Sequence record: OM634661.1
Reading direction: 5' to 3' (one strand)
Length of the DNA stretch: 64,000 bases
Part shown: piece after piece, positions 1-64,000 of the stretch
Position numbering within the stretch: the first letter of the stretch is position 1
Layout of the letters: the number at the start of each line of letters is the position of its first letter
Notes under the pieces: model-generated
The model's input: only the letters and a program-made list of their open reading frames with translations
Told to the model about the DNA's origin: nothing
The model's database searches: none
Program-made: the position numbers and the translations under genes

Positions 1-717
1 ACCAATCACGACATAATCTTTCTCACGAATCATCTTCTTTACGAAATTAAGTCCATAAAAAAGAGATCCTTTATCAAAAATTAAGGAACTAGAAGAATTA
101 ATATACTTAGGTCCAGGCTTTCCAAGACCTAATTCTTTATGCATATTTCGATAACTAAATCCAATTGTTCTATTTGAAATATCAATTAAAGGGAAAACAA
201 TTTTATGATGATGCTGACTTTTTAATGTATCAGGAACAGAACCTATTCTGAACTTTTCAATATCAGATTGCGTAAATCCTCTAGAAAATAAATAATTTAA
301 CAACTGTGTAGAAGATTGAAGATCTTTGTAGAAGAGTCTATTGAGATACAATGCTTCGTCATACATTTTATTTTTTCTTTTATCTTCTTCTGAAAGTTCA
401 GCTGTTGGAATTTGAATTCCTTTTAAAAGACAAATCTTTCTCACTGCTTCAATAAAAGAACACTTCTCAACCCACATAACAAAAGAAATAACATCTGATC
501 CTTCTGTAACAGGTTGTTTACCTGCACCACATCCAAAACAACAAAATGTATTGGTTGCTTTAAAAAAGGTAAGAGAAGGAGAATTATCTCCTTTGTGAAT
601 ACATTTGGCTTGATAAACGGCTCCTATTTCATTAAGCTCAAAATATTCAGAAGCTACATCAAATATAGAAATATTTCTAATATCATTTAAAAATTCATCT
701 TTAAATAACTTACCCAT
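1..717 (-). CDS. dnaG: DNA primase, N-terminal 239 aa, truncated by the window edge (absent from the ORF track)
   Basis: Hand translation from ATG 717 (RBS GAGGTG) is open to base 1. It contains the CHC2 zinc finger KCIHKGDNSPSL..FCCFGCG and the DnaG core motif PKYINSSSSLIFDKGSLFYGLN. Confidence 0.92.
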   Translation of the reverse strand, partial: MGKLFKDEFLNDIRNISIFDVASEYFELNEIGAVYQAKCIHKGDNSPSLTFFKATNTFCCFGCGAGKQPVTEGSDVISFVMWVEKCSFIEAVRKICLLKGIQIPTAELSEEDKRKNKMYDEALYLNRLFYKDLQSSTQLLNYLFSRGFTQSDIEKFRIGSVPDTLKSQHHHKIVFPLIDISNRTIGFSYRNMHKELGLGKPGPKYINSSSSLIFDKGSLFYGLNFVKKMIREKDYVVIG

Positions 718-727
718 CTTTTACACC

Positions 728-1126
728 TCAAGAATTTATTAGATTAAATAAATGACTGTCTCTCACCTTTATTTTGACATCTCCCTTGTCAAATACAAAG
801 CCCATAACAGGTCCATATCTAAACTTACCAGGAACACGAGCAAAACAGTTGTCATAATACAGATGAAGAAGAGTATTCATACTATCTGCATCACTTTTAC
901 TTTCTCCATAAAAATCAGCAATGACAGGTTGACTATTTGATGATAATTGTAATTGTAGTGTTTTTGTTTCGTAGTGATATAAAGTAATTTGATAATTATC
1001 TCTATGAAATTCCATTCTATAAACTTCTTCGCCACGTCTGTTATGTCTTACAGTATATTCTGTGGCTCCACTTGATTTCTCATCTTTAATTTTATCGTAC
1101 ATATTTTTAATTAGACCAATATTCAT
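728..1126 (-). CDS. hypothetical protein
   Basis: 132-aa ORF, RBS AAAGGAGG, co-directional with neighbours. Confidence 0.75.
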   Translation of the reverse strand: MNIGLIKNMYDKIKDEKSSGATEYTVRHNRRGEEVYRMEFHRDNYQITLYHYETKTLQLQLSSNSQPVIADFYGESKSDADSMNTLLHLYYDNCFARVPGKFRYGPVMGFVFDKGDVKIKVRDSHLFNLINS

Positions 1127-1148
1127 ATGAAATCCTCCTTTAAAATAG

Positions 1149-1174
1149 AAAAAAGAGACTCAAGTGAGCCTCTT
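1149..1174 (-). terminator. intrinsic terminator
   Basis: AAGAGGCTC-ACTT-GAGTCTCTT followed by a T run. Confidence 0.6.
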
Positions 1175-1176
1175 CA

Positions 1177-1329
1177 ATCCATGTGTTTCATTAATGATTT
1201 AAAGAACTTAAATAAAGGTCTCATAATGAAAGAGAGAATATTGAAAATCAGTTCGATTATTTCTGATAATAAAATAAATCGAAAGATGGAATCTTCTTTC
1301 TTCTCTCTTCTTCTTTTAACCCTACTCAT
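1177..1329 (-). CDS. small amphipathic/hydrophobic protein (50 aa, not in ORF track)
   Basis: MSRVKRRREKEDSIFRFILLSEIIELIFNILSFIMRPLFKFFKSLMKHMD; ATG abuts the upstream TAA and the ORF fills the gap exactly. Confidence 0.55.
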
Positions 1330-1863
1330 TTAAGCCTCTGTTTTTTGTCGATGAATCTCTTCTTTGATACGTTTTTCAGGGGCGAATTTCTCTTCCCAGT
1401 GAGGTGGCTTTTGAATCTTGCCATCTTCTTCTCTATATCTAGGTTTTCCATCTTCCCAAAGTTTACCCATATTTGCATCTTGAACAATTTGAAATAGTGG
1501 ACTAATATTTGTACCAGCTACAACAGCTGTTCCATATGCAAAATATAGCGTATCAACAATAGCATCCATCTGACCAACTAATACATCTTCAACTGGATCT
1601 GCTTTGTCTTCAATCTTTTGGACAGTCTTATCAATGCCTTTTTTAAGTTCATTGACAAAGTGTTTAAACTCATCCATATCACCAGCTGATGTTGCATATA
1701 AAAATTCAACAACTTCTTCTGCTGTCCATACTGCACGAGGAAGTGCAACCTCTTTTGGAATTGCTTTTGGTTTCTCCTCTACAATATGACCAAAGGCTTC
1801 ATGAAACTCTCCTACAAGTTTCTGATGCCCTTTTAATTCTTCTACAAAATTCGATTTACTCAA
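1330..1863 (-). CDS. MazG-like/PRA-PH all-alpha NTP pyrophosphohydrolase (DR2231-like, putative dUTPase)
   Basis: VxEFHEAF, EEVVEFL, DAIVDTLYFAYG, VQDANMGKL and DGKIQKP motifs; TTG start at 1863 after GGAGAGGGG. Confidence 0.75.
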   Translation of the reverse strand: MSKSNFVEELKGHQKLVGEFHEAFGHIVEEKPKAIPKEVALPRAVWTAEEVVEFLYATSAGDMDEFKHFVNELKKGIDKTVQKIEDKADPVEDVLVGQMDAIVDTLYFAYGTAVVAGTNISPLFQIVQDANMGKLWEDGKPRYREEDGKIQKPPHWEEKFAPEKRIKEEIHRQKTEA

Positions 1864-1930
1864 TATGATAATCCCCTCTCCAAAAACTCTATTTATATAA
1901 AATCCATTTTGACTAGCAAAAGTCAAGAGA

Positions 1931-2311
1931 TTAGATGATCATTTTCAAATTCTCTCTTACTTCTTTGATATAATCATTTTCTTCAATATGAAATCTTGAA
2001 AGTTCTTTATTATTGTTCAAGTAGATAATAAAGAACGGATGAGATTTATAATGAACAGAAATTTGTGCAAGATGTTGCGAAACATCATGACTATTTAACT
2101 TTACTAGATATTTAATATCTGTTTCAAATGTATTGAATGTTTCATCTGTATCAGAATAAACAATACTTACTAGATTAGATGAAGGTGTTTTACTGACAAT
2201 GCCAAAATTGAATATATCCGACTCTTCATAGAAATCAGACTTACAAAGAACAAAATCATTCTGTTTTAATTCTTGATGCATATAAAGCCTCCTTTTACAT
2301 TTTAATATCAA
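1931..2311 (-). CDS. hypothetical protein
   Basis: 126-aa ORF overlapping the upstream stop. Confidence 0.65.
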   Translation of the reverse strand: MILKCKRRLYMHQELKQNDFVLCKSDFYEESDIFNFGIVSKTPSSNLVSIVYSDTDETFNTFETDIKYLVKLNSHDVSQHLAQISVHYKSHPFFIIYLNNNKELSRFHIEENDYIKEVRENLKMII

Positions 2312-3065
2312 GTTCCTTTAAAATTTGAGAAAGTGTATTCTCAATTTGTTTCTTATGGTGAAGCTTATTGTTATTTTGATTCCAAGCTCTTAAGTGAACA
2401 AGCCTCTCTAATTCATCTTGAATAAAATTAACCTTTCTGACAATCTGATCTTGAGAAAAATTCTTCTTTTTATACTTATTTACTTCTTCTGTTAGATAGG
2501 TAACTTTTTCTTTCAAATTTTCGTTTTCTTTAGTCATCTCTAAAACTTCTTGTTCATCTGCTAGATCAAGCTTGTTGCTTAAATTTTTAAGAGTTTGATT
2601 CATTTCATTTGGAAGAGAAGATAAGAAATCCTTCATTTGTGAAATCTCTAGTTTGAGATCGCGAATAATTTCTTTATTCTCCATTTCTTTTTCAGTATTA
2701 ACAGAAACAGAAACCTTTCGATCTGATTTAGCATCATCAGACAAAGCTGGTGTGTCATCAAATACAGTTGGAAAATCTGTGTTCATTAAATCTGTAAAAT
2801 CAAAAATGGCTCTAGTATCTCTTGTTGCAGGAGCTACAACTTTAATGTAGCCCATTTGTTTTAGATCTTTCATAAAGATACTGACAGCAGGAGCGTTTTT
2901 AAAAAGATCTGGATATTCAACGTACAAAACTTTTTGAAGAAACTCAATATAAATTTTACCACTTTCTTCTATTGCGTTATTCTTTCCTTCTTCAACAAGT
3001 CTGTTTACAATATTTTTTAATACTTCCACTTGTTCCTGAAACTTTTCTTTATGCTTTACATTCAT
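2295..3065 (-). CDS. hypothetical protein with possible N-terminal winged helix and C-terminal coiled coil
   Basis: 256-aa ORF, RBS GGGGGA; heptad-rich C-terminal half. Confidence 0.7.
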   Translation of the reverse strand: MNVKHKEKFQEQVEVLKNIVNRLVEEGKNNAIEESGKIYIEFLQKVLYVEYPDLFKNAPAVSIFMKDLKQMGYIKVVAPATRDTRAIFDFTDLMNTDFPTVFDDTPALSDDAKSDRKVSVSVNTEKEMENKEIIRDLKLEISQMKDFLSSLPNEMNQTLKNLSNKLDLADEQEVLEMTKENENLKEKVTYLTEEVNKYKKKNFSQDQIVRKVNFIQDELERLVHLRAWNQNNNKLHHKKQIENTLSQILKELDIKM

Positions 3066-3083
3066 TCTAGCTTCCCCCTAAAA

Positions 3084-5009
3084 TTAAAGTCTTTTAATTA
3101 ATGATTTAGGAATTTCTTTAATAAATCTTGATGGTTTACAAAAGATTGGTGAAGATTGACCATACTCATATCTTCTTGAACAATGGCTGATAATAAGTTT
3201 CTTTTCAGCTCTTGTCATGGCAACATAAGCAAGTCTTCTTTCTTCTTCCATGTCCTTTTTATTTGATAAACTTCGACCATGAGGAAAAACTGATTCCTCC
3301 ATACCAATGATGAATACAACTGGATACTCAAGTCCTTTAGAAGAATGAACAGTCATAAGAGTCACAAGATTTTCATCATCAATAGAATCTGCATCATTTA
3401 CAAGTGAAGTTTCAGCAAGAAAATCTTCTAAGGATTTCTCTTCTTCTGCATCTTCTTCCCATTTAGCAGCCATGTTGACAAGTTCATCTAAGTTTTCCAT
3501 ACGAGTCTGATCTTCTTCTTTACCTGTTTGAAGAGATTCAGCATATCCACTTGTAATAATAATTGAGGAAATTAAGTCTGCAACGGTATGGTCTTTACTA
3601 TTAGAAAGTTGTTGATAAGTTTCCATCAATGAAACAAATTGTTTGATACTACCTTTAGCTTTTGCTGAGACTTTAGGAATATCGTCAATGTTGTTTAATG
3701 CTTTAGAAAATGGAATCATATAGTCATCTGCATACTTTTGTATCTTAGTGATAGTTGCAGTACCAATACCTCTTTTAGGTGTATTGATAATACGTTCAAA
3801 AGCAAGCATATCCATTTCGTTATGAATCGCTCTTAAATAAGCTGTAATATCCTTAATTTCTTTTCTGTCATAAAAGGCATGACCATTAACAAGTTGATAA
3901 GGAATTTTAAGCTGATTAAAAACGGTTTCAATAATTCTTGATTGCTTATTTGTTCTATAAAGAACAGCAAAATCTTTATAGCTATGACCTTGAAGTTTAA
4001 CCATCCTGTTAATAACATCAGAAACAAAGTCAGCTTCTCTTCCATCATCATCCAAATTTACAAGATAAATTGGTTCTCCTGGATCATTCTCTGTAAAAGC
4101 TGTCTTGTCTAATCTTTCTTCATTATGCTCAATCACACTATTTGCAGCGTTAACAATGTTTTGTGTTGAGCGGTAGTTCTGTTCAAGCCTATATGTTTTT
4201 AAATTGTCAAAATACTTATCAAAATTTATAATATTTGAGATCTGTGCTCCACGCCATTTATAGATGGATTGAGAATCATCTCCAACCGCATAGAGATTTT
4301 GATGATGAGCAGAGAAGTATTGCATAAGTTTAAACTGAGCAATGTTTGTATCTTGAACTTCATCTACAGATACATATCTAAATTGTCTCTGATAATGTTC
4401 TCTTACTTTTTCAGACACTTCAAACAAATAAACAGTTTTCATAATCAGGTCATCAAAATCAAAGTAATTCATTTCTTTTTTCTTCTCTTCGTATGCAATA
4501 AAGATATGAGCAACATCTTTTTCATGTTGATACTGAGCATTTTGAAGTAAGTCTTCAGGAAGAATCATGTCATTTTTTGCACTGCTGATAATTGATTTAA
4601 CAACATCAATATCATAGTCCAAGTCTGTTAATTCCATAGCTTCTTTTAATAGTTTCTTTTGTTCTTTATCATCAATTATAGTGATCTTATCATATCCAAT
4701 TTCAGATGAATATCTAGCAAGTATTCTATAGCAGATACCATGAAATGTGCCAATCCAAACAGATTCTGCTCGTTCACCAGCCATGCTAATTAATCTTTCT
4801 TTCATCTCTCTAGCTGCTTTATTTGTAAATGTTACAGCTAAAACCTGCCACCCTGGAACACCTTGTTCAAGAATGTATGAAATCCTTCTCGTTAAAGTAG
4901 CTGTTTTTCCTGATCCAGCTGCGGCTAGTACAAGTTTATTCCCTTCTGTATCTTGTACAATTTCTTTCTGGACAGGATTTAAACCTTCTAAGATATGTTC
5001 ATAACTCAA
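3084..5009 (-). CDS. pcrA: PcrA/UvrD-family SF1 DNA helicase
   Basis: AAAGSGKT, VDEVQDTN, VGDDSQSIYKWRGA, LEQNYRST, LMTVHSSKGLEY, EERRLAYVAMTRAE; TTG start at 5009 after GGAGG. Confidence 0.95.
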   Translation of the reverse strand: MSYEHILEGLNPVQKEIVQDTEGNKLVLAAAGSGKTATLTRRISYILEQGVPGWQVLAVTFTNKAAREMKERLISMAGERAESVWIGTFHGICYRILARYSSEIGYDKITIIDDKEQKKLLKEAMELTDLDYDIDVVKSIISSAKNDMILPEDLLQNAQYQHEKDVAHIFIAYEEKKKEMNYFDFDDLIMKTVYLFEVSEKVREHYQRQFRYVSVDEVQDTNIAQFKLMQYFSAHHQNLYAVGDDSQSIYKWRGAQISNIINFDKYFDNLKTYRLEQNYRSTQNIVNAANSVIEHNEERLDKTAFTENDPGEPIYLVNLDDDGREADFVSDVINRMVKLQGHSYKDFAVLYRTNKQSRIIETVFNQLKIPYQLVNGHAFYDRKEIKDITAYLRAIHNEMDMLAFERIINTPKRGIGTATITKIQKYADDYMIPFSKALNNIDDIPKVSAKAKGSIKQFVSLMETYQQLSNSKDHTVADLISSIIITSGYAESLQTGKEEDQTRMENLDELVNMAAKWEEDAEEEKSLEDFLAETSLVNDADSIDDENLVTLMTVHSSKGLEYPVVFIIGMEESVFPHGRSLSNKKDMEEERRLAYVAMTRAEKKLIISHCSRRYEYGQSSPIFCKPSRFIKEIPKSLIKRL

Positions 5010-5080
5010 TGTAATTCCTCCATCTCTGATATTACATATGGTGGGGAAGAGCATTAAACCCTTACCCACCAATGGTTTGA

Positions 5081-6086
5081 TTAGGTTAGTAGATCAATCA
5101 AGAAAGATTTTTCTAAAGTAAAACCAGAGGCTCTAGGGTGTCCTCCTCCTCCATAATACTTAGCTACTTGAGAAAGGTCAACATTTTCTTTAACACCTCT
5201 TAAACTTACTTTCATACTACCAACATCAATTAGCATGATGAAGTCAGCTTCAGGTAATGCGATAGCCATTCTGTTGCCAATTTCTGATCCATACATTTCA
5301 GAAAAAACATATGCACAGTTGTAACCTTGAATCTCTTTATACTGAACTTGCTTCATCTTCTTATCAAAATACTGATCAATAGAGCGTTGGTTTTGATGAA
5401 GGATAGCTTGTTCAACATCAGTAAATAAGATATCTTGGTTGTATTCAATACGATCAATCATGTTATCTGCAAATTCACTTCTTGATTGCAGGTAAAACAA
5501 ATCGTTCCAGAGTTTTGAAAAATCATCCTGATAAAAAGTATACCATTCCCATGTATCATACCTTCGAACAATTTCAGCAAATTCATCCATCTTATCAATA
5601 AGATTGTGACGGTCATAGCCTTCTACATGGAAGATATTTTCATCCGTAAAGAAGATAGATTCATCAGATTTAATATAATCCATAACAAGTGATGTGCCGC
5701 TTGTTTTGTGATTAAATCCATCATTAAAATAGGATTCAGGATATTCAACCTGTACTTTTACCCAAGGATATTTATTTAAATGAAGAGCTGTTTTATGATG
5801 ATCTAACAAGACAACATTTGCTTCATCTTGTTTTTGATGAATATTGTTCAACATTTCAGCAACTTCATCATTGACACTAATATCAGTAATGAAAATATGA
5901 TCATAATTTTTATAATCTCCAGATCTAATGAATTCAGAGATGTGATCATTTACTTTATCATAATCAAGATAATAATAATCAAGATCAAAATCACTGTCAT
6001 GAGCAGCAATTTTTAATAGGATGGCAGAACCAATCCCGTCAAAGATCGGTATGAGTGAAAACTTTAATTCGTTTTGAAATATTCAT
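5081..6086 (-). CDS. DHH/DHHA1 phosphoesterase, interrupted by a 1-nt insertion near 6041-6043
   Basis: ATG 6086 gives MNISKRIKVFTHTDL then TGA. Removing one T restores FTHTDLDGIGSAIL..ITDISV..LLDHHKT..GGGHPRASG (334 aa). Confidence 0.85.
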
Positions 6087-6283
6087 ACCTTACATATCTC
6101 CCTTCTATAACTGTGCATATAGTCACAGATTTCCTCGTATTTTTTATACTTTCTTTCTAAACTCAAATGTTTCTTATTCTTATAAAGAAGTGAAGCAATT
6201 TTTTCAGAGATGTTGTTACCAGTTATGCGAATCATCCATACATCTCCATCAGCTCCTTCATGTCTTTTGGACAATTTACTCAC
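6083..6283 (-). pseudogene. C-terminal remnant of a LAGLIDADG-type homing endonuclease
   Basis: 66 aa; WMIRITGN..IASLLYKN..LSLERKYKKY resembles the C-terminus of phage LAGLIDADG proteins; no LAGLIDADG helix present. Confidence 0.5.
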
Positions 6284-6491
6284 CTAACTTTTCTAATTTT
6301 TGTTTAATAGTTATATAGTGACTGATAAAAGCATCTACATGTTCTGACCAATCATATATTGTAAAATTTTCTTTTGCATGTTTAATCAAATCTTTAAATT
6401 CAGATTCAGTCAGTTTATAATCATTGTCCTCCATTACAGTTCTAAAATCATCTTCTTGTAAAATAAAAATTTTCTCTGACATTTGAAACAT
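6276..6491 (-). CDS. hypothetical protein
   Basis: 71-aa ORF with AAGGAG RBS. Confidence 0.65.
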   Translation of the reverse strand: MFQMSEKIFILQEDDFRTVMEDNDYKLTESEFKDLIKHAKENFTIYDWSEHVDAFISHYITIKQKLEKLGE

Positions 6492-6497
6492 CTCCTT

Positions 6498-6818
6498 TTA
6501 ATTTAATTCAATTCTGGAAGCGGCAAAGTCTAATGCGACATAAATAGACCACTCTTTAAATTGTTCAAAGTTTACTAACTGATCAGTTGGATTACCATTG
6601 TATTCTTTTTTTAAGAATTGAAGAAGTTCTAAAATAGAATCAATATTTTCACAAAAAATATCATGAATATTATCATTATTAATATGAACAAAATGTGTAG
6701 ATCGAGATCCGTTTAAAATAATATTTTTTATATATTTTTCCTTTGTGTTTTTATCTAGATGATTTATTTCATTTTCTAGTATATTGGTTGCCCAATCCAA
6801 AGATTCAATGCTAAACAT
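6498..6818 (-). CDS. hypothetical protein
   Basis: 106-aa ORF, RBS AAGGAGG. Confidence 0.7.
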   Translation of the reverse strand: MFSIESLDWATNILENEINHLDKNTKEKYIKNIILNGSRSTHFVHINNDNIHDIFCENIDSILELLQFLKKEYNGNPTDQLVNFEQFKEWSIYVALDFAASRIELN

Positions 6819-6840
6819 CGCAATACCTCCTTTTGCATAT

Positions 6841-6868
6841 AAAAATGACTAGAAGTTATCTAGTCATT
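6841..6868 (-). terminator. intrinsic terminator
   Basis: AATGACTAGA-TAACT-TCTAGTCATT followed by T residues. Confidence 0.65.
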
Positions 6869-6875
6869 AAGTGTT

Positions 6876-7286
6876 TCATCCATAAACTTTTTGTTTGTAC
6901 GCAGAAGTATTTTTAATAATAAAGTTTCTTTTGTGTTGATTTAAAAGATAATTATAATGTTTTCTACCAATTTTATTAAAGATAAATTTTCTTCTCTTGC
7001 TAATATCATTAATTAAAAAATGAATCTGGCTGTAATCATAATAGTAATGGACTGATCCATCATTTTTCTCAAAAGACTTTTCAACAGTTGGCAATACATT
7101 GTATCTGTATGAAGAAACTTTTCTAGGTTGATGATCAGATACACGAATTGTACATCCTAATCCATAATCAATCTTAATATATATACTTTGTGTTGTCTTG
7201 CTTTTTTGAATATGAACATCAAAATTTTTATTTTTTAAAATCAGAGCTATTCTTTGTGCAATATCTAAAGGTGTCTTCAAGTACAA
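6876..7286 (-). CDS. hypothetical protein
   Basis: 136-aa ORF, RBS AAAGGAGG; S.YIK..IRVSDH motif seen in phage proteins. Confidence 0.7.
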   Translation of the reverse strand: MYLKTPLDIAQRIALILKNKNFDVHIQKSKTTQSIYIKIDYGLGCTIRVSDHQPRKVSSYRYNVLPTVEKSFEKNDGSVHYYYDYSQIHFLINDISKRRKFIFNKIGRKHYNYLLNQHKRNFIIKNTSAYKQKVYG

Positions 7287-7318
7287 ACCTCCTTTTCTAA
7301 ATATATGGTATTGTGCTA

Positions 7319-7347
7319 ATAATACAACTTTATAAAAGTATTTTCAA
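7319..7347 (-). promoter_or_regulatory. sigmaA-type promoter
   Basis: TTGAAA-17 nt-TATTAT upstream of the 6876..7286 RBS. Confidence 0.55.
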
Positions 7348-7385
7348 TTAATGAAACACATTTATAAAATATAGATTAAATTATT

Positions 7386-7862
7386 TTATACAGATCCATA
7401 TCCAATATCATATTGCATAGAAGAATCTTTCCCATTAATATCATAAGCGTTTAATTGAATCATTTCATATTCAAATGTAGGTTCTGAATGCTTTACAAAC
7501 CACATGAATAAACGAAATGTTTCTTCTGCGTCTAAAATAACAATATTTTCATCTCCTACAATGACACGATCTTCAAATTCAAAACCATATTGTTTTAACA
7601 AAGATACAGCTTCTTCTTTAATAATACTATCTTCGAATTCAGATACTAAAAATCTCCAATAATCATCTTTAAATTTTTTATCAATTAAAAGATTTGAATC
7701 ATGCATTTGCATTTGTATTTTCTTACAAGTTTCTTTATATGCATTTTGAATTTGTTTATCAGTTAAGTTTGAAGCAAAATAAAATTCTCTAAACTTACCA
7801 TGACCACCTCCACGACTATCTCCAATAATAAGTCTTTGTAAAAATTCCGTCATAATCATCAA
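7386..7862 (-). CDS. hypothetical protein
   Basis: 158-aa ORF, RBS AAGGAGG. Confidence 0.75.
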   Translation of the reverse strand: MMIMTEFLQRLIIGDSRGGGHGKFREFYFASNLTDKQIQNAYKETCKKIQMQMHDSNLLIDKKFKDDYWRFLVSEFEDSIIKEEAVSLLKQYGFEFEDRVIVGDENIVILDAEETFRLFMWFVKHSEPTFEYEMIQLNAYDINGKDSSMQYDIGYGSV

Positions 7863-7909
7863 TCCTCCTTCTATAATTATAAAAGAAAAAACACCCCATA
7901 TAAAGGGTG

Positions 7910-8320
7910 CTAATCTTTTTTAATAAATAAATTCAAAGCAGCTGCAATGTCATTGGCATAATCTTTGCTAATATAACCAATAATACCTTCGTTCTCATCA
8001 ATTAGACAATCTAAATGATCACTATTGATGGAAGTAATAGCATCTTTTTTATTTTCATCTTCCATGTCTTGATGATAGAAAACTGCTGTTTCATTTTCAT
8101 ACATTTCAGTGATAGTTTCAGTTTGTTCTTTTGTGAATTTAATTTTTGCCATTAAAAAAGACTCCAATTCTTTTTGAGTAAGATCTGAAAGATCCTTATT
8201 GTATTTTACACAATAATTTAATAAAGATGCAATTTTAAATTTGTGTTCACTAGGAATAGCATATATACCATGCTCAAAATCATAATCATTTTTATCATTA
8301 ACAACATCTGACAAAATCAA
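7910..8320 (-). CDS. hypothetical protein
   Basis: 136-aa ORF followed by a hairpin and T run (7886-7911). Confidence 0.7.
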   Translation of the reverse strand: MILSDVVNDKNDYDFEHGIYAIPSEHKFKIASLLNYCVKYNKDLSDLTQKELESFLMAKIKFTKEQTETITEMYENETAVFYHQDMEDENKKDAITSINSDHLDCLIDENEGIIGYISKDYANDIAAALNLFIKKD

Positions 8321-8335
8321 AACCCCTTTCCATGC

Positions 8336-8866
8336 TTATTTTCTTTTATATGTTTTAAAGGTATAAGCATATGGATTAGACTCATCACTTGAATAAGATT
8401 CTTCTGAAACATCCCAAGAACCTTGAATAGATGGGAATTTTGTATCTCCATCTAAATAAGCATTGATAACTGTAAGATAAATGGTGTCAGCATATTCCAT
8501 GAATTGTTCATAGACATTTGCACCACCAATTATAAACACTTCAAAATTATCTGTTGTGCCGTTCTTAGATAAATGTTTCCAACATTCATGCTGAATATAT
8601 CCAAGTGTTTCATCAACAGACTTAGCATAGAGAACATCTTCTCTGAAAATAGAATCATCAATATTTGTTGATAAAACAATATGCTTTCTATTAGGAAGAA
8701 TACCAGGAAGAGACTCAAATGTTTTTCTTCCCATTACAACAATAGAACCATCAGTTAAATGTTTAAATCGTTTTAAATCAGCTTTCATAGAAGAACCCCA
8801 GGGCATATCACCCTGGAATCCAATATTACGATTCTTATCCATTGCAGCAATAATAGAGATACCCAT
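8336..8866 (-). CDS. dfrA: dihydrofolate reductase
   Basis: IIAAMDKNRNIG..MPW, VVMGRKTFESL..LPNRKHIVLS, IIGGANVY, GDTKFP. Confidence 0.95.
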   Translation of the reverse strand: MGISIIAAMDKNRNIGFQGDMPWGSSMKADLKRFKHLTDGSIVVMGRKTFESLPGILPNRKHIVLSTNIDDSIFREDVLYAKSVDETLGYIQHECWKHLSKNGTTDNFEVFIIGGANVYEQFMEYADTIYLTVINAYLDGDTKFPSIQGSWDVSEESYSSDESNPYAYTFKTYKRK

Positions 8867-9780
8867 TAAATAGCTACCTCCATATCAACTTTTTCATTTG
8901 AAACATAATTGCGAATGTTGATATCAGAAATTGTAAAATCATAAAAGCTTTTTACATTCGGGTTCAAATGAAGAGTCGCTGCTTCAAATGATTCTTTTGT
9001 AAGTAAAGAAGTCATAGGTTCAATATGACGATCATAAATGTGTAAATCATTCACATTGAATGTAAGAGTTCCTAATTCAAGATCAGATACTTGAGCAATC
9101 ATTCTTTGTAGTAAATAGTACTGGAAGACATTAAATGGGATGCCTAGACCTAAGTCTCCTGATCTTTGACCAACGATAAGGTGAAGTTTATTATCTCTTA
9201 CAAGCCACTGTGTGTTCCATACACAAGGTTCAAGAGCCATATCATCAAGATCACGAATGTTCCAAAATGAAGTAATTAATCTTCTTGAAGTAGGGTTTAC
9301 TTTTAATTGATACAAAAGATAATCAACCTGAGTAAGTAGATAATAACCTTCTTGTTTATCAGCCCTACTGTTTGGACCAATTTGTTTGGATAGAATCATA
9401 TCAGAAAGTTCATCTGTAATTTTTACTTTTCTACATGCAATGCTATTCTGATATCCATAAGCAGGTCCAATCGTGCCATCTTCTTTCTCCCACTCATTCC
9501 AGATGTTAACGCCTTGACTCTGCATTTCTTTTACTGAGTTCGTTTGTTTTTGGAAAAAGATTAGCATTTCCTTAGCAGCTGTAATAGGAAACATCTTTTT
9601 CTTTGTTAAAAGAGGAACTTCTGAATTGTCCATTTTGATTTGTGTTGAAATAATACTCTTTGTATAAGCAGGTGTACCATCTTCCCACTTTGCTCTAACA
9701 TGGTCATTTTCATTTTGCATGACACCGTTTTGTAAAATATCCTCTATACATTTTGAATAAATCTCATCAAATTTTGCCAT
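8866..9780 (-). CDS. thyA: thymidylate synthase (Bacillus ThyA type)
   Basis: IGPAYGYQ, SRRLITSFWN, LEPCVW (catalytic Cys), QRSGDLGLGIPFN, DLHIYDRH; ATG 9780 after GGAGGAG. Confidence 0.95.
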   Translation of the reverse strand: MAKFDEIYSKCIEDILQNGVMQNENDHVRAKWEDGTPAYTKSIISTQIKMDNSEVPLLTKKKMFPITAAKEMLIFFQKQTNSVKEMQSQGVNIWNEWEKEDGTIGPAYGYQNSIACRKVKITDELSDMILSKQIGPNSRADKQEGYYLLTQVDYLLYQLKVNPTSRRLITSFWNIRDLDDMALEPCVWNTQWLVRDNKLHLIVGQRSGDLGLGIPFNVFQYYLLQRMIAQVSDLELGTLTFNVNDLHIYDRHIEPMTSLLTKESFEAATLHLNPNVKSFYDFTISDINIRNYVSNEKVDMEVAI

Positions 9781-9840
9781 GTTCTCCTCCAAAATAAAGC
9801 GAAGACGGCTAAAAAGCCATCTTCTATGATATATTCTTTG

Positions 9841-10989
9841 TTATTCAGAATCAGATGCAGCAGCTTCTTTTTGGGCTTTCTCCATCTCTGCAAGCTGTGC
9901 TTTTGTGTAATGACCATCTTCATCAATGTCGATATCTTCTGCGATAGGAGCTTCGATATTATCAACACCACGAATAATATTCTCAATCATATTAAGAAAA
10001 TCAGGGTCATTTTTCAAGTGATCAGCAAACTTCTGTCTTCCTTGAAATTTAAGAACAGTTCCATTGAGTTCCATAGGATCACCATTTGCATCAAGGTATG
10101 AAAGCCAAGCGCCAGCTTTATGCATGATTCCAGCAAAAATAGCAACTTGTGAAATTTCATCAATTCTATCTATACCTTTATTGTAATAAAGAGAAAAAGT
10201 AGCTTCTTTATGAGGTGCAGATAACTTATTCTTAATAACTTTTATTTTGATTTGTTGACCAATATGCTGATCTCCATCCTTGATAGAATCTCCTCTTTGT
10301 ACTTGAAGCCTTACACTAGAGTAGAATGGCAAAGCACGACCACCAGGTGTTGTCAGAGGTGTACCATACTTAGAAAAAGAACCAATTTTCTCTCGGACTT
10401 GATTAATAAATAGTACAGTACAGTTCTCTCTCCAAGCTGGTCCATTCATTTTCTGCATAGCTTCAGATAAAAGTCTCGCTAATAATGCCATTGATTTTTG
10501 ATCCATAGAACTTTCTTCAATTTGACTTGGAGTAAGTGCTGGTACAGAATCAACAACAATCAGAGCAACTTCTCCTGATGAAATTAATCCGATAATAATA
10601 TCAATTGCGTTTTCAGCTGTTTTAGGATCAATATAGATCAATTCATCGAGATTTACACCATATTCTTTTGCCAATTGAGGATCAAGAGCATGTTCTGCAT
10701 CAACAAAAGCAACGTATCCTTTATTCTGTTTTTGAGTCTCTGCAATTATATGAAGAGCAACACTTGTTTTACCAGAGCTTTCTGGGCCAAACATTTCAAT
10801 AATACGCCCTCTAGGATATCCATTTACACCAATAGCTAAATCTAATGTTAAAGATCCTGTTGAAATAGAGTCTACAATAAGTTTTGAATCACCATTTAAA
10901 AATGTGGCAGCTGTAGCTCGTTTATCATCATAACCATAATTCTTATTGATTTGATCTAAAATTTTCTGCATGTTCTTCTTGTCTTTCAT
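9841..10989 (-). CDS. recA: RecA recombinase
   Basis: GYPRGRIIEMFGPESSGKT, FVDAEHALDP, VVDSVPAL, FINQVREKIG, PGGRALPFYSSVRL. Confidence 0.95.
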   Translation of the reverse strand: MKDKKNMQKILDQINKNYGYDDKRATAATFLNGDSKLIVDSISTGSLTLDLAIGVNGYPRGRIIEMFGPESSGKTSVALHIIAETQKQNKGYVAFVDAEHALDPQLAKEYGVNLDELIYIDPKTAENAIDIIIGLISSGEVALIVVDSVPALTPSQIEESSMDQKSMALLARLLSEAMQKMNGPAWRENCTVLFINQVREKIGSFSKYGTPLTTPGGRALPFYSSVRLQVQRGDSIKDGDQHIGQQIKIKVIKNKLSAPHKEATFSLYYNKGIDRIDEISQVAIFAGIMHKAGAWLSYLDANGDPMELNGTVLKFQGRQKFADHLKNDPDFLNMIENIIRGVDNIEAPIAEDIDIDEDGHYTKAQLAEMEKAQKEAAASDSE

Positions 10990-11004
10990 TATTCCCCCAC
11001 CTTG

Positions 11005-11325
11005 CTAAGATTTAATTTTTAAGATACGAATAGACTCTTCAAGAATATCAATTTGTTCAGCATGATACATGGAAGTTTCATGATCTTTTGAAGAGTCTAA
11101 CTTTGTTTTAAGCTCTTGTATCTTTTTTTGCAAGACTTTAATGGACAAGTCATATTCATTTTTTGATTCAGATCCAAATAGTTCATATTGTTCATTTAAA
11201 GAATCAATAATTAACTTTCTAGATTCATCATCACCATTAGTTAATCTATATTCTTGATATAAAGACATTAAGATTTGATGAAGAGCTTGCCTTAATTCAC
11301 TTCTTACTTTTCTTGTTTCAGACAT
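11005..11325 (-). CDS. hypothetical protein
   Basis: 106-aa helical ORF between recA and ssb, RBS GGAGG. Confidence 0.7.
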   Translation of the reverse strand: MSETRKVRSELRQALHQILMSLYQEYRLTNGDDESRKLIIDSLNEQYELFGSESKNEYDLSIKVLQKKIQELKTKLDSSKDHETSMYHAEQIDILEESIRILKIKS

Positions 11326-11345
11326 AGATTACCTCCGACTAGAAA

Positions 11346-11753
11346 TTAAAATGGTAGATCTTCATCAGCAATGTCATTTGTAGTATCATATTGAGATTGA
11401 GCAGGTTGACTAGATTGTGTGCTTTTAGAAGGTCTGCTTAAAAAATCAATTTGATCAGCTCTAATTTCAGAAACATACATGGTAATAGTCGTTCCATTTA
11501 CATCTCTAGGATAGCTTCTGGTTTTTAATCTTCCTTCAACAAAAACTTGTTGTCCTTTAAATGTATGCTTTTCAACAATTTCAGCTAATTTATCCCATGC
11601 TACAACATTATAATAATCAACTGCATCACCATAGTTTTCATCTACTGCTACAGTAAAGTTAGCAACAGAAGATTGCTTACCGTTTCTTGCGATTTGTTTT
11701 ACTTCAGGGTCCTTAGTTAAACGACCAATGAAAGTTGTTTTTGAATGACTCAT
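11346..11753 (-). CDS. ssb: single-stranded DNA-binding protein
   Basis: IGRLTKDPE, VANFTVAVD, VFVEGRLKTRSY and acidic tail DEDLPF; ATG 11753 after AAAGGAG. Confidence 0.93.
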   Translation of the reverse strand: MSHSKTTFIGRLTKDPEVKQIARNGKQSSVANFTVAVDENYGDAVDYYNVVAWDKLAEIVEKHTFKGQQVFVEGRLKTRSYPRDVNGTTITMYVSEIRADQIDFLSRPSKSTQSSQPAQSQYDTTNDIADEDLPF

Positions 11754-11894
11754 TAATAGTTCATCTCCTTTTTTGTTCTTGTGATTCATAAGAATCAATG
11801 AAAATAGGTAACATATTCAGACTCCCACATCTGGTGTGAAGACCTATTCTCATTGAAACCTACGAACCACTTTATTTTATCATAAATAAAATGG

Positions 11895-12719
11895 TTAGAG
11901 GTCTTTTTTCAAGAATTTCATCAACGCAAATTGATTTAATAAGTTAATAGGTGAATCATAAAAAGAATCAGATATTTTAGGCAAGGCATGATGAAACACA
12001 TGGTGAATATTAAATGAATTAATAGGCACTCCGCAAGTCTTGGAATAAGAAATAAAGTTACTTAGACATGCTGATGTAATACCTGTAGCTATTGATGATC
12101 CAGATAAATTTCCGTATCTATTACTAGGTAATGCACCATAGATGTTACTACCTGGTGCAAATATATTAGGATTGAAGTCATGGTAATAATTCATGGGTTT
12201 AAATGATTCATTTATTGCTGCCACTGAAACAACATGGTGATGAGATGCTGGAAAACCAATCTCATTAGAATCATTTGAAGCAGCAGCAACAATAATAATT
12301 CCTTTATGATAAGCTTCATTTATTTTGGAACTTAAATCTTGATCAATATGTGAAGATCCTAAACTCATAGAAATAAGATCAATGCCATGAGTAATCGCAA
12401 AGTCAATCGCTTTTATAAGCGCCTCTTTCTTTGCTTTATGATTAAAAGTAACCTTACCTATATAAATATTAGCCATTGGTGATATGCCATTATCTCCTAC
12501 AAATAAACTAGCGATGTGAGTTCCATGCCCATGAGTATCCATAGGAGAAGGATCTGTTTGATTTATAAAATCTTTAATAACAAATGTGTTTGTTTTGAAA
12601 TAAGGATGTTTGTAATCTATACCTGTATCTAAGATAAGAACCTTAGAGTTACTTCCTTTATCAATGCGTTGACAAAGATCAGGTTGAATAAAAGAATTAA
12701 ACCACGAAATTAAATTCAT
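11895..12719 (-). CDS. subtilase (peptidase S8)
   Basis: Triad motifs ILDTG, HGHGTH and SGSSIA; oxyanion AASND; no signal peptide or propeptide visible. Confidence 0.85.
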   Translation of the reverse strand: MNLISWFNSFIQPDLCQRIDKGSNSKVLILDTGIDYKHPYFKTNTFVIKDFINQTDPSPMDTHGHGTHIASLFVGDNGISPMANIYIGKVTFNHKAKKEALIKAIDFAITHGIDLISMSLGSSHIDQDLSSKINEAYHKGIIIVAAASNDSNEIGFPASHHHVVSVAAINESFKPMNYYHDFNPNIFAPGSNIYGALPSNRYGNLSGSSIATGITSACLSNFISYSKTCGVPINSFNIHHVFHHALPKISDSFYDSPINLLNQFALMKFLKKDL

Positions 12720-13230
12720 AAGGATTATCCTCTTGCTCTTCATTTTCACGATTAAACATATCTAACTCTCTTAAGCCATCTTCATCTTCTGGTAAAAAAG
12801 TCGTTTCTTCAATATCAGTGCTTTGAATAAATATTTTACTACTCATTTCTTTAATCGAATGTGAAGCGTTTGGTATTTCAAATTTCATGGTGTCAATTAA
12901 CATTTCTTCAATTGTAAATTTATTCTTATAGATAGACAAGATATGATCAGATACCAATTGTATTTTATCAGAGTCTCGAAAGCGATAAGCATGAAATGAT
13001 TCAACACCAACAGCAGTAAAATACCCTGTATCATAATAATGCTCAATAGTTTTAATGTTTAAAGATTGAAAATACTTTTTAAATTTATTAGGAACACGAG
13101 CACCATTTGTTCGTCCTCTTCTTGTTTTCAATCTATACACAATTATTGGCTGGGGAGAGCTTGCATGTCTGTTTGGTAAATGATGAATAAAAATAATATC
13201 ATCTACCTTAACACTTTTATGAATTGCCAT
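12697..13230 (-). CDS. hypothetical protein
   Basis: 177-aa ORF, RBS AAGGAAG, acidic C-terminus; overlaps the subtilase start. Confidence 0.7.
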   Translation of the reverse strand: MAIHKSVKVDDIIFIHHLPNRHASSPQPIIVYRLKTRRGRTNGARVPNKFKKYFQSLNIKTIEHYYDTGYFTAVGVESFHAYRFRDSDKIQLVSDHILSIYKNKFTIEEMLIDTMKFEIPNASHSIKEMSSKIFIQSTDIEETTFLPEDEDGLRELDMFNRENEEQEDNPYEFNFVV

Positions 13231-13251
13231 ATCTACACTTCCTTTTATAAT

Positions 13252-13650
13252 TTATTTAGAGATCTTTAAGAAGTCAGAAAATAAGTTTTTAATATGTTTA
13301 ATTTGATCATGGTAATTTTTACTATCTGTAAAAGAAAGATAATCAACCCATAAGTGATCAAGTTTTTCACTTAATACAGAATAAAGTTCTCTAAAGCCCA
13401 TTAATGAGTGAAATAAATCATAGTAATAAAATTCTAGGTCAAAATGAACAGGGTTTTTTTCTAATTCATTTATAAAACGATTAGTTTTTTTGATAAATTC
13501 ATTATCTTCATCTGAAAAAAAAGAGATGAATGGAATGTTTAATTGAAAGTTAATACCATCTTCCAAATCAAATGTCTCATATGGTTCTACAGTAATACCA
13601 CTATCAAGAATAACTTTTTGTACTTTTGAATAATCATACTTATAACTCAT
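13252..13650 (-). CDS. hypothetical protein
   Basis: 132-aa ORF with RBS GGAG. Confidence 0.7.
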   Translation of the reverse strand: MSYKYDYSKVQKVILDSGITVEPYETFDLEDGINFQLNIPFISFFSDEDNEFIKKTNRFINELEKNPVHFDLEFYYYDLFHSLMGFRELYSVLSEKLDHLWVDYLSFTDSKNYHDQIKHIKNLFSDFLKISK

Positions 13651-13674
13651 ATATTTTCACTCCATAATTAAAAA

Positions 13675-13890
13675 TTATTTAGTCGCTTTTAAATCAGAGA
13701 ATTTTCTTGAGCCATATGTTCTAGGAATTTTATAAAGAATAGGGTCTTGAATAGGTTCATCAGAGATAGTAATAACACTTACAATATTATAGTTTTTATA
13801 AAGCTTATCTAAAGCATCTTGTTTGTTCTTTCCTTTAACAGTTAAAACGACATTATCTTTTTCAGTTTTACATTTAATATAGAAACGCAT
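13675..13890 (-). CDS. hypothetical protein (71 aa)
   Basis: Start reassigned to ATG 13890 after AAGGGG. Confidence 0.6.
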   Translation of the reverse strand: MRFYIKCKTEKDNVVLTVKGKNKQDALDKLYKNYNIVSVITISDEPIQDPILYKIPRTYGSRKFSDLKATK

Positions 13891-13903
13891 ATCAAACATC
13901 CCC

Positions 13904-14638
13904 TTAGAAAAAATCTTTAAAATCAGTGATAATAATTTCATCAAAATGCCTGTCATAATATGTTCGATGGTTATTAATAAAATACTTTTTTGAAGATCTT
14001 CCGTATTGAACAAGATTATTAAATGGAAAAACCGTTAAGCTTGTACCAAGAACAATAAGAAGATCTGATCTCATAATTGAATCTATAGCTTTATTGATAA
14101 ATCTTACTTGTTCTCCATACAAAACAATATCAGGTCTTAAATAATTAGAAGTTTTGCAAGTTGGACAATAACCATTGAAAGCATAATTATCAGCAAGATG
14201 TTCATAAGTATTTAATTTATTAGTACATTCAGCGCAAATCATTTTCATACCTTCTCCATGTACATTAAATACGTTCTTACTTCCTGACCTTTCATGTAAT
14301 CCATCAATATTTTGTGTAAATACTTCAACATTTGCATGTTCTTGTAAATTAGAAATGAAATCATGTACTTTATTAGGATGAGCTTTAAGAAATTGAGGAA
14401 TAAAATATTCACAATAAATTGATCTCAACATGTTTAGGTCAAAGTCTTTAGAAAGAACTTCTTCAAAAGAATATTCACTAGGAAAATGTTTAGCAGAATT
14501 TTGAGATCTAAAGTCTGGAATACCACTAAGAGTACTAATTCCTGCGCCTGTAAGAACAACGATATGATTAGATTTTTGAACATCTCTTAAAAGATCTCGT
14601 TTTTGAAGATCTAAAACATGTCTTTTATTTTCATGCAT
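13904..14638 (-). CDS. sirtuin (Sir2/CobB-type NAD-dependent deacylase)
   Basis: GAGISTLSGIPDFRS, TQNIDGLH, HG..CxxC..CxxC, LRPDIVLYGE, GTSL. Confidence 0.92.
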   Translation of the reverse strand: MHENKRHVLDLQKRDLLRDVQKSNHIVVLTGAGISTLSGIPDFRSQNSAKHFPSEYSFEEVLSKDFDLNMLRSIYCEYFIPQFLKAHPNKVHDFISNLQEHANVEVFTQNIDGLHERSGSKNVFNVHGEGMKMICAECTNKLNTYEHLADNYAFNGYCPTCKTSNYLRPDIVLYGEQVRFINKAIDSIMRSDLLIVLGTSLTVFPFNNLVQYGRSSKKYFINNHRTYYDRHFDEIIITDFKDFF

Positions 14639-14666
14639 AATAAACCTCCAGTGATTTAATAGAAAG

Positions 14667-14694
14667 AAAAGACCTTAATTAAAAGGTCTTTTTT
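14667..14694 (-). terminator. intrinsic terminator
   Basis: AAAAGACCTT-TTAATT-AAGGTCTTTT. Confidence 0.65.
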
Positions 14695-14697
14695 AGT

Positions 14698-15246
14698 TTA
14701 TTCTTCAGGATCTTCATCTGAATCAATAAATATAGTTCTACTTTCGTATACTTTGTCAGGATTTTCTTCTACATACTGATACATAAAATCGGACATATAT
14801 TTGTCTTCTTGTAATTCAATAAATTCTCCAATTAAATCACTGTTAGAATCAATCAGATTTTTTATATTATTGAAATAATCTTCATAATTTCCTTCTCTTC
14901 CAAGATAATCTCCAAACTCTTTATGTTCATGATGATTGGCATAATAATCTTCTTTAATATCAAGAGATGGATAGATAGCAGTGTATTCAATTTTATTTCT
15001 TTCAAGAATTTCATAGATTTCTTTCTCCGATGGAAGTAGCATAAGTTTAAAAGTAACCATATCTTCAAGAATTCTTTCTTCTAAATTAGATGGAAATAAA
15101 GGATTGTTTCTTATCTTGCCTGGTCTAATTCTAAACTGAGTTGTATCTAGATCTAAAACGTTACATCCTTTAATGTTAAATGCTTCAAATTCACTAGCCA
15201 TAGTTCTTCCCATTCCTGGGAATCCAACGAAAATTTTTGCTGTCAT
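14698..15246 (-). CDS. P-loop-like phage protein (nucleotide kinase fold, Walker K replaced by R)
   Basis: N-terminal IFVGFPGMGRT. Confidence 0.55.
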   Translation of the reverse strand: MTAKIFVGFPGMGRTMASEFEAFNIKGCNVLDLDTTQFRIRPGKIRNNPLFPSNLEERILEDMVTFKLMLLPSEKEIYEILERNKIEYTAIYPSLDIKEDYYANHHEHKEFGDYLGREGNYEDYFNNIKNLIDSNSDLIGEFIELQEDKYMSDFMYQYVEENPDKVYESRTIFIDSDEDPEE

Positions 15247-15269
15247 GTTATTTAACCTCTTCCTTATTT

Positions 15270-16232
15270 TTAGAATAGAAAATCGTCATCTTTAAGTGGC
15301 TCTACTGTTGCCTTTTTGTAACCATTTCCCTTCATAGAAAAGAAATCATGTGATTTTGTCTTTGTATTCAATCCGTTCAAGACAATAGGGTTAATCTGTT
15401 CTTCTTCAAAATAAGGTTCAATACCAAGGTTCATAAGCGCTTTGTTGGCATTGTATCGAATAAATTTCTTTACATCAGATGAAAGACCTAAAGATCCATA
15501 AATATCATCAGTGTAATGAAGTTCATTGTCATAAAGCTCAACTAAGAAGTCCATTGCAAAATTAGTTAATTCAATTTGAGTTTGCTCATCTTGTTCATTG
15601 AATATTTCTTGTGCTAATAATCCAACGTACACACCATGAATCGCTTCATCACGCAAAATCAAGTTGATGATTTCACCACTTTGCATGAGCTTTCCTTGTC
15701 CATAGAAATATAGCGGGTAGTAAAAACCACTATAAAATAGGAAGCTTTCTAAATAAACAGAAGCAACCATTCCTTTATAAAGAGAAATTGGATCATCCTT
15801 TTTAATCGAACGGTAAGTATCAACAATCATGCTTGCTTTCTTTTGAAGGTATTTGTTCTCTGTAACCCAATTAAATACTTCATTAATTGTTTCAGTCGGG
15901 GCGAGTGTTAAGAAAATATTAGAATATGACTTGGCATGAACTGCGTTTTCCATCATTGCCATAAAGTTTAATACAGCTTTACGCTGATGGCCTTCTACGT
16001 GTTCAGCCACAATCGGCATACCTGTATTTCCTTGTTCTGTGTCAAGTAAAGTAAGTCCACCAAGTACTTTCATATAGGCTTGTTTTTCTTCTTCACTTAA
16101 AAGCTTCCATGTTAAGAGATCTCCATTTAAAGAAATTTCTTCTGGAAGCCAGAATTGCTTTACGTTCTGGTTATAAAACATCTGAGTAAAATCATCTTCA
16201 GGTTTTGACCAGTTTGCTGCTGTAAATGTCAT
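15270..16232 (-). CDS. nrdF: class Ib ribonucleotide reductase beta subunit
   Basis: [50 protein letters not shown]. Confidence 0.97.
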
Positions 16233-16321
16233 TTTTTAATCCTCCGTTTTTCCAAAATCTTCAGTTGTGAATATACCTTGTCATCATAAGCATAAGGCGT
16301 GTGAAAGTAAAGTCTTGACTT

Positions 16322-16885
16322 CTAGATATCTACACCAGTAAACCATTTAGTATATGCAGTTAAGATTTTTTGGTGTGCTTTTTCATATCTAGGGAGTAAG
16401 GATTGAGATTTCTCATAAAAAATATCAGATGGTCCTTTCGAAATTGCTTCATGACATCTAGACATATTGTGTTCTATATCTTTTAATTTAACAAAGATGG
16501 AGTAAATGTTTTTAGAATCACATATCTTTTGAATGTATTCAAAATAAGTCTCATCTTGTCTTGTCAAAATATCTAATGATTGACGAAGAAAAGTAAAATC
16601 ATCAGTCGTTAAATGTCTGATAAGAATAGAGTCAAGTTCTGTAATTGCAGTAAAGTGTTTGTCAATATCAAGATCTTTTGTATCTTCTATAAAATCATGA
16701 AGAATACCTGTTGTCCAAAGCAGGAGTCCTTTAGGAAGAGAATCAGCAACATAAAGAGAATGTTCATACCCTTCTTTGTCTAAAAACTTTTTAACACATT
16801 TTTTAATTTGTTTCTTATAAGATGATTGATCAGATGTTGATAGATATAATTCAGGCGGAACAGTCATTGAAGATTCTATATCCAT
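16322..16885 (-). CDS. HD-domain hydrolase, RelA/SpoT hydrolase (Mesh1/SAH)-like
   Basis: YEHSLYVA, GILHDFIEDT, LTR..YFEYIQKI, VKLKDIEHN. Confidence 0.7.
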   Translation of the reverse strand: MDIESSMTVPPELYLSTSDQSSYKKQIKKCVKKFLDKEGYEHSLYVADSLPKGLLLWTTGILHDFIEDTKDLDIDKHFTAITELDSILIRHLTTDDFTFLRQSLDILTRQDETYFEYIQKICDSKNIYSIFVKLKDIEHNMSRCHEAISKGPSDIFYEKSQSLLPRYEKAHQKILTAYTKWFTGVDI

Positions 16886-16900
16886 GTTGAAACTCCTTTC

Positions 16901-16931
16901 AAAAAAGCCCAAGTGCAATGACTTGAGCTTT
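16901..16931 (-). terminator. terminator between nrdE and the HD gene
   Basis: AAAGCTCAAGT-CATTGC-ACTTGGGCTTTTTT. Confidence 0.6.
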
Positions 16932-16952
16932 CATAGTATTTTTAAAATTGTT

Positions 16953-17216
16953 TTACCATAAAACAGTGTCTTTTTTAACATCTTGAAATGTTTCTTTATT
17001 TATACCATAAACAACAAAGCTTAATAGTATAAATATCCAACTGAAAGGATGTAAAGCTCTGGCTTTAGAAGTATATCTATATATACTGCCATCTTTATAT
17101 CCTTTTTCAATTAGTTTAAAGCATCCAAGAAAGTAAAAGATTTTATGAGCAAGAGAAGAAGATGCAAGATATTCTTTCTTCGTCTCATGAGCACGTTCTT
17201 TTTTTACACTGCACAT
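16953..17216 (-). CDS. small membrane-associated protein overlapping the nrdE stop
   Basis: 87-aa ORF; hydrophobic PFSWIFILLSFVVYG. Confidence 0.55.
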   Translation of the reverse strand: MCSVKKERAHETKKEYLASSSLAHKIFYFLGCFKLIEKGYKDGSIYRYTSKARALHPFSWIFILLSFVVYGINKETFQDVKKDTVLW

Positions 17217-19306
17217 GACAAGCAGCCTTCTTGACCTGTATCTTTAGTTCTTGCATAATAAAGTGTCTTGATACCTTTATGGTGTGCATAAAGGTCGATG
17301 CGGTTTAAGTCACGAGTTGTCATTGTATCTTTCAAGAATAGTGTAAAGCTGATTCCTTGATCAACGTGTTGTTGAATTGTTGAGATCATATCAACTACTC
17401 TAAACATATCCATATCATATGCTTCTTTATAGAAGAACCAGTTTTGCGGTGAAAGACCTGGCATTGGATAGTATGTTTTACTATTTCCATATGTTCTTTC
17501 TTCAATACGTTCCATAATAGGCATTACAGAAGCTGTTGCAGATTGTACATAGGAAATAGATCCTGTTGGTGCGATACATAGACGATAGCTATGATACATA
17601 CCATTTTCTGCTACAAAATCTTTAAGCTTCGCCCAATCTTGTTTTGTTGGAACATCCATTCCTTCAAATAGAGCAGATGCTTTTTCTGTTTTAGGAGAAA
17701 AATCATTTTCTAGATATTTAGTAAAGTAATCTCCAGTTGCATAACCAGATCCTTCATATCCATAGAATGTTTCACCAGTTTCTTTAGCAATTTCACTAGA
17801 ACGTTTAATAGAATAATAGTTGACCATCATAAAGAATGTATTAGCAAAATCAATTGCTTCATCACTCTCATATGCAATCCTGTTTTGAGCAAGATAACCA
17901 TGAAGGTTCATTGCCCCAAGACCAATAGATCTCATCTTTTTATTTGCTTTACTAACCGCAGGTGCATTTCGAATATCAGTTGTCTGAGAAATAAGTGTAA
18001 GAGAATCTGTAGCAAGACTTACTGTCTTCTCAATAGATTTATTCTTCATGACATTCAAAATATTTAATGATCCAAGGTTGCAAGAAATATCAAGCCCAAT
18101 TTCATCTTGTTCATCATAATCTGTATAAGATGAAACTTCTGAAGCTTGAAGAACTTCTGAGCAAAGGTTTGAGAATTTTACTCGTGAAATATGATTAAGT
18201 GCATGTTCTCTATTCACATTGTCTTGGAACATAATATATGGATAACCTGATTCTGATCTTAGAATTGCTAATTTCTCAAGAAGTTTTCTAGGATTAATCT
18301 TTTCTTTTCTTACATCAGGATTATCAACAAGTTGATCATACATTTCTTCAATATTCATTTCATCAAGATGCTGACCATAAGCTTTATATACTGTGTGAGG
18401 ATAGAATACATAAGCATCTTTATCTTCTCTAGCAAGCTCGATAAATTTATCTGGCATTACTACGCCAATAGACAACGTTTTTACACGAACATCCTCATCA
18501 GCAGAAATCTTTTTAGTATCCAAGAAATCATGAATATCTGCATGAAATACATTTAAATAAGCACTGCCTGAACCTTGTCTTTGTCCCATTTGATCTGCAT
18601 ATCTAAATGCATTATCAAGAAGCTTCATGACTCCTACAACGCCTTTGGTCGCATTTTCAACATCTTTAATTGCTTCACCTTTTGCACGAAGCTTTGAAAG
18701 GTTCAAGCTTACACCGCCGCCTAATTTAGAAAGCTGCATAGAAATATCAATCGCTTTAGAAATATCATTTAATGAATCATTCACTTCAAGTAAGAAGCAG
18801 CTTACGAACTCACCACGTCTTTTACGTCCAGCATTTAAGAATGTTGGTGTACTTGGCTGATACTCTTGGCTGATTAAAAGATCAACAAATTCAAGGGCCT
18901 TTTCTTTATCTCCACCTGCAAAGAATAAAGCAACAATAGAAATTCGATCTTCATATCGTTCAAGGATTTTCTTTTTGTCATTTGTTTTCAATGCATAATC
19001 ATTATAGAATTTAAATGCACTCATGAATGATGGGAATCTAAACTTTCTTTCATAAGCCGCCTCGAATACTTCTCGAATATCTTCATCCGAATAAAGTCGT
19101 AAAAACTCTTCTTCATAATAGTCATTATCAATTAAATAATCAATCTTTTCTTTTAGGTTATGGAAAAAGACAGTGTTTTGATTAATATATTGAATAAAAT
19201 ATTGATGGACTGCCTCCTGGTCTTTTTCAAATTGAAACTTTCCTTCTTTTTGGATCATAATCTCGTTATTTAACGAAATCCAATCTGGTACTTGATTCTC
19301 ACTCAC
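17204..19306 (-). CDS. nrdE: class Ib ribonucleotide reductase alpha subunit (uninterrupted)
   Basis: TPTFLNAG, VSCFL, FSNLCSE, SCNLGS, APTGSIS and C-terminal CLSCAV. Confidence 0.97.
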   Translation of the reverse strand: MSENQVPDWISLNNEIMIQKEGKFQFEKDQEAVHQYFIQYINQNTVFFHNLKEKIDYLIDNDYYEEEFLRLYSDEDIREVFEAAYERKFRFPSFMSAFKFYNDYALKTNDKKKILERYEDRISIVALFFAGGDKEKALEFVDLLISQEYQPSTPTFLNAGRKRRGEFVSCFLLEVNDSLNDISKAIDISMQLSKLGGGVSLNLSKLRAKGEAIKDVENATKGVVGVMKLLDNAFRYADQMGQRQGSGSAYLNVFHADIHDFLDTKKISADEDVRVKTLSIGVVMPDKFIELAREDKDAYVFYPHTVYKAYGQHLDEMNIEEMYDQLVDNPDVRKEKINPRKLLEKLAILRSESGYPYIMFQDNVNREHALNHISRVKFSNLCSEVLQASEVSSYTDYDEQDEIGLDISCNLGSLNILNVMKNKSIEKTVSLATDSLTLISQTTDIRNAPAVSKANKKMRSIGLGAMNLHGYLAQNRIAYESDEAIDFANTFFMMVNYYSIKRSSEIAKETGETFYGYEGSGYATGDYFTKYLENDFSPKTEKASALFEGMDVPTKQDWAKLKDFVAENGMYHSYRLCIAPTGSISYVQSATASVMPIMERIEERTYGNSKTYYPMPGLSPQNWFFYKEAYDMDMFRVVDMISTIQQHVDQGISFTLFLKDTMTTRDLNRIDLYAHHKGIKTLYYARTKDTGQEGCLSCAV

Positions 19307-19326
19307 AATAATATACCCCCATTTTG

Positions 19327-19692
19327 TTATGATGTTTGTTTAATATACTGCACTTGATTCAAAAAATAAGAAATGTCAGATGCCATTCCTGCCAGTTCAA
19401 ATTGATGAATCAAAGGAACACTATATTGATGAGAGATAATATCAGCTGATTTAGCAAAATTATCACCCCATACTTTATTGCCACTAGCTGCCACTCCTTT
19501 TAAATAAGAGTGATTTTTTAAAAGAAAATCGTATGTCGTGGAGGGTATTTGACCCATACCAGTTGTATAGGTCACTAAAACAAAAGGCTCTGTTACTTCA
19601 AGATCATTTGAAATCTTAACAACATTCTCGTAATTTAGTTTCTTAATAAACCTTGAAACATTACCAGTCTTTGTGTCGTATACAATCAACAT
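19327..19692 (-). CDS. nrdI: NrdI flavodoxin
   Basis: YDTKTGNVSRFI, LVTYTTGMG, ASGNKVWG. Confidence 0.93.
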   Translation of the reverse strand: MLIVYDTKTGNVSRFIKKLNYENVVKISNDLEVTEPFVLVTYTTGMGQIPSTTYDFLLKNHSYLKGVAASGNKVWGDNFAKSADIISHQYSVPLIHQFELAGMASDISYFLNQVQYIKQTS

Positions 19693-19719
19693 AATAAATC
19701 TCCTTTAATTTAATAAGAC

Positions 19720-19750
19720 AAAAAAAGGGCAGGCAATTGAATGCCCACCC
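19720..19750 (-). terminator. terminator-like hairpin inside the nrdI leader
   Basis: GGGTGGGCA-TTCAAT-TGCCTGCCC then T7. Confidence 0.55.
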
Positions 19751-19764
19751 TGTACTAAGCAGGG

Positions 19765-19811
19765 CTACTACATATAATGGTCATGAAATTAAAATCATCA
19801 ATATGTCGTGT
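19765..19811 (-). promoter_or_regulatory. tandem NrdR boxes
   Basis: ACACGACATATTGATG (19811-19796) and CCATTATATGTAGTAG (19780-19765), 31 bp apart; they match the acaCwAtATaTwGtg consensus upstream of nrdI. Confidence 0.65.
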
Positions 19812-19815
19812 CCTG

Positions 19816-19847
19816 ATTATATAAACCTATTCAATTGAGAGTGTCAA
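19816..19847 (-). promoter_or_regulatory. sigmaA-like promoter of nrdIE
   Basis: TTGACA at 19847-19842, with TATATA/TATAAT 18-20 nt downstream (spacing suboptimal). Confidence 0.45.
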
Positions 19848-19880
19848 TAAAGTGTAAGGGATAATTTTTGTCAACAAGAT

Positions 19881-20459
19881 TTATTTGATTTCAACATAAA
19901 ATTTAGAGGATAATTCTTTCTTTAACTTCTCTGCATTTTCCACAGACGTTTTGCTTAGATATCTTAAAACTTGATCCAATTTGATATATATTTCGCCTTG
20001 TTGAAGAAGCATATCTCTTTTTAAGATCCTAGAGACAATAATGTTTTTTGATTTATATTGCATCATGTCAGCAATATATTGAGAAGAAACATAAACAACA
20101 TTTTTCAATACAACATAGTTAGGATCTTCTTGTTCATGAATTTCATTTGAATCAAAATCTTGCTCTAAGAAATTTTCTAGCCATTTATATAATTTATTAG
20201 CATTGGGTTTTCTAGATCTCTCAATCACATCAAGTGCTGTGTCACCATCAATAAATGTAAGAGTTGTTGTAAACTTAATCTTAATCTTTTTTTCATCTTT
20301 TACACGCTTATTCATTACTTGATGAGGATACAAGTAACCTAATGTAACAGCAATATCTTTTGAAAGAAATAAAAATTGATCATCTCTTTTTATATAACGA
20401 ATAGGATGATTAATAAAATAACTGGTTTGTAATTTTTCTGATGATTCGTTTGTTTTCAT
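19881..20459 (-). CDS. Bro-N-like (antirepressor-type) DNA-binding protein
   Basis: IRYIKRDDQFLFLSKDIAVTLGY resembles Bro-N; a second degenerate copy YVSSQYIADMMQY; ATG 20459 after GGAGG. Confidence 0.55.
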   Translation of the reverse strand: MKTNESSEKLQTSYFINHPIRYIKRDDQFLFLSKDIAVTLGYLYPHQVMNKRVKDEKKIKIKFTTTLTFIDGDTALDVIERSRKPNANKLYKWLENFLEQDFDSNEIHEQEDPNYVVLKNVVYVSSQYIADMMQYKSKNIIVSRILKRDMLLQQGEIYIKLDQVLRYLSKTSVENAEKLKKELSSKFYVEIK

Positions 20460-20477
20460 GTTCATACCTCCTAATAT

Positions 20478-20613
20478 AAAAAACAGCCTAGTCCTCGTAA
20501 GGAACATAGGCTAGGTCCGTAATGTGAAATGTGTGTATTCCTTCATTGTCAGATAGGATGTATATGATATTGCCGTATCATATTTCAGCACGTATTATTT
20601 CTGTGTTAATCTC
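20478..20613 (-). ncRNA. candidate small RNA or attenuated 5' leader (~135 nt)
   Basis: Downstream of a perfect sigmaA promoter; internal 8-bp hairpin 20562-20583; terminator AGCCTA..TAGGCT-GTTTTTT at 20478-20512, just before the RBS; no ORF. Confidence 0.45.
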
Positions 20614-20619
20614 TAAGTA

Positions 20620-20648
20620 ATTATAATCTTTGCATATTTGAATGTCAA
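20620..20648 (-). promoter_or_regulatory. consensus sigmaA promoter
   Basis: TTGACA-17 nt-TATAAT. Confidence 0.85.
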
Positions 20649-20680
20649 ACAGTTTAAATGATTTTATGACATTTATTTAT

Positions 20681-20902
20681 AAAAGAAGCTCGGCTGAAGT
20701 TGTCATCTTCTAAACCAAGCTTCTTTAAAAGTGGAGTTGATAAACTAAAAGAGTCTCAATATTACTCATCAAGGATAAAGGTGACGAACCCATATCTAAA
20801 TACATAGAATATTCACATATGGATGAATCATCTAGATAGTAGGTATGAGTGATTGTAAAATGAGAAACAACCACTCATGATAAGGATATAAAAGTAAGCC
20901 CA
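20681..20902 (-). ncRNA. candidate small RNA (~220 nt)
   Basis: Promoter TTGCAT-17-TATACT (20937-20909); 12-bp hairpin 20845-20878; terminator AAGAAGCTTGGTT..AGCCGAGCTTCTTTT (20681-20726); no RBS-led ORF. Confidence 0.5.
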
Positions 20903-20947
20903 AGCAGTAGTATACTTTATTTTTTATAAAGATGCAATAAGGTCTTT

Positions 20948-21151
20948 TTATTTCAGATAAACAACATATCCATCTTTCGGATGAAGATCGACAAGAAGTT
21001 TTTCTTCATCATCAGATTCAATTTTCTTTTTGTAATCAATGGCTTCTTCTTCTGTGTCAAATCGAATTAAGGTTTTTCTAGAAGACCATTTTTCTCTCCA
21101 TCCTTCAGGTGGATTCTGAAAGGCTTCACGCCATTTCTGATCCATAATCAA
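20948..21151 (-). CDS. hypothetical protein
   Basis: 67-aa ORF, RBS GGGGTG. Confidence 0.6.
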   Translation of the reverse strand: MIMDQKWREAFQNPPEGWREKWSSRKTLIRFDTEEEAIDYKKKIESDDEEKLLVDLHPKDGYVVYLK

Positions 21152-21761
21152 TCACCCCAAGGTCATTTTTAAATGCTTCTTTTATTTTTGATGCATACAT
21201 TCTTGATACATGACCAAGCATGATTTCGTCATCACAGTTCGGACATTTCAATAAAGGTACATTTTTTACTTGAACTATTGTGTCAAAGATACGACCATCT
21301 TGATCTTTCAAAACCATTTCATACTGAATTCCGCAAATACATGTTGTGGAGAAACTATCTTTTTCAAATAAATTTTTAGTAAAAGCATCGTGAATCTTTT
21401 TAGCCCAAAAATCTGGCCCTTGATGCTGTGCAAAAATAATATCGTCATCTATTTTAGAAGATACTTCTTCAGACATCACAAGTTGTTTTGCAAGATCATC
21501 AGATAGTTTATATTCATGTTTCAAATTGAAAACAACTTCATATTTAAAATCATCTTTTTTTATTTTCAATTGTTCATATTTTTCAGTTCTTTGCTTTACT
21601 GAATTGTATAGATTGTTATATCTAGTCCTTGCATTAATTCTCAAATGATATAGAAGATTTTTATCATTCATCATTTGAGAATATTCTTCTAACATCCTTT
21701 TTTCTTCTCTTGTAACAAATATCTCCATAAGAAAAAACATCCTTTCAAATAATCTTACCAA
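21126..21761 (-). CDS. hypothetical protein with C-terminal YgiT/MqsA-type zinc finger
   Basis: TCICG...VKNVPLLKCPNCDD. Confidence 0.65.
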   Translation of the reverse strand: MVRLFERMFFLMEIFVTREEKRMLEEYSQMMNDKNLLYHLRINARTRYNNLYNSVKQRTEKYEQLKIKKDDFKYEVVFNLKHEYKLSDDLAKQLVMSEEVSSKIDDDIIFAQHQGPDFWAKKIHDAFTKNLFEKDSFSTTCICGIQYEMVLKDQDGRIFDTIVQVKNVPLLKCPNCDDEIMLGHVSRMYASKIKEAFKNDLGVIDYGSEMA

Positions 21762-22063
21762 ATAGAACCAATAAGATAATCGTATTTATAAGAAAAAGAG
21801 ATTTTCTGTCCAGATTTCGCTTTGTTGATAAGGCTTTCCATTCTTTTCTTTAGAATAGGAAGTCTTTGTTCTAAAGAAATTGAAACAAGTTGAATTTGTC
21901 TTTGAAGTAAATCAATGGTGTATTGTGAAGTTGAATTTAATAAGTCTTTTTTGAGTCCTTCTAGATGTTCATTAGATACTTTAATTTGTTTTAATAAATC
22001 TTGATATTCAGATTCCAATTCAGATAAAGACATAATTTCGTATAATTCATCGTAATGAGCCAT
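21755..22063 (-). CDS. hypothetical coiled-coil protein
   Basis: 102-aa ORF, RBS GGAGG. Confidence 0.65.
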   Translation of the reverse strand: MAHYDELYEIMSLSELESEYQDLLKQIKVSNEHLEGLKKDLLNSTSQYTIDLLQRQIQLVSISLEQRLPILKKRMESLINKAKSGQKISFSYKYDYLIGSIW

Positions 22064-22084
22064 TTTATTCCCTCCTAATTATAT

Positions 22085-22282
22085 TCAAGATAAAGATTTG
22101 ATATCTACTTGAGTACCTTCAAATGAAATCAGTTCTTTAAATGAGTCAATTGCTTGTTGTTTTGCCTCTTCTTCTGAAGAAGCTTTTATTTTAATTTTAA
22201 TCTTAGCCAAATAAGCTTTTTCTTCAGAATCTGTAAAGACGGCTACTTTTAAAGTAAATAGATATCGAGAAGGTTTTTCCAT
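22085..22282 (-). CDS. hypothetical protein
   Basis: 65-aa ORF, RBS AAGGAG. Confidence 0.6.
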   Translation of the reverse strand: MEKPSRYLFTLKVAVFTDSEEKAYLAKIKIKIKASSEEEAKQQAIDSFKELISFEGTQVDIKSLS

Positions 22283-22334
22283 TTAGATTCTCCTTCCTAT
22301 ATATTAATAAAGGAGCCAAAAGGCCCCTTTATCA

Positions 22335-23638
22335 TCAACTTGGATTTAAAATATGTTTATTGATTCTTTTAGGAATTGTTACCTTTTGTGCAATAATCGT
22401 TCTTTGTTCGTAATTAGGATTTGAGTTGAATTTAATCGTAAGATTCATCTTTAGAATCAATCCTTGTTGAAGTCTAGCATCCAAAGCAGCATACTGCTCT
22501 GGGAAGATAATGACTTTCTTATTCCCTTCAAGAGTATCAACATTGATGATTGCCATTGGCTGCTGAGTCATTTTTGTCTTAGTCTCAACAACATGAGTGA
22601 CAATACCAGCTGTTTGAAATCTTTCATCAAAATCCATTCCATCCCAATCAATCGGCTGTGCAATATCTTCTAAAGGATGTCCACTAACAAAGATACCGAT
22701 TAACTTATGTTCAAGATTATATTGATCTACTTTTGTGAAATTATTGATTTGTTCTGTAAGATCAATATTATCTCCCCTCATTTTCAGTACAGTATCAAAT
22801 ATGTGCATTCGTGTTGGAAGAGCTTTTATTTGTTCATCAATAGTATCAAGAGCGCCAGAGAAAATAAGAGCTTCAATTGCTTTTTTATTTAATTGTTTTT
22901 TAGGGACAGTTTCAATTAAATGAGACATTGATTCAAAAGGTCTCGCTTCCATAATATTATGAATAGCAGCTTCACCAAGTCCCTTAATAGATCCTAATCC
23001 ATAAATTAAATCAGAACCATTAATAGTGAATCCTTTTTGAGAAAGATTAATATCAGGTGGCTTAATTCCAATACCCATTCGTTTAGCTTCTGCAATATAT
23101 TCTGTTACTTTATCTTCGTCATCACCAAAGATAGTTAAAAGAGCAGCCATGAATTCTATTGGATAATATGTTTTGAAATAAGCAGTTTGATATGCAACAA
23201 ATGCATATGCTGCACTATGGGAACGGTTAAACCCATACCCTACGAAAGGTTCAATCATTTCGATCATTTTATCTGCTAATTCCTTAGAATGTCCTTTGCC
23301 AAGAATTCTTTCATGTAATTCTTTAAGTGCAGGTCTCATAACAGACTCTTTCTTTTTACCTACAGCTTTTCTAAGAATATCAGATTCACCAGCGGTATAC
23401 CCAGCCAGCTTAACAGCTAATTGCATGATTTGTTCTTGATAAACTAAGATACCAAAGGTTGACTTTGTTACTTCTTCAACTTCTGGAGAAAGATACTCAA
23501 ATTCCTTCATACCGTTTGCCCTTGCCTGGAACTCTGGAATATTCTCCATTGGACCTGGACGATAAAGGGCAATGCCAGCATTGAGAATCTCAAAGTCTAC
23601 TTCGTTCATACCTTTGAACATCTTTTGCATACCTGGTG
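22335..23638 (-). CDS. dnaE: DNA polymerase III alpha subunit, exon 2
   Basis: ALYRPGPM, GILVYQEQIM, YGFNRSHSAAYA, GLGSIKGLG, C-terminal OB fold; splicing restores FQIE-SPG-MQKM. Confidence 0.93.
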
Positions 23639-24637
23639 CACGTTATCCCATATTACTATGGGCGCTGACTATATCATCTCATCTCTTTTGTGGTAAAGAG
23701 ACTTTGCCTTGCGCTTCGAACGGTAGCTTATCCCCGCCCTACGTCCCTATCGGGATAGTCGATTCACATTTATATTTAGGTATTGGGAATGTCAGTGAAA
23801 CCAAATTTCCACCCTTTATAATGAGGTCTTTCTCCTCTAGCCACTCTCCTAATGGAATTATCATTAAGATTGTGATCTAAAGAAAATTGAACAGCATTAT
23901 CAAATGTATAATATTCATTATCTGGAGATATAGCATAATAAAGATATTTTGTCTTCCTTCTTTGCTTCTCTTTATTAGATCGAGCTATGTTTTCAGATAA
24001 AAATATCCATTGGCAGTTTAAAGGTTCGTAATTACCAGAACTATGAATCCTATCTATTGTTAATCCATCCTTATATCCATTTGAAATAGACCAATTATAG
24101 AAAGAGTTAAAATCATGCCATTCTTCACAAAGGATAATACCTTTAGCTCCATAATTATGGTAACTGGCATGTCTTTCATAATAACATCTTTCTTTAATCC
24201 CCCACCAAATTTTATATAAAGGATGGTTAGATAGACCATTCAAAGTCTTTGTAATGCAACCACAAGACTTGGTATGTCCTGTTGTTAGCTTGCCCCTATA
24301 AACATAGAGTGTACTTCCACATTCACATTCACATTTCCATTTGGTTCCGTTTGAGACTTTTTGATATTCATCTAATACCGTAAGTTTGCCAAACGTTTTT
24401 CCAACAATGTCTTTGTTGATTGGTTTCATTCATACCATCTCCTTCAAAGACATTATACCATAAATAATTTAGCACAGCGATCCTCCTCAGCACCACCTGT
24501 AGGAATCCCCTGTTAGCCTGATTACAAATAAGTCATTTCCTACTTAAAGCCAAATGGCTTAATCAGACACCCCATAGCTAGTGGGTTCACAAGATTCTTC
24601 GATGGGATGTCACCACCCCAAAGGAGCCGTTATATCA
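23639..24637 (-). mobile_element. group I (IA-like) self-splicing intron, 999 nt, in dnaE
   Basis: 5' exon ends in U (GAG U|); IGS GCUCCUUUGG pairs with CCAAAUUGAGU including the U-G pair; P7 GACUA (23760-23756) / GAUAUAGUC; P9 CCCAUA-GUAA-UAUGGG; terminal G at 23639; in-frame ligation gives GAG TCA CCA GGT ATG. Confidence 0.88.
23776..24429 (-). CDS. intron-encoded HNH-type homing endonuclease
   Basis: FGKLTV..WKCECECG..SCGC, YKIWWGIKERC, YGAKGI.LCEEW, TIDRI..GNYEPLNCQW, C-terminal NUMOD1-like HTH; RBS GAAGGAG and an extended -10 TGGTATAAT (24460-24452). Confidence 0.85.
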   Translation of the reverse strand: MKPINKDIVGKTFGKLTVLDEYQKVSNGTKWKCECECGSTLYVYRGKLTTGHTKSCGCITKTLNGLSNHPLYKIWWGIKERCYYERHASYHNYGAKGIILCEEWHDFNSFYNWSISNGYKDGLTIDRIHSSGNYEPLNCQWIFLSENIARSNKEKQRRKTKYLYYAISPDNEYYTFDNAVQFSLDHNLNDNSIRRVARGERPHYKGWKFGFTDIPNT

Positions 24638-26705
24638 ACTCAATTTGGAATAAACCTAATGTATGACCTTCTTTAATGGTTTTAAATACTTTCGGATCTG
24701 TAGGCTCTAATGCATCTGGATTGATTTCAACACCATGTCTTTCTTTCACAAGATTCCTTGCGATATCAATGACAGATAAGTTTTTAAGACCTAATAGATC
24801 AAACTTGATGTATCCTATTTCTTCTAATAGAGGCCCCTCATATTGAGTAACAACCTCACCATTCTTACCTCTAGAAATAGGAATATTTTTAGCAAGAGGT
24901 TGGTTTGCAATTACAATTCCACAAGCATGAATAGATGAAGATCTAGGTAACTTTTCTACCTTCAAAGCTGTTTCAAATAAGTCAGGATATCTTTGCTGCC
25001 ATTCTCTTAAAGCTGGCACTTCTTCTAAAGATTGTTGAATAGTATATGTCTTACCAAACTTTGAAGGAATGAGCTTATTCATTTCATTAATTAGATTATG
25101 ATCAATTCCAAGTCCTCGACCAACATCCTTAAATGCAGCTTTAGTTGATAATGTAGTGTAAGTACCAATCTGAGCAACATTTTCTTCACCATATTTGTTT
25201 GTAATATAGTCAATAACCTCATGTCTTCTAAGGTAATCGAAATCTATATCGAAATCTGGAAATGTAGGTCTTTCTGGATTAAGAAAACGCTCAAATAAAA
25301 GGTTATACTTAATAGGATCAATGTTCACTATTTTTAATAGATAAGCAGTTAATGATCCTGCTCCGCTACCACGCCCTGGACCTACCAGTATACCATTGTC
25401 TTTAGCATACTTGATAAAGTCCCAAACGATTAAGAAGTAACCAGAGAATCCTTTTTCTTTAATAACACTTAATTCATAGTTCAATCTCTCTTGATACTCA
25501 TCAATATCAATGTCTTGTTCAAGAGCCATTTCAAATAAATATTGACTTGTGAGATGAGATAGATAATTATCAAAGTCATATCCTTGTGGAACAGTGAATT
25601 CTGGAAGCTTAATCTTTCCAAGCTCTAATTCTACATTACATCTTTGAGCAACATCATATGCATTTTCTAATGCTTCTTGAGGTATGCCATGTTCAATCAT
25701 TTCCTTTGAACTCATGAAGTAACAATGCTCATATACAGAGATATCAGAATCATCTTCTGATTTACCGATTGTTGTTAAAGCAGCATGAATTGGCTTTTCA
25801 TCTTTTGTTAACATGTGAGCATCACTTGTTGCGATAAGTGGAATATCAAGCTCTTTACTCCACTGCTTTAATACTTCATTAACTAATATTTGTTCTGGCA
25901 TATCAGATGGTTGAATTTCTAAGTAGAGTTCATCAAAACATTCTTGATAGAATTTGATCAGGTTTTTTGCTACTTTATATTTACCTTGCCTAATCAATTG
26001 CGGTATCTCACCTCCGAGACAGGAAGTTGTAGCAATGAGACCTTTACCATATTTTTTAATGAGTTCATAATCTGCACGAGGTTTGAAATAGAATCCTTCT
26101 AGAAAGGCTCGGCTTGTTAATTCTAATAGATTAGAATAACCTTCATTGTTCTTAGCTATAAGAAGAAGGTGTGCCATATTAGGTCGCCATGAAAAATGAT
26201 TACTCATTGTCTTATTAGGAACAGCATGTACAAGTTTAAGCCTCTTGTTTTTCATCTGCTGCTTATATTCTTCTAGTTCTGTCCAATGTGCATCAGTATA
26301 CATTTCTTCTGGAAGTTCTATAAACTCATCAGAATCCTTCAAATCTTTTTTAGGAATAACAAAGGAATCTTCAATCTTATAGATAGGCTTGTTGAATTCG
26401 GCTTTTTTCCAGTGCCTATTTGGTGTGATATAAACTTCGCATCCAAGAATAGGTTTAATGCCTTTCTCTTTTGCTTTCTTATAGAACTCTACATGAGACT
26501 GGCATGTACCATGTTCACTCACTCCAACAGAGTCCATTCCATACTCTAATACTAAATCCATTAAATCATCAATTCGACAAAATCCATCAAGTAAACTCCA
26601 AGGTGTGTGAAGATGAAGATGTGTAAAGTTACATACCTTGTGTGGATTTTGTGTTTGCTTGACATCCTGTTTAGTTGCAACAGCTAAAGATAAATCTTGA
26701 GTCAA
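24638..26705 (-). CDS. dnaE: DNA polymerase III alpha subunit, exon 1 (PHP and palm)
   Basis: HLHLHTPWSLLDG, VGPGRGSGAGSL, FERFLNPER..PDFDIDF, HACGIVI, KFDLLGL, GLFQIE; TTG start at 26705 after GGAGGG. Confidence 0.95.
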
Positions 26706-26791
26706 ACGAATCCCTCCTATTATTTTGATCAATCAGAACATAACACTTTTAAAAAATAAAGTCACCTCCTTTTAATTAAATGATGAAAAAA

Positions 26792-27157
26792 TTATTCTTT
26801 AACTTGTTGTTCGAATCTATCTTTCAACAATTGAATAGCTTCTTGATCATCAAGATACTCAGGGATTAAAAAGAAGGATCTATAGGAATAATGAAAATCT
26901 TCTAATTTATAAGTATAGTATTTAATATCTAAATCGTAATCAGTCCTTGCATCCCATACTGTTTTTATTCTAGTAATTTTTCCTATGGATTTTTCCATTT
27001 CTCTAACAAAATCGAATAAACCAGATTTTTGATAAATAGTTTGCTTTCCTTCATCATTAATAGCAGGAGTAATAATACGGACTCTATCTCCTTCTTTAAA
27101 CTTAAATAATGGTTCCTTTGGTATGGGTTTTAGACCAGGTAATATAAATTCACTCAT
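26792..27157 (-). CDS. hypothetical protein (KOW/SH3-like start FKEGDRVRI)
   Basis: 121-aa ORF, RBS AAGGAGG. Confidence 0.65.
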   Translation of the reverse strand: MSEFILPGLKPIPKEPLFKFKEGDRVRIITPAINDEGKQTIYQKSGLFDFVREMEKSIGKITRIKTVWDARTDYDLDIKYYTYKLEDFHYSYRSFFLIPEYLDDQEAIQLLKDRFEQQVKE

Positions 27158-27173
27158 AAAAAATCCTCCTTTA

Positions 27174-27491
27174 TTAGTTTTTTGACAAACCTCTTCTTGC
27201 TTTTAGAATGCGATACAAAAGTTTTTCTTCGAAATCACAAAATCCAGAAGGATATTTAGATATTTGACCATCATGACTAATTGTTAAGTGATGTGTCCTA
27301 TATTTAAAAGCAATTTCACTAGGAGGTATTACACCTTCAGCAACCAACATTTTAAATGCAGTAATGATATTGTCTGTAGATACACAAAGAATATCTTGAT
27401 CATTATGCGAATTAAATAAGCTCAATGCTTTTTCTTCGCATTGATAATCAGAGACAGCAATACCATAACTTGAATATTCAATGATTAACAT
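27174..27491 (-). CDS. hypothetical protein
   Basis: 105-aa ORF, RBS AAGGAG. Confidence 0.7.
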   Translation of the reverse strand: MLIIEYSSYGIAVSDYQCEEKALSLFNSHNDQDILCVSTDNIITAFKMLVAEGVIPPSEIAFKYRTHHLTISHDGQISKYPSGFCDFEEKLLYRILKARRGLSKN

Positions 27492-27504
27492 AAATAGTCT
27501 CCTT

Positions 27505-27846
27505 TTATTTAGTGACTTCTTTTACATCAATGATTCCAGATTGAGCAGTCCATCCTTTAATCTCTTCTACTAAATCACATCCAAGTTCATTTAAAACAGA
27601 TTGATTATATGTGACCTCTAACAGTATTGTTTTATGGTTATGATAGTATTCCTGAATAAGACAGACAACCTCTGGAAAGGCTTTATAGACTAATGATGTT
27701 GAATGCTTAAAATCATTAATATTCATAAAGCCATTTTTTAATTGATCTACAACATATTCTAAACGATATTTCTTCAGTGTTGGAAAATCATTAGATTTTT
27801 GAATCAAGTGTTCAATGATTTTATTAGTTATATCTGAATGTGTCAT
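27505..27846 (-). CDS. hypothetical protein
   Basis: 113-aa ORF, RBS AGGTG. Confidence 0.65.
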   Translation of the reverse strand: MTHSDITNKIIEHLIQKSNDFPTLKKYRLEYVVDQLKNGFMNINDFKHSTSLVYKAFPEVVCLIQEYYHNHKTILLEVTYNQSVLNELGCDLVEEIKGWTAQSGIIDVKEVTK

Positions 27847-27847
27847 C

Positions 27848-28237
27848 TTACTTCACACCTTTTTCATTTTTATCAATTACTTCTTTAATTTCTTTAAGTT
27901 TTTTGTAGGATAATGAATTCAAAGATTGTTGAATAGACTCTCTTAAATCTTTTTTTTCGTTTGAAATTTTAACTGTATTCCAATAAACATCAGGGTCAAT
28001 ATAAGCAATCATTGTTTCAAGACCTATTTTACAGGTCATTGTTTTTAAAGAAAATCTCCATTCAATATCAATATTAGAGTTTGGTTCACGAAGATAAAAA
28101 CTAGATTTATTTACTTTTGTTACTTCTAATTCTTTTAAATTAGGTTTAGTTGAAGCAAAAGATACATAATTTACATAAATTTTTTGACCTACATTAATTT
28201 GAGCTGCCATACCACTTCCACCTTTCATCATCATCAT
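27848..28237 (-). CDS. hypothetical phage protein
   Basis: 129-aa ORF (true start probably MAAQI); VTKVNKSSFY beta-barrel-like motif. Confidence 0.65.
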   Translation of the reverse strand: MMMMKGGSGMAAQINVGQKIYVNYVSFASTKPNLKELEVTKVNKSSFYLREPNSNIDIEWRFSLKTMTCKIGLETMIAYIDPDVYWNTVKISNEKKDLRESIQQSLNSLSYKKLKEIKEVIDKNEKGVK

Positions 28238-28730
28238 TTTTATATTTTGAAGGATTTGTTGGAATCAATTGAATTTTTCCATCTTTAAATTCATAAAAAT
28301 CACTTCTATCCCATTCTTCATACAAATATTCTATATGGTCTGAATGAGAAATGATATGAGGAAGAACTTCATCAAAGAAGACTTCTATTTCACCTGCATT
28401 ATTTATGCTACATTGAAATGTCCAATATCCATTTCCCATATCAATATTTCTCTGGAATCCGTCCGTTGCATTCTCATGTTCATCTTCCCAACTGGATGGC
28501 ATATAAGCCAAAGCACCACGAGGAATAAATTCAGCTCTACCTAAATAAGCATAATCATATAAAAAAGGAAATTGATTGACAAAGGTTCTCCAATCTTCGT
28601 ATTCATTTATCGCTTGAATCATTGAACGGTATTCTTCTTTGACATATACTTTTATACGCAATCCAGTATACATACCCATTTCGATCATCCTTTTTAGTTT
28701 GTAAAATAAAACAAGAAAAGCCCAATGCAA
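28194..28730 (-). CDS. hypothetical phage protein
   Basis: ORF in the series (start probably MGMYTG); overlaps neighbours only at alternative starts. Confidence 0.65.
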   Translation of the reverse strand: MHWAFLVLFYKLKRMIEMGMYTGLRIKVYVKEEYRSMIQAINEYEDWRTFVNQFPFLYDYAYLGRAEFIPRGALAYMPSSWEDEHENATDGFQRNIDMGNGYWTFQCSINNAGEIEVFFDEVLPHIISHSDHIEYLYEEWDRSDFYEFKDGKIQLIPTNPSKYKNDDDERWKWYGSSN

Positions 28731-28768
28731 TAAGCAAAGGGCTAATTTTAATTATTATTAATAAGAGA

Positions 28769-29068
28769 TTAATTTTCAGAATCATTTTCAGATAGAGACT
28801 TTTTTGTATCTTGGAAATTAGAAATCTCCTCTAATATATCTATTTTACCATCTGCATATTCGTAGGACATTTCATGTTCATTAAGTTGATCGTCTTTAAA
28901 TGATATTAAAAAACCATATGGATCTTTTTTAATTACAGCATCATATACTTTATTTTTTGTTAAGAAAGTTTTTTTTGTTTTTTTACCTTGCCAATTAGTT
29001 TTATAATTAGAAACATTTGCAATAAATTTGAACTTTTGACCTTCTTTAAAATCTTCAAAGTATAGCAT
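28769..29068 (-). CDS. hypothetical protein
   Basis: 99-aa ORF, RBS AGGAG. Confidence 0.65.
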   Translation of the reverse strand: MLYFEDFKEGQKFKFIANVSNYKTNWQGKKTKKTFLTKNKVYDAVIKKDPYGFLISFKDDQLNEHEMSYEYADGKIDILEEISNFQDTKKSLSENDSEN

Positions 29069-29096
29069 ATGTTTAATCTCCTACTCTCACTTGAAT

Positions 29097-29495
29097 TTAT
29101 TCATAAGTTACATCTTTAATATGATCTTTTTGCATAAGAATAACTCCAAGGTCAATGTCCTCATTCCAAATATCTAATGCTCTTTCAATGATTTCATCCT
29201 CTGTAGAATGAAGCATTTCCTCATCTTCAAGATTAACCTGAACTGATCTTTCAAAAACAACAGTAGCTGATTTTGCATCATTTTGTCTTAAAGATGGTTC
29301 TACTTGTTTTAGTTTTTTGTTAGAACATTCTATATTAATAGCAAGTGGATTGTTCTCATTTTGAATATCATCACTATCAAAAAGTGATAAAAAGTGTTTA
29401 TCAAGTGGAATATTATTATCACCATCCCATACAAACACTTCTTGATTTTCATCAAAATTTCGCAATGCACCAATTAATTCTTTAACAGTTGCCAT
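29097..29495 (-). CDS. hypothetical acidic protein
   Basis: 132-aa ORF, RBS AAGGAGG. Confidence 0.7.
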   Translation of the reverse strand: MATVKELIGALRNFDENQEVFVWDGDNNIPLDKHFLSLFDSDDIQNENNPLAINIECSNKKLKQVEPSLRQNDAKSATVVFERSVQVNLEDEEMLHSTEDEIIERALDIWNEDIDLGVILMQKDHIKDVTYE

Positions 29496-29520
29496 AATAA
29501 ATCCTCCTTTTCAGAATTAA

Positions 29521-31269
29521 TTAAATATAAATGTGTCCTTTCAAAGAAAGCTTGAATCTTTGTTCTTTTAATTTCTCTCTTACATTGGAAAGAGAATCAT
29601 CAACCAAAAGCTTTCCATCTAAAAAGACAGGTCTTAAAAGTTCTTGATCAGATAATTCTTGTTTACCTTTTTGATCAAGATCATCAATACAAATCATATT
29701 GGCGTTTTTGTCTTCAATGACAGAAACCATTCCTCTATGACTTCTTTTTGTACCATCATCAGTTTTAGGATCTTTGAATAGCTTCTTTTCTTGTCCATCA
29801 ATGACAGCATATGTGGCTTTCATTGCAAATCCAAGAGTATCCCTTGTCTGATATTGGAAAGAAAAGGAACCCACGCCGAACACTACACTTGTAGAAACAA
29901 ATCCTTTTTGTTTTAATCTAGCTAAAATATCAGCTGCTCGTTCAAGCGTAATACTATCTCCGTAAATTGCACCAATATGAGAATCGAGAACCTTATACCC
30001 TCTTTTATTAATCGTTCCACCAAAAATGTTCCATAATGATTCAATAAGACCTAAGTCTTTAGAAGAAGGACTAAATTCTACGGTTGAAATATGATCAATT
30101 TCATCAATAAAATAGAATTTCTTTTGGGTGCGATTGTAACCAACTTCAAATATAGCTTTATAATATGTTTGATCTACTTTGAAAGGCATTGAATAAACAT
30201 CTTCTCCAGTAGAATGTTCTCCAGTTTTTTCAGAAGCTAGTGTATTAACATCTTCTTTAAGATCTTGTATAGCTTCTTCAATAGAATCATAAGATGGTAT
30301 ATAAATTCCGCATAAAATGTCAGCAGGATCTCCAGAATCTGGTCTAATGACAATTTTACCATCTCTATTCATAATATCATCTTTAAGAGCAGGTAGAATT
30401 TCATCTACTACTTTCCAAAAATCATAAGTATCTGAAACAATAGACGCAAGTCCAGATGGATAAACTTCTGTAATTAATCGTTTGAAAGCTGCAAGTTCAT
30501 CTCTACTTTCAGGATCAGTATTTGCACTCATAACAGAATGTTCTGTGGCTGGAATAGAAGCACCAATTAGTTCTTTCTTATAATCAGCATTGTAATATTT
30601 CTGATGAAAGAAAATAGCTGGAATGGTGTCTGTTCCAGTAAATGAAAGCAAGTGTGCAGCTCCAGATACTTCAGATGAACTAAAAGATGACATTCCTCTC
30701 ATAGAAAAATCATGAGCTTGAAAGTCCAATTCAGCTAAATCAGCACCTGTTCTATGTGCAAAATCTTCTAATAAATCACGATACATATTAGAAATTGTAG
30801 CACTTGTCATAGGAAGCCAAATTTCATTACTCATAATTGTTTCTAAGTAATTCGTAATCCAAAAGAAATCATCAACTGTGTTTTCAACTGTAAGGACAGG
30901 TACTTTAATAGGTGCAAGAGTTCCTTCTTTTAAAGCAGAAATCTTAATAGGCAAATATCCAAGATCATGAAGCGCTGCAATATGTTCAGAATCAACATGT
31001 TGATCTCCTAATGTATGTCGAATGAAATCTTCATACTCTTGTGCAACTTCTTCTTTTGAACGAGAGAAGAATTCTTTATTGAAATAATCTAACAAAATAT
31101 TTTTAATAAAATATTGGATGCCAAAAACAACAACATGATTAGCTTGAGGAAAATACTTATTGGTTCTTGGAACAAAAGTAGAATAAATCCTCTGTGTTTT
31201 TTCAGGATACTGGTTTTTATGACTTACTTTATAAAAATCACATAAAAGTGTTGCAGGTGTATTATTCAT
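29521..31269 (-). CDS. Nampt-family phosphoribosyltransferase (Namat-like, NARP1)
   Basis: CDFYKVSH, HDFSMRG, HLLSFTGTDT, IPATEHS, SIVSDTYD, VIRPDSGDP, IYGDSIT, KDPKTD. Confidence 0.9.
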   Translation of the reverse strand: MNNTPATLLCDFYKVSHKNQYPEKTQRIYSTFVPRTNKYFPQANHVVVFGIQYFIKNILLDYFNKEFFSRSKEEVAQEYEDFIRHTLGDQHVDSEHIAALHDLGYLPIKISALKEGTLAPIKVPVLTVENTVDDFFWITNYLETIMSNEIWLPMTSATISNMYRDLLEDFAHRTGADLAELDFQAHDFSMRGMSSFSSSEVSGAAHLLSFTGTDTIPAIFFHQKYYNADYKKELIGASIPATEHSVMSANTDPESRDELAAFKRLITEVYPSGLASIVSDTYDFWKVVDEILPALKDDIMNRDGKIVIRPDSGDPADILCGIYIPSYDSIEEAIQDLKEDVNTLASEKTGEHSTGEDVYSMPFKVDQTYYKAIFEVGYNRTQKKFYFIDEIDHISTVEFSPSSKDLGLIESLWNIFGGTINKRGYKVLDSHIGAIYGDSITLERAADILARLKQKGFVSTSVVFGVGSFSFQYQTRDTLGFAMKATYAVIDGQEKKLFKDPKTDDGTKRSHRGMVSVIEDKNANMICIDDLDQKGKQELSDQELLRPVFLDGKLLVDDSLSNVREKLKEQRFKLSLKGHIYI

Positions 31270-32186
31270 TTAATAATCTCCTTTTTTATTGATTGCATTT
31301 TCAATTCATTTAAAGCAATTAATGATAAAGCTTTTTGTTTTAATTCTTCATACTCCTTATGTCTTCGTAAGGATATATTAGGATTGGAAAAATGTTTTCG
31401 GATAGTATATTCAAGATCTTCTCTTAATAAAGTGGTGTGACCTTCCTCTAAATCAGGGAAATAATAGTTAGCAAAATTAGTTCTAACATAAATAATATCA
31501 TTTCCTGAAAAGTAAGAAACAAAAGAATCAAATTTCTCAAATTTTAGTACACTAAAATCTTTTTCTGAATGAATTTCAGTACTTGAAAAATTAAAAGGAC
31601 AATCTATTACTACATTTCCAGATATGATTGTATTATCAAAAAGATATGCATCACCAGAAACATGTACATCTCCACGTACAGTTGAATCATCAATTTCTGC
31701 GTTTCCAGAAATATATGCATTTTCATGCACAACAGATGATCCATAAACTTCTGCATACTTAGATACAATAGCATCTCCATAAACATGTGCATTGTGATAA
31801 ATTTGAGCGTTTCCGTTTATCTTAGCATTTCCAGAAACACGAGCAAAATCAGAGATAACAGCACTTTCATAAACTTTAGAGTGACCGCAAACAATTGTGT
31901 TATCTGAAACAATAGAAGATCCGTAAATACAAGCATGTTCAAAAACTTGTGCTGAATCTTCTATTTGAGCATCTTCAGAAACTCTAGCTTGATCATAAAC
32001 ACAAGCTGAATAATAAATCCAGCAATCTCCATCTTGAGAAAGATTGTATTCTGAATGGACAAGTCCTCCTCGTTCACCTTTTACAACTCCTATAGATGGA
32101 ATATCTTTAAGAGCTACAATACGAAAAAGCTTAATTTTTCTTCGAGTCATACCCGTTTCTATTAATCTATACTTCAAGTATTTCAC
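31266..32186 (-). CDS. hexapeptide-repeat (left-handed beta-helix) phage protein, paralogue 1
   Basis: RIVALKD..KGERGGLV.SE.NLSQ.GDCWIY followed by (V/I)xxxA repeats. Confidence 0.8.
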   Translation of the reverse strand: MKYLKYRLIETGMTRRKIKLFRIVALKDIPSIGVVKGERGGLVHSEYNLSQDGDCWIYYSACVYDQARVSEDAQIEDSAQVFEHACIYGSSIVSDNTIVCGHSKVYESAVISDFARVSGNAKINGNAQIYHNAHVYGDAIVSKYAEVYGSSVVHENAYISGNAEIDDSTVRGDVHVSGDAYLFDNTIISGNVVIDCPFNFSSTEIHSEKDFSVLKFEKFDSFVSYFSGNDIIYVRTNFANYYFPDLEEGHTTLLREDLEYTIRKHFSNPNISLRRHKEYEELKQKALSLIALNELKMQSIKKEIIK

Positions 32187-32203
32187 CGCCTTTGCATTTA
32201 GAA

Positions 32204-32977
32204 TTAAAAGCTATTCATTACTCGAATAACATCAATTGAATAATTAACACCTTGAGAAGCAAATTTAAATTCATTCAATTTAAGCTTATGTGACAATTCA
32301 TCAAAAATAGGATCTCCAATGGGTATATGAGATTGTAAATATATTATGAAATCATGGGTATTTTGTTTGGAATACTTGTGTTCAAAAACGATTTCATTAT
32401 TTACAATATGAGAAATGTAATAATAATCTCCAAAGAGATGATTGATAGTAAAAAGAGTATAATCATTTAACGTTGCAAAAGACTTTGATCCTTGCAATCT
32501 TAAATTTTTAAAATTATCATTTGCAGATACCGAGACATGATCTTGAACAATAGTAGTTCCACTTAAAGAAGTATTTCCATGAACTGTTGCATAACCCATT
32601 ACTCGAACTAAATCATTAACTTTAGCATGACCATAAATCTGTGCATTACCTTCAATACATGCATCATTTTTAATCATTGCGTTTCCATAAACTTTTGCGT
32701 TTTGACAAATATGTGAAGATTGAGTAATAACTGCATTTCCATAAACTTTTGCATTGTCGCATATAATAGATCTATCAAAAACTTTTGCATTACCTTTTAC
32801 GATAGCGTTATCAAGTACAGTAGCTGTGTCATAGATCCAACAATCTCCTTCATGGGAAAGGTTCTCTTCTGATTGAACAAATCCACCTAAATCACCTTTT
32901 TTGACATCTCCAAAATCCTTTAATGCTTTAATTCTATATGCAGATGCCCTATTAACATCAAGTAGAGTGTACTTCAA
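32204..32977 (-). CDS. hexapeptide-repeat phage protein, paralogue 2
   Basis: RIKALKDFGDVKKGDLGGFVQSEENLSHEGDCWIYD plus VxGNA repeats. Confidence 0.8.
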   Translation of the reverse strand: MKYTLLDVNRASAYRIKALKDFGDVKKGDLGGFVQSEENLSHEGDCWIYDTATVLDNAIVKGNAKVFDRSIICDNAKVYGNAVITQSSHICQNAKVYGNAMIKNDACIEGNAQIYGHAKVNDLVRVMGYATVHGNTSLSGTTIVQDHVSVSANDNFKNLRLQGSKSFATLNDYTLFTINHLFGDYYYISHIVNNEIVFEHKYSKQNTHDFIIYLQSHIPIGDPIFDELSHKLKLNEFKFASQGVNYSIDVIRVMNSF

Positions 32978-32992
32978 TGTATTTCACCGCCT

Positions 32993-33814
32993 TTAAAAAA
33001 CATTCATGACAGTAATTCGATCCTTATATTTTTGATTGTGCCAATCATTTTGATTAGAAAGCAGAGAGTCTGTTGTATACAAATGATCAATGTGATCAAA
33101 CAATTCACCTTTAAAAACATTATCTTCAGCATGACAAACAAGAAGGTAGATTTTTTGAAAACCCATTTCTCTAAGCTTTTTAGATGTATGAACAAAAGTT
33201 CCTCCATAGCTTGATAAATCATCAACAATAATAGCTGTTTGAGGATCTTGTTTTAAATCACCTATGATTTGAAGATTGTGGATTTGTCCAGTTTGAAAAT
33301 CTCTTTCTTTATGACCAATTAAAATGTTTGGATATTTCATTTTAGAATATCTTTTTGCTGCACCACTGTCAGGAAATACAATATAATCTTTTTCAGGATT
33401 AATAACTGAATCATTTACTAAAGCAGATAAATAATCAAAGTTTGCGTAAAAAGATTTAGAACGGTTAAGTAAAGCAGGGGTGACATCAGAATGAGGTTCA
33501 ATGATTTTGACTGCATCAAATTCTAAGGAATTGATTAATTCAGAAACATATTTCAAGGTAAAGGGACTGTCATTTTCAGATCTGTCCATTCTACTATATG
33601 GCATATAAGTAATAGTGAGATAACTAGGTTTTCGTGAAATTTGATCTAAATATTTTTTAACAAAATAAAGTTCCAAAAGTGATTCATCACCAGTGTATTT
33701 ATAAGAAATTTCGTTAACATCTTCAGTGAGGAGATCTTTAATGATTTCATCCAACTTCAATTCTCCATTTGGAAATTGATTGTTTTCAAGTGCTACACCA
33801 TTTAATTTAATCAT
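32993..33814 (-). CDS. ribose-phosphate pyrophosphokinase-like protein (Adps-like, NARP1)
   Basis: FPNGE, YMPYSRMDR, EPHS, VFPDSGAAKRY, KERDF.TG.I, IIVDDLSSYGGTF, LLVCH. Confidence 0.88.
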   Translation of the reverse strand: MIKLNGVALENNQFPNGELKLDEIIKDLLTEDVNEISYKYTGDESLLELYFVKKYLDQISRKPSYLTITYMPYSRMDRSENDSPFTLKYVSELINSLEFDAVKIIEPHSDVTPALLNRSKSFYANFDYLSALVNDSVINPEKDYIVFPDSGAAKRYSKMKYPNILIGHKERDFQTGQIHNLQIIGDLKQDPQTAIIVDDLSSYGGTFVHTSKKLREMGFQKIYLLVCHAEDNVFKGELFDHIDHLYTTDSLLSNQNDWHNQKYKDRITVMNVF

Positions 33815-33828
33815 AAAATATCATTCCC

Positions 33829-34395
33829 TTATCTTTTTTGTTTTAAATAGTTTTCTTCAATCATAGGTAATCGTTTCATCATTTCTTCATATAATTCTTC
33901 AATAGTAATAAGTTCACCAAATGCCTTATGTTTAAAGTGAGGACTATCAACACCTACATTGATTTGATTATCCCAAGAAGATTCATTACTATGAATATGA
34001 CCATGAATAGACCATTTTCTAGGCCTCAATCCAATATCCATTGGGTAATGTGCAAGCCACATTTGATGCTTCTCATATTTCATTGTGATTCCAACTTCAT
34101 AATAAGCATGAAGCAAACCCATTTCATTGATTTTTTTATAATAATTAGAATGGTCGTGATTTCCTTGAATTAAAATAATATTCCCATTTAATCTTTCTAA
34201 TACATTAATCGTATTTTCTAAATTGGATAAACAAAGATCTCCTAAATGATAAACTGTATCATAATTTTTGACTTGTTTATTCCAATTATTAATCATCTTA
34301 TTAGTCATTTCTTCAACTGAATCATAAGGACGATTTTCAAAATTTAAAATATTTTTATGAAAATAATGAGTGTCAGCTGTAAAATATACCGTCAT
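33829..34395 (-). CDS. calcineurin-like metallophosphoesterase
   Basis: ADTHYFH, HLGD, GNHD, HYP, HGHIH. Confidence 0.88.
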   Translation of the reverse strand: MTVYFTADTHYFHKNILNFENRPYDSVEEMTNKMINNWNKQVKNYDTVYHLGDLCLSNLENTINVLERLNGNIILIQGNHDHSNYYKKINEMGLLHAYYEVGITMKYEKHQMWLAHYPMDIGLRPRKWSIHGHIHSNESSWDNQINVGVDSPHFKHKAFGELITIEELYEEMMKRLPMIEENYLKQKR

Positions 34396-34410
34396 TTTAA
34401 AGACTCCTTT

Positions 34411-34692
34411 TTAAAGTAAAATTTTAAACTTATCAACAAGAAAATCTTTAAAGTCTTCTTCTGAGTTGACATCATCAGGAACTTTATCTGGGACAGTGAC
34501 TCTCATTTGATAACTGTTAGACATAAGATAGTAAGAATCATAATCTAAAATTTCTTCTTTTTCAGTAAAAGATTCTTGATATCCTTCTCGAAGATTAAAA
34601 AACATATCTCCTTTGTAATTAATAACAACAACATATTCATCATTGAATTCTTTTAAAGTGATAGGATCTCTGCCTAATTTAAAATTGGTCAT
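34411..34692 (-). CDS. hypothetical protein
   Basis: 93-aa ORF, RBS GGAGG. Confidence 0.65.
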   Translation of the reverse strand: MTNFKLGRDPITLKEFNDEYVVVINYKGDMFFNLREGYQESFTEKEEILDYDSYYLMSNSYQMRVTVPDKVPDDVNSEEDFKDFLVDKFKILL

Positions 34693-34715
34693 TTAAAATA
34701 CCTCCATAATATATA

Positions 34716-35498
34716 TTAATAATCTAATGATTCTTCAATGATTTCAATTAATAAATTATTGATATCATTAAAAGAAGGTTCATTGGGAATAGTAGATGAA
34801 AGAGCAGCATTTTTTAAATCTTGTTCATAAGAAACTATCATTTCCAATGCTTGATCAAAAGTGAATTTCCCAGATCTACAATCAAGTAAGAGCTGTCTAT
34901 TTGGTCTGTAAGTAGAATAATCACAAGTTTCAAGTATCTCAATAGCACTTGTTAATAATCTTATACAATGCATAAAAAATTTAGTATCATATCCATACAT
35001 TTCAATAAGGTCTTTTCTAGCTGAACCATTAGAAGATTTTTCTTTAAGCTTTTTCATTTGTGAATGAGCATAGCCAGCAAATTTATTCACAATGTTTTTA
35101 GAAAAAAAGAGATTTTTGTTGTCAATTAATTTTTGACCAACACTTGTGATTTTAAGATAATCTTTATTTCTAAGACAAAGTAATTCAATATTGTTAGGAA
35201 CACCTTTCATTGCATCACGTACAAATTTTGTAATGTGAATAATATTGATATCCAAATCATCTTTAGTGTTTTTAAAATTTTTCCCACCAGTATTGTTGTA
35301 TTCATTAAAAGAATTAAGACCTACAAAATAATCTTTAGGAGGGACGCAAATGCCTTTAAAATCCTTATCTGATTCAGGAGTATTTGTTCCATATGCATGG
35401 CTACCTGTAAGACCTAAAATGATAGTCCTATCTTCAAGCCAATTAAATTGAGATTCAATAATAAGTTTATCCATTTTAATCAACTCCTTAGATATCAA
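34716..35498 (-). CDS. RlaP-like Pol-beta superfamily nucleotidyltransferase
   Basis: LTGSHAYGTNTPESDKDFKG, GVPNNIELL, YDTKFFMHCIRLL. Confidence 0.8.
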   Translation of the reverse strand: MISKELIKMDKLIIESQFNWLEDRTIILGLTGSHAYGTNTPESDKDFKGICVPPKDYFVGLNSFNEYNNTGGKNFKNTKDDLDINIIHITKFVRDAMKGVPNNIELLCLRNKDYLKITSVGQKLIDNKNLFFSKNIVNKFAGYAHSQMKKLKEKSSNGSARKDLIEMYGYDTKFFMHCIRLLTSAIEILETCDYSTYRPNRQLLLDCRSGKFTFDQALEMIVSYEQDLKNAALSSTIPNEPSFNDINNLLIEIIEESLDY

Positions 35499-36337
35499 AG
35501 TTTTAATATCTTGATAGATTTTTTGATTTCTTCTGAAACGTTATCTGTAGACCACTCACCTTTATATCCAAGAGGAGAACAAATACATTCAATGCCAGAA
35601 ATGTTTGAATGATACTTCTTATGTGTATGTCCAAACTGAGCAATTCTGACTTTATATTTTTCAGCTAACAATCCAATTTGCTGATTACCTATAAAGGCAT
35701 TGAAATAATCCCAAGAAGGATCATTTTTACGTTCAACAAATTCAATAAAAGGAACAATATGTGTAACTAAAACAATTTGATTGGTTAAATGTTGTGGGAC
35801 TTTTTTAATACTTTCTTCTAATTTAGAAGTAAAAAATGAAGCAACATGTTCATTTGAAGATTTGCCGAAATTCACATAATCTTTGTCTGACCAAACAGAT
35901 CCTGCATAAGTCATTTTCTCTAATTCTTTTTTAGAGAAAGAAGGGTGAGCGGTGCTATAGTTGTACCATCCCATTTCTCCTATGAAATAATATCCTTTAT
36001 AAGAAAAGAATGAATGTTTAATATCATATTGATCACAAAGTGCTTCAAATTCATTCAGAGCACCATAAGGTTCATTTCTATATTGCCTATCCCACATTTC
36101 ATGATTGCCTGGAACAGCAAAGACTTCAAGACAATTTCCTGTTTGGATTTCATATTGTTTTTTAATTGAGTTCAGTTTTTTAAAAGTTGTTTTTAAAGAG
36201 CTAGACATGTCTCCAGCATAAGAGAGAATATCAACTTTATTTTCAATTAAAAAAGACACCGTTTCATCAATAATGCGTTCTGCAATAGATTGACGAAAAG
36301 TGTCTATATGATAATCAGAAGTAAATGCTACCTTCAT
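35495..36337 (-). CDS. calcineurin-like metallophosphoesterase
   Basis: SDYHID, AGD, PGNHE, VTHIVP, FGHTH. Confidence 0.85.
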   Translation of the reverse strand: MKVAFTSDYHIDTFRQSIAERIIDETVSFLIENKVDILSYAGDMSSSLKTTFKKLNSIKKQYEIQTGNCLEVFAVPGNHEMWDRQYRNEPYGALNEFEALCDQYDIKHSFFSYKGYYFIGEMGWYNYSTAHPSFSKKELEKMTYAGSVWSDKDYVNFGKSSNEHVASFFTSKLEESIKKVPQHLTNQIVLVTHIVPFIEFVERKNDPSWDYFNAFIGNQQIGLLAEKYKVRIAQFGHTHKKYHSNISGIECICSPLGYKGEWSTDNVSEEIKKSIKILKL

Positions 36338-36342
36338 TCAAA

Positions 36343-36597
36343 TCACCTTTCTTTATCCTTATTCTTTAAAATGGTTTTTTCAATTCTAGAAACAGCAACA
36401 TCAATTGTGTGTTTTAAGAATTCACATGTTCTAAATTCAATTTTGTTATGAAAATCATTTAATCCTATAGTAGATATAGTATCATATAGAAAACCAAAAA
36501 AGAAGTTTGGACTTAAATCAAAATAATTCGATGGAATTTCAATGAATATTTTATCATAAGATGAAGCATGTCTTTTAAGAGATATAGACTTGCTCAC
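36343..36597 (-). CDS. hypothetical protein, STAS-like (DUF4325-like); N-terminus possibly frameshifted from ATG 36668
   Basis: IFIEIP..LSPNFFFGFL..IG motif; the only strong RBS (AAAGGAG) leads an out-of-frame ATG upstream. Confidence 0.4.
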   Translation of the reverse strand: MSKSISLKRHASSYDKIFIEIPSNYFDLSPNFFFGFLYDTISTIGLNDFHNKIEFRTCEFLKHTIDVAVSRIEKTILKNKDKER

Positions 36598-36741
36598 ATT
36601 TAGGCCATGATACTTTTCTTTAATAAAAAAGATGGAATATTGATATGAATATTAAAATGAGATGACATTTTAATGCTCCTTTGGAATGTATTCTTAGCAG
36701 ACTCCCCCCTGGGATATCCCACTTATTATAAAAAAAGAGAA

Positions 36742-37023
36742 TTAAATTAAATCTTCTCTTTGTAAAAATATTTGATTTAATTTTTGTTTTAGATGATTGA
36801 AAGTTTCAAATTTAATATAAAGATTATCTTCATCAAAATCAATATCTTGAATAACGATAATATACTTTCCAGAGTCACCTCGGTATATGAGCATATTTTG
36901 TCCAAATCCAATATGATCATTTAATCTGACAAATTGCTTTTTATCATCATAATCAAAGACAGAATCATTATAATAATTTTTCACTAATTGAACAATCTCA
37001 TCATGTTCTTGTTTTGTCAACAT
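36742..37023 (-). CDS. hypothetical protein
   Basis: 93-aa ORF, RBS AAGGAG. Confidence 0.65.
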   Translation of the reverse strand: MLTKQEHDEIVQLVKNYYNDSVFDYDDKKQFVRLNDHIGFGQNMLIYRGDSGKYIIVIQDIDFDEDNLYIKFETFNHLKQKLNQIFLQREDLI

Positions 37024-37044
37024 AAAATCAACTCCTTTATAAAT

Positions 37045-37082
37045 AAAAGATCGCCCTCGGCTTGGAAACTAAGGCGATCTTT
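37045..37082 (-). terminator. intrinsic terminator downstream of the minigene
   Basis: AAGATCGCCTT..GAGGGCGATCTTTT. Confidence 0.7.
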
Positions 37083-37148
37083 CTCGTTTAATTTGTTATA
37101 TCTAGGTGTTTTTAGGATAACTAATTCCTATATTCATGATGATATTAA

Positions 37149-37172
37149 TTATTTAACAACGATGCGTGGCAT
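37149..37172 (-). CDS. 7-codon minigene MPRIVVK, identical to the C-terminal cap of the poly-Ubl precursor
   Basis: AAGGAGGTG-ACTATTC-ATG CCA CGC ATC GTT GTT AAA TAA. Confidence 0.6.
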   Translation of the reverse strand: MPRIVVK

Positions 37173-37217
37173 GAATAGTCACCTCCTTAAAAGGATGTTA
37201 GATATATATATAGTATA

Positions 37218-37649
37218 TTAGATCTCTTGTACTACTTCTGTTTCTTCAGGTAGAACTGAAATCTTATATGCTCCTAATCGAATATCACTTTTATGTGGAT
37301 GAGAATCAACAATTGTTGTTTTTCTTGTTTTAGGCTGCTTTGTTTCAAAAGACATATCAAGTTCATGAAGTCTTCCAGTTGCAACGATAAATGATCCAAC
37401 TTGAATCGGGTTCTTTTGACTAACTTCATCAAATAAATCTTTTGGTAAAAATACAGTGAACTCTCCGAGTCCATCATCAACTGTTAAATAAACAGCTGCT
37501 GGGTCATCTTCTGTATTAGGCATAAAAGAAGATGTATCTAAAATAGATAAAACTTTTCCACCTAACTTCATGCTCTGCCCAGAATTATAATTTCCTTTAA
37601 TTGCAGCAGTGAAAGTAGTGACATGAGGCTTAATAATTTTAAAGATCAT
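37218..37649 (-). CDS. stand-alone OB-fold protein (DnaE C-terminal/anticodon-binding type)
   Basis: LGGKVLSI..AVYLTVDDGLGEFTVFLP..F..IQVGSFIVATGRL. Confidence 0.6.
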   Translation of the reverse strand: MIFKIIKPHVTTFTAAIKGNYNSGQSMKLGGKVLSILDTSSFMPNTEDDPAAVYLTVDDGLGEFTVFLPKDLFDEVSQKNPIQVGSFIVATGRLHELDMSFETKQPKTRKTTIVDSHPHKSDIRLGAYKISVLPEETEVVQEI

Positions 37650-37715
37650 ATTTTAAACAACTCCTTTATCCTTTAATTCACTCTAAGCATTTTGAATATT
37701 AAAAATCAAGTCTTT

Positions 37716-38306
37716 TTAAGAGATATATTCAGAATATTTTCTTGTGACCAAATGTTGAAGAATTTGTATGAGTTCATGTGCTTTATTTACTAAGTAAACA
37801 ATGTCCGTAGAACTCAGTTGATGAATGTTTACAATAAGTTCTGCAATAGATTTGTTAACATCATCAAAATGCAGATACCAAACAACCCTATAATCTTTTA
37901 ATTTAAGAAAATCATGCATATAACTAATATAATCATCAAGTTGATCATCAATATTCTCTAGAGCTTTTTGCATTTCACCAGATATAAAAAACATACCTAA
38001 AGCATATTGAAGACTATATGAGAATTCATCCTCAATCATGCTTTGTAATTCTTCAAACTCTTTAAATTGGTTTCCACATGAAGTCTTAATTTCTTTAGAA
38101 AGTTCTGAAAAGATTTGTATATAATATTGAAGAATAGAGTCTTTGATATCAGATCTTTTTTTATCAGAAAAGATATAGGCTGATATTAAAGACTCAAAAG
38201 GATTTTTCTGTTCGGATGTTAAAGTATCATGGGTAGCATGAGATTCAGGTTCAGAAAATAGCTTTTTAATATGAAAATAAGCTTCTCTTTCATTTTGAGA
38301 ACTCAA
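37716..38306 (-). CDS. hypothetical protein
   Basis: 196-aa ORF, RBS GAGGTG. Confidence 0.7.
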   Translation of the reverse strand: MSSQNEREAYFHIKKLFSEPESHATHDTLTSEQKNPFESLISAYIFSDKKRSDIKDSILQYYIQIFSELSKEIKTSCGNQFKEFEELQSMIEDEFSYSLQYALGMFFISGEMQKALENIDDQLDDYISYMHDFLKLKDYRVVWYLHFDDVNKSIAELIVNIHQLSSTDIVYLVNKAHELIQILQHLVTRKYSEYIS

Positions 38307-38316
38307 TCATATCACC

Positions 38317-39321
38317 TCATTTTCCTTGTTGATCGGCTATGTGAAGAAGACATAATTTATTTATATCGTCTTTATCTAAGCCGTTTCTTTCTAATTTTTT
38401 ATATATTTTTTGGAAAGCTGATTCAGGATTTTCACTTTTCCCTACTTGGTGAAGCATCATGTGATACTGAATTAATAATAGTGTTTTTTGAATAAACATT
38501 TGATCAAAACCAATATTCGTTAGAAATTGAAAAGCAATTTTAGTTGATACATTTTCATGACCAATAAAATTTGCATATCTTTTCTTTTCACCTTTAAAAT
38601 TATAAAAAGATTTTGTTTCATACTTACCGATATCATGGAATAAAGCAGCAATCAAAATAGATAAGTCATCTGTTTGAGATTTTACATAATCCCACACATA
38701 AAATGTATGTCTACTAACAGAGAATGAATGGTAAGTACTATCTTGCGCCAAATTAAATATATTGTCAAATGAGGAACAATAAGACGATAATTCTTTGAAT
38801 AGATCATCATGTTCAGCATCACTTTTTACAAGTTCAATGAACTTTTCTTTTTTATCAGAGATATCATTTGTTTCACCATAAACATAGATACGATTCCAAC
38901 CTTCAGTTTTTAAAGGTATTTGAGTCGCATTGTACATTTCAATTAAACGTTTCTTAGGAACATGTTTTTCTGGAGACCTTTGAAGATTCTGTTTTAAACA
39001 TGTTTCTAATGAATGTTGGAAAAAATATATTTCTTTTTCTACATCTAATTTCTTAATAAGTGTTAGAAAATGAACACGTTTTTTTCTTGATAAATTTGTT
39101 GCATCTATAATAACATCTTCATCATTCATCAAAAGTTCTTTTGCTTTTTGATAAATATACTCAAAGACTTTTTGATCATGATCAAAGTTGTCATATGAAC
39201 CAGCCATTATTTTTCTGGTTTCATCTGATGAAAGAACAGTTCCTTCAAGAGTTTTAGACAATGTTGATTTTCCTGAACCAGGAGGTCCGCAAAGCATACG
39301 GAATGTAGCCATATTATTCAC
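38317..39321 (-). CDS. polynucleotide kinase (AAA_33) fused to an HD domain
   Basis: GPPGSGKST, IIDATNL..R, then SVSRH..AALFHDIGK..GHE..HM. Confidence 0.85.
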   Translation of the reverse strand: MNNMATFRMLCGPPGSGKSTLSKTLEGTVLSSDETRKIMAGSYDNFDHDQKVFEYIYQKAKELLMNDEDVIIDATNLSRKKRVHFLTLIKKLDVEKEIYFFQHSLETCLKQNLQRSPEKHVPKKRLIEMYNATQIPLKTEGWNRIYVYGETNDISDKKEKFIELVKSDAEHDDLFKELSSYCSSFDNIFNLAQDSTYHSFSVSRHTFYVWDYVKSQTDDLSILIAALFHDIGKYETKSFYNFKGEKKRYANFIGHENVSTKIAFQFLTNIGFDQMFIQKTLLLIQYHMMLHQVGKSENPESAFQKIYKKLERNGLDKDDINKLCLLHIADQQGK

Positions 39322-39788
39322 CTCTCTACGAATGTAAACCTCTGAACTTTTTTTCCATCTACTTCTAATTTTCCAAAAAACATTTCTTTAGGCCTTGCCC
39401 AATGATTTGCTTTTTCATCTTTGTAAAGAATAAGGGTTTCTTCTGTTTCGGTATGAACAGCTTCACCAGTAATAGTATATATGCTTCCTTTGTAATGCTT
39501 AAACTGTGATCCAATAAGAAGATGTGTATTTACGAGATCCATTGTGTCTTTAGTAATATGATAATCAAAATAATCAACTTCATGAAGATCATATTCTAAG
39601 GAGAATTTTAATAGATCAGTTACAACAACATCTCTTATGTCATACTCTATCGTATTGCATTTAGGACATCTGAAATGAGGAATATTATTAATCTTAACAG
39701 TTTCTTGATTTTTAATATGATGATGTACTGTTCCTAATTTCAAAGGCATTTTTTCATCACAATGATAACAAATAACAGCATGACTCAT
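39318..39788 (-). CDS. YgiT-type zinc finger fused to DUF1653
   Basis: CYHC..NIPHFRCPKC; FKHYKG.IY..A.HTET..LY..WARP.EMF. Confidence 0.75.
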   Translation of the reverse strand: MSHAVICYHCDEKMPLKLGTVHHHIKNQETVKINNIPHFRCPKCNTIEYDIRDVVVTDLLKFSLEYDLHEVDYFDYHITKDTMDLVNTHLLIGSQFKHYKGSIYTITGEAVHTETEETLILYKDEKANHWARPKEMFFGKLEVDGKKVQRFTFVER

Positions 39789-40117
39789 AACTCTCTCATC
39801 CTCCTTAAAGCTTCTTGCCTAGAAATAGGTCTAGGGCCTTGTGTAGTTCGTTTGATACCAGGAATGGGGCCTAAGTAGCCCGCAATCTCTAATTGCTTCT
39901 GTGCTCGTCTAAATACATAATCAATATTTTCATGAGGTTTAATAGTGCCATCAATTTCTAGATGTTTGTTTGGAATCCAAACATTTTGATTTGTGTCATT
40001 GAGGGTATATCTCTTGGCATGTCCTTTTGCATTAGAAGGTTTATGATAAGATCTATTGATTAATTTAATTTTAATACCTTTATAGTATTGATCAGAAAAA
40101 TTATATTCTACAGTCAT
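39785..40117 (-). CDS. hypothetical phage protein
   Basis: 110-aa ORF, RBS GGAG. Confidence 0.65.
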   Translation of the reverse strand: MTVEYNFSDQYYKGIKIKLINRSYHKPSNAKGHAKRYTLNDTNQNVWIPNKHLEIDGTIKPHENIDYVFRRAQKQLEIAGYLGPIPGIKRTTQGPRPISRQEALRRMREL

Positions 40118-40131
40118 GATAAGTTCTCCAT

Positions 40132-40560
40132 TTAGTCTAAAATCATATCAGGATCATCGTGAATGTTGCCGATGATTCGTAATGATTGATCTTGAAATTC
40201 ATTCAATGTATCTCCGACACCATGTGATACACCTGATACATTTGATGTTGATTTCATCATTCTAACTCCTAAGAATGTATCTTGATCATATTCAACAAGT
40301 AAAATATAAGCATCTTCCTCTGAAATAGGATAGTATTGTCCTTGTAAAATATCACCTTCATAAATTCCTACATGATAGATATCATTATGAGTGGTGTATT
40401 GTCCAACAGTTTGAGGGATTACTTCTTCTTTATGAATAGAACCTTCTTCATTTAAAGAAATAATGAAGTGTTTTTCAATATTTTTTGTTGGTTGCAAATA
40501 AGCTCCATAAATCCATTCACCAGTATCAACAGATTTTCCACGGAACTTTATTTTCCTCAT
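40132..40560 (-). CDS. YopX family protein
   Basis: IKFRGK..WIYG, TVGQYT..IYEGDIL, IIGNIHD. Confidence 0.85.
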   Translation of the reverse strand: MRKIKFRGKSVDTGEWIYGAYLQPTKNIEKHFIISLNEEGSIHKEEVIPQTVGQYTTHNDIYHVGIYEGDILQGQYYPISEEDAYILLVEYDQDTFLGVRMMKSTSNVSGVSHGVGDTLNEFQDQSLRIIGNIHDDPDMILD

Positions 40561-40651
40561 TACATTCAGCTCCTTATCATTAAATAAAAAAAGGTCAGCA
40601 AGCAATTGATAAACAACCGCTCACCGACCTTATAAAGAGAGATAATAAATG

Positions 40652-41884
40652 TCAATTTAAAGATTTTTGTGATTCATGAGCGTCCAAGAAAAACTTAATC
40701 TCATTTATCTTCTTTAGACCTTCTCCTCTTTTGTTCAAAATTCTAAGATCTTGCTTCAAGTAAGCCTTTGTTAAAAAAGGTTGGATATGACGAGGAACAT
40801 TTTGTTTGTTCCAAAGCATAAAGTCTTTTTTATCAAGCTTAGCGCCTTTTGGAAGCCAATAAGAAATGCTTGATTTAACAATATCGATATAATCAAATAC
40901 GAAAGATGCAACATTTTCAACTGAAGGTCTATATGCTGGTGGAACTTTAGAAATAAAGTCATCATAGGTGTTGTTGTAAATGGATCTAATAATCATATTA
41001 GGTGACAAAGAATCTTCCACAGCTGAGTGCAGCATAACATAACTATCTGTTTTTATTTTAACAAATTGACCGTCAATATTTAAAACCCATCCTTCAATTT
41101 CTAATCCATTTGATGTAGACATAAGAGTAATCAATTCTTCTAAAGAAGATGAAATTAACTCTACACATTTCACACCATATGGTTTTGCAATAAGTGAAAA
41201 TTGTTGGTGCGTCAAATGATTACCATTATGAATATTTCTTGCTCCAATTAAATGCAGTCCAAAATCTTTTTCCTCATACTCAACAACATGTTTGTCATCT
41301 GGAGAAATGTTTTCAAAAATGAAAGTAAGATCAGGATTCTCCTTTAACATTTGTTTATGACCATCTGTTAAGTAATTGTATCCATTTTGAAGTCTATATG
41401 ATTGAACTGGATCTAAGGCTCTACTTCCAGACATGATATACTGACCTTTGTAATACCTTGCAGATTGCATTGATCCATCTAACTTATTGGTAACTTCAAA
41501 GAGTTTTGCATGTTTAATCTTTTCTTTAATAATATTTTCTGATGTTTCTTCTCTTTCATTAATATTGAAGAATTTAGAGAAAGGAGTTAGAACAAGCTCT
41601 TCATTTAGAAGATCAATAACAACACTTCTGCTTTCTAATAAAAATCCGTTGTTTTCTGTCCAAGCACCTCTTTGGAACCCAGCGACTCCATATCTTACAA
41701 GAAGAAGATGATCTTTCTGTGTAAATTCAAGGTCTTGAAAGACGGTATTCATTTGTTCATCATCTAGTTCTTGTAATGATTCTTTAAAATTATTAATAGA
41801 TTTATTGAAAGTAGATGTATAAAGATCTTTAACTTCCATCACTTTATTATATACAGGGTTCCAAGAAAAAATATCTCTATTCAT
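40652..41884 (-). CDS. T4 Rnl1-like RNA ligase
   Basis: PFSKFFN, motif I TNKLDGS, TFIFE, EGWV, VKIKTDSY. Confidence 0.85.
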   Translation of the reverse strand: MNRDIFSWNPVYNKVMEVKDLYTSTFNKSINNFKESLQELDDEQMNTVFQDLEFTQKDHLLLVRYGVAGFQRGAWTENNGFLLESRSVVIDLLNEELVLTPFSKFFNINEREETSENIIKEKIKHAKLFEVTNKLDGSMQSARYYKGQYIMSGSRALDPVQSYRLQNGYNYLTDGHKQMLKENPDLTFIFENISPDDKHVVEYEEKDFGLHLIGARNIHNGNHLTHQQFSLIAKPYGVKCVELISSSLEELITLMSTSNGLEIEGWVLNIDGQFVKIKTDSYVMLHSAVEDSLSPNMIIRSIYNNTYDDFISKVPPAYRPSVENVASFVFDYIDIVKSSISYWLPKGAKLDKKDFMLWNKQNVPRHIQPFLTKAYLKQDLRILNKRGEGLKKINEIKFFLDAHESQKSLN

Positions 41885-41915
41885 AGTTATCTCCGATCAT
41901 TATTTTTTATGAAAA

Positions 41916-42188
41916 TTAATAAACATCAGGAAGATTTAATTGTTTTTGCAATTCCATTCTTACCATTGTGATTTTATGAATATCCCAAACAATCTCTTTT
42001 TCATTAACTTCTTTACATGCTTGAGCATATAATTGTTGCATTTTCTTCATTAAGAAAAATATATCCTCATCAATATCATCTTGTAATTGAAGTTGAAGAT
42101 TTTTTGGTGCACCTTCTTCTTCAAATTCGTCTTCTTCTTTGTAATAGCCATAACCTTCTTCATAAGTAAGCTCTTTTTCATTTTCCAT
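41916..42188 (-). CDS. hypothetical acidic protein
   Basis: 90-aa ORF, RBS AAGGAG. Confidence 0.65.
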   Translation of the reverse strand: MENEKELTYEEGYGYYKEEDEFEEEGAPKNLQLQLQDDIDEDIFFLMKKMQQLYAQACKEVNEKEIVWDIHKITMVRMELQKQLNLPDVY

Positions 42189-42203
42189 ATATAGGTCTCC
42201 TTT

Positions 42204-42995
42204 TTAAGACAGAAAATTGTATTCTGCTTTAAATTTAATTTCATTAAGTGTAATAATATCCAATAATTCTCTTCTATGATCATAGTATGGAGAAGAATTG
42301 TTCTTTATATAAGCTATAAATTCACGAGAATTGTAATTTGTATTATTTAATGTGTATGTTATTTGATTTCGTTTGATATATGAATAAAGATATTCATCTA
42401 AAAATTTTAAATAAATAATAGAACATTGATTCTCATGGAGGATTTGAGCATTATTTAAATAAATTCCTTTAAAAGTTTGGTTGCTTGAAATTTTAGATTC
42501 TCTTATATAAGAACGATTTTTTAGAGTAGCATTACCAAAAATTTTTGAACCAACTTCGATATGTGAATGAAAAATCTTAGCATTTCCAAACACTTCTGCA
42601 TCTGAACGAATGTTGGAATAATCTGTAACAATTGCATTATCATAAACTTTTGCCTGCCCAGAAACATAAGATAACTTATTTATTTGAGCAGATCCAAATA
42701 TGTTCGCATCATCACTGATAATAGATTTACCAAAAACTTTTGCATCATCAAAAACTTTGGCATCATGAAATACAGAAGCATTTTCATAGACTCTTGCATT
42801 ATGATACACCATAGCATCATGAAAAATCCAGCAATCTCCTTCTTGAGATAGATTATTCTCAGATTCAACGAATCCACCGAGATCTCCTTTTAGAACATTC
42901 ATAGTGTCTATGTCTTTCAAAGCTTCGATTCGATGTAGTTTTCGTCCGTTGTAAAACGTGTGCTGATCTTTCAACTTATACTTCAACTGCTTCAA
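42204..42995 (-). CDS. hexapeptide-repeat phage protein, paralogue 3
   Basis: RIEALKD..KGDLGGFVESENNLSQEGDCWIF plus repeats. Confidence 0.8.
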   Translation of the reverse strand: MKQLKYKLKDQHTFYNGRKLHRIEALKDIDTMNVLKGDLGGFVESENNLSQEGDCWIFHDAMVYHNARVYENASVFHDAKVFDDAKVFGKSIISDDANIFGSAQINKLSYVSGQAKVYDNAIVTDYSNIRSDAEVFGNAKIFHSHIEVGSKIFGNATLKNRSYIRESKISSNQTFKGIYLNNAQILHENQCSIIYLKFLDEYLYSYIKRNQITYTLNNTNYNSREFIAYIKNNSSPYYDHRRELLDIITLNEIKFKAEYNFLS

Positions 42996-43006
42996 CCTCC
43001 ATTCTA

Positions 43007-43561
43007 TTAAGAAAGAATGGTCTTAATAAGATCAAACATTCCATTCCATCCATTTTTAGCGTAAACATTATTTAAATTTTTACAATCTTGATTCCAGTGA
43101 TAATCAATAACAATGGCGGGTTTTCCTGTTTGACTCCATTTTTCAATATTATGTTTTGCATCATCAATTAATAAATCTGCATTGATTAAATCTTTTCTGC
43201 TTGCAGTGATGAAATTTTCTTTTTTGATAAAAGGCATATATTCTTGAAGCCAATTCCACTTATCTAAAACGGATTCAGGTAAAGCAGCTGTTAAAATAAT
43301 GAGATCATATTCATCATTAATCTTTTTCATTTCATCAAGTACATGATCGTCAATAAGTTTTAGTCTAGAAAACACACCAGAGTATTTAAAAAAGCCTTCA
43401 ATATCATATTCAGGATGATAGATTGAATCATTATATCCTTCTAATTGTTCAAAAGTGAGTTTATGTGAAGGGAATTTTTCGTTGTGATCTTCTAAGGTAG
43501 GAGTATATAAGTCAGCGATTGTGTCATCCATATCTATTGCGATAATTTTTTTATTTTTCAT
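43007..43561 (-). CDS. 5'(3')-deoxyribonucleotidase (NT5C, HAD)
   Basis: IAIDMDDTIAD, ILTAA, KWNWL, LLIDD..N, WN. Confidence 0.88.
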   Translation of the reverse strand: MKNKKIIAIDMDDTIADLYTPTLEDHNEKFPSHKLTFEQLEGYNDSIYHPEYDIEGFFKYSGVFSRLKLIDDHVLDEMKKINDEYDLIILTAALPESVLDKWNWLQEYMPFIKKENFITASRKDLINADLLIDDAKHNIEKWSQTGKPAIVIDYHWNQDCKNLNNVYAKNGWNGMFDLIKTILS

Positions 43562-43595
43562 ATGTGCCTCCTATAAAATCATATTATGTATTCAT

Positions 43596-43636
43596 AAAGA
43601 AAATAGAAGATGATGAATAAATTTCACCACCTTCTA
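43596..43636 (-). terminator. terminator after the E1/ThiF gene
   Basis: AGAAGGTGGTGAA-ATTTA-TTCATCATCTTCT followed by a T-rich run. Confidence 0.65.
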
Positions 43637-43646
43637 CTAAGGTATT

Positions 43647-44543
43647 CTATGCTTCTGTTGTTGTCAATTCTTCTTCATTTTCAGAAACTGGATTCAAAAC
43701 TTCTTCAGATAAAGTTTCAAACTTATTAAACTTTGTAGAGAAATTATGAAGTTTTGAGTTAAATGTAACACAATGAGATGAAATGCCCTCATCTTTTAAA
43801 GTAAGAATTGAATTTAAATAGCCAAACATTAATGTTCCAGCTGTAATATTCGTATGAATGTTTTGTGGATTAGACACTGCACGTTCTGCACAGGACTCTT
43901 CTGTTGGCAATTTGTCAGTTCCATCTAAAACTTCTGGGAACATTTCTGCAATACAAGGTGTTCTGAATGAAATAGGAGCACCTGACTTTGTATCTTTTGT
44001 TAGATAGTTTTTAGAATTATGACCAAGTACAACTTGCCCAGCATATTCTTCATTACCAGCATCAACCCAAAAACTATTTTCAATACGTTGATAAACATCA
44101 TGAATGATCTTTCTTGTTTTATTATTATCAACTGCACCAACGAAAACAGGAATTGAATTAGGAACTGATTTTGCAATGTCATAAAGCATTTTTTCTTCAG
44201 TTAAATAAGAGTCAACGATATTAATATCAATACCAAACGCTCTTGCATAGCGCATACCAAGAACTTGCGCCTTGTTTTTACCAACATCACTTGCAAGAAA
44301 GTTTTGTCTAGAGATGTTTTTGGTTTCAACTTCATCTCCATCAATAACAGTTACATAATGAGCAGGATTTGATTCAAATAATTTTGAACCAGCTTTTTGA
44401 TTTTGTAATGAAATTTGACGGAATAAGTTCGGGATAATATAACCGCCATTACCTCCAGAACCAATAATAATAAAATGTTTTGACATTTTTGGAAAGGTTG
44501 ATAATTGATAAGTTGGTGTGAATGAAAGTTCCAAATTAAACAC
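43647..44543 (-). CDS. ThiF/E1-like Ubl-activating enzyme (PRTRC ThiF type)
   Basis: IIIGSGGNGG, IDGDEVETKNISRQNF..GKNKA, AVDN..R, WVDAGN, putative catalytic Cys in ESCAE; start may be TTG 44534. Confidence 0.9.
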   Translation of the reverse strand: MFNLELSFTPTYQLSTFPKMSKHFIIIGSGGNGGYIIPNLFRQISLQNQKAGSKLFESNPAHYVTVIDGDEVETKNISRQNFLASDVGKNKAQVLGMRYARAFGIDINIVDSYLTEEKMLYDIAKSVPNSIPVFVGAVDNNKTRKIIHDVYQRIENSFWVDAGNEEYAGQVVLGHNSKNYLTKDTKSGAPISFRTPCIAEMFPEVLDGTDKLPTEESCAERAVSNPQNIHTNITAGTLMFGYLNSILTLKDEGISSHCVTFNSKLHNFSTKFNKFETLSEEVLNPVSENEEELTTTEA

Positions 44544-44555
44544 TCCTTTAATAAT

Positions 44556-44578
44556 AAAGGGCAGGTAAATACCCGCCC
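44556..44578 (-). terminator. hairpin between the JAB and E1 genes
   Basis: GGGCGGGTA-TT-TACCTGCCC followed by TTTATT. Confidence 0.5.
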
Positions 44579-44826
44579 ATTTTGATTTTATTTACTCTTA
44601 ACAGCTGGATTGAAAAGTTGATACTGTCCATTTTTAATCATAGTTGCAACAATATTACGAATATGTTCAATATCATTATCAACACTTTCAGAATTCACTG
44701 TATATAAATCAATTTCAGAAACGAAAATTGTATCGTCACTTTCATGATCAATAAGACTTACATAATTTTCAAAGTTACTGGCATATTCATCTTCATAATA
44801 TCCAGTGCTATACTCTTCTTCTTCGT

Positions 44827-45897
44827 TTACCAGACCTGTTTTTTTTTTGAATCTTGATAAGGATATTGAGAATCATGGTAAGAATATCCTTGCATGTAAT
44901 CATAGCCTTCTTCAAAATCATACGTGTTTGCATATCCAGTCAATGCTTCACCAGCTGAATAAGAATTAGCTCCACCATAGTTGTAAGTTGTTCTTTTACC
45001 TTTCCATGCAGGAGTAACACTAACTGAATGACAATTATACCAAGCAGCTGGATACTCAACATCAGGCCAAGGACCATTGTAAGGATGGTGTTCTACTTCT
45101 CTTTCTTCAGTGATAACTGGATCTTGGCCTTCAAGATTCAATACAGATGTCATAACCGTTTCTGTTTCATACATTGGTTGATCAAAAAGATGATGATAAG
45201 GAATGTTGATCTTTTTATCACCAGAAACAAAACGGAATAAGAAATCAGGTTGATCTTTTAAAATATTACCATAAACGCCATAAAACTGTGTCATATTTTC
45301 ATTTGAATCATCTGTACTAGACCAGAAAGCATTCATTGTGTGATGAGAATGCGTTTCACATAATGGCGTACAATTTTGTCTAAGCCAATGAACCATACCG
45401 TCATCTTTAAAGTCTGATAGTCCACCAGAGTTTTTCTGAATCGGACAGTAAATAACAAGCTGACCATCTTCTACAAGACCTTCAATTGGCTTCGCAGGAA
45501 TTTTTCCTTGAGCTTGGAAAAACTGAGGAAGCTGAACATTATCATGATTCCAAAAGAATAATACAGAAGCCTCTGTTTTGTCTCTATTGTAAACATCTTT
45601 ATAAAAAGATAGCACTTGAAGCCAATATTTAAAAGGAATTTTAGGTACTAATAGTTGGACTCCCTCCTCTAAAGGAGATAGACCTGGAATAGAAACGTTT
45701 TTGCCGAATTCTTGAATTTGTGTAATGAAAATAGAAATTGGTGTTTTTTCAATACGGAAGACACCATTTGATGCTGTTACGAAATTAAGCTTTTTGGAAA
45801 GGTCTAGATTTTCAAGACCTTCTCCTTTGTATTGTAAATAACCTGTTAATTGAGCTGCTAATTGTTGTTCTAAACTTAAAGCTAGTGGATTTGTCAT
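44827..45897 (-). CDS. prokaryotic JAB/JAMM metallopeptidase (PRTRC protein A type); probably extends to 44588 via the A10 run
   Basis: TEASVLFFW (catalytic Glu), CPIQ..S, JAMM motif HSHHTMNAFWSSTDD. Confidence 0.88.
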   Translation of the reverse strand: MTNPLALSLEQQLAAQLTGYLQYKGEGLENLDLSKKLNFVTASNGVFRIEKTPISIFITQIQEFGKNVSIPGLSPLEEGVQLLVPKIPFKYWLQVLSFYKDVYNRDKTEASVLFFWNHDNVQLPQFFQAQGKIPAKPIEGLVEDGQLVIYCPIQKNSGGLSDFKDDGMVHWLRQNCTPLCETHSHHTMNAFWSSTDDSNENMTQFYGVYGNILKDQPDFLFRFVSGDKKINIPYHHLFDQPMYETETVMTSVLNLEGQDPVITEEREVEHHPYNGPWPDVEYPAAWYNCHSVSVTPAWKGKRTTYNYGGANSYSAGEALTGYANTYDFEEGYDYMQGYSYHDSQYPYQDSKKKQVW

Positions 45898-45927
45898 TTT
45901 ATATTCCTCCTATTATGTGCTATATAA

Positions 45928-46695
45928 TTACATTCTATTTGACATAAAGTGATCAATTGCTTCTTGAACATTCATATTTTCTGAAATCAAAATATCATTT
46001 GGAAATGAATATTGAGTTCCTTCTTCTTTTGCTTCTTTTAGTTTATCATCAATATATTGAAATAGATGATTTGTTCTAAATACACTAACATTTACATTGT
46101 CTTTTTCATAATTAAAGTCAACAAACTTTTGACTATCTAGATCATGATTAAAGGGATTAGACAAAAATTGATCTGGAACAGTCATAATACCTCTAGAAAA
46201 GTTCACATTTGGATAACTAGATTGTGAACCCCAACAAAGCCAAGGGTCACTATTTGTATTCGAAAATGGATATCTGTAAACTGTCTCATTACCAGAAAGA
46301 ATCTGGCCTTTTAGAGCATATACGCCGCCTTGATGATAAGTTCTTGCTTCTGATCCTTCTTGTTTTCTAAAACTTAAAAGCCAAAGAGCATCAGGTACAA
46401 CAATTTCATATTCAGCAAAGTTTTCATGACTATCATGAACATCATAAGAAACTTTTTTAATATGTTGCGGCACTGTAATTGCATAAAATTCTAATGAATT
46501 CTTTGACGCATATTTAATACAACCCCATTGACTTGGAAGTAAAGGTGTTTGACTAACAGCATTATCCGAAATGACTCGTTGAATATTTTCAACTGTTGTC
46601 TTTTTAATAGATTTCATACCAGAAGGTGTCACCTTTTCAATTGTAACACCTTCCTTTTCAATATGAATGCTTAGTTTAGGATTAGTAACAGACAT
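45928..46695 (-). CDS. prokaryotic E2 family D conjugating enzyme (PRTRC protein B type)
   Basis: TPLLP, VP.ALW, VYALK..TVYRYPFSNT..LCWG (catalytic Cys), FLSNPFNHDL; ATG 46695 after GGAGG. Confidence 0.82.
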   Translation of the reverse strand: MSVTNPKLSIHIEKEGVTIEKVTPSGMKSIKKTTVENIQRVISDNAVSQTPLLPSQWGCIKYASKNSLEFYAITVPQHIKKVSYDVHDSHENFAEYEIVVPDALWLLSFRKQEGSEARTYHQGGVYALKGQILSGNETVYRYPFSNTNSDPWLCWGSQSSYPNVNFSRGIMTVPDQFLSNPFNHDLDSQKFVDFNYEKDNVNVSVFRTNHLFQYIDDKLKEAKEEGTQYSFPNDILISENMNVQEAIDHFMSNRM

Positions 46696-46708
46696 CGTAT
46701 GTCCTCCT

Positions 46709-48388
46709 TTAAATAATTGAGTATATTCTATTTTGTTCATGGAAATGAGTTACGGTATAAAATCTAACTGGAACTTCATGAACACCTGTTTGCATACCAA
46801 GAATAACTTTTAAATACTTGATAGGATCTCCACATTCAGATGAAATCTTCATGAAATATTGACGATTTTTGTCTAACGGATCTTTTACAAAAGCATGTAA
46901 GTTATTGTTAACGAAATAAATCCCATCCTTGATATGTGAATAATCAGCATTTGTGTTACTGAAAAATTCAAGCGTATCATCTAAACCAGAAAGATATTCT
47001 AAACGAGATTTAAAAAATCTATATGACTCTTTCTCATATTCATCTGTTTCTTCACTTTCAACAGAAGGAGTTTCAACATGTTCCTCTTTCTTTTGTTCGT
47101 CAATTTGTTTTTTGATTAAATCATACAAAGAATTCTCGAAATTTAATACAGGTTTTGAAGTATCATCACTTGTTGATTCAGTTTCAGTTGAATCATCTTG
47201 ATCTTCATTTGAAGAACGAAGAGCTTCCTGATATACTTCATTAAATTGATCTAATGACTCTTGATAATTATCAGGTAAAAGAGATTTAAATGGTGCTGTT
47301 TCAATTTTAATTGCCCATATTGAACCAATGATAACTTTTGCATACTCAATACCATTTTCAACAATAAATTCTTCAACAGAAGTAATTGAAGCAATTACAG
47401 GAACACCTTGTGATTTTTCATATTCAAAACCTTCTGGTAGCTCATCATTATAACCAACAGGAAGCATCATGAATTTTCTAGAACCATCAGGATCATTCTT
47501 AGATAAAATATTAATGTTTAAGCCTGGGACAATAAGATTAGATGAATCTACTTCTTTGTAAATTGGACCATGAAAATTCTCTGTAATATAAGAACGAACA
47601 GAAAGAGCTTCATTTGAAAGGTCCTTCTTAATATAAGATGAGATAATTTTATTATTTTCATCAATTGCTTGTTGATTCATTTGCTGAATCTTTTTATTAA
47701 TATGATCTTCATATTGTCCAACAATATTAGTATAAACTTCTTCATACTGAGACAAAATAAAAGCTTTATCTAGTGTTAAAGTAAGATTTCTAACAATATT
47801 AGTTGTAAGCCTTCTATCGTATGAATTTATTAAATGACTTTTAAATGGGATATGAATATAAAACAACAAAGAATCTTGATGTTCCTTGGTTTTCAAAGAA
47901 AAAAATTGAGCTGATGCAGCATCTTCTATCATTCTTTTAAGTGAACAATAAGTTGAATACATGTTTGCATGATGTTCTTCTAAGTATCTAATGAGTTCCT
48001 TATTATTTTGATCAGATTCTTCATGTCTAATTAATTCTATAGCTTTTAAAGCTGAAATTATTTTCTCATCTACAATACGCAAAGAAAGAGAATTTTTATT
48101 TTCATTAATTCTAGAGCCAGGGAATATCATTTTTAATAGATGTTTAAATGAATTTTTAATCTGATTATCATGATCTTCATTTGAATTTGGAAATTGTTCA
48201 AAAAAAGAAGGTAAATCTTCTAAAAAAGAATCTGTATTAAGTTCATATTCATCTAAAAGGCTGATAGAATACATGTCAGAAGATTGAGTATGTGAAAGAG
48301 CGGTTGTTAAGTCTTTCATTTCACGCAAAAAATTTAAGTAAGCTGCAATATGATTGGATTTTTTACGAAAAAGTTCTAAGTCATTCAT
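46709..48388 (-). CDS. large hypothetical protein in the Ubl operon
   Basis: 559-aa ORF, RBS AAAGGAGG; its stop is 13 nt before the E2 start. Confidence 0.8.
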   Translation of the reverse strand: MNDLELFRKKSNHIAAYLNFLREMKDLTTALSHTQSSDMYSISLLDEYELNTDSFLEDLPSFFEQFPNSNEDHDNQIKNSFKHLLKMIFPGSRINENKNSLSLRIVDEKIISALKAIELIRHEESDQNNKELIRYLEEHHANMYSTYCSLKRMIEDAASAQFFSLKTKEHQDSLLFYIHIPFKSHLINSYDRRLTTNIVRNLTLTLDKAFILSQYEEVYTNIVGQYEDHINKKIQQMNQQAIDENNKIISSYIKKDLSNEALSVRSYITENFHGPIYKEVDSSNLIVPGLNINILSKNDPDGSRKFMMLPVGYNDELPEGFEYEKSQGVPVIASITSVEEFIVENGIEYAKVIIGSIWAIKIETAPFKSLLPDNYQESLDQFNEVYQEALRSSNEDQDDSTETESTSDDTSKPVLNFENSLYDLIKKQIDEQKKEEHVETPSVESEETDEYEKESYRFFKSRLEYLSGLDDTLEFFSNTNADYSHIKDGIYFVNNNLHAFVKDPLDKNRQYFMKISSECGDPIKYLKVILGMQTGVHEVPVRFYTVTHFHEQNRIYSII

Positions 48389-48403
48389 TTTATGATCCTC
48401 CTT

Positions 48404-48823
48404 TTAAATGAAATCGTCCTCTTGATCAATAGAGGGCAATGCAACAGGTTTAGTGGAATTAATTTTTGAAACAAAAAGAGTATTTTTTCTAACTTTCTGT
48501 GTGTAAATAGAAAGAATATCAGTAGAATAATGTACAAAATAACGTTTAATATTTCCTGAATCATTTTTTACTTGAGCTAATAATGTATTTGAAGAATATT
48601 CTGGTATAAAAAGATTTACGTTTAAGTCAGATACTTTCTCAATTGAATTAACATGATCAATGATAGATTGAAAACGAGCGCTGTAAGATTCTTGAGTTTC
48701 TTCTAATAACCAAAAATCTGACATGACTGCTGCATTAGATGCTGTGTATCCTACATCTATAAGCTTGTTATTCAATTCTTCTTTATTTAAATTTTCAAAA
48801 TCTGTTTGAAGTTGTTGAGTCAA
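48404..48823 (-). CDS. hypothetical protein in the Ubl operon (139 aa)
   Basis: TTG 48823 after AAGGAGGAG. Confidence 0.7.
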   Translation of the reverse strand: MTQQLQTDFENLNKEELNNKLIDVGYTASNAAVMSDFWLLEETQESYSARFQSIIDHVNSIEKVSDLNVNLFIPEYSSNTLLAQVKNDSGNIKRYFVHYSTDILSIYTQKVRKNTLFVSKINSTKPVALPSIDQEDDFI

Positions 48824-48853
48824 ATTAAACTCCTCCTTATTAGTCAATTCATG

Positions 48854-48898
48854 AAAGGCAAGAAGATGTGTATAAATACAAGCCTCTTCCTGCCCTTT
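48854..48898 (-). other. long stem-loop directly 3' of the poly-Ubl gene
   Basis: AAAGGGCAGGAAGA..TGTAT-TT-ATACA..TCTTCTTGCCTTT. Confidence 0.55.
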
Positions 48899-48929
48899 TG
48901 TATCAACTAATCAATTTTTTTGAAATGAA

Positions 48930-49637
48930 TTACTTTACAACGATGCGTGGCATACCTTTAACTCCAGCTTTCACTTCGAAAGTAATTGTATCACCTTCTA
49001 CAGTTGCTGTTGCATTTTCTAATTCTGGATAGAATTTGCTAAACTCTTCTTGAATTTCTTTAACAGTTAGCTCATCATTATCAATTTTTAATTCGTTAGT
49101 ACCGTATTTCACAGTACGAGCCATACCTTTAACTCCAGCTTTTACCTCGAAAGTAATTGTGTCGCCATCGACTGTTGCTGTTGCATTCTCAAGTTCAGGG
49201 TAAAATTTACTGAACTCTTCTTGAATCTCTTTAACTGTCAATTCATCGTTGTCAATTTTTAATTCATTAGTACCATATTTTACTGTACGTGCCATGCCCT
49301 TCACTCCCGCTTTCACTTCAAATGTAATTGTATCTCCATCAACAGTAGCTGTCGCATTTTCTAGTTCAGGGTAGAATTTGCTGAATTCCTCCTGAATTTC
49401 CTTAACAGTTAATTCATCATTATCAATTTTAAGTTCATTAGTGCCATACTTTACTGTGCGTGCCATACCTTTAACCCCCGCCTTTACCTCAAATGTAATT
49501 GTATTTCCTTCTACAGTTGCTGTTGCATTTTCAAGTTCTGGATAGAATTTAGTGAACTCTTGTTGGATTTCCTCAACTGTCAACTCGTCATTATCAATTT
49601 TCAATTCGTTAGTACCGTATTTTACTGTTCTTGTCAT
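48930..49637 (-). CDS. poly-ubiquitin-like precursor: 4 x 57-aa Prok_Ub (PRTRC protein C type) plus MPRIVVK cap
   Basis: ATG 49637 after GGAGG; every unit ends FYPELENATA..ITFEVKAGVKG, matching the PRTRC-C C-terminal GxKG pattern. Confidence 0.88.
   Translation of the reverse strand: MTRTVKYGTNELKIDNDELTVEEIQQEFTKFYPELENATATVEGNTITFEVKAGVKGMARTVKYGTNELKIDNDELTVKEIQEEFSKFYPELENATATVDGDTITFEVKAGVKGMARTVKYGTNELKIDNDELTVKEIQEEFSKFYPELENATATVDGDTITFEVKAGVKGMARTVKYGTNELKIDNDELTVKEIQEEFSKFYPELENATATVEGDTITFEVKAGVKGMPRIVVK
48954..49637 (-). repeat. four tandem 171-bp coding repeats
   Basis: Units at 49637-49467, 49466-49296, 49295-49125 and 49124-48954; many third-position differences. Confidence 0.95.
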
Positions 49638-49776
49638 TATAAATTCCTCCGATATAATAAGTTTTTTTTTGTAAATCATTATTTTATGATGTCTTTATCT
49701 AAGAAGACTATATATTAGAATGAGATAAATCACAGATCTCTTCGATCAATCACCCCCTTAAGCTAATAAAAATTAT

Positions 49777-50607
49777 TTAATCATCATAATCTACTTCATC
49801 ATCATCGTCATCGTGACCTTGCTCCATTCTTTGCCTTTGATCAATAACTAATTTGCTTAATTCCTCATCATCAATCTCAAGTAACGAATAAATCTTATTC
49901 GTCAGTTCATGAGAATTGTAGTCTAAAAGATAAGACTTGATTAATTTCCAATTGATTCCATCATCATCAAGATTAACAAAATTGTCAATTTTCTCTTGAA
50001 GATCTTTATCAATTGTTAATCCATATTTTAAAGAAAAACGGATTGATCTAAGAAAACGATTTGTTGTTAATGTCTTTTTACTTGTAAAATCTGTTTCTCT
50101 TAATATTTTATTTTCCAAATCACTTAAAGATTGTTTTGTACAATACATTTTCTTTAAGAATGGAGAATAAGAAAATTGATTAATTGTAAAATCAAAATGA
50201 TGCGGTGGTGTCATATAAGAATTGCTATTCAAATAAGGTTGTTTTTCAAGATCTTTTTCTGATATATGTTCATGGTTCTTAGAAAATATATTGAAAGATA
50301 AATATGATGAATCAAAAGGGTTATTGTAAATAAGATCCTTCTCTTTATAAGAATTTTTTGATTGAAAAACAGGTGTATATTCACTTGTTCGAATATATTC
50401 ATAAATGTTTGAACCATTTGGATGAATAAGATCTACATCATTAAATTCAAATCCTAATAAATGATCCCTAACAAATCCACCAACAATCACAAACTTTTCT
50501 TTTGAACCACCTCCATTGTTGCTTAATATTAAAAAATCTAAATCATCAATAAGATTAATAACACTTGTTGGAATGTCAATTTCTATATCTTTTTCAAGAT
50601 AAGTCAT
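49777..50607 (-). CDS. class II (CCA-adding/PolyA polymerase-like) nucleotidyltransferase, short and motif-divergent
   Basis: IVGGFVRDHLLG..DVDL, DFTINQ, RFLRSIRF. Confidence 0.75.
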   Translation of the reverse strand: MTYLEKDIEIDIPTSVINLIDDLDFLILSNNGGGSKEKFVIVGGFVRDHLLGFEFNDVDLIHPNGSNIYEYIRTSEYTPVFQSKNSYKEKDLIYNNPFDSSYLSFNIFSKNHEHISEKDLEKQPYLNSNSYMTPPHHFDFTINQFSYSPFLKKMYCTKQSLSDLENKILRETDFTSKKTLTTNRFLRSIRFSLKYGLTIDKDLQEKIDNFVNLDDDGINWKLIKSYLLDYNSHELTNKIYSLLEIDDEELSKLVIDQRQRMEQGHDDDDDEVDYDD

Positions 50608-50636
50608 GAGTTACCTCCAGTTCCTTCTAAGTAATT

Positions 50637-51227
50637 CTACTTAGAATTTTCAATATGATCTTTTACAAGAAGAATCATCTCATCTTGTGCTTGCAACATA
50701 AATTCATTTCCTTGTTCAATATTTCTTGCAATCTGATTCATCTTAGGAACATCTTCACTATCTAAAGCTTTAGGAAGATCTTTAGGAATATGCTCATATT
50801 TATCAGATGCTTTCATCATATATTTATGAACATTTTTAAATTTACTAGGAACATCTTTTTTATCTCGACCATCATCTACAAGAGTTTGAATATCAGTTAA
50901 ATTATCAATAAGTGATAAACTCCATTCTTCATCTTCTAAATTAGGTGTTTCCAAAAGAGTAGAGAATTTAAGTAATGCAATAGAATAATCTTGAGCATAT
51001 GTTTCAAGCCAAGCAGCATATTCTTCTTCTTGTTTAGTCACTTTAGCTGCTTCTTTTTTCTTATCTGTTTTTAATGTGTCAACTGGTTTTGCTGATGCCT
51101 CTTTAGAAGTTGGAACATCTTTCGTATCTTTTGGATCATTCGTTTTTCCTGTACAAGCATTAATAAGAACGATTAAAAGAACAAGAAGAATAAATCCCCA
51201 AAAAACATTTTTTAAACAACCTTTCAT
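50637..51227 (-). CDS. lipoprotein
   Basis: Basic N-terminus, hydrophobic stretch and lipobox INAC. Confidence 0.75.
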   Translation of the reverse strand: MKGCLKNVFWGFILLVLLIVLINACTGKTNDPKDTKDVPTSKEASAKPVDTLKTDKKKEAAKVTKQEEEYAAWLETYAQDYSIALLKFSTLLETPNLEDEEWSLSLIDNLTDIQTLVDDGRDKKDVPSKFKNVHKYMMKASDKYEHIPKDLPKALDSEDVPKMNQIARNIEQGNEFMLQAQDEMILLVKDHIENSK

Positions 51228-51238
51228 TTCGTTTCCCC

Positions 51239-51865
51239 CTAAATAGTAAATGTAATATTTTTTTGTTTTAAAAAGTGTAAGATTAAAGCTGATGCAATCA
51301 TTTGTGACAAAGAAATAACTTCAGAAAGTCGTACATTTTGAAGTGACAATGAAGTTAAAAATGAGCTTGAATCATAAAAAACTAAAGGACAAGAAATGGA
51401 AAAATCACCTATACTGTCAACTTCTTTATTAAGTCCTGATCCTGGTTGAATACCTTCATTTTTCAAAAAAACTTTACCAATAAAATTAGGTGGAAAAGTG
51501 TCTGTAAGAACACTAGAATCAATTGAAAATTGATATTGATATTGACCTTTGATTTCTTCTATTCTTTGAGCCATGTTTTCAAAATGAAGAGGATTATGAA
51601 TGGTTCCAAGAACATTGAATCCATACTGACTTAAAAAGTGACCAACAAAAGGGCCAAGAGAGTCACCAGTTGACCTATCAGTTCCAAAAGCAAGAAAGAC
51701 AGTGTTATCAATTGTCATATCTTTAGGTAAATTACTTTTTAGATGCCTTCTCAACTCTTTTAAGCTTGAGGAGCATTTGTTTATTTTCTTTTGGGAAGAT
51801 GTAATGTTTTTCTGTGAGATGAGAACATCTCGGACATTCTCCAATTTCTGAAACATACTGAGCAC
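51239..51865 (-). CDS. yyaC: YyaC-like (GPR-related) spore protease family protein
   Basis: GTDRSTGDSLGPFVG, GTIHNPLH..N, IDS, QPGSGLNK. Confidence 0.8.
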   Translation of the reverse strand: MLSMFQKLENVRDVLISQKNITSSQKKINKCSSSLKELRRHLKSNLPKDMTIDNTVFLAFGTDRSTGDSLGPFVGHFLSQYGFNVLGTIHNPLHFENMAQRIEEIKGQYQYQFSIDSSVLTDTFPPNFIGKVFLKNEGIQPGSGLNKEVDSIGDFSISCPLVFYDSSSFLTSLSLQNVRLSEVISLSQMIASALILHFLKQKNITFTI

Positions 51866-51897
51866 CCCTTGGGTCCTGACAAACAGGACAACTATAT

Positions 51898-52965
51898 TTA
51901 TTCACAGCTATCACTCAAATCTTTGTAAGATTTAATATAATAATTCCAACTATGATTAAAAACAGATTCAACATCTAATTCTAAATCAAGCTCTATGAAA
52001 TGAATTGTAAAGTTCAACATAGGAATAGATTCAGAATTCAAATAAACGTCTGTGAAATTTTTAGTAATGATAGTTCCTATATGTTCAATACCATCTATTT
52101 CAGAGATAGCATCAGTAATGATTTTCTGAACACTTTTTGGATCAAAATAATACTTGGCTTCTAGAATTTTTGAATGCAAAACATCAGGATCTCCAGAAGC
52201 AAATAAGTCTGTATTAGGTAATTCAGAGAAATAATCAATTAAGACTTCTTTAGTTTGCTTCATCTTGTTCTCCTTTTCTTTATCTAGTAGCATTAAGTGG
52301 ATTGCAAGAGATCCATCTATAATCCATGTTTTAAGCATAGGAATGTATCCAGATGGATAAGTGAATGTACATGTTGATAAATTAGGAATGTAAGGACCGT
52401 CTTGATTGTCTTGATAATAACCTTGTATTTTAATCCTATCATCTGAGCTTGTGGCATAATGTATATAAGCTGATGATCCAGTATCATTTAAAAAGTAAAA
52501 TTCATGATCATTATCAATATCACCAAGATCAATATTTTCATAATACTGAATTTCATCATTATCAGGTATTAAAACAGGTTCTACCCATTCAGTATTTTTA
52601 TGATCTTCTTTTTCAAGATAAGACATAGTGAGTTCATGAATTTCATTGTCAGATAAATGTTCATTTTCTTGATTTGAAATCGTTTTTTTGAATTCACTAA
52701 ATAAATCTTGAAAAGCATCTAACATTGATTCAGTTAAAAGATCATGTTCTTCTAATTCATGATAAATAGACTTTAATTTTTCATATGAGATACCAGTAGT
52801 GTTTTCTTTTCCATCATAACCATAATATCTACCATCATCGTCAACTAGGCAGGTAGATCCATTAAAACACATGTTGTTATTTTCAAGGGTTAGAAGAAAA
52901 TGGTCTAAAGTAATATCATCATTATCTTCCCAAGAAATTAATCCCGATACATCAAGATGTTTCAT
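51898..52965 (-). CDS. hypothetical acidic protein
   Basis: 355-aa ORF, RBS AAAGGAG. Confidence 0.75.
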   Translation of the reverse strand: MKHLDVSGLISWEDNDDITLDHFLLTLENNNMCFNGSTCLVDDDGRYYGYDGKENTTGISYEKLKSIYHELEEHDLLTESMLDAFQDLFSEFKKTISNQENEHLSDNEIHELTMSYLEKEDHKNTEWVEPVLIPDNDEIQYYENIDLGDIDNDHEFYFLNDTGSSAYIHYATSSDDRIKIQGYYQDNQDGPYIPNLSTCTFTYPSGYIPMLKTWIIDGSLAIHLMLLDKEKENKMKQTKEVLIDYFSELPNTDLFASGDPDVLHSKILEAKYYFDPKSVQKIITDAISEIDGIEHIGTIITKNFTDVYLNSESIPMLNFTIHFIELDLELDVESVFNHSWNYYIKSYKDLSDSCE

Positions 52966-52979
52966 AAAAAAACTCCTTT

Positions 52980-53372
52980 CTAACTGTTATACATATTATC
53001 TTTTTTGTCATGATTATCTAGAATTCTTCTTAATTGTTCAAATTCATATGAAATGATTTCTTTTAATTTTGGGTCAGCATCCTTAAGAGCATGTTGAATA
53101 GTATGGGTAAATTCTCTAGCTCTTTTAATACGTCTTGCTTTTCTTCTAAGAATCTTTTCATTTTGAACAGTTTCTATAAATTCTTTTGCAAGAAGATCTG
53201 CTGTCTTAGCTCTTTGAATAAGCCAATTTAAGTCATTTTCTGCATCTTCCATCTGTAGAATCTGTCCGCCTGTCCAATATTCTCTGTCGATGTAATATAT
53301 TTCACCAAATGTATCTAATCTTTCCTCGATACGCTTGATAATTTGATCATTAGTTTCAATTGTCTCACCCAT
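52980..53372 (-). CDS. hypothetical protein
   Basis: 130-aa ORF, RBS AAAGGGTG. Confidence 0.7.
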   Translation of the reverse strand: MGETIETNDQIIKRIEERLDTFGEIYYIDREYWTGGQILQMEDAENDLNWLIQRAKTADLLAKEFIETVQNEKILRRKARRIKRAREFTHTIQHALKDADPKLKEIISYEFEQLRRILDNHDKKDNMYNS

Positions 53373-53427
53373 ACTATCACCCTTTCAGATTTGATCAAAT
53401 ATAGTTATTTATTTCTATAAAAAGAAA

Positions 53428-53757
53428 TTATTTTGTTTCAGTAAGATCGACAAAACCTAAGTTTTTTAGTATGAGAGTAAATTCTTTTGGTTGTATATGC
53501 TCCTTATTGTTCAAAGCTTCAATAACATCAATAAATTGATTTAAAATTGAGAATGCATCACTAAATACTTTAATCCTAGCAAATGATTCTCCATGTATAT
53601 TGATCCATTCCATTTGGATTTCACCAGATGTACTTCCGTCAGAATGATAAAATCCAAATGTTACTGCATCTTCTATGTCTTTCTTTTTTAAAATAGCTTG
53701 AGCATATCTTGCTTTTGATAAATGATGAAAACCTCTCTGTAACATGTTAATAACCAC
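53428..53757 (-). CDS. hypothetical phage protein
   Basis: 109-aa ORF. Confidence 0.65.
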   Translation of the reverse strand: MVINMLQRGFHHLSKARYAQAILKKKDIEDAVTFGFYHSDGSTSGEIQMEWINIHGESFARIKVFSDAFSILNQFIDVIEALNNKEHIQPKEFTLILKNLGFVDLTETK

Positions 53758-53835
53758 CTTTCATTTCAAATTTTATTATGTAAAAAGAGAGACATAAGCC
53801 TCTCTCTTCAAATTTTTTATATCATTATGTTTAAA

Positions 53836-54180
53836 TTATTCTTTTGAATCATTTTTCTCTGAATCTTTATTATTAAAAAGATCATTAATGAGTTTAGAAT
53901 AATTTTCAGGATCAAGAATATTACTTAAATGAGTAAAAGGTTTAAAGGATGGATCTCCATTTGATTTTTCAGTTGATTCAAACTTCATATGTTCAAAAGG
54001 ATCATATTTCATTTGTTCAAACAAATTAGGACTGAATTTAAGTTCTGGGAATGTTACAGGACTAGAACTTTTTAATACAGAAGATGGATCAAGGTCAATT
54101 TCAATATCATCAATATCTACTTGACTCTCTTTTGTTTTAATAGAAATACTTTTAATTTTAATATTCAATATAATGTCCAC
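53836..54180 (-). CDS. hypothetical protein
   Basis: 114-aa ORF. Confidence 0.55.
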   Translation of the reverse strand: MDIILNIKIKSISIKTKESQVDIDDIEIDLDPSSVLKSSSPVTFPELKFSPNLFEQMKYDPFEHMKFESTEKSNGDPSFKPFTHLSNILDPENYSKLINDLFNNKDSEKNDSKE

Positions 54181-54182
54181 CT

Positions 54183-54314
54183 TTATTTTGTGTATTTAGC
54201 ATCAAGAGAATCCATGAGCTTCAAAACAGATTCAGCTGTTACGTCTTTTTTATAAACAAGATCTTCAACTAATGATTCACGAAGAGAAGACCACTTCTTT
54301 TGAGAACTATTCAT
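54183..54314 (-). CDS. small hypothetical protein (43 aa, not in ORF track)
   Basis: RBS GAGGTG; MNSSQKKWSSLRESLVEDL... Confidence 0.55.
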   Translation of the reverse strand: MNSSQKKWSSLRESLVEDLVYKKDVTAESVLKLMDSLDAKYTK

Positions 54315-54324
54315 AAAGTTCACC

Positions 54325-54579
54325 TCATTTAACTTTTTGCTCAAAATCCATCATGGTTAAAACAGGTTCTAAAGCATTGATCTTTGGATAAGATACAGAT
54401 ACTGAAACAGCGTCACAATGAGTGCATTTTAAAACATCTCCAATAACTTCAACACCAAGACCAGTTTTGTCATCAATGTAATCGAGGACTTCATGAGATC
54501 CAACAGTAAAGCATTCTGGACATTGACCATCACTCTCTTCATATTTTTCAGCATTGATAAAGTAAACAGGTTCTGCCAT
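54325..54579 (-). CDS. small zinc-ribbon protein
   Basis: CPEC...CTHC; RBS AAGGAGG. Confidence 0.7.
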   Translation of the reverse strand: MAEPVYFINAEKYEESDGQCPECFTVGSHEVLDYIDDKTGLGVEVIGDVLKCTHCDAVSVSVSYPKINALEPVLTMMDFEQKVK

Positions 54580-55104
54580 ATAAAAGTCACCTCCTTATGA
54601 TAAATCATGTAAGAAAAAAATCATAGATATTTCTTAAAAAAGATCAAAATTATGACCAGGTACTAAATATTTTAGTATCAGGTACTAAAAAATCAGTCAG
54701 TATGTCATTAAATGACAACTTCATATCACATTTTATAAGTGAAATCAATACATTTATTGTGACAATCTTGTGAACGCATTGAAGTCAGTCATACCAATGG
54801 TTCTAAGATTTTCTGAATATTGTCAATAAAAAAACTTTATTTATTTTTTGAAGTGATGTGTAAAATGGACCTTTTTCTCCTTTTTATTATATATAGAGAC
54901 ACTTTTTCTAAGAAAACCGCATTTAGAAAGTGTTTTGAACTTAATGTTTTTTAAAAAAGAAGTAAAACACCACCCAAGAAGTTGATTAGTAAGACAATGC
55001 TTAGTATTCAATTCTTAATGAATAAGAGAGAAAAATACACAGTCAGTTGATATATAATACTTTGATTGGGGAGTCTATGCATTTTTAGCAATGCATGAAT
55101 GTCT

Positions 55105-55710
55105 TTAATCACTCACTGTATTCATTTGATCATACTGAATATGTGTATAAGGACCATGATCTTTAAAGAAATGAGCAGCAAGATTAGTTGTAGAATCATC
55201 TAAATGGATGACAGGTAAATCTTGAATGCATCTAATGTCTGGATTACTCTTTAAGAATCTATAAAAGTCATAAGCAGTTTCTTTAATGAATAAAAACATA
55301 TCGTTTGAGTAAATTTCTTGATGTGTATACATCTTAGTAAGTCTATGAGTAATAAGTTTAAGATGAGAGTAATGTTCATTCAAATGTGATCTAAAATCAG
55401 TAAGCATATCTTCATTGGTTGAAATGTAGAAAGCAGCTTTATACGGATCATGCATTTTGTGAACATCATATCTAGGATCTTGATACAAGATTAATGCGTG
55501 ATAATGTATATCTGGAGATGGTTCATGGATAATGTCATGATTATGAATATCAACCTCTGTAAACATCATAGAAGGTTCACTGTGATTAAGAATCTGAATC
55601 CTTGAGTAAGACTCTCTGCTTTCAATAACAACTCCTGATGAGCCTACAAACGCCTCATAACCCATATGCTTAGAGAAACTGTCGCCAATAGATACAAATT
55701 TATTTAGCAT
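55105..55710 (-). CDS. hypothetical protein
   Basis: 201-aa ORF, RBS AAAGGAGG. Confidence 0.7.
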   Translation of the reverse strand: MLNKFVSIGDSFSKHMGYEAFVGSSGVVIESRESYSRIQILNHSEPSMMFTEVDIHNHDIIHEPSPDIHYHALILYQDPRYDVHKMHDPYKAAFYISTNEDMLTDFRSHLNEHYSHLKLITHRLTKMYTHQEIYSNDMFLFIKETAYDFYRFLKSNPDIRCIQDLPVIHLDDSTTNLAAHFFKDHGPYTHIQYDQMNTVSD

Positions 55711-56716
55711 GAGCTAATCCTCCTTTGTTTTTACCACGCATAAGAACTTCAGATTTTCTCTGGTTAGAAAGTTTTTTTCTTAATTCAGGTGAACGAACAG
55801 CTTTTCCAATATGTTTTACACGATCATAATCAAGATTGTTTCTTTTTGAAATATCTACATAAGAATCTGTTGTGTCTCTAATATCATAAAATGCATCAAT
55901 CTCATTTTGTGACTTTAAAATAGGATTCCTGTTTCCGAAAGTGTTCATTATTTTTAAACCACGATCAACTTTGATTAACTTTGGTTTATCCAAATCTTCT
56001 TTGATTTTCACATCATAAAAATCATAATATTTCTTTTTAATGTTTTTTCTTATAACACCTATATATTGAGCGCTAATATTAAGCTTTTTCCCAATTTGAA
56101 CGAGATTCTCTCCCTGCATTAAAAGATTGACGACTTCTTTTTCACGTTTGGTTAACTGTTGGATGAATTCATCAAGATAAAGATGTGTATCATCATCGTT
56201 AAAACCAATAAAAGAAGAAAAATAAATGTTTTCCTCTTCATCTTTATTTTTCACAAGAAGATCTAATGAGTAAGGAACTCTGTTGTTAATGTAATCAATA
56301 GCAAACTTCACTAAATTTTTTGATACTTTCTTTTCACCAAATTTATTCTTACAAAGAATAAAAATTTCATCAATAGGAAGATAAACAACATCTTTAAGGT
56401 TAATGAAAGAAGCAATTTCTTTTACAAGAGGTGAATAGTTTAAAGATACATCATGAGATCTTAAGAATTTTGTAAACTCTTTCATCATTTGATACTCAAG
56501 ATAAGTGGAGAAAGAAACATTTTTTCCATTTACATTAGGGACATATGTTTTATATGCGTTTATGAATCCTATAGAACAAACTGAAAAAACATCATCTGTT
56601 TCCAAGAAATTATATGCCATAATCTGCTTCTTACGATGCATAAACTTGTAAATCAATCTCTTATTTTCTTCAAAATAATCTTCAAAAGGAACACCGATAT
56701 GTTTATTGATCAGCAT
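55700..56716 (-). CDS. sigma-70 family (SigF/G/B-like) sigma factor with C-terminal extension
   Basis: Region 2: ENKRLI..DDVFS..IGFINAY..FSTY; region 3 end SLD; region 4: LTKREKEV..G.NL.QIGKKLNIS. Confidence 0.78.
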   Translation of the reverse strand: MLINKHIGVPFEDYFEENKRLIYKFMHRKKQIMAYNFLETDDVFSVCSIGFINAYKTYVPNVNGKNVSFSTYLEYQMMKEFTKFLRSHDVSLNYSPLVKEIASFINLKDVVYLPIDEIFILCKNKFGEKKVSKNLVKFAIDYINNRVPYSLDLLVKNKDEEENIYFSSFIGFNDDDTHLYLDEFIQQLTKREKEVVNLLMQGENLVQIGKKLNISAQYIGVIRKNIKKKYYDFYDVKIKEDLDKPKLIKVDRGLKIMNTFGNRNPILKSQNEIDAFYDIRDTTDSYVDISKRNNLDYDRVKHIGKAVRSPELRKKLSNQRKSEVLMRGKNKGGLAHAK

Positions 56717-56722
56717 GACGTT

Positions 56723-57091
56723 TTACTCCTTCTTTCTTCTACTTTTCCAATAATCTTTTTGTTCGGACTGAGTGAGAACTTCATAATCATCATTTTCAAG
56801 AAACACCATAATTCCAAAACATTCATTGTGAATATCTACACCAAGTGGAATTTCAGGAGGGAAAGCAACAGCATTGTCTGTAGTAATAGGATTAAAGTAA
56901 TCAATTAATTCTTCATCTCTATATCCAGTCCTCCTCTCTTCGTTCCTTTCTGCAAGCTCTTTTTCACGAGCTTTCGACATATCAATAATGTTGTGAACTC
57001 TAAGGATATCTCCATCCTTATAATTTTTATTTACATAAACTTTTAAACGAATTAAATCACCTTTTTTAGCAAGAGCAGAACAGAGCATCAT
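56723..57091 (-). CDS. hypothetical protein
   Basis: 122-aa ORF, RBS GGAGG. Confidence 0.65.
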   Translation of the reverse strand: MMLCSALAKKGDLIRLKVYVNKNYKDGDILRVHNIIDMSKAREKELAERNEERRTGYRDEELIDYFNPITTDNAVAFPPEIPLGVDIHNECFGIMVFLENDDYEVLTQSEQKDYWKSRRKKE

Positions 57092-57101
57092 AAACCTCCT
57101 G

Positions 57102-57608
57102 TTATTCCCAGAATAATTCTAAATTGTGAAGGAAAAGAGTTTTAAACAATTCATCATCTTCAAGATTAATTAAAAAGTTGTAAAAAGGATCGGTATTAGA
57201 AGCATCATTGTCAACAAGAGCTTGTAAGAAATTTTTCATATCTGTTTTTATTTTTTCATTAAAATTTTCTGTGATATGATCCTTAATTTTTTCAGTCAGA
57301 ATATCTTCTTCGTCTTCAAGTTTAAATTTAACAATAGAATTGTTAATCTCATAAGATTTAAAATAATCTTCCAAGATACCATCTTTATTATCTGTTTCAC
57401 CAAATTGAGCGAGATGTCTTCCATTTTCTAAAGGAATCGTAGTTATTTCTGTTTTAATGACTTTAATATCCCAAGCTTTTGCAAGTTCTAAATAATCATT
57501 TCCTTCAAAACGATAGTCTTCTTGGTAATATCCAGGCCATCCTTCTCCGAATGATTTTTTATGTTTTTCAATATCTTTAAAATGTTCATATGTGTGACAA
57601 TAATCATT
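57102..57608 (-). CDS. hypothetical protein, apparently frameshifted near 57607-57610
   Basis: The frame of ORF 57102..57374 stays open for 78 more start-less codons upstream. Confidence 0.45.
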   Translation of the reverse strand, partial: NDYCHTYEHFKDIEKHKKSFGEGWPGYYQEDYRFEGNDYLELAKAWDIKVIKTEITTIPLENGRHLAQFGETDNKDGILEDYFKSYEINNSIVKFKLEDEEDILTEKIKDHITENFNEKIKTDMKNFLQALVDNDASNTDPFYNFLINLEDDELFKTLFLHNLELFWE

Positions 57609-57663
57609 TTAAGATTGTAAAACGCAACCTCTCGCTCCACTTCACGAGAACCTTCAACTTGAA

Positions 57664-57981
57664 CTATTCGGAAAAACCGAATAGTTCAAATTGATCTTTT
57701 GATTCTTTACGGATCTTTTTTAATTCTTCGTCATCAATGATAGTATTAGAAAATTTCTTAGCAGTTTCTTGTGACAAAGTGACTTCATCTAAAAGATCAA
57801 TATGTGCTTCATCACGAGATATATCAATCATTTTAAAAGCTTTATCAGTCAACCAGTCTTTCAATTTTGATTCATCACTTGCAATTTCTGGTGTGACTAA
57901 TCCAATTAACTCGTTACAAGAAAGAGTAAAGGTCACAGTTCCTTGCACAAGATTCATTTTAACTTTTTCAGACATGATCAT
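57664..57981 (-). CDS. hypothetical protein
   Basis: 105-aa ORF, RBS AAGGAG. Confidence 0.65.
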   Translation of the reverse strand: MIMSEKVKMNLVQGTVTFTLSCNELIGLVTPEIASDESKLKDWLTDKAFKMIDISRDEAHIDLLDEVTLSQETAKKFSNTIIDDEELKKIRKESKDQFELFGFSE

Positions 57982-58127
57982 TCTCCTTTATTTTCAGGAA
58001 TAATATCAACTAAATGTGGAATTCCTCCGCTTTCTTCTGTCGCTTCAATTGCATCCCTCAATGCATCTAATACAGAATCATGTTCAGAAAGCAAATGTTT
58101 ATCAATAGAATATAATCCAAACTTCAC
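57978..58127 (-). CDS. small hypothetical protein (49 aa, not in ORF track)
   Basis: RBS AAAGGAGG, GTG start; the stop overlaps the next start region. Confidence 0.6.
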   Translation of the reverse strand: MKFGLYSIDKHLLSEHDSVLDALRDAIEATEESGGIPHLVDIIPENKGE

Positions 58128-58145
58128 AATGTCACCTCCTTTAAA

Positions 58146-58235
58146 TTAAAGTGGAAAACCATTTGCGATACCAATCAAAAAAGAAATAACTGTTATTAAA
58201 ACAAATATTGTACAAAGACTAAAATAGATTTTCAA
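58146..58235 (-). CDS. 29-aa hydrophobic peptide (not in ORF track)
   Basis: TTG overlaps the spx TGA; LKIYFSLCTIFVLITVISFLIGIANGFPL. Confidence 0.4.
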   Translation of the reverse strand: MKIYFSLCTIFVLITVISFLIGIANGFPL

Positions 58236-58702
58236 GACATAATCAGCTCTTGTTCTTTAACTTTGTATTTACCAGCGGCATCTTCATGTTTTCTAGCTTG
58301 ATTCAGAATCTTATCAAAACGATCTTTTCTTTCTCTTCGAGTCATAAGAATAGGTTGAAGTAATTCCTCATTATATCCGATAGCCACTTTATTATTATGA
58401 ATAAGAATAGGTGTCTTCATCATTGTTTCTTCTGCCATTAAAGCGTAATACAGTTGTCGCATTGTCATATCTTCAAAATAGTGAGGATCTTCTTCAAGTC
58501 TTTTTTTAGCTTCTTTAGAATTAAGTGCAACTAAAGACAAAGAGTCTCCATCAATTAAAAACAAAATCTTTTTAAAGTCATCATAACTCATGTAGTTAGA
58601 AGAAAGATTGATTTTTTCAAAAGAGATGCCTTTTTGATTTAAAAGATCAAGCATCTTTTTGCATGACTGTCTAGAATTTTGAATAAATAATTTAGTTTTC
58701 AT
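58232..58702 (-). CDS. Spx/MgsR (ArsC-family) transcription regulator homologue
   Basis: KLF..SRQSCKK, DG..SL..NSK, KTPIL..K..IGYNEE align with Spx. Confidence 0.78.
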   Translation of the reverse strand: MKTKLFIQNSRQSCKKMLDLLNQKGISFEKINLSSNYMSYDDFKKILFLIDGDSLSLVALNSKEAKKRLEEDPHYFEDMTMRQLYYALMAEETMMKTPILIHNNKVAIGYNEELLQPILMTRRERKDRFDKILNQARKHEDAAGKYKVKEQELIMS

Positions 58703-58725
58703 ATTAATCTCTCCTATTGTATAAA

Positions 58726-59034
58726 TTAGCAACCATTTGCATTCAAAATACGGTCGATTTCTTCTATATGAAGAAGTCTATCAGTCATTTCAGATAAGAT
58801 AAGTTTTACTAAGGGGAAGTCATGACTTCTAGAATGTTCACGTGACATATAAACTAAAGCGATATTTGTTAATTTAGGGATAATAGCTTCTTTTGCAGGA
58901 GAATCTAAAATCAAACACTTATAAGTATCAATATCAATTGATTCATCTTTAACTATTGATATATCCATTAATGTCGAATTGTATTTTTTATAGTGATTAA
59001 AAATAGCATGTGGACTTCTATATTTTACTTTCAT
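58726..59034 (-). CDS. hypothetical protein
   Basis: 102-aa ORF, RBS AAGGAGG. Confidence 0.65.
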   Translation of the reverse strand: MKVKYRSPHAIFNHYKKYNSTLMDISIVKDESIDIDTYKCLILDSPAKEAIIPKLTNIALVYMSREHSRSHDFPLVKLILSEMTDRLLHIEEIDRILNANGC

Positions 59035-59086
59035 GAAAGAAACCTCCTTACTCTTATCATAAAAAATATTTTAGTAAATCATGATA

Positions 59087-59329
59087 TTAAGAATATCTCA
59101 TAATACATTTAACAACAAGCAAGAACAAGAACAAAATAAATGAAGCAACAATAGATATTAGAAGGGTATGGTAAGGATATAGAAATTGAATTTTTTCAAT
59201 ATAAGTATAATCAAGCATGAAGCCATAAGGAATTCCATAAATCAAAGCGACAGGAAGGACAATTAAGTAAATAAACAAGAAAAATAAAAAGCTAACAAGC
59301 AAAATATAAGAGTATTTTACATGCACCAT
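59087..59329 (-). CDS. small membrane protein (2 TM)
   Basis: 80 aa with two long hydrophobic segments; RBS AAGGAGG. Confidence 0.7.
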   Translation of the reverse strand: MVHVKYSYILLVSFLFFLFIYLIVLPVALIYGIPYGFMLDYTYIEKIQFLYPYHTLLISIVASFILFLFLLVVKCIMRYS

Positions 59330-59464
59330 TATAATTCCTCCTTAAAGAATATGGATTTATGACTTCACTATGTAAGCCTATGGATAGTCAGTCCATAGGC
59401 AAAAGTCAAATATAGTAGTCAAATATTATAACAAATCAAGAGAGAATAGAAAAAGTCACCTCCT

Positions 59465-60288
59465 TTAAGGTTGTGTCATTTTTAATTTATTGATAGTAAA
59501 AGCATCTAATATCATTTTTTTTAATTCAGGTCTATGAGAAAATTTACGGTGCACATATTCAAAAAAGTTTTCTTCTGACAAAGAACCTCTATTTATATAA
59601 ATGCTATAATAAGGTTTTTCAGTTTTTCTATAAGAAAAAAATGAAATTTATACTCATACAAATCTAGAGATGTAATGTCATACGGGCTTGATATATCGGC
59701 ATTTCTGAATCGAAATTTTTTTTCTAATTTAGCATTTCCATATATTTTAGAGCAACCTTCTAACCTTGAATTACCTAGAATGACAGCATCGCCAAAAACA
59801 TCAGATTCTTCATAAATGGAGGCAAATTCTCCTACTTTTGCATTTTCCCTAACAGTTGCATGATTAGATATAACAGCACTTGATAAAATAACTGCATGAT
59901 CAAAAACTTGAGCATAATCAAAAACTCTAGATGAACCGCTGACTTTAGCATGGCCATAAACTTTTGCATCATGAGAAATTGTGCCATAACCATAAACTCT
60001 AGCTTCATCTTTTATGATAGAACGATCAAAGACTTTAGCGTTTTGGAAAACACGAGCTTCATCTTTTATTTTTGCGTTATCACAAATCATAGCATTATCA
60101 AATACTTTTGCATCATCATAGATCCAACAATCTGCATCTTGAGATAGATTATTCTCCGATTCAACAAATCCTCCGATATCTCCTTTTTTGACATCTGCAA
60201 AATCTTTTAAAGCTTTAATTCTGTAGAGTTTAGTTCTTCCATTTTGAATTCTAATAAACCTCGTTTTTAATATTTTATATTTACGCAT
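59465..60288 (-). CDS. hexapeptide-repeat phage protein, paralogue 4, frameshifted at the T7 run (59635-59641)
   Basis: RIKALKDFADVKKGDIGGFVESENNLSQ; adding one T restores a paralogue-like C-terminus ending INKLKMTQP (about 274 aa). Confidence 0.75.
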
Positions 60289-60299
60289 ATCAATATCTC

Positions 60300-60782
60300 C
60301 TAATTAGAAAGAGTGTCTCTTACTCTATCAAGTACAACACCTAATAAATTAAGACCTTTCCACTTATCAGAGTTTTCAACATCAGGATGATTTTCATCCA
60401 TTCCAACTCCCCATATTTTATCAAAAGGACTTGCTTCAATAAATGTTTTTTGATCAGTGGATAGAATTTCCTTTCTTAATTGCGGAAGTGAAAATTTATC
60501 AAGTAAAACTTCATAATAAATATTTTCTCTTTCATGAACCCAAACATTCTCATTAAACTTAATCTCTTTGCTTCTACCGAGCTTTTTACATTCCATAGGT
60601 GTCTTAGCCCTAAGAATCTTTTGAGCGATGTGAGGAGCGTTAAAAAGCATTGCTTTTCTATACATAATGGCTTGTTCAGACCATCTAAATAGTTGTTTGT
60701 TATGAATGAAAGGTGAGTAATAAAAATTAGAATAGATATCACTTCCTTTCCAAAACAAAACGGATCTCTCTGTAATTTTCAT
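60300..60782 (-). CDS. NADAR (YbiA/RibX-like) ADP-ribose/N-glycosidase family protein
   Basis: FW..YSNFY, SEQ.IMYRKA.LF, KKLGR, KF..LR..ST, EASPFD.IWG.G, GLNLLG. Confidence 0.9.
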   Translation of the reverse strand: MKITERSVLFWKGSDIYSNFYYSPFIHNKQLFRWSEQAIMYRKAMLFNAPHIAQKILRAKTPMECKKLGRSKEIKFNENVWVHERENIYYEVLLDKFSLPQLRKEILSTDQKTFIEASPFDKIWGVGMDENHPDVENSDKWKGLNLLGVVLDRVRDTLSN

Positions 60783-60803
60783 ACTAAATCACTCCTTTTA
60801 AAT

Positions 60804-60926
60804 TTAAGATTTAGAAGTTGATTGAAGAAAGAATAATCCAAGTAAAGGAACAAAAGCATTGGTAAGATACATAGCAAACATAATCAATAAAATAATAAAG
60901 ACATTTGTAATAGCGGCTGCATACAT
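60804..60926 (-). CDS. 40-aa membrane peptide (not in ORF track)
   Basis: RBS AGGAG; MYAAAITNVFIILLIMFAMYLTNAFVPLLGLFFLQSTSKS. Confidence 0.6.
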   Translation of the reverse strand: MYAAAITNVFIILLIMFAMYLTNAFVPLLGLFFLQSTSKS

Positions 60927-60939
60927 AATTTACACTCCT

Positions 60940-61383
60940 TTAATTAAATAAATCTGGCCTAAGTTGATTTATTTTTGAATTAGGATCATTCATCAAAATA
61001 TTAAAATCACTGAAGATTTCTTGTGGAGCTTTCAGTTTCATGATAGAAAGAAGTTGAAACATAAAGGTTTTATTTAAAAGAGTTGATGATGAGACATGAT
61101 CAATTTCTTCCATTGAAGATTTAAGGATAGAAGAAAAAATGCGTCCATCAAAATGATAATTTTCTCCATGATAAAATTGATTATCTAATGTCTCAATAGC
61201 ATTTCTTGTAATTTCATAAACTTCTTTATGATTGTATTTTTTTGATAAAGATAATAAAAGATCTAATCTATATTCGGGGTCTTGATGGTAAAGATAAAGA
61301 TCCCACATAAGAATCTGAATAAGAGCAATTTCTTCTTGTTCAGTCATAGATGTTATTTCTTTAAATGATTGCATAATAAACAT
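60940..61383 (-). CDS. hypothetical protein
   Basis: 147-aa ORF. Confidence 0.65.
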   Translation of the reverse strand: MFIMQSFKEITSMTEQEEIALIQILMWDLYLYHQDPEYRLDLLLSLSKKYNHKEVYEITRNAIETLDNQFYHGENYHFDGRIFSSILKSSMEEIDHVSSSTLLNKTFMFQLLSIMKLKAPQEIFSDFNILMNDPNSKINQLRPDLFN

Positions 61384-61403
61384 CCTTTCAAATAAAAAAG
61401 ATT

Positions 61404-61652
61404 CTAATCTAAATCAATTAAGCTAAGCGGAATAAATTTCAACAGCCATTCTTTCGCTTTTTCTTTTGTTTTGAATTTAAGAGGATTGTCATCAGCATCA
61501 TGAATAAAACGTGATTCGTCATGATCAAGTTCATCAAACCACTGCGTTTCAACAATGCTAAATCTAACAGGATTAGAAGATTTGTATAATTTATAATAAA
61601 TCTGATTATCTTCTCTCATTTCTTCTAACATAGAATTAATATTTTTAGACAT
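61404..61652 (-). CDS. hypothetical protein
   Basis: 82-aa ORF, RBS AAGGAG. Confidence 0.65.
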   Translation of the reverse strand: MSKNINSMLEEMREDNQIYYKLYKSSNPVRFSIVETQWFDELDHDESRFIHDADDNPLKFKTKEKAKEWLLKFIPLSLIDLD

Positions 61653-61666
61653 AATAAAGCTCCTTT

Positions 61667-62392
61667 TTATTTGTGGAAGTAGGTTGTTACAATATTTGCA
61701 TTGGAGTCCATAATAACGGTGTTCAATTGACCACCATAAGCTGCTGCGCCATCTATACCGATCATTGTTTTATCTAAAGAAAGCCAAATATCATCTGATG
61801 CATTTTGGTGAAGAGTTCTAGTAGGGGTATGACCAAAGACAATCTTTTTAGATGTTGTATTCTTGGAATACTTCATATCTCTAGACCAAAGAAAGTCTTT
61901 TTCAGATCCATTTCTCCAATCTTCCATTCTAAGATTGACACCAGCATGTACAAAAATAATATGATCTGTTTCATGATAAAGAGGAAGATTATTTAGAAAT
62001 TGAACCTCTTCCTTTCTTTTAGATAGAATAGATTCAGCAATTTTTTCATAAGATTGAATCTTGACATATTCATTGTTAAGAAAGCTAGTGCATGTTTGAT
62101 AACCGCCATTATTAAAATACCAATCTCCTGTTTCAGTATCTGGATGTTCTAGAAAGTTAAGAAACATATCTTCATGATTGCCTTTTAAAATCAAGACTTG
62201 ATTAGGATAAGCCTTTTGAAGATTCATGCAAGCAGTAATAACTTCAAGAGAATGAAGACCTCTGTCAACCAAATCTCCTAAAATAACAAGGTTATGATTT
62301 TCAGGATTAAATTTTTCTAAAATAGATGTGAAGTGTGAGTACATTCCATGTATATCTGAAAGAATGAAGTGATGATTTTTTTCTAATGTCAT
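61667..62392 (-). CDS. PPP-family Ser/Thr protein phosphatase
   Basis: SDIHG, GDLVDRG, GNHE, FVHAG, FGHTP, IDG.A.YGG. Confidence 0.9.
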   Translation of the reverse strand: MTLEKNHHFILSDIHGMYSHFTSILEKFNPENHNLVILGDLVDRGLHSLEVITACMNLQKAYPNQVLILKGNHEDMFLNFLEHPDTETGDWYFNNGGYQTCTSFLNNEYVKIQSYEKIAESILSKRKEEVQFLNNLPLYHETDHIIFVHAGVNLRMEDWRNGSEKDFLWSRDMKYSKNTTSKKIVFGHTPTRTLHQNASDDIWLSLDKTMIGIDGAAAYGGQLNTVIMDSNANIVTTYFHK

Positions 62393-62443
62393 AAAAACTC
62401 TCCTCTTCAGTAGAATAAGAGAAGGCGCTAATTGTAGCGCCAA

Positions 62444-62833
62444 TTATTTATTGATACCTTTTACTTTTAAATTCAAAAGTGCTAATGTGTGAAGGATACC
62501 TTCTTGATAAGCATAATGTTCTTGTTCATTAAATGGAATCGAAAGATATTTATTTTTATTCCAATAACTTTGTAGAAGAAGTTTTTCGGGACTTAGTTTT
62601 TCTTCGTATCCATTAACAAGAGCCTCGAAATATTTCTTTCTATTTTCATCAGACGATTTTACAAAACGAACAACTTCTGTAATAGAAGTGAGATCAAAAC
62701 CAGAATACTTGTTACTAATTCTATAATGACCAATAAGATATTCATACTTGAAAAGAAAATCAATTCCAAAAGTTTCCTCTAAATGTTTCATAGCATTATA
62801 CACATTTTTTGGCAGCTGTACTTTATTAGACAT
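62444..62833 (-). CDS. hypothetical protein
   Basis: 129-aa ORF, RBS GGAGG. Confidence 0.7.
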   Translation of the reverse strand: MSNKVQLPKNVYNAMKHLEETFGIDFLFKYEYLIGHYRISNKYSGFDLTSITEVVRFVKSSDENRKKYFEALVNGYEEKLSPEKLLLQSYWNKNKYLSIPFNEQEHYAYQEGILHTLALLNLKVKGINK

Positions 62834-62859
62834 TGTGGTCCTCCTAATTTTTATTTACC

Positions 62860-63000
62860 TTAATAGTCCCATAAGTGATGACAGAAAGTTGAATCAATTC
62901 TGTCAAGCTCTTCTAAGACTTCTTTACGTTGTTTAGTGAGTGTTTCAAGCTCTTTACGAAGTTCTTGTTCTCGTTTAGTTAGTTCGTTAAATGTAGGCAT
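62860..63000 (-). CDS. 46-aa coiled-coil protein (not in ORF track)
   Basis: RBS AAGGGGAG; MPTFNELTKREQELRKELETL... Confidence 0.6.
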   Translation of the reverse strand: MPTFNELTKREQELRKELETLTKQRKEVLEELDRIDSTFCHHLWDY

Positions 63001-63027
63001 ATCACATTCTCCCTTTTATTATGATTC

Positions 63028-63996
63028 CTAATTTTTATCACGAAATGATGCTATTCTCTCAAGCTGAGAATCTATTGTGATATTATTTCTACACATAACA
63101 TCAGTAATAAGAATATATCCTTTTGTTACCACTTGATTCTTTACATGTAAACCATTACTTATTTGAGAAGAGGTTAATCCTAACTCATCCTTAATCTCTT
63201 TACGAGATGTAAAGCGTTTAAGATACTTACCGTCCTTATAGTAGACATCAATCCACTGTACACGATTCTGAGCCTTCTGAGCGATATTTTTAATAAGCTC
63301 ATCAGTGTAATCTTTCTTACGAACAAATACCTTGTTGTCGAAGCAGATCTTTTTTTTAGTAGCTACTGCTACCGATTGTTGTACTGTTTTAACGTTAGTA
63401 TTCAGGATACCCGCATCAACAACATGTTTGGAGGATTCATATTCTCCAATTAATTCAAATGTGTCCTTATCAAAGACTAGAATATTATCTGCATCAATAG
63501 GATACTTAGTGCAAAACATCTGTACAATTTGATCAGAACATTCTTCTAAATAAGACCATGAGTTAATACCAATATTTGATACAGTTGCTAATGTACAATT
63601 AAAATAATCAGCAACTTCTTTTAATGGTGCAGCACTATTCTTCTTAATAGATAAAATACGGCGAGCTGTTAATTCTGTTATACGAGATGATGTTGAGCCT
63701 TCACCCTTACCAAAGGAAGCTCCACCACCATTCATGTTATAGCCATTGTGATATGAATCATAATGGCTAATCCAATACATTTCTCTTTCGTTTAAATCAT
63801 CTTTGCAGCATTCCTCTAATACAACGAAATCAAATGCATCTACACCATACTTATTAATGGCTCTGTGGATTAAATAATTCTGCTCAACGTGTTTTGAATC
63901 TGCACGATGACGAATCATTCTACGGTTGTAGTTAGTTGTTTGTCCAATATAGGCTTTTTTGCTTTCCTTATGTTGAATCATGTAAATGCAAATCAT
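63028..63996 (-). CDS. GIY-YIG homing endonuclease
   Basis: CIYMI..AYIGQT..R..H..AINKYG..E..WI..GYN; C-terminal repeated DNA-binding-like modules. Confidence 0.88.
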   Translation of the reverse strand: MICIYMIQHKESKKAYIGQTTNYNRRMIRHRADSKHVEQNYLIHRAINKYGVDAFDFVVLEECCKDDLNEREMYWISHYDSYHNGYNMNGGGASFGKGEGSTSSRITELTARRILSIKKNSAAPLKEVADYFNCTLATVSNIGINSWSYLEECSDQIVQMFCTKYPIDADNILVFDKDTFELIGEYESSKHVVDAGILNTNVKTVQQSVAVATKKKICFDNKVFVRKKDYTDELIKNIAQKAQNRVQWIDVYYKDGKYLKRFTSRKEIKDELGLTSSQISNGLHVKNQVVTKGYILITDVMCRNNITIDSQLERIASFRDKN

Positions 63997-64000
63997 ATTA

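What the first reader, a model, noticed from the sequence alone, without database searches (positions are those of the whole stretch)
37149..37190. Stand-alone minigene encoding exactly the poly-Ubl cap peptide MPRIVVK
Seen: AAGGAGGTG, 7 nt, then ATG CCA CGC ATC GTT GTT AAA TAA at 37172-37149, followed by a terminator at 37045-37082. The poly-Ubl tail 11.8 kb away reads ATG CCA CGC ATC GTT GTA AAG TAA: 17 identical nt, the two remaining differences synonymous, and the stop at the same codon. Cleavage of the precursor after the last Gly would release this same heptapeptide. Inference: the peptide itself is selected and made by two routes. Possible roles are a regulator or product-inhibitor of JAB/E1/E2, a nucleophilic acceptor for the Ubl, a signal, or a translation-control minigene. 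Alternatively it is the relic start of a former Ubl gene, since M-x-R-x-V resembles the unit N-terminus.
Basis: partly seen in the sequence, partly recalled or inferred. Interest (0 to 1): 0.85.

Follow-up and report, generated by a model that had tools for sequence, protein, structure and literature searches.

The report
Stand-alone minigene copying a Ubl tail
A Bacillus jumbo phage carries a conserved seven-codon gene with a very strong ribosome-binding site that spells exactly the peptide hanging off the end of its four-unit ubiquitin-like precursor, which suggests, without proving, that this tail peptide is a product in its own right.

Summary
The window is Bacillus phage vB_BauM_KLEB27-3. 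At 37188-37149 (-) a 10-nt perfect Shine-Dalgarno sequence and a 6-nt spacer precede ATG CCA CGC ATC GTT GTT AAA TAA. A 65-nt spacer and an intrinsic terminator follow.

The ORF is 22/24 nt and 7/7 aa identical to the tail ("cap") of the 4-unit poly-Ubl gene 11,781 nt upstream. Similarity begins exactly at the ATG; the flanks are unrelated.

Three diverged relatives from Logan assemblies keep both loci.
- The cap shows at least 3 synonymous and 0 non-synonymous changes.
- The minigene's SD-to-stop block shows 0 variable columns of 40. The whole SD-to-terminator element shows 5 of 145, against 28 of 144 third positions in the neighbouring gene (p=1e-5).

The element is therefore constrained, not a decaying relic.

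The limits are real. The clade is shallow, and no synonymous change in the minigene proves coding constraint. More distant relatives (WH1, Edson and others) have other caps and no minigene. There are no expression data.

Best reading (about 0.4): a translated mini-cistron copied from the cap and kept for its peptide. Rivals: a ribosome-binding or RNA-stability element, or a relic inside a conserved terminator block.

The parts
37179..37188 (-). Shine-Dalgarno sequence AAGGAGGTGA of the minigene, followed by the 6-nt spacer CTATTC (37178-37173).
   Evidence: a 10-nt perfect complement of the 16S 3' end, top three in the window. It is invariant in 4 phages.
37149..37172 (-). Seven-codon ORF ATG CCA CGC ATC GTT GTT AAA TAA, encoding MPRIVVK.
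   Evidence: It is identical in 4 phages, and 7/7 aa and 22/24 nt identical to the poly-Ubl cap.
37084..37148 (-). Conserved 3' spacer between the minigene stop and the terminator.
   Evidence: 4 variable columns of 67 (the count runs about 2 nt into the terminator stem), against about 19-24% at neutral-like sites. A 1-nt indel in one relative excludes a longer ORF on either strand. There is no Rfam match.
37044..37083 (-). Intrinsic terminator: 13-bp stem, small internal hairpin, T-run. It is the 3' edge of the conserved element.
   Evidence: One variable column of 38, in the loop. In SRR19546410 the sequence diverges completely just past the T-run.
37189..37217 (-). Variable linker between the gp184 stop and the SD. 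It marks the 5' edge of the conserved element.
   Evidence: 7 of 29 columns are variable, including a TA-repeat indel.
37218..37649 (-). gp184, 143 aa, no family hit. It is the upstream cistron with which the minigene is probably co-transcribed.
   Evidence: No sigma-70-like promoter lies between it and the minigene. Its homologues in WH1 and Edson sit in the same synteny after the Ubl operon.
36742..37023 (-). gp183, 93 aa, the gene downstream of the terminator. It is absent in one relative that keeps the minigene element.
48930..48953 (-). Cap of the poly-Ubl precursor: ATG CCA CGC ATC GTT GTA AAG TAA, encoding MPRIVVK after the last Gly.
   Evidence: In relatives the Arg codon is CGC/CGT/CGA and the Ile codon is ATC/ATT, while the peptide is unchanged. 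AF2 pLDDT is below 50, so the cap is predicted to be a flexible tail.
48930..49637 (-). Poly-Ubl gene gp199: four 57-aa Prok_Ub units, each ending AGVKG, plus the cap.
   Evidence: PF14454, 4 stretches, E=5e-27. TIGR03738 PRTRC_C, E=9e-17. The AF2 model shows four beta-beta-alpha-alpha-beta-beta units.
48404..48823 (-). gp198, a small operon protein of unknown function.
   Evidence: It is syntenic in all relatives.
46709..48388 (-). gp197, a 559-aa operon protein of unknown function.
   Evidence: no family hit. It is syntenic in relatives.
45928..46695 (-). gp196, an E2-like protein.
   Evidence: Weak hits below the family cut-offs: PF14460 Prok-E2_D, E=3e-4, and PRTRC_B, E=1e-3. The relatives' orthologue carries a PF14460 hit on record.
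44588..45897 (-). gp195, a JAB/JAMM peptidase (356-aa ORF), together with the following stretch annotated as a gap. That stretch stays open in another frame. One frameshift, treated here as one part.
   Evidence: PRTRC_A, E=3e-7. Prok-JAB. An HxHx7SxxD motif is visible in the translation. The downstream 79 codons are open and evolve like coding sequence in 4 phages.
43647..44534 (-). gp194, a ThiF-type E1-like adenylyltransferase.
   Evidence: TIGR03736 PRTRC_ThiF, E=8e-31. PF00899.

Best explanation
The feature is a small, highly translated terminal cistron. It was made by copying the last eight codons (ATG to TAA) of the phage's poly-Ubl gene to a site behind a very strong ribosome-binding site, at the 3' end of the gp184 transcription unit. 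It has been kept by selection in the KLEB27-3 clade.

Its product, MPRIVVK (or PRIVVK after Met removal), is the same peptide that the operon's JAB peptidase should release when it exposes the last Ubl's C-terminal Gly.

The most likely way it works is as a free mimic of the precursor's tail. That tail is itself a truncated copy of the N-terminal strand of a Ubl unit. The free peptide would occupy the site on a pathway enzyme that normally holds the residues following the scissile Gly. The JAB peptidase is the first candidate and the E1 the second. In that way it would tune when mature Ubl-Gly is produced or used.

Shown:
- the anatomy;
- identity that stops at the ORF's 5' edge;
- the direction of copying, cap to minigene;
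- purifying selection on the element;
- peptide-level conservation of the cap.

Inferred:
- translation of the minigene;
- cleavage of the cap by JAB;
- any activity of the free peptide, and its target.
For: (1) The SD is a 10-nt perfect anti-SD complement with a 6-nt spacer to an ATG, top three of the window. Apart from one site whose GTG opens only a 49-codon ORF, every other SD of at least 8 nt at workable spacing precedes a real gene.

(2) Similarity to the cap starts exactly at the ATG and includes the stop. The 5' flank is unrelated and the 3' flank matches for at most 9 nt.

(3) Four phages carry both loci. Their poly-Ubl genes differ at 11-46% of third codon positions.

(4) Variable columns among the 4 phages:
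- SD to stop: 0 of 40;
- spacer: 4 of 67;
- terminator: 1 of 38;
- adjacent linker: 7 of 29;
- gp184 third positions: 28 of 144.
Fisher p=1.3e-5 for the element. P(0 of 40)=2e-4 at the third-position rate.

(5) The cap shows at least 3 synonymous and 0 non-synonymous events inside the clade. There are 5 synonymous and 0 non-synonymous events across both loci (chance 7e-4). The loci therefore share a peptide, not a nucleotide motif.

(6) Related caps occur in distant phages: IARIFQVK, IASCFQVK, I/LLRIQIAYVK. This tail type is therefore old at the poly-Ubl C-terminus, and the minigene is the derived copy.

(7) The cap matches a unit start at 17/21 nt with a one-codon gap, and the cap's stop falls at the unit's Tyr codon.

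(8) JAB pre-processing of a bacterial Ubl's C-terminal extension is established for BilA/BilC (PMC10557695).
Against: - No substitution has occurred in the minigene, so there is no direct sign of coding-type (synonymous-only) evolution. P(0 of 40) is 0.32 if it evolves like first and second codon positions, so the data are equally compatible with RNA- or DNA-level constraint.
- The 3' spacer is also constrained, which a peptide-only function does not explain.
- Terminator-containing intergenic blocks are conserved elsewhere in this clade: 1 variable column in about 75 nt after the cap.
- The feature is restricted to one shallow clade. WH1 and Edson (cap GLEFFKAIAPKLRKK) and relatives L022 and L025-L027 have no second copy of their own cap.
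- Caps across the family range from 1 to 22 residues with unrelated sequences, so a cap peptide is not generally a conserved effector.
- Unit junctions in relatives vary after the Gly, which argues against a strict requirement for the residues following the cleavage site.
- Two other perfect SDs in the window have no start codon after them, so strong SDs without genes do occur in this phage.
- There are no expression or proteomic data, and no precedent for a stand-alone gene for a Ubl propeptide.
Confidence: 0.4

Rival explanations
1. The element acts in cis on ribosomes or RNA. The perfect SD with its mini-ORF loads ribosomes on a roughly 150-nt RNA that ends in a strong terminator. This could work as a Bacillus-type mRNA stabiliser, or define a stable small transcript. 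The conserved 3' spacer would carry the real function. Identity with the cap would then be a leftover of how the sequence arose, not a requirement.
For: - Constraint covers the spacer (4 of 67 variable) and the terminator as well as the ORF, and there are no synonymous changes in the ORF.
- The same extended SD (GGAGGTGAC...) recurs six times on this strand, twice with no start codon after it. SD-type 5' stabilisers are known in Bacillus and its phages: cryIIIA STAB-SD and the SP82 polypurine stabiliser (my own knowledge, not checked here).
- The element stays in place when the downstream gene is exchanged.
Against: - A cis element has no need for a copy of another gene's last eight codons that begins exactly at the start codon, or for an ATG at ideal spacing and a stop at the same codon.
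- The predicted 5' domain fold is not better than shuffles (z=-1.5).
- There is no Rfam match and no promoter-like site immediately upstream.
- Complementarity to other window transcripts is at chance level.
- The element sits at the 3' end of a unit, just before a terminator, where a 5' stabiliser has little to protect.
Confidence: 0.27
2. The minigene is a relic with no function of its own. It would be a fragment or collapsed remnant of a second poly-Ubl gene: unequal recombination between the first unit's start and the unit-like cap would leave RBS, ATG, cap and stop. It would survive only because it lies inside a conserved terminator/linker block used for modular exchange between these phages.
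For: - Relatives often carry two tandem poly-Ubl genes, each with its own RBS, cap and terminator.
- The collapse model explains why similarity begins exactly at the ATG and why an RBS and a terminator flank it.
- Terminator blocks are near-invariant elsewhere in the clade.
- A gene-content breakpoint lies at the terminator's end in SRR19546410.
- The gp184-minigene-gp183 area is a low-divergence island.
Against: - The flanks show no similarity to the flanks of any Ubl gene in this phage or in seven relatives.
- Tandem paralogues in relatives have different caps, not identical ones.
- The SD-to-stop block is invariant (0 of 40) while the 29 nt just upstream vary at 24% and the 15 nt after the cap's stop vary at 40%. 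Conservation therefore tracks the translational signals, not the intergenic block as a whole.
Confidence: 0.18
3. The minigene is a leader-peptide attenuator. Translation of the mini-ORF would control read-through of the terminator into gp183 and the genes beyond. In a variant of this idea, the nascent heptapeptide acts inside the ribosome at termination, both here and at the end of the poly-Ubl ORF.
For: The layout is RBS, short ORF, terminator, RBS of the next gene. Both copies of the heptapeptide are followed by an intrinsic terminator.
Against: - No alternative (antiterminator) pairing links the ORF region to the terminator arm.
- The stop lies 65 nt before the hairpin, too far for a terminating ribosome to touch it.
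- The element is retained unchanged where gp183 is missing and a different sequence follows.
- The peptide contains no known arrest motif (my own knowledge).
Confidence: 0.07

Closest known systems
C-terminal extension of ubiquitin and Ubl precursors: the extra residue(s) after the last repeat of eukaryotic polyubiquitin, and BilA Gly97|Ala98 cut by the JAB enzyme BilC.
   Same: Head-to-tail Ubl units each end in Gly, with extra residues after the last Gly that must be removed before E1 can act. A JAB peptidase is encoded in the same operon (PMC10557695). Tandem bacterial Ubl repeats were noted in PMC1779556.
   Different: Known caps are treated as disposable blocking residues. None is known to be encoded a second time as a free-standing gene. 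Here the cap is 7 residues, is held constant through synonymous change, and is duplicated behind its own RBS.
Ubiquitin-ribosomal protein fusion genes (the UBA52 and RPS27A type; my own knowledge).
   Same: This is the precedent for a Ub precursor whose C-terminal extension is itself a functional product released by processing, and which in other lineages is encoded by a stand-alone gene.
   Different: Those extensions are folded proteins of 52-80 aa with a known role. Here the extension is a heptapeptide of unknown activity, and both routes exist in one genome.
Phage lambda bar minigenes and other very short ORFs with a strong SD (my own knowledge).
   Same: A strong SD, an AUG, a handful of codons and a stop, in a phage intergenic region.
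   Different: Bar minigenes have about 2 codons, act through peptidyl-tRNA drop-off in Pth-limited hosts, and copy no other gene. This ORF has 7 codons and is an exact copy of another gene's end.
Leader-peptide attenuators of Gram-positive bacteria (the erm, cat-86 and cmlA type; my own knowledge).
   Same: A short ORF (5-19 codons) with a good RBS, upstream of a hairpin and the next gene.
   Different: No alternative pairing was found. The stop is far from the hairpin. The downstream gene is not constant.
STAB-SD and polypurine 5' mRNA stabilisers of Bacillus and phage SP82 (my own knowledge).
   Same: A perfect complement of the 16S 3' end in a non-genic position. The window holds two further such SDs with no start codon after them.
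   Different: Stabilisers sit near the 5' end of long mRNAs and need no specific ORF. This one is followed by a defined ORF and, about 105 nt downstream of the SD, a terminator.

Membership tests
Poly-Ubl precursor with a C-terminal cap (polyubiquitin-like) | Tandem head-to-tail beta-grasp Ubl units, each ending in Gly. | tested here: met
   Four PF14454 stretches, E=5e-27. The units end AGVKG. The AF2 model shows four repeated beta-beta-alpha-alpha-beta-beta units. Foldseek matches to ISG15 and di-ubiquitin are weak.
Poly-Ubl precursor with a C-terminal cap (polyubiquitin-like) | Extra residues after the last Gly, removed by a cognate peptidase. | tested here: inconclusive
   The cap MPRIVVK is present and predicted to be disordered. 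A JAB gene with an intact JAMM motif lies in the operon. Cleavage itself cannot be tested with these tools.
PRTRC-type / Prok_Ub-E2-JAB-E1 operon (TIGR03734-41; Iyer et al. 2006) | Ubl (PRTRC_C), a ThiF-type E1, a JAB protein (PRTRC_A) and an E2-like protein (PRTRC_B) together in one operon. | tested here: inconclusive
   PRTRC_C scores 61 bits, above its cut-off of 45.95. PRTRC_ThiF scores 107 bits, below its cut-off of 144.75. PRTRC_A (30 bits) and PRTRC_B (18 bits) fall far below their cut-offs. This is a distant phage-borne relative, not a member by the curated thresholds. The ParB-related partner was not looked for.
Bil (BilABCD) anti-phage ubiquitination system | Proteins matching the defence-system models. 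| tested here: not met
   PADLOC gives no Bil hit. Only weak E1-E2 model hits for ThiF were found. The system is encoded by the phage, not the host.
Leader-peptide transcription attenuator | Mutually exclusive terminator and antiterminator pairings, coupled to ribosome position on the short ORF. | tested here: not met
   Folding with and without the terminator's 3' arm reveals no competing helix that involves the ORF. The stop lies 65 nt upstream of the stem.
Leader-peptide transcription attenuator | A constant regulated gene downstream. | tested here: not met
   gp183 is absent in SRR19546410 while the element is unchanged.
Minigene of the lambda bar type | A strong SD, an AUG, very few codons and a stop. 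| tested here: met
   Note that this ORF has 7 codons, against about 2 in bar.
Minigene of the lambda bar type | Acts by peptidyl-tRNA drop-off and tRNA sequestration. | not testable with these tools
   This needs expression and physiology data.
Independent small RNA gene, or dual-function sRNA | Its own promoter, a terminator and a conserved structure. | tested here: inconclusive
   The terminator is present. No promoter-like site lies immediately upstream. The 5' domain has z=-1.5. There is no Rfam family match. Too few substitutions exist for a covariation test.
STAB-SD type mRNA stabiliser | A perfect anti-SD complement close to the 5' end of a transcript that it protects. | tested here: inconclusive
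   The perfect SD criterion is met. The position relative to RNA ends is unknown.

The most novel reading that the evidence does not exclude
The C-terminal propeptide of a viral poly-Ubl precursor is a bioactive micro-peptide. The phage makes it both by JAB processing of the precursor and from a dedicated seven-codon gene, which uncouples its dose and timing from Ubl production. It would be the first stand-alone gene for a Ubl tail. It could act as a regulator of Ubl maturation or conjugation, or as a small signal released at lysis.
Probability: 0.3. Interest if true: 0.8.

Novelty: new variant of a known kind. Interest (0 to 1): 0.55.

Why it matters
Caps on ubiquitin-type precursors are regarded as throw-away blocking residues. 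A cap kept constant through synonymous change, and encoded a second time behind one of the strongest ribosome-binding sites of the genome, would mean the tail is a product with its own role. That in turn would give a handle on how a phage-borne Ubl/E1/E2/JAB pathway is regulated; the function of this pathway is itself unknown.

It would also be one of the shortest protein-coding genes supported by comparative evidence. The question can be tested with ordinary expression and proteomic measurements.

If the rival readings hold, the case still has value. It would show how repeat-containing genes shed fragments that become fixed inside conserved intergenic blocks.

Tried and rejected
- **Chance match.** Rejected. 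The 11 IMG/VR hits to the 17-mer are unrelated N-termini or antisense matches.
- **Degenerate peptide-level pattern ATGCCNCGNATHGTNGTNAARTAA.** It found 0 hits in IMG/VR, 0 in GTDB genomes, and one chance antisense hit in JGI metagenomes. No further relatives were found that way.
- **Relatives at DNA level in GenBank phages.** None. Relatives were reached only through proteins: WH1 and Edson, and three Logan assemblies.
- **A co-varying minigene in distant relatives.** A second copy of each relative's own cap is absent.
- **Flank homology to any Ubl gene flank**, which would support a duplicated or collapsed paralogue. Not found.
- **A shared nucleotide motif** (a protein- or RNA-binding site common to both loci). 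Rejected, because the cap copy drifts at synonymous sites and no antisense copy exists.
- **A long ORF on the opposite strand (36988-37221).** Rejected, because of a 1-nt indel in one relative and replacement of its start region.
- **A known RNA family.** None. There are no tRNAs in the window.
- **An antiterminator.** None.
- **A significant 5' domain fold.** No.
- **sRNA target complementarity.** It is at chance level overall. The 10-nt match to the start regions of gp198 and ThiF is weak, and the substitutions in relatives only keep wobble pairs.
- **Homology between this element and the 720-nt non-coding gap at the syntenic site in WH1 and Edson.** None.
- **Sequence search of the PDB with the poly-Ubl.** Only spurious repeat matches.
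- **Literature searches** for the phage names and for PRTRC or phage Ubl systems found nothing on this feature.
Full report
**Identity of the window.** The window is part of Bacillus phage vB_BauM_KLEB27-3 (OM634661.1, 216.7 kb, host B. australimaris). Window coordinate plus 124,000 gives the record coordinate. The minigene region is annotated as intergenic, between gp184 and gp183.

**Check of the observation.** On the minus strand the sequence reads TTTTAAGGAGGTGACTATTC ATG CCA CGC ATC GTT GTT AAA TAA (ORF 37172-37149). A 65-nt spacer follows, then a 13-bp G+C-rich hairpin with a T-run (about 37083-37044), then the RBS and start of gp183.

The poly-Ubl gene gp199 (48930-49637) encodes four 57-residue units, each ending AGVKG, followed by MPRIVVK and a stop. 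Its last 24 nt are ATG CCA CGC ATC GTT GTA AAG TAA. The two 24-mers differ at two synonymous third positions. No shuffle reproduced a second match, and the genome holds only these two copies.

The SD is AAGGAGGTGA, a 10-nt perfect complement of the 16S rRNA 3' end, with a 6-nt spacer to the ATG. It is one of the three strongest in 64 kb.

**Context.** The genes downstream of the poly-Ubl form an operon related to the PRTRC / Prok_Ub-E2-JAB-E1 systems that Iyer et al. predicted in 2006. [quoted passage not shown]
- Ubl: PF14454, four stretches, E=5e-27; PRTRC_C above its cut-off.
- E1: ThiF, PRTRC_ThiF E=8e-31, below its cut-off.
- JAB: PRTRC_A and Prok-JAB, weak hits, with a visible HxHx7SxxD motif.
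- E2-like: Prok-E2_D and PRTRC_B, weak hits.
- No PADLOC Bil model matches.
- An AF2 model shows four repeated beta-beta-alpha-alpha-beta-beta units (mean pLDDT 72.7). The last ten residues, including the cap, are below pLDDT 50, so the cap is a flexible tail outside the fold.
- Foldseek gives only weak hits, to POTRA repeats, ISG15 and linear di-ubiquitin.
- JAB pre-processing of a Ubl's C-terminal extra residue is experimentally established in the Bil system (PMC10557695). Release of the heptapeptide is therefore a reasonable inference, though untested.

**Where the cap comes from.** With one extra codon allowed, the cap aligns to the start of unit 2 at 17/21 nt: ATG GCA CGC ACA GTA AAG TAT against ATG CCA CGC ATC [GTT] GTA AAG TAA. 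The cap's stop falls where the unit has Tyr. In more distant phages the same position carries IARIFQVK, IASCFQVK or I/LLRIQIAYVK, which share h-x-R/S-I/C...V-K-stop. The cap is therefore an old feature at the poly-Ubl C-terminus, probably a truncated extra unit start. The minigene carries all the derived features of the KLEB cap, so the copy went from cap to minigene.

**Extent of the copy.** The gap-free similarity is 33 nt: the ORF plus 9 nt 3' of it, where 7/9 match in KLEB and 5/9 in two relatives. It stops exactly at the ATG on the 5' side, where 1 of the 6 preceding bases matches. Local alignments of 70-160 nt of flank are no better than shuffles: p=0.55 upstream and p=0.10 downstream against the poly-Ubl gene. 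They also find no convincing match to the flanks of nine other Ubl genes from relatives.

**Relatives.** GenBank phages hold no DNA-level relative. Protein searches found two groups.
- Distant relatives: WH1 and Edson.
- Close relatives: three Logan assemblies, SRR19546416, SRR19546410 and SRR32006999. Their poly-Ubl proteins are 98, 90 and 85% identical to KLEB's, and their poly-Ubl genes differ at 11, 34 and 46% of third codon positions.

All three close relatives carry both the cap MPRIVVK and the minigene.

*At the cap.* The Arg codon is CGC, CGT, CGC and CGA in the four phages, and the Ile codon is ATC, ATC, ATT and ATT. That makes at least three synonymous and no non-synonymous events (chance 0.013). 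Counting the two fixed differences between the loci gives five of five synonymous (chance 7e-4).

*At the minigene.* Nothing has changed. The variable columns among the four phages are:

| Region | Variable columns |
|---|---|
| SD to stop | 0 of 40 |
| Spacer | 4 of 67 |
| Terminator | 1 of 38 (in the loop) |
| Linker between the gp184 stop and the SD | 7 of 29 |
| gp184 third positions | 28 of 144 |
| gp184 first and second positions | 8 of 288 |

The element as a whole (5 of 145) differs from third positions with Fisher p=1.3e-5. P(0 of 40) is 2e-4 at the third-position rate, but 0.32 at the rate of first and second positions.

The element is thus under purifying selection, and its 5' edge is sharp at the SD. 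The data cannot tell constraint on the encoded peptide from constraint on the nucleotides.

**Caveats from the same comparisons.**
- Other intergenic gaps are 83-95% identical between these phages, against 95-98% for this one.
- However, the terminator block after the cap is also almost invariant (1 variable column in about 75 nt), while the 15 nt right after the cap's stop vary at 6 positions. Terminator blocks are therefore generally conserved in this clade.
- The gp184-minigene-gp183 area is a low-divergence island.
- In SRR19546410, gp183 is missing and the sequence diverges completely just past the T-run. The element therefore belongs with the upstream unit and is not a leader specific for gp183.
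- A 1-nt indel in the spacer of that phage rules out any longer ORF across it on either strand.

**Distant relatives.** WH1 and Edson share the synteny (Ubl operon ... gp184 homologue). Their cap is GLEFFKAIAPKLRKK. They have no second copy of it anywhere in their genomes or in the syntenic region. After the gp184 homologue they have a 720-nt non-coding stretch unrelated to the KLEB element. Four further relatives (L022, L025, L026, L027) also lack a cap-like mini-ORF in the 8-21 kb available. The minigene is therefore specific to the KLEB27-3 clade.

**RNA-level tests.**
- No Rfam family matches.
- The whole region folds better than shuffles (z=-3.8), but that is driven by the terminator.
- The 5' domain pairs the end of the SD and the AUG with sequence just after the stop. 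It is not significant (z=-1.5).
- No antiterminator alternative exists.
- No sigma-70-like promoter lies just upstream.
- Complementarity to other transcripts of the window is at chance level.
- The extended SD GGAGGTGA occurs six times on this strand, and two occurrences (near 59463 and 26769) have no start codon behind them. Perfect SDs without genes therefore exist in this phage. That keeps a ribosome-binding or stabiliser reading alive.

**Interpretation.** Four facts have to be explained together:
1. The copy begins exactly at the start codon.
2. An optimal RBS that was not part of the copied sequence sits in front of it.
3. The whole SD-to-terminator element is under purifying selection.
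4. The amino-acid identity between the loci is maintained while the cap's synonymous sites drift.

A neutral relic explains none of the constraint. A pure RNA element explains the constraint but not why the copy begins exactly at the start codon or why an optimal RBS precedes it. A leader attenuator fails its structural tests.

The reading that covers most facts is a translated mini-cistron retained for its peptide. The extra constraint on the spacer is then left to transcript stability or termination. I put this at about 0.4. Within it, the specific idea that the free peptide mimics the precursor tail on the JAB peptidase or the E1 is inference only.

The other readings are weighted as follows:
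- ribosome-binding or RNA element: about 0.27;
- relic fixed in a conserved linker, possibly a collapsed second poly-Ubl gene, given that tandem paralogues exist in relatives: about 0.18;
- attenuator or nascent-chain variants: about 0.07;
- something not considered: the remainder.

**Novelty and verdict.** The poly-Ubl operon is a distant, phage-borne member of a kind predicted in 2006. A stand-alone gene for a Ubl precursor's tail has no counterpart that I know of or could find. Function is unproven and the clade is shallow, so I rate it a new variant of a known kind (a conserved micro-ORF / precursor cap), with interest 0.55.

Noticed in passing
window 44588-45897 (-): The 283-nt stretch annotated as a gap between the JAB gene gp195 and ThiF is open for 79 codons in another frame in all four clade members. 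Its substitutions fall mostly at third positions (16 of 25 in the most diverged pair). Homologues in WH1, L026 and L027 are about 450-460 aa, against 356 aa here. This amounts to one frameshift, conserved and possibly programmed. The extra piece has no detectable similarity to the WH1 C-terminus.
   Followed up: partly
window 48954-49637 (-): The four Ubl units are 89-100% identical in protein but only 79-84% identical in DNA. The repeats are heavily recoded at synonymous sites, which indicates strong protein-level selection and would also reduce recombination between repeats.
   Followed up: partly
L015 8789-9688 (WH1 gp211): The 5-unit poly-Ubl of phage WH1 is labelled 'virion structural protein' in its GenBank record. 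This hints that the Ubl, or its conjugates, end up in particles. No paper with the basis for that label could be found.
   Followed up: partly
L025 3240-4613; L026 9543-10579; L027 9516-10738: Several related phages carry two tandem poly-Ubl genes (2-4 units each), each with its own RBS, a different cap and its own terminator.
   Followed up: partly
L022 13827-16287: In a 165-kb metagenomic relative, the position of the JAB gene is taken by a 195-aa ORF, a LAGLIDADG-type ORF and a 256-aa ORF. This may be a homing-endonuclease insertion or an intron in the JAB gene.
   Followed up: no
L014 6403-7124; L013 6412-7133: WH1 and Edson have a 720-nt stretch without ORFs after the gp184 homologue. It is 76-89% identical between the two phages, as conserved as the neighbouring genes, and has no Rfam match. 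It may be a large non-coding RNA.
   Followed up: partly
window about 59455-59470 (-) and 26760-26780 (-): Two further perfect SDs (AAAGGAGGTGAC) have no ATG, GTG or TTG at a usable distance. One overlaps the stop of the preceding ORF and lies just upstream of an extended -10 promoter-like TGTTATAAT. They may be mRNA stabilisers, or the starts of lost genes.
   Followed up: partly
window 36343-36741 (-): gp182 (84 aa) together with a 22-codon ORF that has its own RBS corresponds to a single 114-aa gene in all three close relatives. The gene appears split once in KLEB27-3.
   Followed up: partly
window 37087-37096 (-) against 48821-48830 and 44532-44541 (-): CAAAUUAAAC in the minigene's 3' spacer is complementary to GUUUAAUUUG, which spans the TTG start codons of gp198 and ThiF, both in the Ubl operon. 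The two substitutions seen in relatives keep G.U wobble pairs. It is only 10 A+U-rich base pairs, and the overall complementarity count is at chance level.
   Followed up: partly
L020 10640-10680, against window 36742-37040: The SRR19546410 phage lacks gp183. The breakpoint lies immediately after the minigene's terminator, an example of modular exchange at terminator blocks.
   Followed up: partly

What the first reader, a model, noticed from the sequence alone, without database searches (positions are those of the whole stretch)
43647..49637. Complete E1-E2-JAB-Ubl conjugation cassette (PRTRC type) carried among counter-defence genes
Seen, in transcription order: poly-Ubl, hairpin, 139-aa ORF, 559-aa ORF, E2-D (LCWG), JAB (E..HSH-x7-S-x2-D), hairpin, ThiF/E1 (GxGGxG, RQ, ESCAE), terminator. 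All catalytic residues look intact. Known: bacterial Ubl conjugation systems such as Bil and CBASS Cap2/Cap3 are host anti-phage systems, and PRTRC cassettes are described mainly from plasmids and ICEs with ParB partners and without an established target. No ParB gene was seen in this window. Inference: a virus-encoded protein-tagging pathway. It could modify host defence proteins, exclude competing phages, decoy host Ubl systems, or tag its own proteins.
Basis: partly seen in the sequence, partly recalled or inferred. Interest (0 to 1): 0.9.

Follow-up and report, generated by a model that had tools for sequence, protein, structure and literature searches.

The report
Phage-borne ubiquitin-like tagging gene cassette
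A 216-kb Bacillus phage carries an intact six-gene kit for cutting a ubiquitin-like protein out of a four-copy precursor and attaching it to other proteins, which matters because such kits have been characterised only as bacterial anti-phage defences and this one's target is unknown.

Summary
The window is Bacillus phage vB_BauM_KLEB27-3, a jumbo myovirus. On the minus strand, 43647-49637 holds six genes in this order:
- a poly-Ubl of four 57-aa units, each ending AGVKG, followed by a 7-aa cap
- a 139-aa protein
- a 559-aa protein
- an E2 (Prok-E2_D type)
- a JAMM/JAB peptidase
- a ThiF-type E1

The catalytic residues are invariant in seven aligned orthologues. The same block is syntenic in eleven cassettes, all from jumbo phages or 220-240 kb phage-plasmids, including pBtic235. 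There, the two cassette genes read from published RNA-seq (E1 and JAB) rise about 16-fold on induction.

The closest known kind is PRTRC, Iyer's operon type 6d. Only the Ubl reaches the curated cut-off, the D/E/F proteins are not matched, and no ParB is annotated in the genome.

Three features are new relative to what was retrieved here:
- a capped polyubiquitin-like precursor of 2-6 units, with identical proteins and saturated synonymous sites
- two very fast-evolving accessory proteins
- a conserved change of reading frame in the JAB gene

The most likely function is a phage-run Ubl conjugation cascade active in lytic growth. Its target is unknown. One relative's record labels the poly-Ubl a virion protein.

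Verdict: a new variant of a known but uncharacterised kind.

The parts
48930..49637 (-). Poly-Ubl precursor gene (gp199, 235 aa). It has four head-to-tail 57-aa beta-grasp units, each ending KAGVKG, followed by a 7-residue C-terminal cap.
   Evidence: Prok_Ub E=3.9e-27 with 4 stretches. PRTRC_C 61.4 bits, above its cut-off. Unit layout. Tandem repeat of period 171 nt, 4.0 copies, 81% nucleotide matches. Units are 90-100% identical in protein, with pS 0.6-0.86.
48854..48897 (-). 13-bp stem-loop just after the poly-Ubl stop codon. Probably a terminator or attenuator that separates poly-Ubl from the enzyme genes.
   Evidence: MFE -29 kcal/mol, z=-3.86, 0 of 200 shuffles fold as well. The same stem is found in L007. 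WH1 has a 12-bp stem plus a U-tract and pBtic235 has hairpins at the same position.
48404..48823 (-). Small accessory protein (gp198, 139 aa). It evolves fast, and its extreme C-terminus D-[FY]-I is invariant.
   Evidence: No family hit in Pfam, NCBIfam, PHROGs or PADLOC. Positional orthologues exist in 11 cassettes, all ending in DFI or DYI.
46709..48388 (-). Large accessory protein (gp197, 559 aa). It evolves very fast and sits where PRTRC_F (the 'alpha-helical protein') sits in canonical cassettes.
   Evidence: Only one relative found by the word-index search (61% identity). None outside its own cluster in 1.84 billion representatives. Identity to positional orthologues is 14-20%. No similarity to PRTRC_F of phage Dina. 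AlphaFold2 model unusable, pLDDT 39.
45928..46695 (-). E2-like conjugating enzyme (gp196, 255 aa) with candidate catalytic Cys154 in the motif LCWG.
   Evidence: Prok-E2_D matches 6 of 7 orthologues, best E=5e-12. C154, H121 and H210 are invariant. The alignment to PRTRC_B of phage Dina spans the Cys.
44588..45897 (-). JAB/JAMM metallopeptidase gene (gp195). It comprises a JAB-N-like N-terminal region, the JAMM core, a Tyr/Gly-rich tail and a further conserved 78-codon stretch in another reading frame.
   Evidence: Prok-JAB E=1.4e-4. PRTRC_A matches 7 of 7 orthologues, best E=1.4e-9. E109, H183, H185, S193 and D196 are invariant, as are R48 and W116. The downstream stretch is 90% identical in protein between two phages, with pS 0.33 and pN 0.057 in its own frame only, and has no early start codon.
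44559..44578 (-). G+C-rich stem-loop with a T-rich tail, between the JAB gene and the E1 gene.
   Evidence: Terminator-like site with 8 pairs, 6 of them G-C. Fold -15.4 kcal/mol, z=-2.2.
43647..44534 (-). ThiF-type E1 adenylating enzyme (gp194, 295 aa) with candidate catalytic Cys215.
   Evidence: ThiF E=2.2e-12. PRTRC_ThiF E=7.9e-31, 107 bits against a cut-off of 144.75. GxGGxG, R76-Q77, D136 and S214-C215 are invariant, also against canonical PRTRC ThiF of phage Dina. PDB relatives by profile are ThiF-type proteins, Uba1 and the NEDD8 E1.
43602..43638 (-). Terminator-like 16-bp stem-loop that closes the cassette.
   Evidence: z=-4.0, 0 of 200 shuffles fold as well.

Best explanation
The cassette is a self-contained, phage-encoded ubiquitin-like conjugation pathway that runs during lytic development.

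Shown by sequence:
- The modifier is made as a capped head-to-tail precursor of four identical 57-aa beta-grasp units.
- A JAMM peptidase, an adenylating E1 with a conserved Ser-Cys, and an E2 with a conserved Cys are all intact and co-inherited with the precursor.

Inferred steps:
1. The JAB peptidase cuts after the Gly that ends each unit and removes the cap, giving four monomers with a free ...KG terminus per translated precursor.
2. The E1 adenylates that Gly and probably takes it on Cys215.
3. The Ubl passes to E2 Cys154.
4. The E2 transfers it to lysines of target proteins.
5. The two fast-evolving proteins (139 aa, with an invariant D-[FY]-I C-terminus, and 559 aa) act as specificity factors or are themselves partners or targets.
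6. The JAB may also reverse the tagging.

A stem-loop after the poly-Ubl gene would keep the modifier in excess over the enzymes. The target is unknown. Candidates are the phage's own virion or assembly proteins, or host proteins.
For: - Family hits and motifs for all four core proteins.
- Catalytic residues are invariant in 7 orthologues that share only 33-47% identity, and are also kept against a canonical PRTRC E1.
- The six-gene order is identical in 11 cassettes, while the flanking genes differ between KLEB27-3 and WH1.
This only makes sense if the precursor is cleaved.
- Units are 93-100% identical in protein although their synonymous sites are saturated, so each unit is under strong selection.
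- A canonical PRTRC_C also has the G-x-K-G motif followed by an extension.
- The pBtic235 E1 and JAB genes rise by log2 of about 4 after mitomycin C, together with the prophage's lytic genes.
- The hairpin after the poly-Ubl gene is conserved in position in relatives.
- This variant was found only on jumbo phages and phage-plasmids. Two pattern scans of 185,579 species genomes found none.
Against: - No conjugate, thioester or cleavage has been observed for this or any PRTRC/6d system that the literature searches retrieved.
- E2 and JAB hits in this phage itself are below the Pfam gathering scores.
- No structure could be obtained for the E2.
- No solved relative of the E2 or JAB exists by sequence.
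- No E3-like domain was recognised.
- The JAB gene needs a change of frame to include its last conserved stretch.
- The role of the two accessory proteins is pure inference.
- Nearly all pBtic235 genes are induced by mitomycin C, so the expression result is not specific to the cassette.
Confidence: 0.6

Rival explanations
1. Replicon-maintenance module. As the PRTRC name (ParB-related, ThiF-related cassette) implies, the system would serve plasmid or prophage replication, partition or copy control. It would do so by tagging a replication or partition protein. Lytic relatives such as KLEB27-3 would have inherited it from phage-plasmid ancestors.
For: - In pBtic235, pAD3 and the Cytobacillus element the cassette lies within a few kb of 'replication initiator protein A' or ParM/StbA genes, and upstream of DNA polymerase III alpha.
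- Relatives of the E1 are common on plasmids: 430 records, 139 of them from Bacillus.
Against: - KLEB27-3 has no annotated ParB, RepA, ParM or integrase among its 299 features, yet keeps all catalytic residues under purifying selection.
- WH1 and Edson have different neighbours.
- In pBtic235 the genes go up with lytic induction rather than being specific to lysogeny.
Confidence: 0.15
2. Counter-defence by interference. The phage Ubl or JAB would act on a host ubiquitin-like defence of the Bil or CBASS type, as a decoy substrate or as a deconjugase that strips host tags from phage proteins. Tagging by the phage's own E1 and E2 would be secondary.
For: - Host Ubl systems tag phage tail proteins or prime cGAS-like enzymes (PMC11601596).
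- The cassette sits among NAD-salvage and RNA-repair genes of the kind phages use against defences.
- The fast evolution of the two accessory proteins fits an arms race.
Against: - A decoy or deconjugase would not need a conserved E1 and E2 with intact cysteines, nor a 4-6-fold precursor.
- No cassette protein matches a defence-system model except weak E1 hits to the E1-E2 fusion models.
- Whether the hosts carry Bil-like systems was not examined.
Confidence: 0.1
3. Sulfur-carrier or other adenylation chemistry. The Ubl would be thiocarboxylated by the E1, as ThiS and MoaD are, and would feed a cofactor or nucleoside modification.
For: The E1 also hits the ThiF and MoeB equivalogs weakly, with E values from 1e-9 to 1e-3. 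PDB ThiF appears among its relatives.
Against: - An E2 with a conserved Cys, a JAMM peptidase and a multi-copy capped precursor are not part of the sulfur-carrier pathways described in PMC1779556.
- No sulfurtransferase, rhodanese or cofactor-synthesis gene is annotated in the cassette.
- Scores against the ThiF and MoeB equivalogs are far below their cut-offs.
Confidence: 0.05
4. An uncleaved poly-Ubl acts as a structural or scaffold protein: a string of beta-grasp domains built into the virion. The enzymes would act on something else.
For: The WH1 record names its 5-unit poly-Ubl a 'virion structural protein'. No labelled homologue explains that name.
Against: - The basis of the label is unknown, as no paper was found.
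- The KLEB27-3 record, which labels many structural proteins, calls gp199 hypothetical.
- An invariant G-x-K-G at every unit end and a cap in all 11 cassettes point to cleavage.
- Detecting Ubl peptides in virions is equally expected if monomers are conjugated to virion proteins.
Confidence: 0.05

Closest known systems
PRTRC cassette (NCBIfam TIGR03735-03738 and related models), equal to operon type '6d' of Iyer, Burroughs and Aravind 2006 (PMC1779556)
   Same: - The parts list matches: a small Ubl with a conserved C-terminal Gly, a JAB with an extra N-terminal domain, a ThiF-type E1, and an E2 that lacks the classical His but has a conserved His after the Cys.
- Both include a fast-diverging extra protein.
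- The gene order C-F-B-A-ThiF is the same as in Ralstonia phage Dina.
- PRTRC models are the best hits for all four core proteins.
- The S-C motif of the E1 and the G-x-K-G end of the Ubl are shared.
- Type 6d was already listed for B. cereus and B. thuringiensis.
   Different: - Scores for A, B and ThiF are far below the curated cut-offs.
- There is no match to PRTRC D, E or F, or to Pfam alpha-hel2 and DUF2016.
- No ParB is annotated.
- The modifier is a 2-6-unit capped precursor rather than one unit with an extension.
- It is carried by jumbo myoviruses and phage-plasmids.
Bil (BilABCD) bacterial ISG15-like conjugation system
   Same: Separate Ubl, E2, JAB and E1 genes. The JAB can expose the Ubl C-terminus, and protein conjugation takes place in a phage-host conflict (PMC11601596).
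   Different: Bil is host-encoded defence that tags a phage tail protein, whereas here the phage is the carrier. No sequence-level hit to defence models was found. The Ubl architecture is different.
Type II CBASS Cap2/Cap3 (operon types 6a/6b)
   Same: E1 adenylation chemistry together with a JAB peptidase. There are weak PADLOC 'E1-E2' hits to the E1 domain (E=9e-6).
   Different: Cap2 is an E2-E1 fusion that conjugates the cGAS-like enzyme itself, with no free Ubl. Here the E1 and E2 are separate genes and there is a dedicated Ubl.
Bub (operon type 6e / DUF6527)
   Same: It is the prokaryotic operon type for which tandem 'polyUbl' proteins of 2-3 domains were first noted, and a JAB cleaves a precursor.
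   Different: Bub E1 and E2 lack catalytic cysteines and work through oxyesters, and the operon includes the BubE serine protease. Here both cysteines are invariant, and no DUF6527 hit was found.
Eukaryotic polyubiquitin genes
   Same: Head-to-tail identical units, cleavage needed after a terminal Gly, and extra residues capping the last unit. Protein identity is maintained despite synonymous divergence between units. The eukaryotic side rests on established knowledge; the phage side.
   Different: The unit is 57 aa and of the Prok_Ub/PRTRC_C family, ending KG rather than GG. The processing enzyme is presumably the operon's own JAMM peptidase.
Lambda/T1-type tail assembly protein I (Ubl domain) with the JAB-domain tail protein K
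   Same: A phage-encoded Ubl-fold domain paired with a JAB peptidase (PMC1779556).
   Different: There is no E1 or E2 and no free modifier. It is part of tail assembly, not a conjugation cascade.

Membership tests
PRTRC (NCBIfam) | PRTRC-type ThiF E1 (TIGR03736) at or above the curated cut-off | tested here: not met
   It is the best hit, E=7.9e-31, but scores 107.2 bits against a cut-off of 144.75.
PRTRC (NCBIfam) | PRTRC protein A (JAB, TIGR03735) at or above the cut-off | tested here: not met
   30.1 bits against 101.8. Only the JAMM core aligns. All 7 orthologues hit the model, best E=1.4e-9.
PRTRC (NCBIfam) | PRTRC protein B (E2, TIGR03737) at or above the cut-off | tested here: not met
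   18.3 bits against 131.45. Pfam Prok-E2_D matches 6 of 7 orthologues, best E=5e-12.
PRTRC (NCBIfam) | PRTRC protein C (Ubl, TIGR03738) at or above the cut-off | tested here: met
   61.4 bits against 45.95. The score is summed over four repeats.
PRTRC (NCBIfam) | PRTRC proteins D, E and F present | tested here: not met
   The 139-aa and 559-aa proteins give no NCBIfam hit. Profile comparisons with proteins F and E of phage Dina give probabilities of 0.1 or less.
PRTRC (NCBIfam) | Linked ParB homologue | tested here: not met
   No ParB is annotated among the 299 features of the phage record, or within 9 kb of the cassette in relatives. This check is at annotation level; no HMM scan of every ORF was run.
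Operon type 6d (Iyer et al. 2006) | Small beta-grasp Ubl with a conserved C-terminal glycine | tested here: met
   Every unit ends AG[VT]KG in 11 cassettes. Prok_Ub E=3.9e-27.
Operon type 6d (Iyer et al. 2006) | E2-like protein with a conserved Cys, no classical His, and a conserved His C-terminal to the Cys | tested here: met
   C154 and H210 are invariant in 7 orthologues.
Operon type 6d (Iyer et al. 2006) | JAB with an N-terminal alpha+beta domain (JAB-N) carrying a conserved Arg and Trp | tested here: inconclusive
   A region of about 150 aa lies N-terminal of the JAMM core, with invariant R48 and W116. It has no Pfam DUF2016 hit, unlike protein A of phage Dina.
Operon type 6d (Iyer et al. 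2006) | Fast-diverging alpha-helical protein with conserved charged residues | tested here: inconclusive
   The 559-aa protein is in the right position and is very fast-evolving. It has no alpha-hel2 hit. The model is poor, with mixed helix and strand.
Bub / 6e | E1 and E2 without catalytic cysteines; DUF6527 serine protease | tested here: not met
   The cysteines are invariant. No DUF6527 hit was found.
Type II CBASS Cap2/Cap3 | E2-E1 fusion protein next to a cGAS-like nucleotidyltransferase and an effector | tested here: not met
   The E1 and E2 are separate genes. The only hits to the fusion models are weak and confined to the E1 domain. The neighbouring nucleotidyltransferase is of the PolyA_pol/CCA type.
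Bil (BilABCD) | Sequence membership of Bil Ubl, E2, JAB and E1 families | tested here: inconclusive
   No PADLOC, Pfam or PDB sequence hit to a named Bil protein was found. The PADLOC copy dates from 2023 and may lack Bil models.
Bil (BilABCD) | Host-encoded anti-phage defence | tested here: not met
   The carrier is a phage or phage-plasmid in all 11 cases.

The most novel reading that the evidence does not exclude
A virus of bacteria runs its own complete ubiquitin-like conjugation pathway for its own benefit. Four to six identical modifiers are released from a polyubiquitin-like precursor and attached, during lytic growth, to the phage's own virion or assembly proteins or to host proteins. 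Two hyper-variable proteins choose the targets, and a conserved change of reading frame gives two forms of the JAB peptidase.
Probability: 0.3. Interest if true: 0.85.

Novelty: new variant of a known kind. Interest (0 to 1): 0.62.

Why it matters
According to the papers read here, the prokaryotic Ubl systems characterised so far (CBASS Cap2/Cap3, Bil) are host-encoded immunity, and Bub is also bacterially encoded although its biological role is still open. The PRTRC/6d type has been known from sequence since 2006, but the literature searches run here retrieved no function for it.

This work shows that a well-conserved, catalytically intact version lives on jumbo Bacillus phages and their plasmid-prophage relatives. 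Two of its genes are switched on with the lytic programme in pBtic235. Its modifier is built like eukaryotic polyubiquitin.

That makes the open question of what 6d/PRTRC systems do approachable in culturable phage-host pairs. It also raises the possibility that phages use ubiquitin-like tagging themselves, rather than only suffering it.

The repeat structure is an unusually clean case of selection on each copy of a tandem protein repeat. The proteins are identical while the synonymous sites are maximally different.

Tried and rejected
Steps that led nowhere:
- The word-index protein searches were too insensitive for this family. The 559-aa protein and the E2 each returned only themselves and one close relative. 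A seven-sequence profile of the 559-aa family returned the same two.
- An exhaustive HMMER search with the 559-aa profile found nothing outside its own cluster.
- The AlphaFold2 model of the 559-aa protein from a two-sequence alignment was unusable (mean pLDDT 39), so no fold search was run.
- PDB sequence searches gave no relative for the E2 or JAB, alone or as profiles.
- PHROGs and PADLOC gave no meaningful hits. The many low-E 'hits' of the poly-Ubl with 0 stretches are artefacts of summing over repeats.
- The 78-residue stretch after the called JAB ORF showed no significant similarity to the C-termini of the uninterrupted orthologues, by BLASTP or profile comparison. Its assignment to the JAB gene therefore rests on position and selection only.
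- Two pattern scans of species-representative genomes found no relative. These scans rely on short exact patterns and can miss relatives.
- No paper on KLEB27-3 or WH1 is in the library.
- Rfam and tRNA scans of the window were empty.
- Sigma-70-type promoter matches were not above the shuffled expectation.

Considered and set aside:
- The ThiF-bearing ~200-kb B. paralicheniformis plasmid has a different gene set.
- Plasmids of toxin-bearing clostridia and of a B. cereus strain that may carry an anthrax-type plasmid appeared in the hit list. They were deliberately not fetched.

Full report
**What the window is.** The 6-kb region is 100% identical to Bacillus phage vB_BauM_KLEB27-3 (OM634661.1, 216,671 bp, host Bacillus australimaris). 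Window coordinate plus 124,000 gives the record coordinate. The record carries terminase, portal, prohead protease, major capsid, tail sheath, tail tube, baseplate and tail fibre genes, plus holin and endolysin. No ParB, RepA, ParM or integrase is annotated among its 299 features. This is an annotation-level check.

**The observation.** All genes lie on the minus strand. In transcription order they are as follows.
- gp199 poly-Ubl, 48930-49637. It has four 57-aa units, each ending KAGVKG, then the cap MPRIVVK. Pfam Prok_Ub gives E=3.9e-27 with four stretches. NCBIfam PRTRC_C scores 61.4 bits, above its cut-off.
- A 13-bp stem-loop (z=-3.9).
- gp198, 139 aa.
- gp197, 559 aa.
- gp196, the E2, 255 aa, containing LCWG.
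- gp195, the JAB, with the full JAMM signature.
- A G+C-rich stem-loop with a T-rich tail.
- gp194, the E1, 295 aa, containing GSGGNG, RQN, VDNNKTR and ESCAE.
- A 16-bp terminator-like stem.

GGAGG ribosome-binding sites precede the GenBank starts of gp199 and gp198, and AGGAG precedes that of gp194. The E2 and JAB hits in this phage are below the Pfam gathering scores. However, 6 of 7 orthologues hit Prok-E2_D (best E=5e-12) and 7 of 7 hit PRTRC_A (best E=1.4e-9).

**Relatives.** The same six-gene block, in the same order, occurs in the following:
- a Logan metagenome contig, L007
- the B. cereus jumbo phages vB_BceM_WH1 and Edson
- the 220-240 kb circular elements pAD3 (B. velezensis), a Cytobacillus plasmid and the 235-kb element of B. 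thuringiensis israelensis
- IMG/VR contigs of 164-264 kb

The 235-kb element is pBtic235, described as an inducible circular jumbo prophage (PMC9700832). The flanking genes differ between KLEB27-3 and WH1, so the block behaves as a module. Two pattern scans of 185,579 species-representative genomes found no relative.

**Conservation.** Seven orthologues share 33-47% identity with the KLEB27-3 proteins. Across them, the following are invariant:
- E2: C154, H121 and H210
- JAB: E109, H183, H185, S193 and D196, plus R48 and W116 in the N-terminal region
- E1: the glycine loop, R76-Q77-N78, D136 and S214-C215

The Ser-Cys of the E1 is also kept in the canonical PRTRC ThiF of Ralstonia phage Dina and in two remote viral relatives.

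**The precursor.** In all 11 cassettes the modifier gene holds 2, 4, 5 or 6 units. Within a genome the units are 93-100% identical in protein, except for a more divergent first unit in KLEB27-3 (about 90% identical to the others) and in WH1 and Edson (73-79%). Their synonymous sites are nevertheless saturated, with pS 0.6-0.94, and several values exceed the 0.75 expected at random. WH1 and Edson units pair by position, so the repeats predate that split. This is strong purifying selection on each unit. There may be added selection for DNA dissimilarity between repeats, but that part is inference. The layout parallels eukaryotic polyubiquitin genes. The canonical PRTRC_C of phage Dina has one unit ending G-R-K-G plus a 63-residue extension.

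**The two accessory proteins.** The 559-aa protein sits where PRTRC_F sits in phage Dina, whose order is E-C-F-B-A-ThiF. It shows no similarity to PRTRC_F. It is 14-20% identical to its positional orthologues. It has no relative outside its own cluster in 1.84 billion representative proteins and could not be modelled. The small protein is just as variable, but ends in D-[FY]-I in all 11 cassettes. I read both as specificity factors or partners. That is inference.

**The JAB gene.**
- The stretch between the called JAB ORF and the E1 gene holds a 78-codon open stretch in another reading frame.
- That stretch has no start codon in its first 42 codons (KLEB27-3) or first 61 codons (L007).
- It is 90% identical in protein between KLEB27-3 and L007.
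- It shows pS 0.33 and pN 0.057 in its own frame only, similar to the JAB ORF itself.
- Both genomes carry a long homopolymer run shortly before the end of the called ORF.
- In the nine other cassettes the JAB gene is one uninterrupted ORF of 365-460 aa.

The gene therefore contains one change of reading frame. It is conserved in two independently assembled genomes, so it is more likely programmed than damage. The pieces were searched apart and showed no significant similarity to the other orthologues' C-termini.

**Expression.** In Supplementary Data 1 of PMC9700832 (mitomycin-C-treated versus untreated GBJ002), the pBtic235 ThiF gene rises by log2 4.0 and the JAB gene by 4.0-4.2. Nearly all prophage genes rise with them. 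A strong stem-loop follows the poly-Ubl gene in KLEB27-3, L007, WH1 (with a U-tract) and pBtic235. This is consistent with more modifier message than enzyme message.

**Mechanism.** The best-supported reading is a phage-run conjugation cascade. The JAB releases monomers, the E1 adenylates the terminal Gly, and the Ubl moves through E1 Cys215 and E2 Cys154 to lysines of targets. The parts and their conservation are shown by sequence. Every chemical step and the target are inferred.

The WH1 record labels its poly-Ubl, and an unrelated neighbour, 'virion structural protein'. No labelled homologue explains this. The selective use of the label elsewhere in that record suggests a virion proteomics origin. 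No paper was found. If the label is real, Ubl peptides in virions would fit tagging of virion proteins.

**Comparison with known systems.**
- The closest kind is PRTRC, which corresponds to operon type 6d of Iyer et al. 2006. That type was already listed for B. cereus and B. thuringiensis.
- By curated thresholds only the Ubl qualifies, and D/E/F and ParB are missing. I therefore file it as a divergent sister variant that works like PRTRC/6d, not as a member.
- Bub (6e) is excluded because both cysteines are conserved here. CBASS Cap2 is excluded because the E1 and E2 are separate genes.
- PRTRC genes on a temperate phage are already annotated in RefSeq, so phage carriage as such is not new.
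- No paper in the library describes a function for PRTRC/6d or a jumbo-phage Ubl system.

**Neighbourhood.** The cassette lies among the following genes:
- a NAMPT-type phosphoribosyltransferase
- a gene annotated as ribose-phosphate pyrophosphokinase (no Pfam hit at E up to 1e-4)
- RlaP
- a kinase-HD protein
- an Rnl1-type RNA ligase
- a 5'-nucleotidase
- a CCA/poly(A)-type nucleotidyltransferase
- NADAR

Noticed in passing
window 44588-45897 (minus strand); L007 10769-12084: The JAB gene contains one change of reading frame. A 78-codon stretch after the called ORF is under purifying selection in its own frame in two phages and has no early start codon. It is preceded in both by a long homopolymer run. 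The nine other cassettes have one uninterrupted ORF. It is probably a programmed event that gives two JAB forms.
   Followed up: partly
window 48930-49637; L002 3829-4728; L003 3836-4735; L007 7029-7736: Synonymous sites between the poly-Ubl units are at or beyond saturation (pS up to 0.94, above the 0.75 random expectation), while the units are almost identical in protein. This suggests selection for DNA dissimilarity between repeats on top of selection on the protein.
   Followed up: partly
L002 3829-4728 and 1092-2567 (phage WH1): The WH1 record calls its five-unit poly-Ubl (gp211) and an unrelated neighbour (gp208) 'virion structural protein'. No labelled homologue in the phage collection accounts for the names, and no paper was found.
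   Followed up: partly
window 48404-48823 and positional orthologues in 10 other loci: The small accessory protein varies in length (91-183 aa) and in sequence, but always ends in Asp-Phe/Tyr-Ile. This looks like a docking peptide.
   Followed up: partly
window 22335-26705 (minus strand): DNA polymerase III alpha is annotated as two separate CDS, with an HNH endonuclease gene between them. In pBtic235 and the Cytobacillus element a LAGLIDADG endonuclease sits beside dnaE. This suggests homing-endonuclease or intron-type insertions in the polymerase gene of this phage group.
   Followed up: no
window 29521-41884 and 60300-60782: A cluster of NAD-salvage and RNA-repair families: NAMPT-type enzyme, an annotated ribose-phosphate pyrophosphokinase, RlaP, kinase-HD, Rnl1-type ligase, and NADAR further on. 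A Sir2-like gene lies at 13904-14638.
   Followed up: partly
window 31266-32977, 42204-42986, 59593-60288: Four paralogous genes are annotated 'glucosamine N-acyltransferase'. The one checked has YdcK beta-solenoid repeats. They are scattered through the early region, and one lies two genes downstream of the cassette.
   Followed up: no
L008, L009, L010 (pAD3, pBtic235, Cytobacillus plasmid), about 9870-10950 in each locus: In the three phage-plasmids the E1 gene is followed directly by a 'reverse transcriptase-like protein' and a small DNA-binding protein. A Spx/ArsC-family gene and RepA or ParM lie just upstream of the cassette. KLEB27-3 lacks these neighbours.
   Followed up: no
L012 5314-9666 (Ralstonia phage Dina): A 39-kb temperate phage carries a canonical PRTRC set (E, C, F, B, A, ThiF) at its genome end without a recognisable ParB. 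The protein after ThiF has no Pfam hit.
   Followed up: partly

What the first reader, a model, noticed from the sequence alone, without database searches (positions are those of the whole stretch)
48930..49637. Eukaryote-style polyubiquitin gene on a phage-like replicon: four head-to-tail Ubl units with a C-terminal cap
Seen: four 57-aa units joined directly at ...VKAGVKG|M. Units 2 and 3 are identical in protein, unit 4 differs at 1 residue and unit 1 at 6. The DNA is diverged at third positions (first ten codons: unit 2 ATG GCA CGC ACA GTA AAG TAT GGC ACT AAT; unit 3 ..CGT..AAA..GGT; unit 4 GCT CGT ACT GTG AAA TAC GGT ACT AAC). The last Gly is blocked by the tail MPRIVVK. Known: PRTRC protein C (Prok_Ub) ends in GxKG and is, to my knowledge, usually a single domain. 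Eukaryotic polyubiquitin genes are linear repeats with synonymous-only divergence and a blocked C-terminus that a DUB opens. Inference: this is an old repeat under strong purifying selection, a precursor that the operon JAB cuts into four monomers for high-dose conjugation during infection. It would be a convergent polyubiquitin architecture.
Basis: partly seen in the sequence, partly recalled or inferred. Interest (0 to 1): 0.95.

Follow-up and report, generated by a model that had tools for sequence, protein, structure and literature searches.

The report
Phage polyubiquitin-like precursor gene
A jumbo Bacillus phage carries a gene of four nearly identical ubiquitin-like units joined head to tail and closed by a short cap, next to its own E1, E2 and JAB protease genes, so it looks like an independent invention of the eukaryotic polyubiquitin gene, though cleavage into monomers has not been shown.

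Summary
Window 48930-49637 (-) encodes 235 aa: four 57-aa units and a 7-aa tail. The window is Bacillus phage vB_BauM_KLEB27-3 (216.7 kb), gene gp199. Each unit matches Prok_Ub / PRTRC protein C and models as a compact beta-grasp-like module with a floppy C-terminal tail ending in Gly.

Downstream lie a small helical protein, a 559-aa protein, an E2 (Prok-E2_D type), a JAB protease with an intact metal site, and a ThiF-type E1. This is the "6d"/PRTRC operon type, which normally has a single standalone Ubl.

Relatives, all on phage-like contigs, carry 1-7 units.

Synonymous sites between units are fully randomised. Units are positional orthologues between genomes, with no DNA homogenisation. 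Yet units within a genome stay about 90-100% identical in protein and change in lockstep between genomes. This fits selection for identical mature monomers.

Best reading (0.6): a polyprotein precursor cut after each Gly, probably by the operon's JAB, to feed phage-encoded conjugation. Cleavage and targets are inferred.

I rate it a new variant of a known kind. I found no prior description in the literature I could search.

The parts
48930..49637 (-). Poly-Ubl gene (KLEB27-3 gp199), 235 aa plus stop: four Prok_Ub units and a cap
49467..49637 (-). Unit 1 (57 aa). It is the outlier, differing from unit 2 at 6 residues
49296..49466 (-). Unit 2 (57 aa), identical in protein to unit 3
49125..49295 (-). 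Unit 3 (57 aa)
48954..49124 (-). Unit 4 (57 aa), 1 residue different from units 2 and 3
48933..48953 (-). C-terminal cap of 7 residues after the last Gly. It resembles the first residues of a unit. Modelled as disordered
49646..49650 (-). Shine-Dalgarno GGAGG, 8 nt before the ATG at 49637
48404..48823 (-). gp198, a small, fast-diverging protein with an invariant Asp-(Phe/Tyr)-Ile at its C-terminus. It is a conserved cassette member
46709..48388 (-). gp197, 559 aa, fast-diverging with a charged central region and no family hit. It is a conserved cassette member
45928..46695 (-). gp196, E2-like (Prok-E2_D / PRTRC_B, weak hits). It has an invariant Cys and an invariant His downstream of it
44827..45897 (-). 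gp195, JAB/JAMM peptidase (Prok-JAB / PRTRC_A, weak hits) with an N-terminal extra domain. The Glu, His-x-His, Ser and Asp of the metal site are invariant in 4 relatives
43647..44534 (-). gp194, ThiF-type E1 with an invariant Gly-rich nucleotide loop and an invariant Cys

Best explanation
gp199 is a polyprotein precursor of a phage-encoded ubiquitin-like modifier.

Shown:
- It has four head-to-tail Prok_Ub (PRTRC-C type) units.
- Each unit ends in the same Gly-terminated tail.
- The last Gly is capped by 7 residues.
- The gene heads a conserved six-gene cassette that also encodes a JAB metalloprotease, an E2-like protein and a ThiF-type E1.

Inferred:
- The precursor is cut after the terminal Gly of every unit, most likely by the cassette's JAB. 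This releases four near-identical 57-aa monomers with free C-terminal Gly.
- The E1 adenylates the monomers and hands them to the E2 for attachment to target proteins, of the phage or the host, during infection.
- The tandem layout multiplies the yield of modifier per transcript and per translation event.
- The cap keeps the last unit inert until it is processed.
- The fully scrambled synonymous codons keep the repeat stable in the DNA.
- Selection on the mature product keeps all units identical as the modifier co-evolves with its enzymes or targets.
For: 1. Family and fold.
- Prok_Ub matches in four stretches, E 5e-27, 93.9 bits against a cut-off of 25.
- PRTRC_C scores 61 bits against a cut-off of 45.95.
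- The AF2 single-unit model has pLDDT 83 and a two-strand, two-helix, two-strand layout.
- The AF2 full-length model shows four separate modules. The last five residues of units 1 and 3 and the cap fall below pLDDT 50. Blocks spanning the other two unit ends average 65 and 55. pTM is 0.45, so there is no fixed packing.
- The Foldseek PDB list is dominated by ubiquitin, SUMO, NEDD8 and UBL domains at TM 0.55-0.67.

2. Enzymes.
- The JAB metal-site residues are invariant in 4 relatives.
- The E2 has an invariant Cys and a downstream His.
- The E1 has an invariant Gly-rich loop and Cys.
- The cassette order is conserved in 9 further loci.

3. Every unit looks usable.
- In 21 aligned units from six phages, the last five columns are Ala, Gly, Thr/Val, Lys, Gly. 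Four of the five are invariant.
- In 66 family proteins, unit number runs from 1 to 7. The counts are 5, 24, 10, 15, 9, 2 and 1.
- Sixty of the 66 carry a cap after the last Gly. It is a single residue in 21 and reaches 22 residues.
- Spacers between units vary from 0 to about 20 residues.
- Some phages split the units over two adjacent capped genes.

4. Selection.
- Between units in the window, dN is 0.007-0.06 and pS is 0.61-0.86.
- In nine genes, codon identity between units equals a random reassignment of synonymous codons, z between -2.0 and +2.2.
- Third positions show positional orthology between genomes. KLEB against L009 is 86-93% on the diagonal and 47-60% off it. WH1 against Edson is 59-81% against 33-54%.
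- Protein is homogenised within genomes. The median is 0.90 within a protein and 0.40 between proteins, over 61 proteins.
- Replacements appear in parallel in all units at columns 4, 6, 10, 11, 13 and 15. In some columns different units carry different residues, which argues against simple copying.

5. Established knowledge.
- E1 enzymes need a free C-terminal Gly.
- JAB/JAMM peptidases expose or remove Ubl C-termini in the archaeal SAMP, CBASS Cap3 and Bil systems.
Against: - No cleavage, monomer or conjugate has been observed, so all processing steps are inference.
- The E2 and JAB hits are weak and below curated cut-offs (22 bits against 25, 21 against 25, 30 against 101.8, 18 against 131).
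- No Foldseek PDB hit reaches E 1e-3, so the beta-grasp assignment rests on the HMMs plus topology.
- Six family members end on the bare Gly. Ten of the two-unit members have units only 33-69% identical. The precursor logic may therefore not hold for the whole family.
- The five-unit homologue in phage WH1 is annotated 'virion structural protein'. This would also fit an intact structural repeat protein.
- Lockstep protein evolution could also be demanded of a repeat protein that binds a repetitive partner.
Confidence: 0.6

Rival explanations
1. The protein acts as a ready-made linear chain. Only the cap is removed, and the whole four-unit protein is activated at its last Gly and attached en bloc. 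This would resemble the two-domain ISG15/BilA or the three-domain Bub Ubl proteins, or mimic a linear poly-Ubl chain.
For: - Multi-beta-grasp Ubls that are conjugated or assembled whole are known in bacteria.
- Ten two-unit relatives have units only 33-69% identical, as in such proteins.
- The first unit is the outlier in 25 of 37 proteins with three or more units, which hints at a positional role.
Against: - Internal units keep the complete Gly-terminated tail, with four of its five columns invariant in 21 aligned units. Whole-conjugated multi-domain Ubls do not need this.
- Units are kept identical and change in lockstep.
- Unit number is free to vary from 2 to 7, and the units can be split over two genes.
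Confidence: 0.2
2. The protein is an intact, unconjugated repeat protein. It would be a virion or scaffold component built of beta-grasp beads, and the neighbouring E1, E2 and JAB would act on something else.
For: - The WH1 homologue is labelled 'virion structural protein', a label used selectively in that record.
- The beads-on-a-string model fits.
- Weak PHROG similarities to head and tail proteins exist, but with no stretch passing on its own.
Against: - The gene always heads the E1/E2/JAB cassette.
- The Gly-terminated motif of a conjugatable Ubl is conserved in each unit.
- Caps of a single residue are common and have no obvious structural use.
- The gene lies in an auxiliary-function region, not a structural module.
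- The origin of the WH1 label could not be checked.
Confidence: 0.1
3. The protein is a decoy or sponge. A multivalent Ubl would saturate or mislead a host Ubl-based defence or its protease, without productive conjugation by the phage.
For: - Host Ubl conjugation systems that target phage parts exist, for example Bil (listing).
- The fast, coordinated change of a surface patch on strands 1-2 is what an arms race would give.
Against: - The phage carries a full E1-E2-JAB set with intact catalytic residues, which a decoy would not need.
- There is no similarity to defence-system models beyond weak E1 hits.
Confidence: 0.05

Closest known systems
Operon type '6d' of Iyer, Burroughs and Aravind 2006 (PMC1779556), also called the PRTRC cassette (TIGR03735-03738; Pfam Prok_Ub, Prok-E2_D, Prok-JAB, ThiF)
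   Same: - It has the same set of parts: a small Gly-terminated beta-grasp Ubl, a JAB with an extra N-terminal domain, a ThiF-type E1, an E2 with a Cys and a downstream His, and fast-diverging helical proteins.
   Different: - The Ubl there is described as a small standalone protein; here it has four units, and 1-7 in relatives, plus a cap.
- The enzymes score far below the curated PRTRC cut-offs.
- No ParB-related gene lies nearby.
- The carrier is a lytic-type jumbo phage, not an ICE or plasmid.
- The function of PRTRC itself is unknown; no functional study was evident among the 30 of 45 PRTRC papers listed by title and abstract.
Eukaryotic polyubiquitin genes (yeast UBI4, human UBB/UBC type)
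   Same: - Units are head to tail without spacers.
- Units are identical or near-identical in protein while synonymous sites differ.
- Unit number varies between genomes.
- One or a few extra residues block the last Gly.
- A genome can carry more than one such gene.
   Different: - There is no detectable sequence homology to ubiquitin (no ubiquitin family hit).
- The unit is 57 aa and the tail ends Lys-Gly, not Gly-Gly.
- The likely processing enzyme is a JAB metalloprotease, not a cysteine DUB.
- There is no DNA-level concerted evolution: synonymous sites are fully randomised.
- The modifier itself evolves fast between genomes, with a median identity of 40%.
PolyUbl of operon type 6e, Bub and type II Bil Ubl2/Ubl3 proteins (PMC1779556; Gong et al. 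2024, PMC11601603)
   Same: - These are prokaryotic proteins with several beta-grasp domains in tandem, next to E1, E2 and JAB-like genes. They were already called 'reminiscent of eukaryotic poly-ubiquitin'.
   Different: [quoted passage not shown]
- The three-domain proteins form dimers and Ca-dependent filaments as whole proteins.
- Their operon architecture differs: JAB-E1 or E2-E1 fusions and DUF6527.
- There is no Multi_ubiq hit here.
JAB/JAMM-processed pro-Ubls (archaeal SAMP/HvJAMM1, Caldiarchaeum pro-ubiquitin, Bil BilA/BilC, CBASS Cap3). This comparison rests on my own knowledge.
   Same: - A JAB peptidase encoded beside the Ubl removes residues after the C-terminal Gly before E1 activation.
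   Different: - Those precursors carry a single Ubl with a short extension, not a chain of identical units.

Membership tests
Prok_Ub (PF14454) / PRTRC protein C (TIGR03738) | The family HMM scores above its curated cut-off | tested here: met
   PF14454 scores 93.9 bits against a cut-off of 25, in four stretches. A single unit scores 26.2 bits. TIGR03738 scores 61 bits against 45.95.
Prok_Ub (PF14454) / PRTRC protein C (TIGR03738) | Beta-grasp fold | tested here: inconclusive
   AF2 gives a compact two-strand, two-helix, two-strand module at pLDDT 83. The best Foldseek PDB hits are mostly Ub, SUMO and UBL domains at TM 0.55-0.67, but none reaches E 1e-3.
Prok_Ub (PF14454) / PRTRC protein C (TIGR03738) | Conserved C-terminal glycine on a flexible tail | tested here: met
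   Gly57 and Gly54 are invariant in 21 units. The last five residues of units 1 and 3 and the cap are below pLDDT 50, and blocks spanning the other two unit ends average 65 and 55.
Prok_Ub (PF14454) / PRTRC protein C (TIGR03738) | Small standalone single-domain protein | tested here: not met
   The window gene has four units. Relatives have 1-7, and only 5 of 66 have a single unit.
PRTRC cassette / operon type 6d | ThiF-type E1, E2 (family D) and JAB (protein A) encoded with the Ubl | tested here: met
   Pfam ThiF E 2e-12. Prok-E2_D and Prok-JAB are weak hits. Catalytic residues are invariant. Synteny is conserved.
PRTRC cassette / operon type 6d | Proteins reach the curated equivalog scores of TIGR03735/03736/03737 | tested here: not met
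   Scores are 30.1 against 101.8, 107.2 against 144.75, and 18.3 against 131.45.
PRTRC cassette / operon type 6d | ParB-related protein in the cassette | tested here: not met
   None of the six cassette proteins hits ParB. No ParB family is annotated within about 6-9 kb in the phage record or the related contigs.
Eukaryotic-type polyubiquitin gene architecture | Head-to-tail units without spacer and near-identical in protein | tested here: met
Eukaryotic-type polyubiquitin gene architecture | Extra residue(s) after the last Gly | tested here: met
   The window gene has a 7-aa cap. Sixty of 66 relatives are capped, 21 of them by one residue.
Eukaryotic-type polyubiquitin gene architecture | Units are ubiquitin (sequence homology, Gly-Gly end) | tested here: not met
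   There is no ubiquitin family hit. The units end Lys-Gly.
Eukaryotic-type polyubiquitin gene architecture | The precursor is cleaved into monomers | not testable with these tools
   This needs protein-level data.
6e polyUbl / Bub-Bil multi-domain Ubl (Multi_ubiq) | Two or three beta-grasp domains (recalled as diverged from one another, not checked here), with JAB-E1 or E2-E1 fusion partners | tested here: not met
   There is no Multi_ubiq hit and the E1, E2 and JAB genes are separate. Units are near-identical.

The most novel reading that the evidence does not exclude
Jumbo phages of Bacillus-like hosts independently invented the polyubiquitin gene. On this reading, a capped chain of 2-7 identical Ubl units is cut by a phage JAB and conjugated by phage E1 and E2 enzymes to virion or host proteins. 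This would be the first virus of bacteria shown to run its own ubiquitin-like conjugation from a polyprotein precursor. Its units are held identical purely by selection on the mature product: amino-acid changes occur in lockstep while the DNA of the units stays unhomogenised.
Probability: 0.5. Interest if true: 0.85.

Novelty: new variant of a known kind. Interest (0 to 1): 0.75.

Why it matters
If the precursor reading holds, the polyubiquitin gene layout arose at least twice, in eukaryotes and in phages. That would argue the layout is an adaptive solution for a fast, high-yield supply of a modifier and not a historical accident.

It would also show that a bacterial virus carries a complete Ubl conjugation pathway of its own. 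Ubl conjugation in the phage-bacterium conflict is so far known only from the host side (Bil, CBASS Cap2/3).

It would give the uncharacterised 6d/PRTRC family a tractable and strongly expressed example.

The evolutionary pattern is unusual and would interest people who study repeat evolution. Synonymous sites are fully randomised and units are positional orthologues, yet amino-acid change is lockstep. This separates selection for identical products from DNA-level concerted evolution.

Tried and rejected
- **Upstream start.** The ATG at 49679 of the mechanical 249-aa ORF was rejected in favour of 49637. That site has an RBS, matches the GenBank bounds and starts at a unit boundary.
- **Assembly artefact.** Rejected.
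- **Recent duplication or gene conversion as the cause of identical units.** Rejected. Codon identity between units is at the random level in nine genes, and third positions show positional orthology.
- **Active selection for codon differences beyond random.** A first comparison with local codon usage suggested this for WH1 and Edson. A permutation that keeps each gene's own codon usage gave z of only -2.0 and -0.9, so it is not supported.
- **Internal translation starts as the source of monomers.** G-rich stretches precede each internal ATG, but the Ala-Gly-Val-Lys-Gly codons largely force them. Met follows the Gly at only 55 of 141 internal junctions. In any case, no stop separates the units.
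- **Searches that found nothing.**
  - PDB by sequence, for the unit and for the JAB.
  - PHROGs, for the five enzyme and partner proteins.
  - PADLOC, beyond weak E1 hits.
  - Rfam over the cassette.
  - Word-index search for single-unit-length relatives.
  - GTDB representative genomes.
  - Papers on KLEB27-3, WH1, Prok_Ub, or phage and polyUbl.
- **Jumbo-phage comparative review.** PMC7824862 does not mention a Ubl, JAB or ThiF system.
- **Two 700-aa ORFs elsewhere in the window.** They looked like a duplication by length but are unrelated.
- **Slip note.** Neither was entered into a tool. The first is not used in this report. The second is used only as a named residue pattern.

Full report
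**Observation**

Window 48930-49637 (- strand) is an ORF of 235 codons plus a stop. It consists of four 57-aa units joined directly, then seven more residues.
- Tandem Repeats Finder reports period 171, 4.0 copies, 81% matches, no indels, score 862.
- Units 2 and 3 are identical in protein but differ at 32 nucleotides, 31 at third positions.
- Unit 4 differs from them at one residue and unit 1 at six.
- The start is the ATG at 49637, which has GGAGG eight bases upstream. The longer mechanical ORF from 49679 is not supported.
- The units share at most 26 identical bases in a row.
- An independent assembly at 95.8% identity has the same four units. The repeat is therefore not an assembly artefact.

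**Where it sits**

The window is 100% identical to Bacillus phage vB_BauM_KLEB27-3 (OM634661, 216.7 kb, host Bacillus australimaris). There the gene is gp199, 'hypothetical protein'. It heads a run of six genes on the same strand:
- gp199, the poly-Ubl;
- gp198, a small protein;
- gp197, 559 aa;
- gp196, E2-like;
- gp195, the JAB;
- gp194, a ThiF-type E1.

The enzymes look active.
- The E1 hits Pfam ThiF (E 2e-12) and PRTRC_ThiF (107 bits). Its Gly-rich loop and one Cys are invariant in six relatives.
- The JAB hits are weak. However, the Glu, the His-x-His, the Ser and the Asp of the JAMM metal site are invariant in four relatives that are only 43-89% identical overall.
- The E2-like protein has an invariant Cys and an invariant His downstream of it. 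This is the stated hallmark of the E2 in operon type 6d.

**What the units are**

- The whole protein hits Pfam Prok_Ub in four stretches (E 5e-27, 93.9 bits against a cut-off of 25). It hits PRTRC protein C at 61 bits against 45.95. A single unit just passes Prok_Ub at 26.2 bits.
- AlphaFold2 with an alignment of 16 units gives a compact module of two strands, two helices and two strands, at mean pLDDT 83.
- The full-length model has four such modules with no confident mutual packing (pTM 0.45). The last five residues of units 1 and 3 and the cap are below pLDDT 50. Blocks spanning the other two unit ends average 65 and 55.
- Foldseek against the PDB gives no hit at E 1e-3. The top of the list is mostly ubiquitin, SUMO, NEDD8, UBL domains and a bacterial Ubl, at TM 0.55-0.67, together with protein G B1 domains.
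- I therefore treat the beta-grasp assignment as supported by HMM and topology, but not proven by fold search.
- Against predicted viral structures, the best hits are a 299-aa protein 50% identical over the aligned unit, which I take to be the WH1 homologue from its length and identity, and a 63-aa protein of Acinetobacter phage ME3.

**Relatives**

- Bacillus phages WH1 and Edson (230-234 kb) have a five-unit gene with a different 15-aa cap, at the head of the same cassette.
- The word-index protein search found 22 proteins, all with 3-6 units.
- A phmmer scan of 1.84 billion representatives with one unit found 57 proteins with 1-7 matched stretches.
- Pooled, 66 proteins carry the Gly-terminated motif. 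The counts by unit number from 1 to 7 are 5, 24, 10, 15, 9, 2 and 1.
- Sixty of the 66 have residues after the last Gly. It is one residue in 21 and up to 22 residues in others. One apparent fragment is set aside.
- Spacers between units vary from none to about 20 residues.
- The residue after an internal Gly is Met in 55 junctions, Ala in 51 and Ser in 20, out of 141.
- Some contigs carry two adjacent capped genes, with 4+3 or 2+3 units.
- The contigs that could be read are phage-like, up to 264 kb, and keep the same gene order.
- A pattern scan of one genome per bacterial and archaeal species found none.

**Evolution of the repeat**

- Between units of the window gene, dN is 0.007-0.06. The proportion of synonymous differences is 0.61-0.86, which is at or beyond saturation.
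- I ran a permutation that reshuffles synonymous codons within each gene. In nine genes, codon identity between units is indistinguishable from random, with z from -2.0 to +2.2. There is no trace of DNA homogenisation.
- Third positions show that unit i of one genome is the orthologue of unit i in a related genome.
  - KLEB against L009: 86-93% on the diagonal against 47-60% off it.
  - KLEB against L008: 60-75% against 40-58%.
  - WH1 against Edson: 59-81% against 33-54%.
- Yet protein sequences are homogenised within genomes. Units 2-4 are identical or differ by one residue, and they differ between genomes.
- Across 61 multi-unit proteins, the median unit identity is 0.90 within a protein and 0.40 between proteins.
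- Among four close relatives, replacements at columns 4, 6, 10, 11, 13 and 15 (strands 1-2) appear in all four units. Replacements at columns 22, 26 and 29 (helix 1) appear in several units, and column 25 changes in single units.
- In some columns, different units carry different residues or codons. This looks like independent change in each unit, not copying.
- I infer selection for identical mature products that track the same partners. I cannot exclude short-tract gene conversion.
- The first unit is the outlier in 25 of 37 proteins with three or more units.

**Most likely mechanism (inference)**

- An E1 can only adenylate a free C-terminal Gly. Every unit here is blocked, by the next unit or by the cap, so a peptidase must act first. 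The cassette's JAB is the obvious candidate.
- Cutting after each Gly would release four near-identical monomers for the E1 and E2.
- The window's cap begins like a unit (Met, Pro, Arg against Met, Ala, Arg). The last junction therefore resembles the internal ones.
- Single-residue caps elsewhere show that this resemblance is not required.
- Targets are unknown. The 'virion structural protein' label on the WH1 homologue is applied selectively in that record. It is a lead that the Ubl ends up in virions, but I could not trace where the label came from.

**Rivals**

- The whole chain is conjugated en bloc after cap removal.
- It is an intact structural repeat protein.
- It is a decoy against host Ubl-based defence.

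The Gly-terminated tail is invariant in internal units. Unit number varies freely, and the phage carries a complete set of enzymes. Each of these argues against one or more of the rivals. None of the rivals is excluded without protein-level data.

**Comparison with what is known**

- The operon is of type 6d of Iyer et al. 2006, later named PRTRC. That type is described with a small standalone Ubl.
- The same paper describes polyUbl proteins of 2-3 domains in a different operon type (6e) and calls them reminiscent of polyubiquitin.
- Gong et al. [quoted passage not shown]
- What is new here is a chain of identical, individually Gly-terminated units with a cap, in the 6d family, on phages.
- I found no description of this in the paper library. 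A jumbo-phage comparative review mentions no Ubl system.
- Subscription papers, for example later surveys by the same group, were not searchable. Prior mention therefore cannot be ruled out.

**Caveats**

- Cleavage, conjugation and targets are all inferred.
- Several enzyme family hits are below curated thresholds.
- Ten two-unit family members have units only 33-69% identical, and six proteins end on a bare Gly. The precursor logic is best supported for genes with three or more units.
- **Slip note.**

Noticed in passing
L004 12827-15287 (also L005): In these metagenomic jumbo-phage contigs the JAB gene is in two ORFs. The first ends right at the His-x-His of the metal site. The second starts just before the Ser/Asp half. 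A LAGLIDADG homing-endonuclease ORF lies between them. No Rfam intron model matched.
   Followed up: partly
window 48404-48823 (-), with homologues in L002, L004, L006, L007 and L011: The small cassette protein gp198 diverges fast but ends in an invariant Asp-(Phe/Tyr)-Ile at its very C-terminus in six relatives. This could be a docking or recognition tail.
   Followed up: partly
L002 7656-8555 (phage WH1 gp211), also gp208 at 4919-6394: The five-unit poly-Ubl of WH1 is annotated 'virion structural protein' although it lies far from the structural module. The record uses this label selectively. The source of the label could not be found.
   Followed up: partly
L015 3240-3977 and 4071-4613; L016 8543-8899 and 9001-9579: Some relatives carry two adjacent poly-Ubl genes, with 4+3 and 2+3 units. 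Each has its own RBS and its own cap.
   Followed up: yes
window 44544-44826, hairpin at 44559-44578 (-): A 283-nt gap separates the JAB and E1 genes. It holds a GC-rich terminator-like hairpin followed by a T-rich run, just upstream of the E1 start. This may set the E1 level apart from the rest of the cassette.
   Followed up: no
window 49777-50607 (-), with homologues in L007-L009: A tRNA nucleotidyltransferase / poly(A) polymerase-family gene lies directly upstream of the poly-Ubl gene in the KLEB27-3 group. It has weak Gad2-family hits in relatives. WH1 and Edson have other genes at that position.
   Followed up: no
window 49467-49637 (-), and first units of relatives: The first unit is the most divergent unit in 25 of 37 proteins with three or more units. 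In the window it differs at 6 residues while units 2-4 differ at 0-1.
   Followed up: partly
BFVD hit A0A172Q0B5 (Acinetobacter phage vB_AbaM_ME3, 63 aa): A single-unit protein of another jumbo phage is the best structural match outside the Bacillus phage group (E 2e-3, TM 0.76, 34% identity). Its gene neighbourhood was not examined.
   Followed up: no
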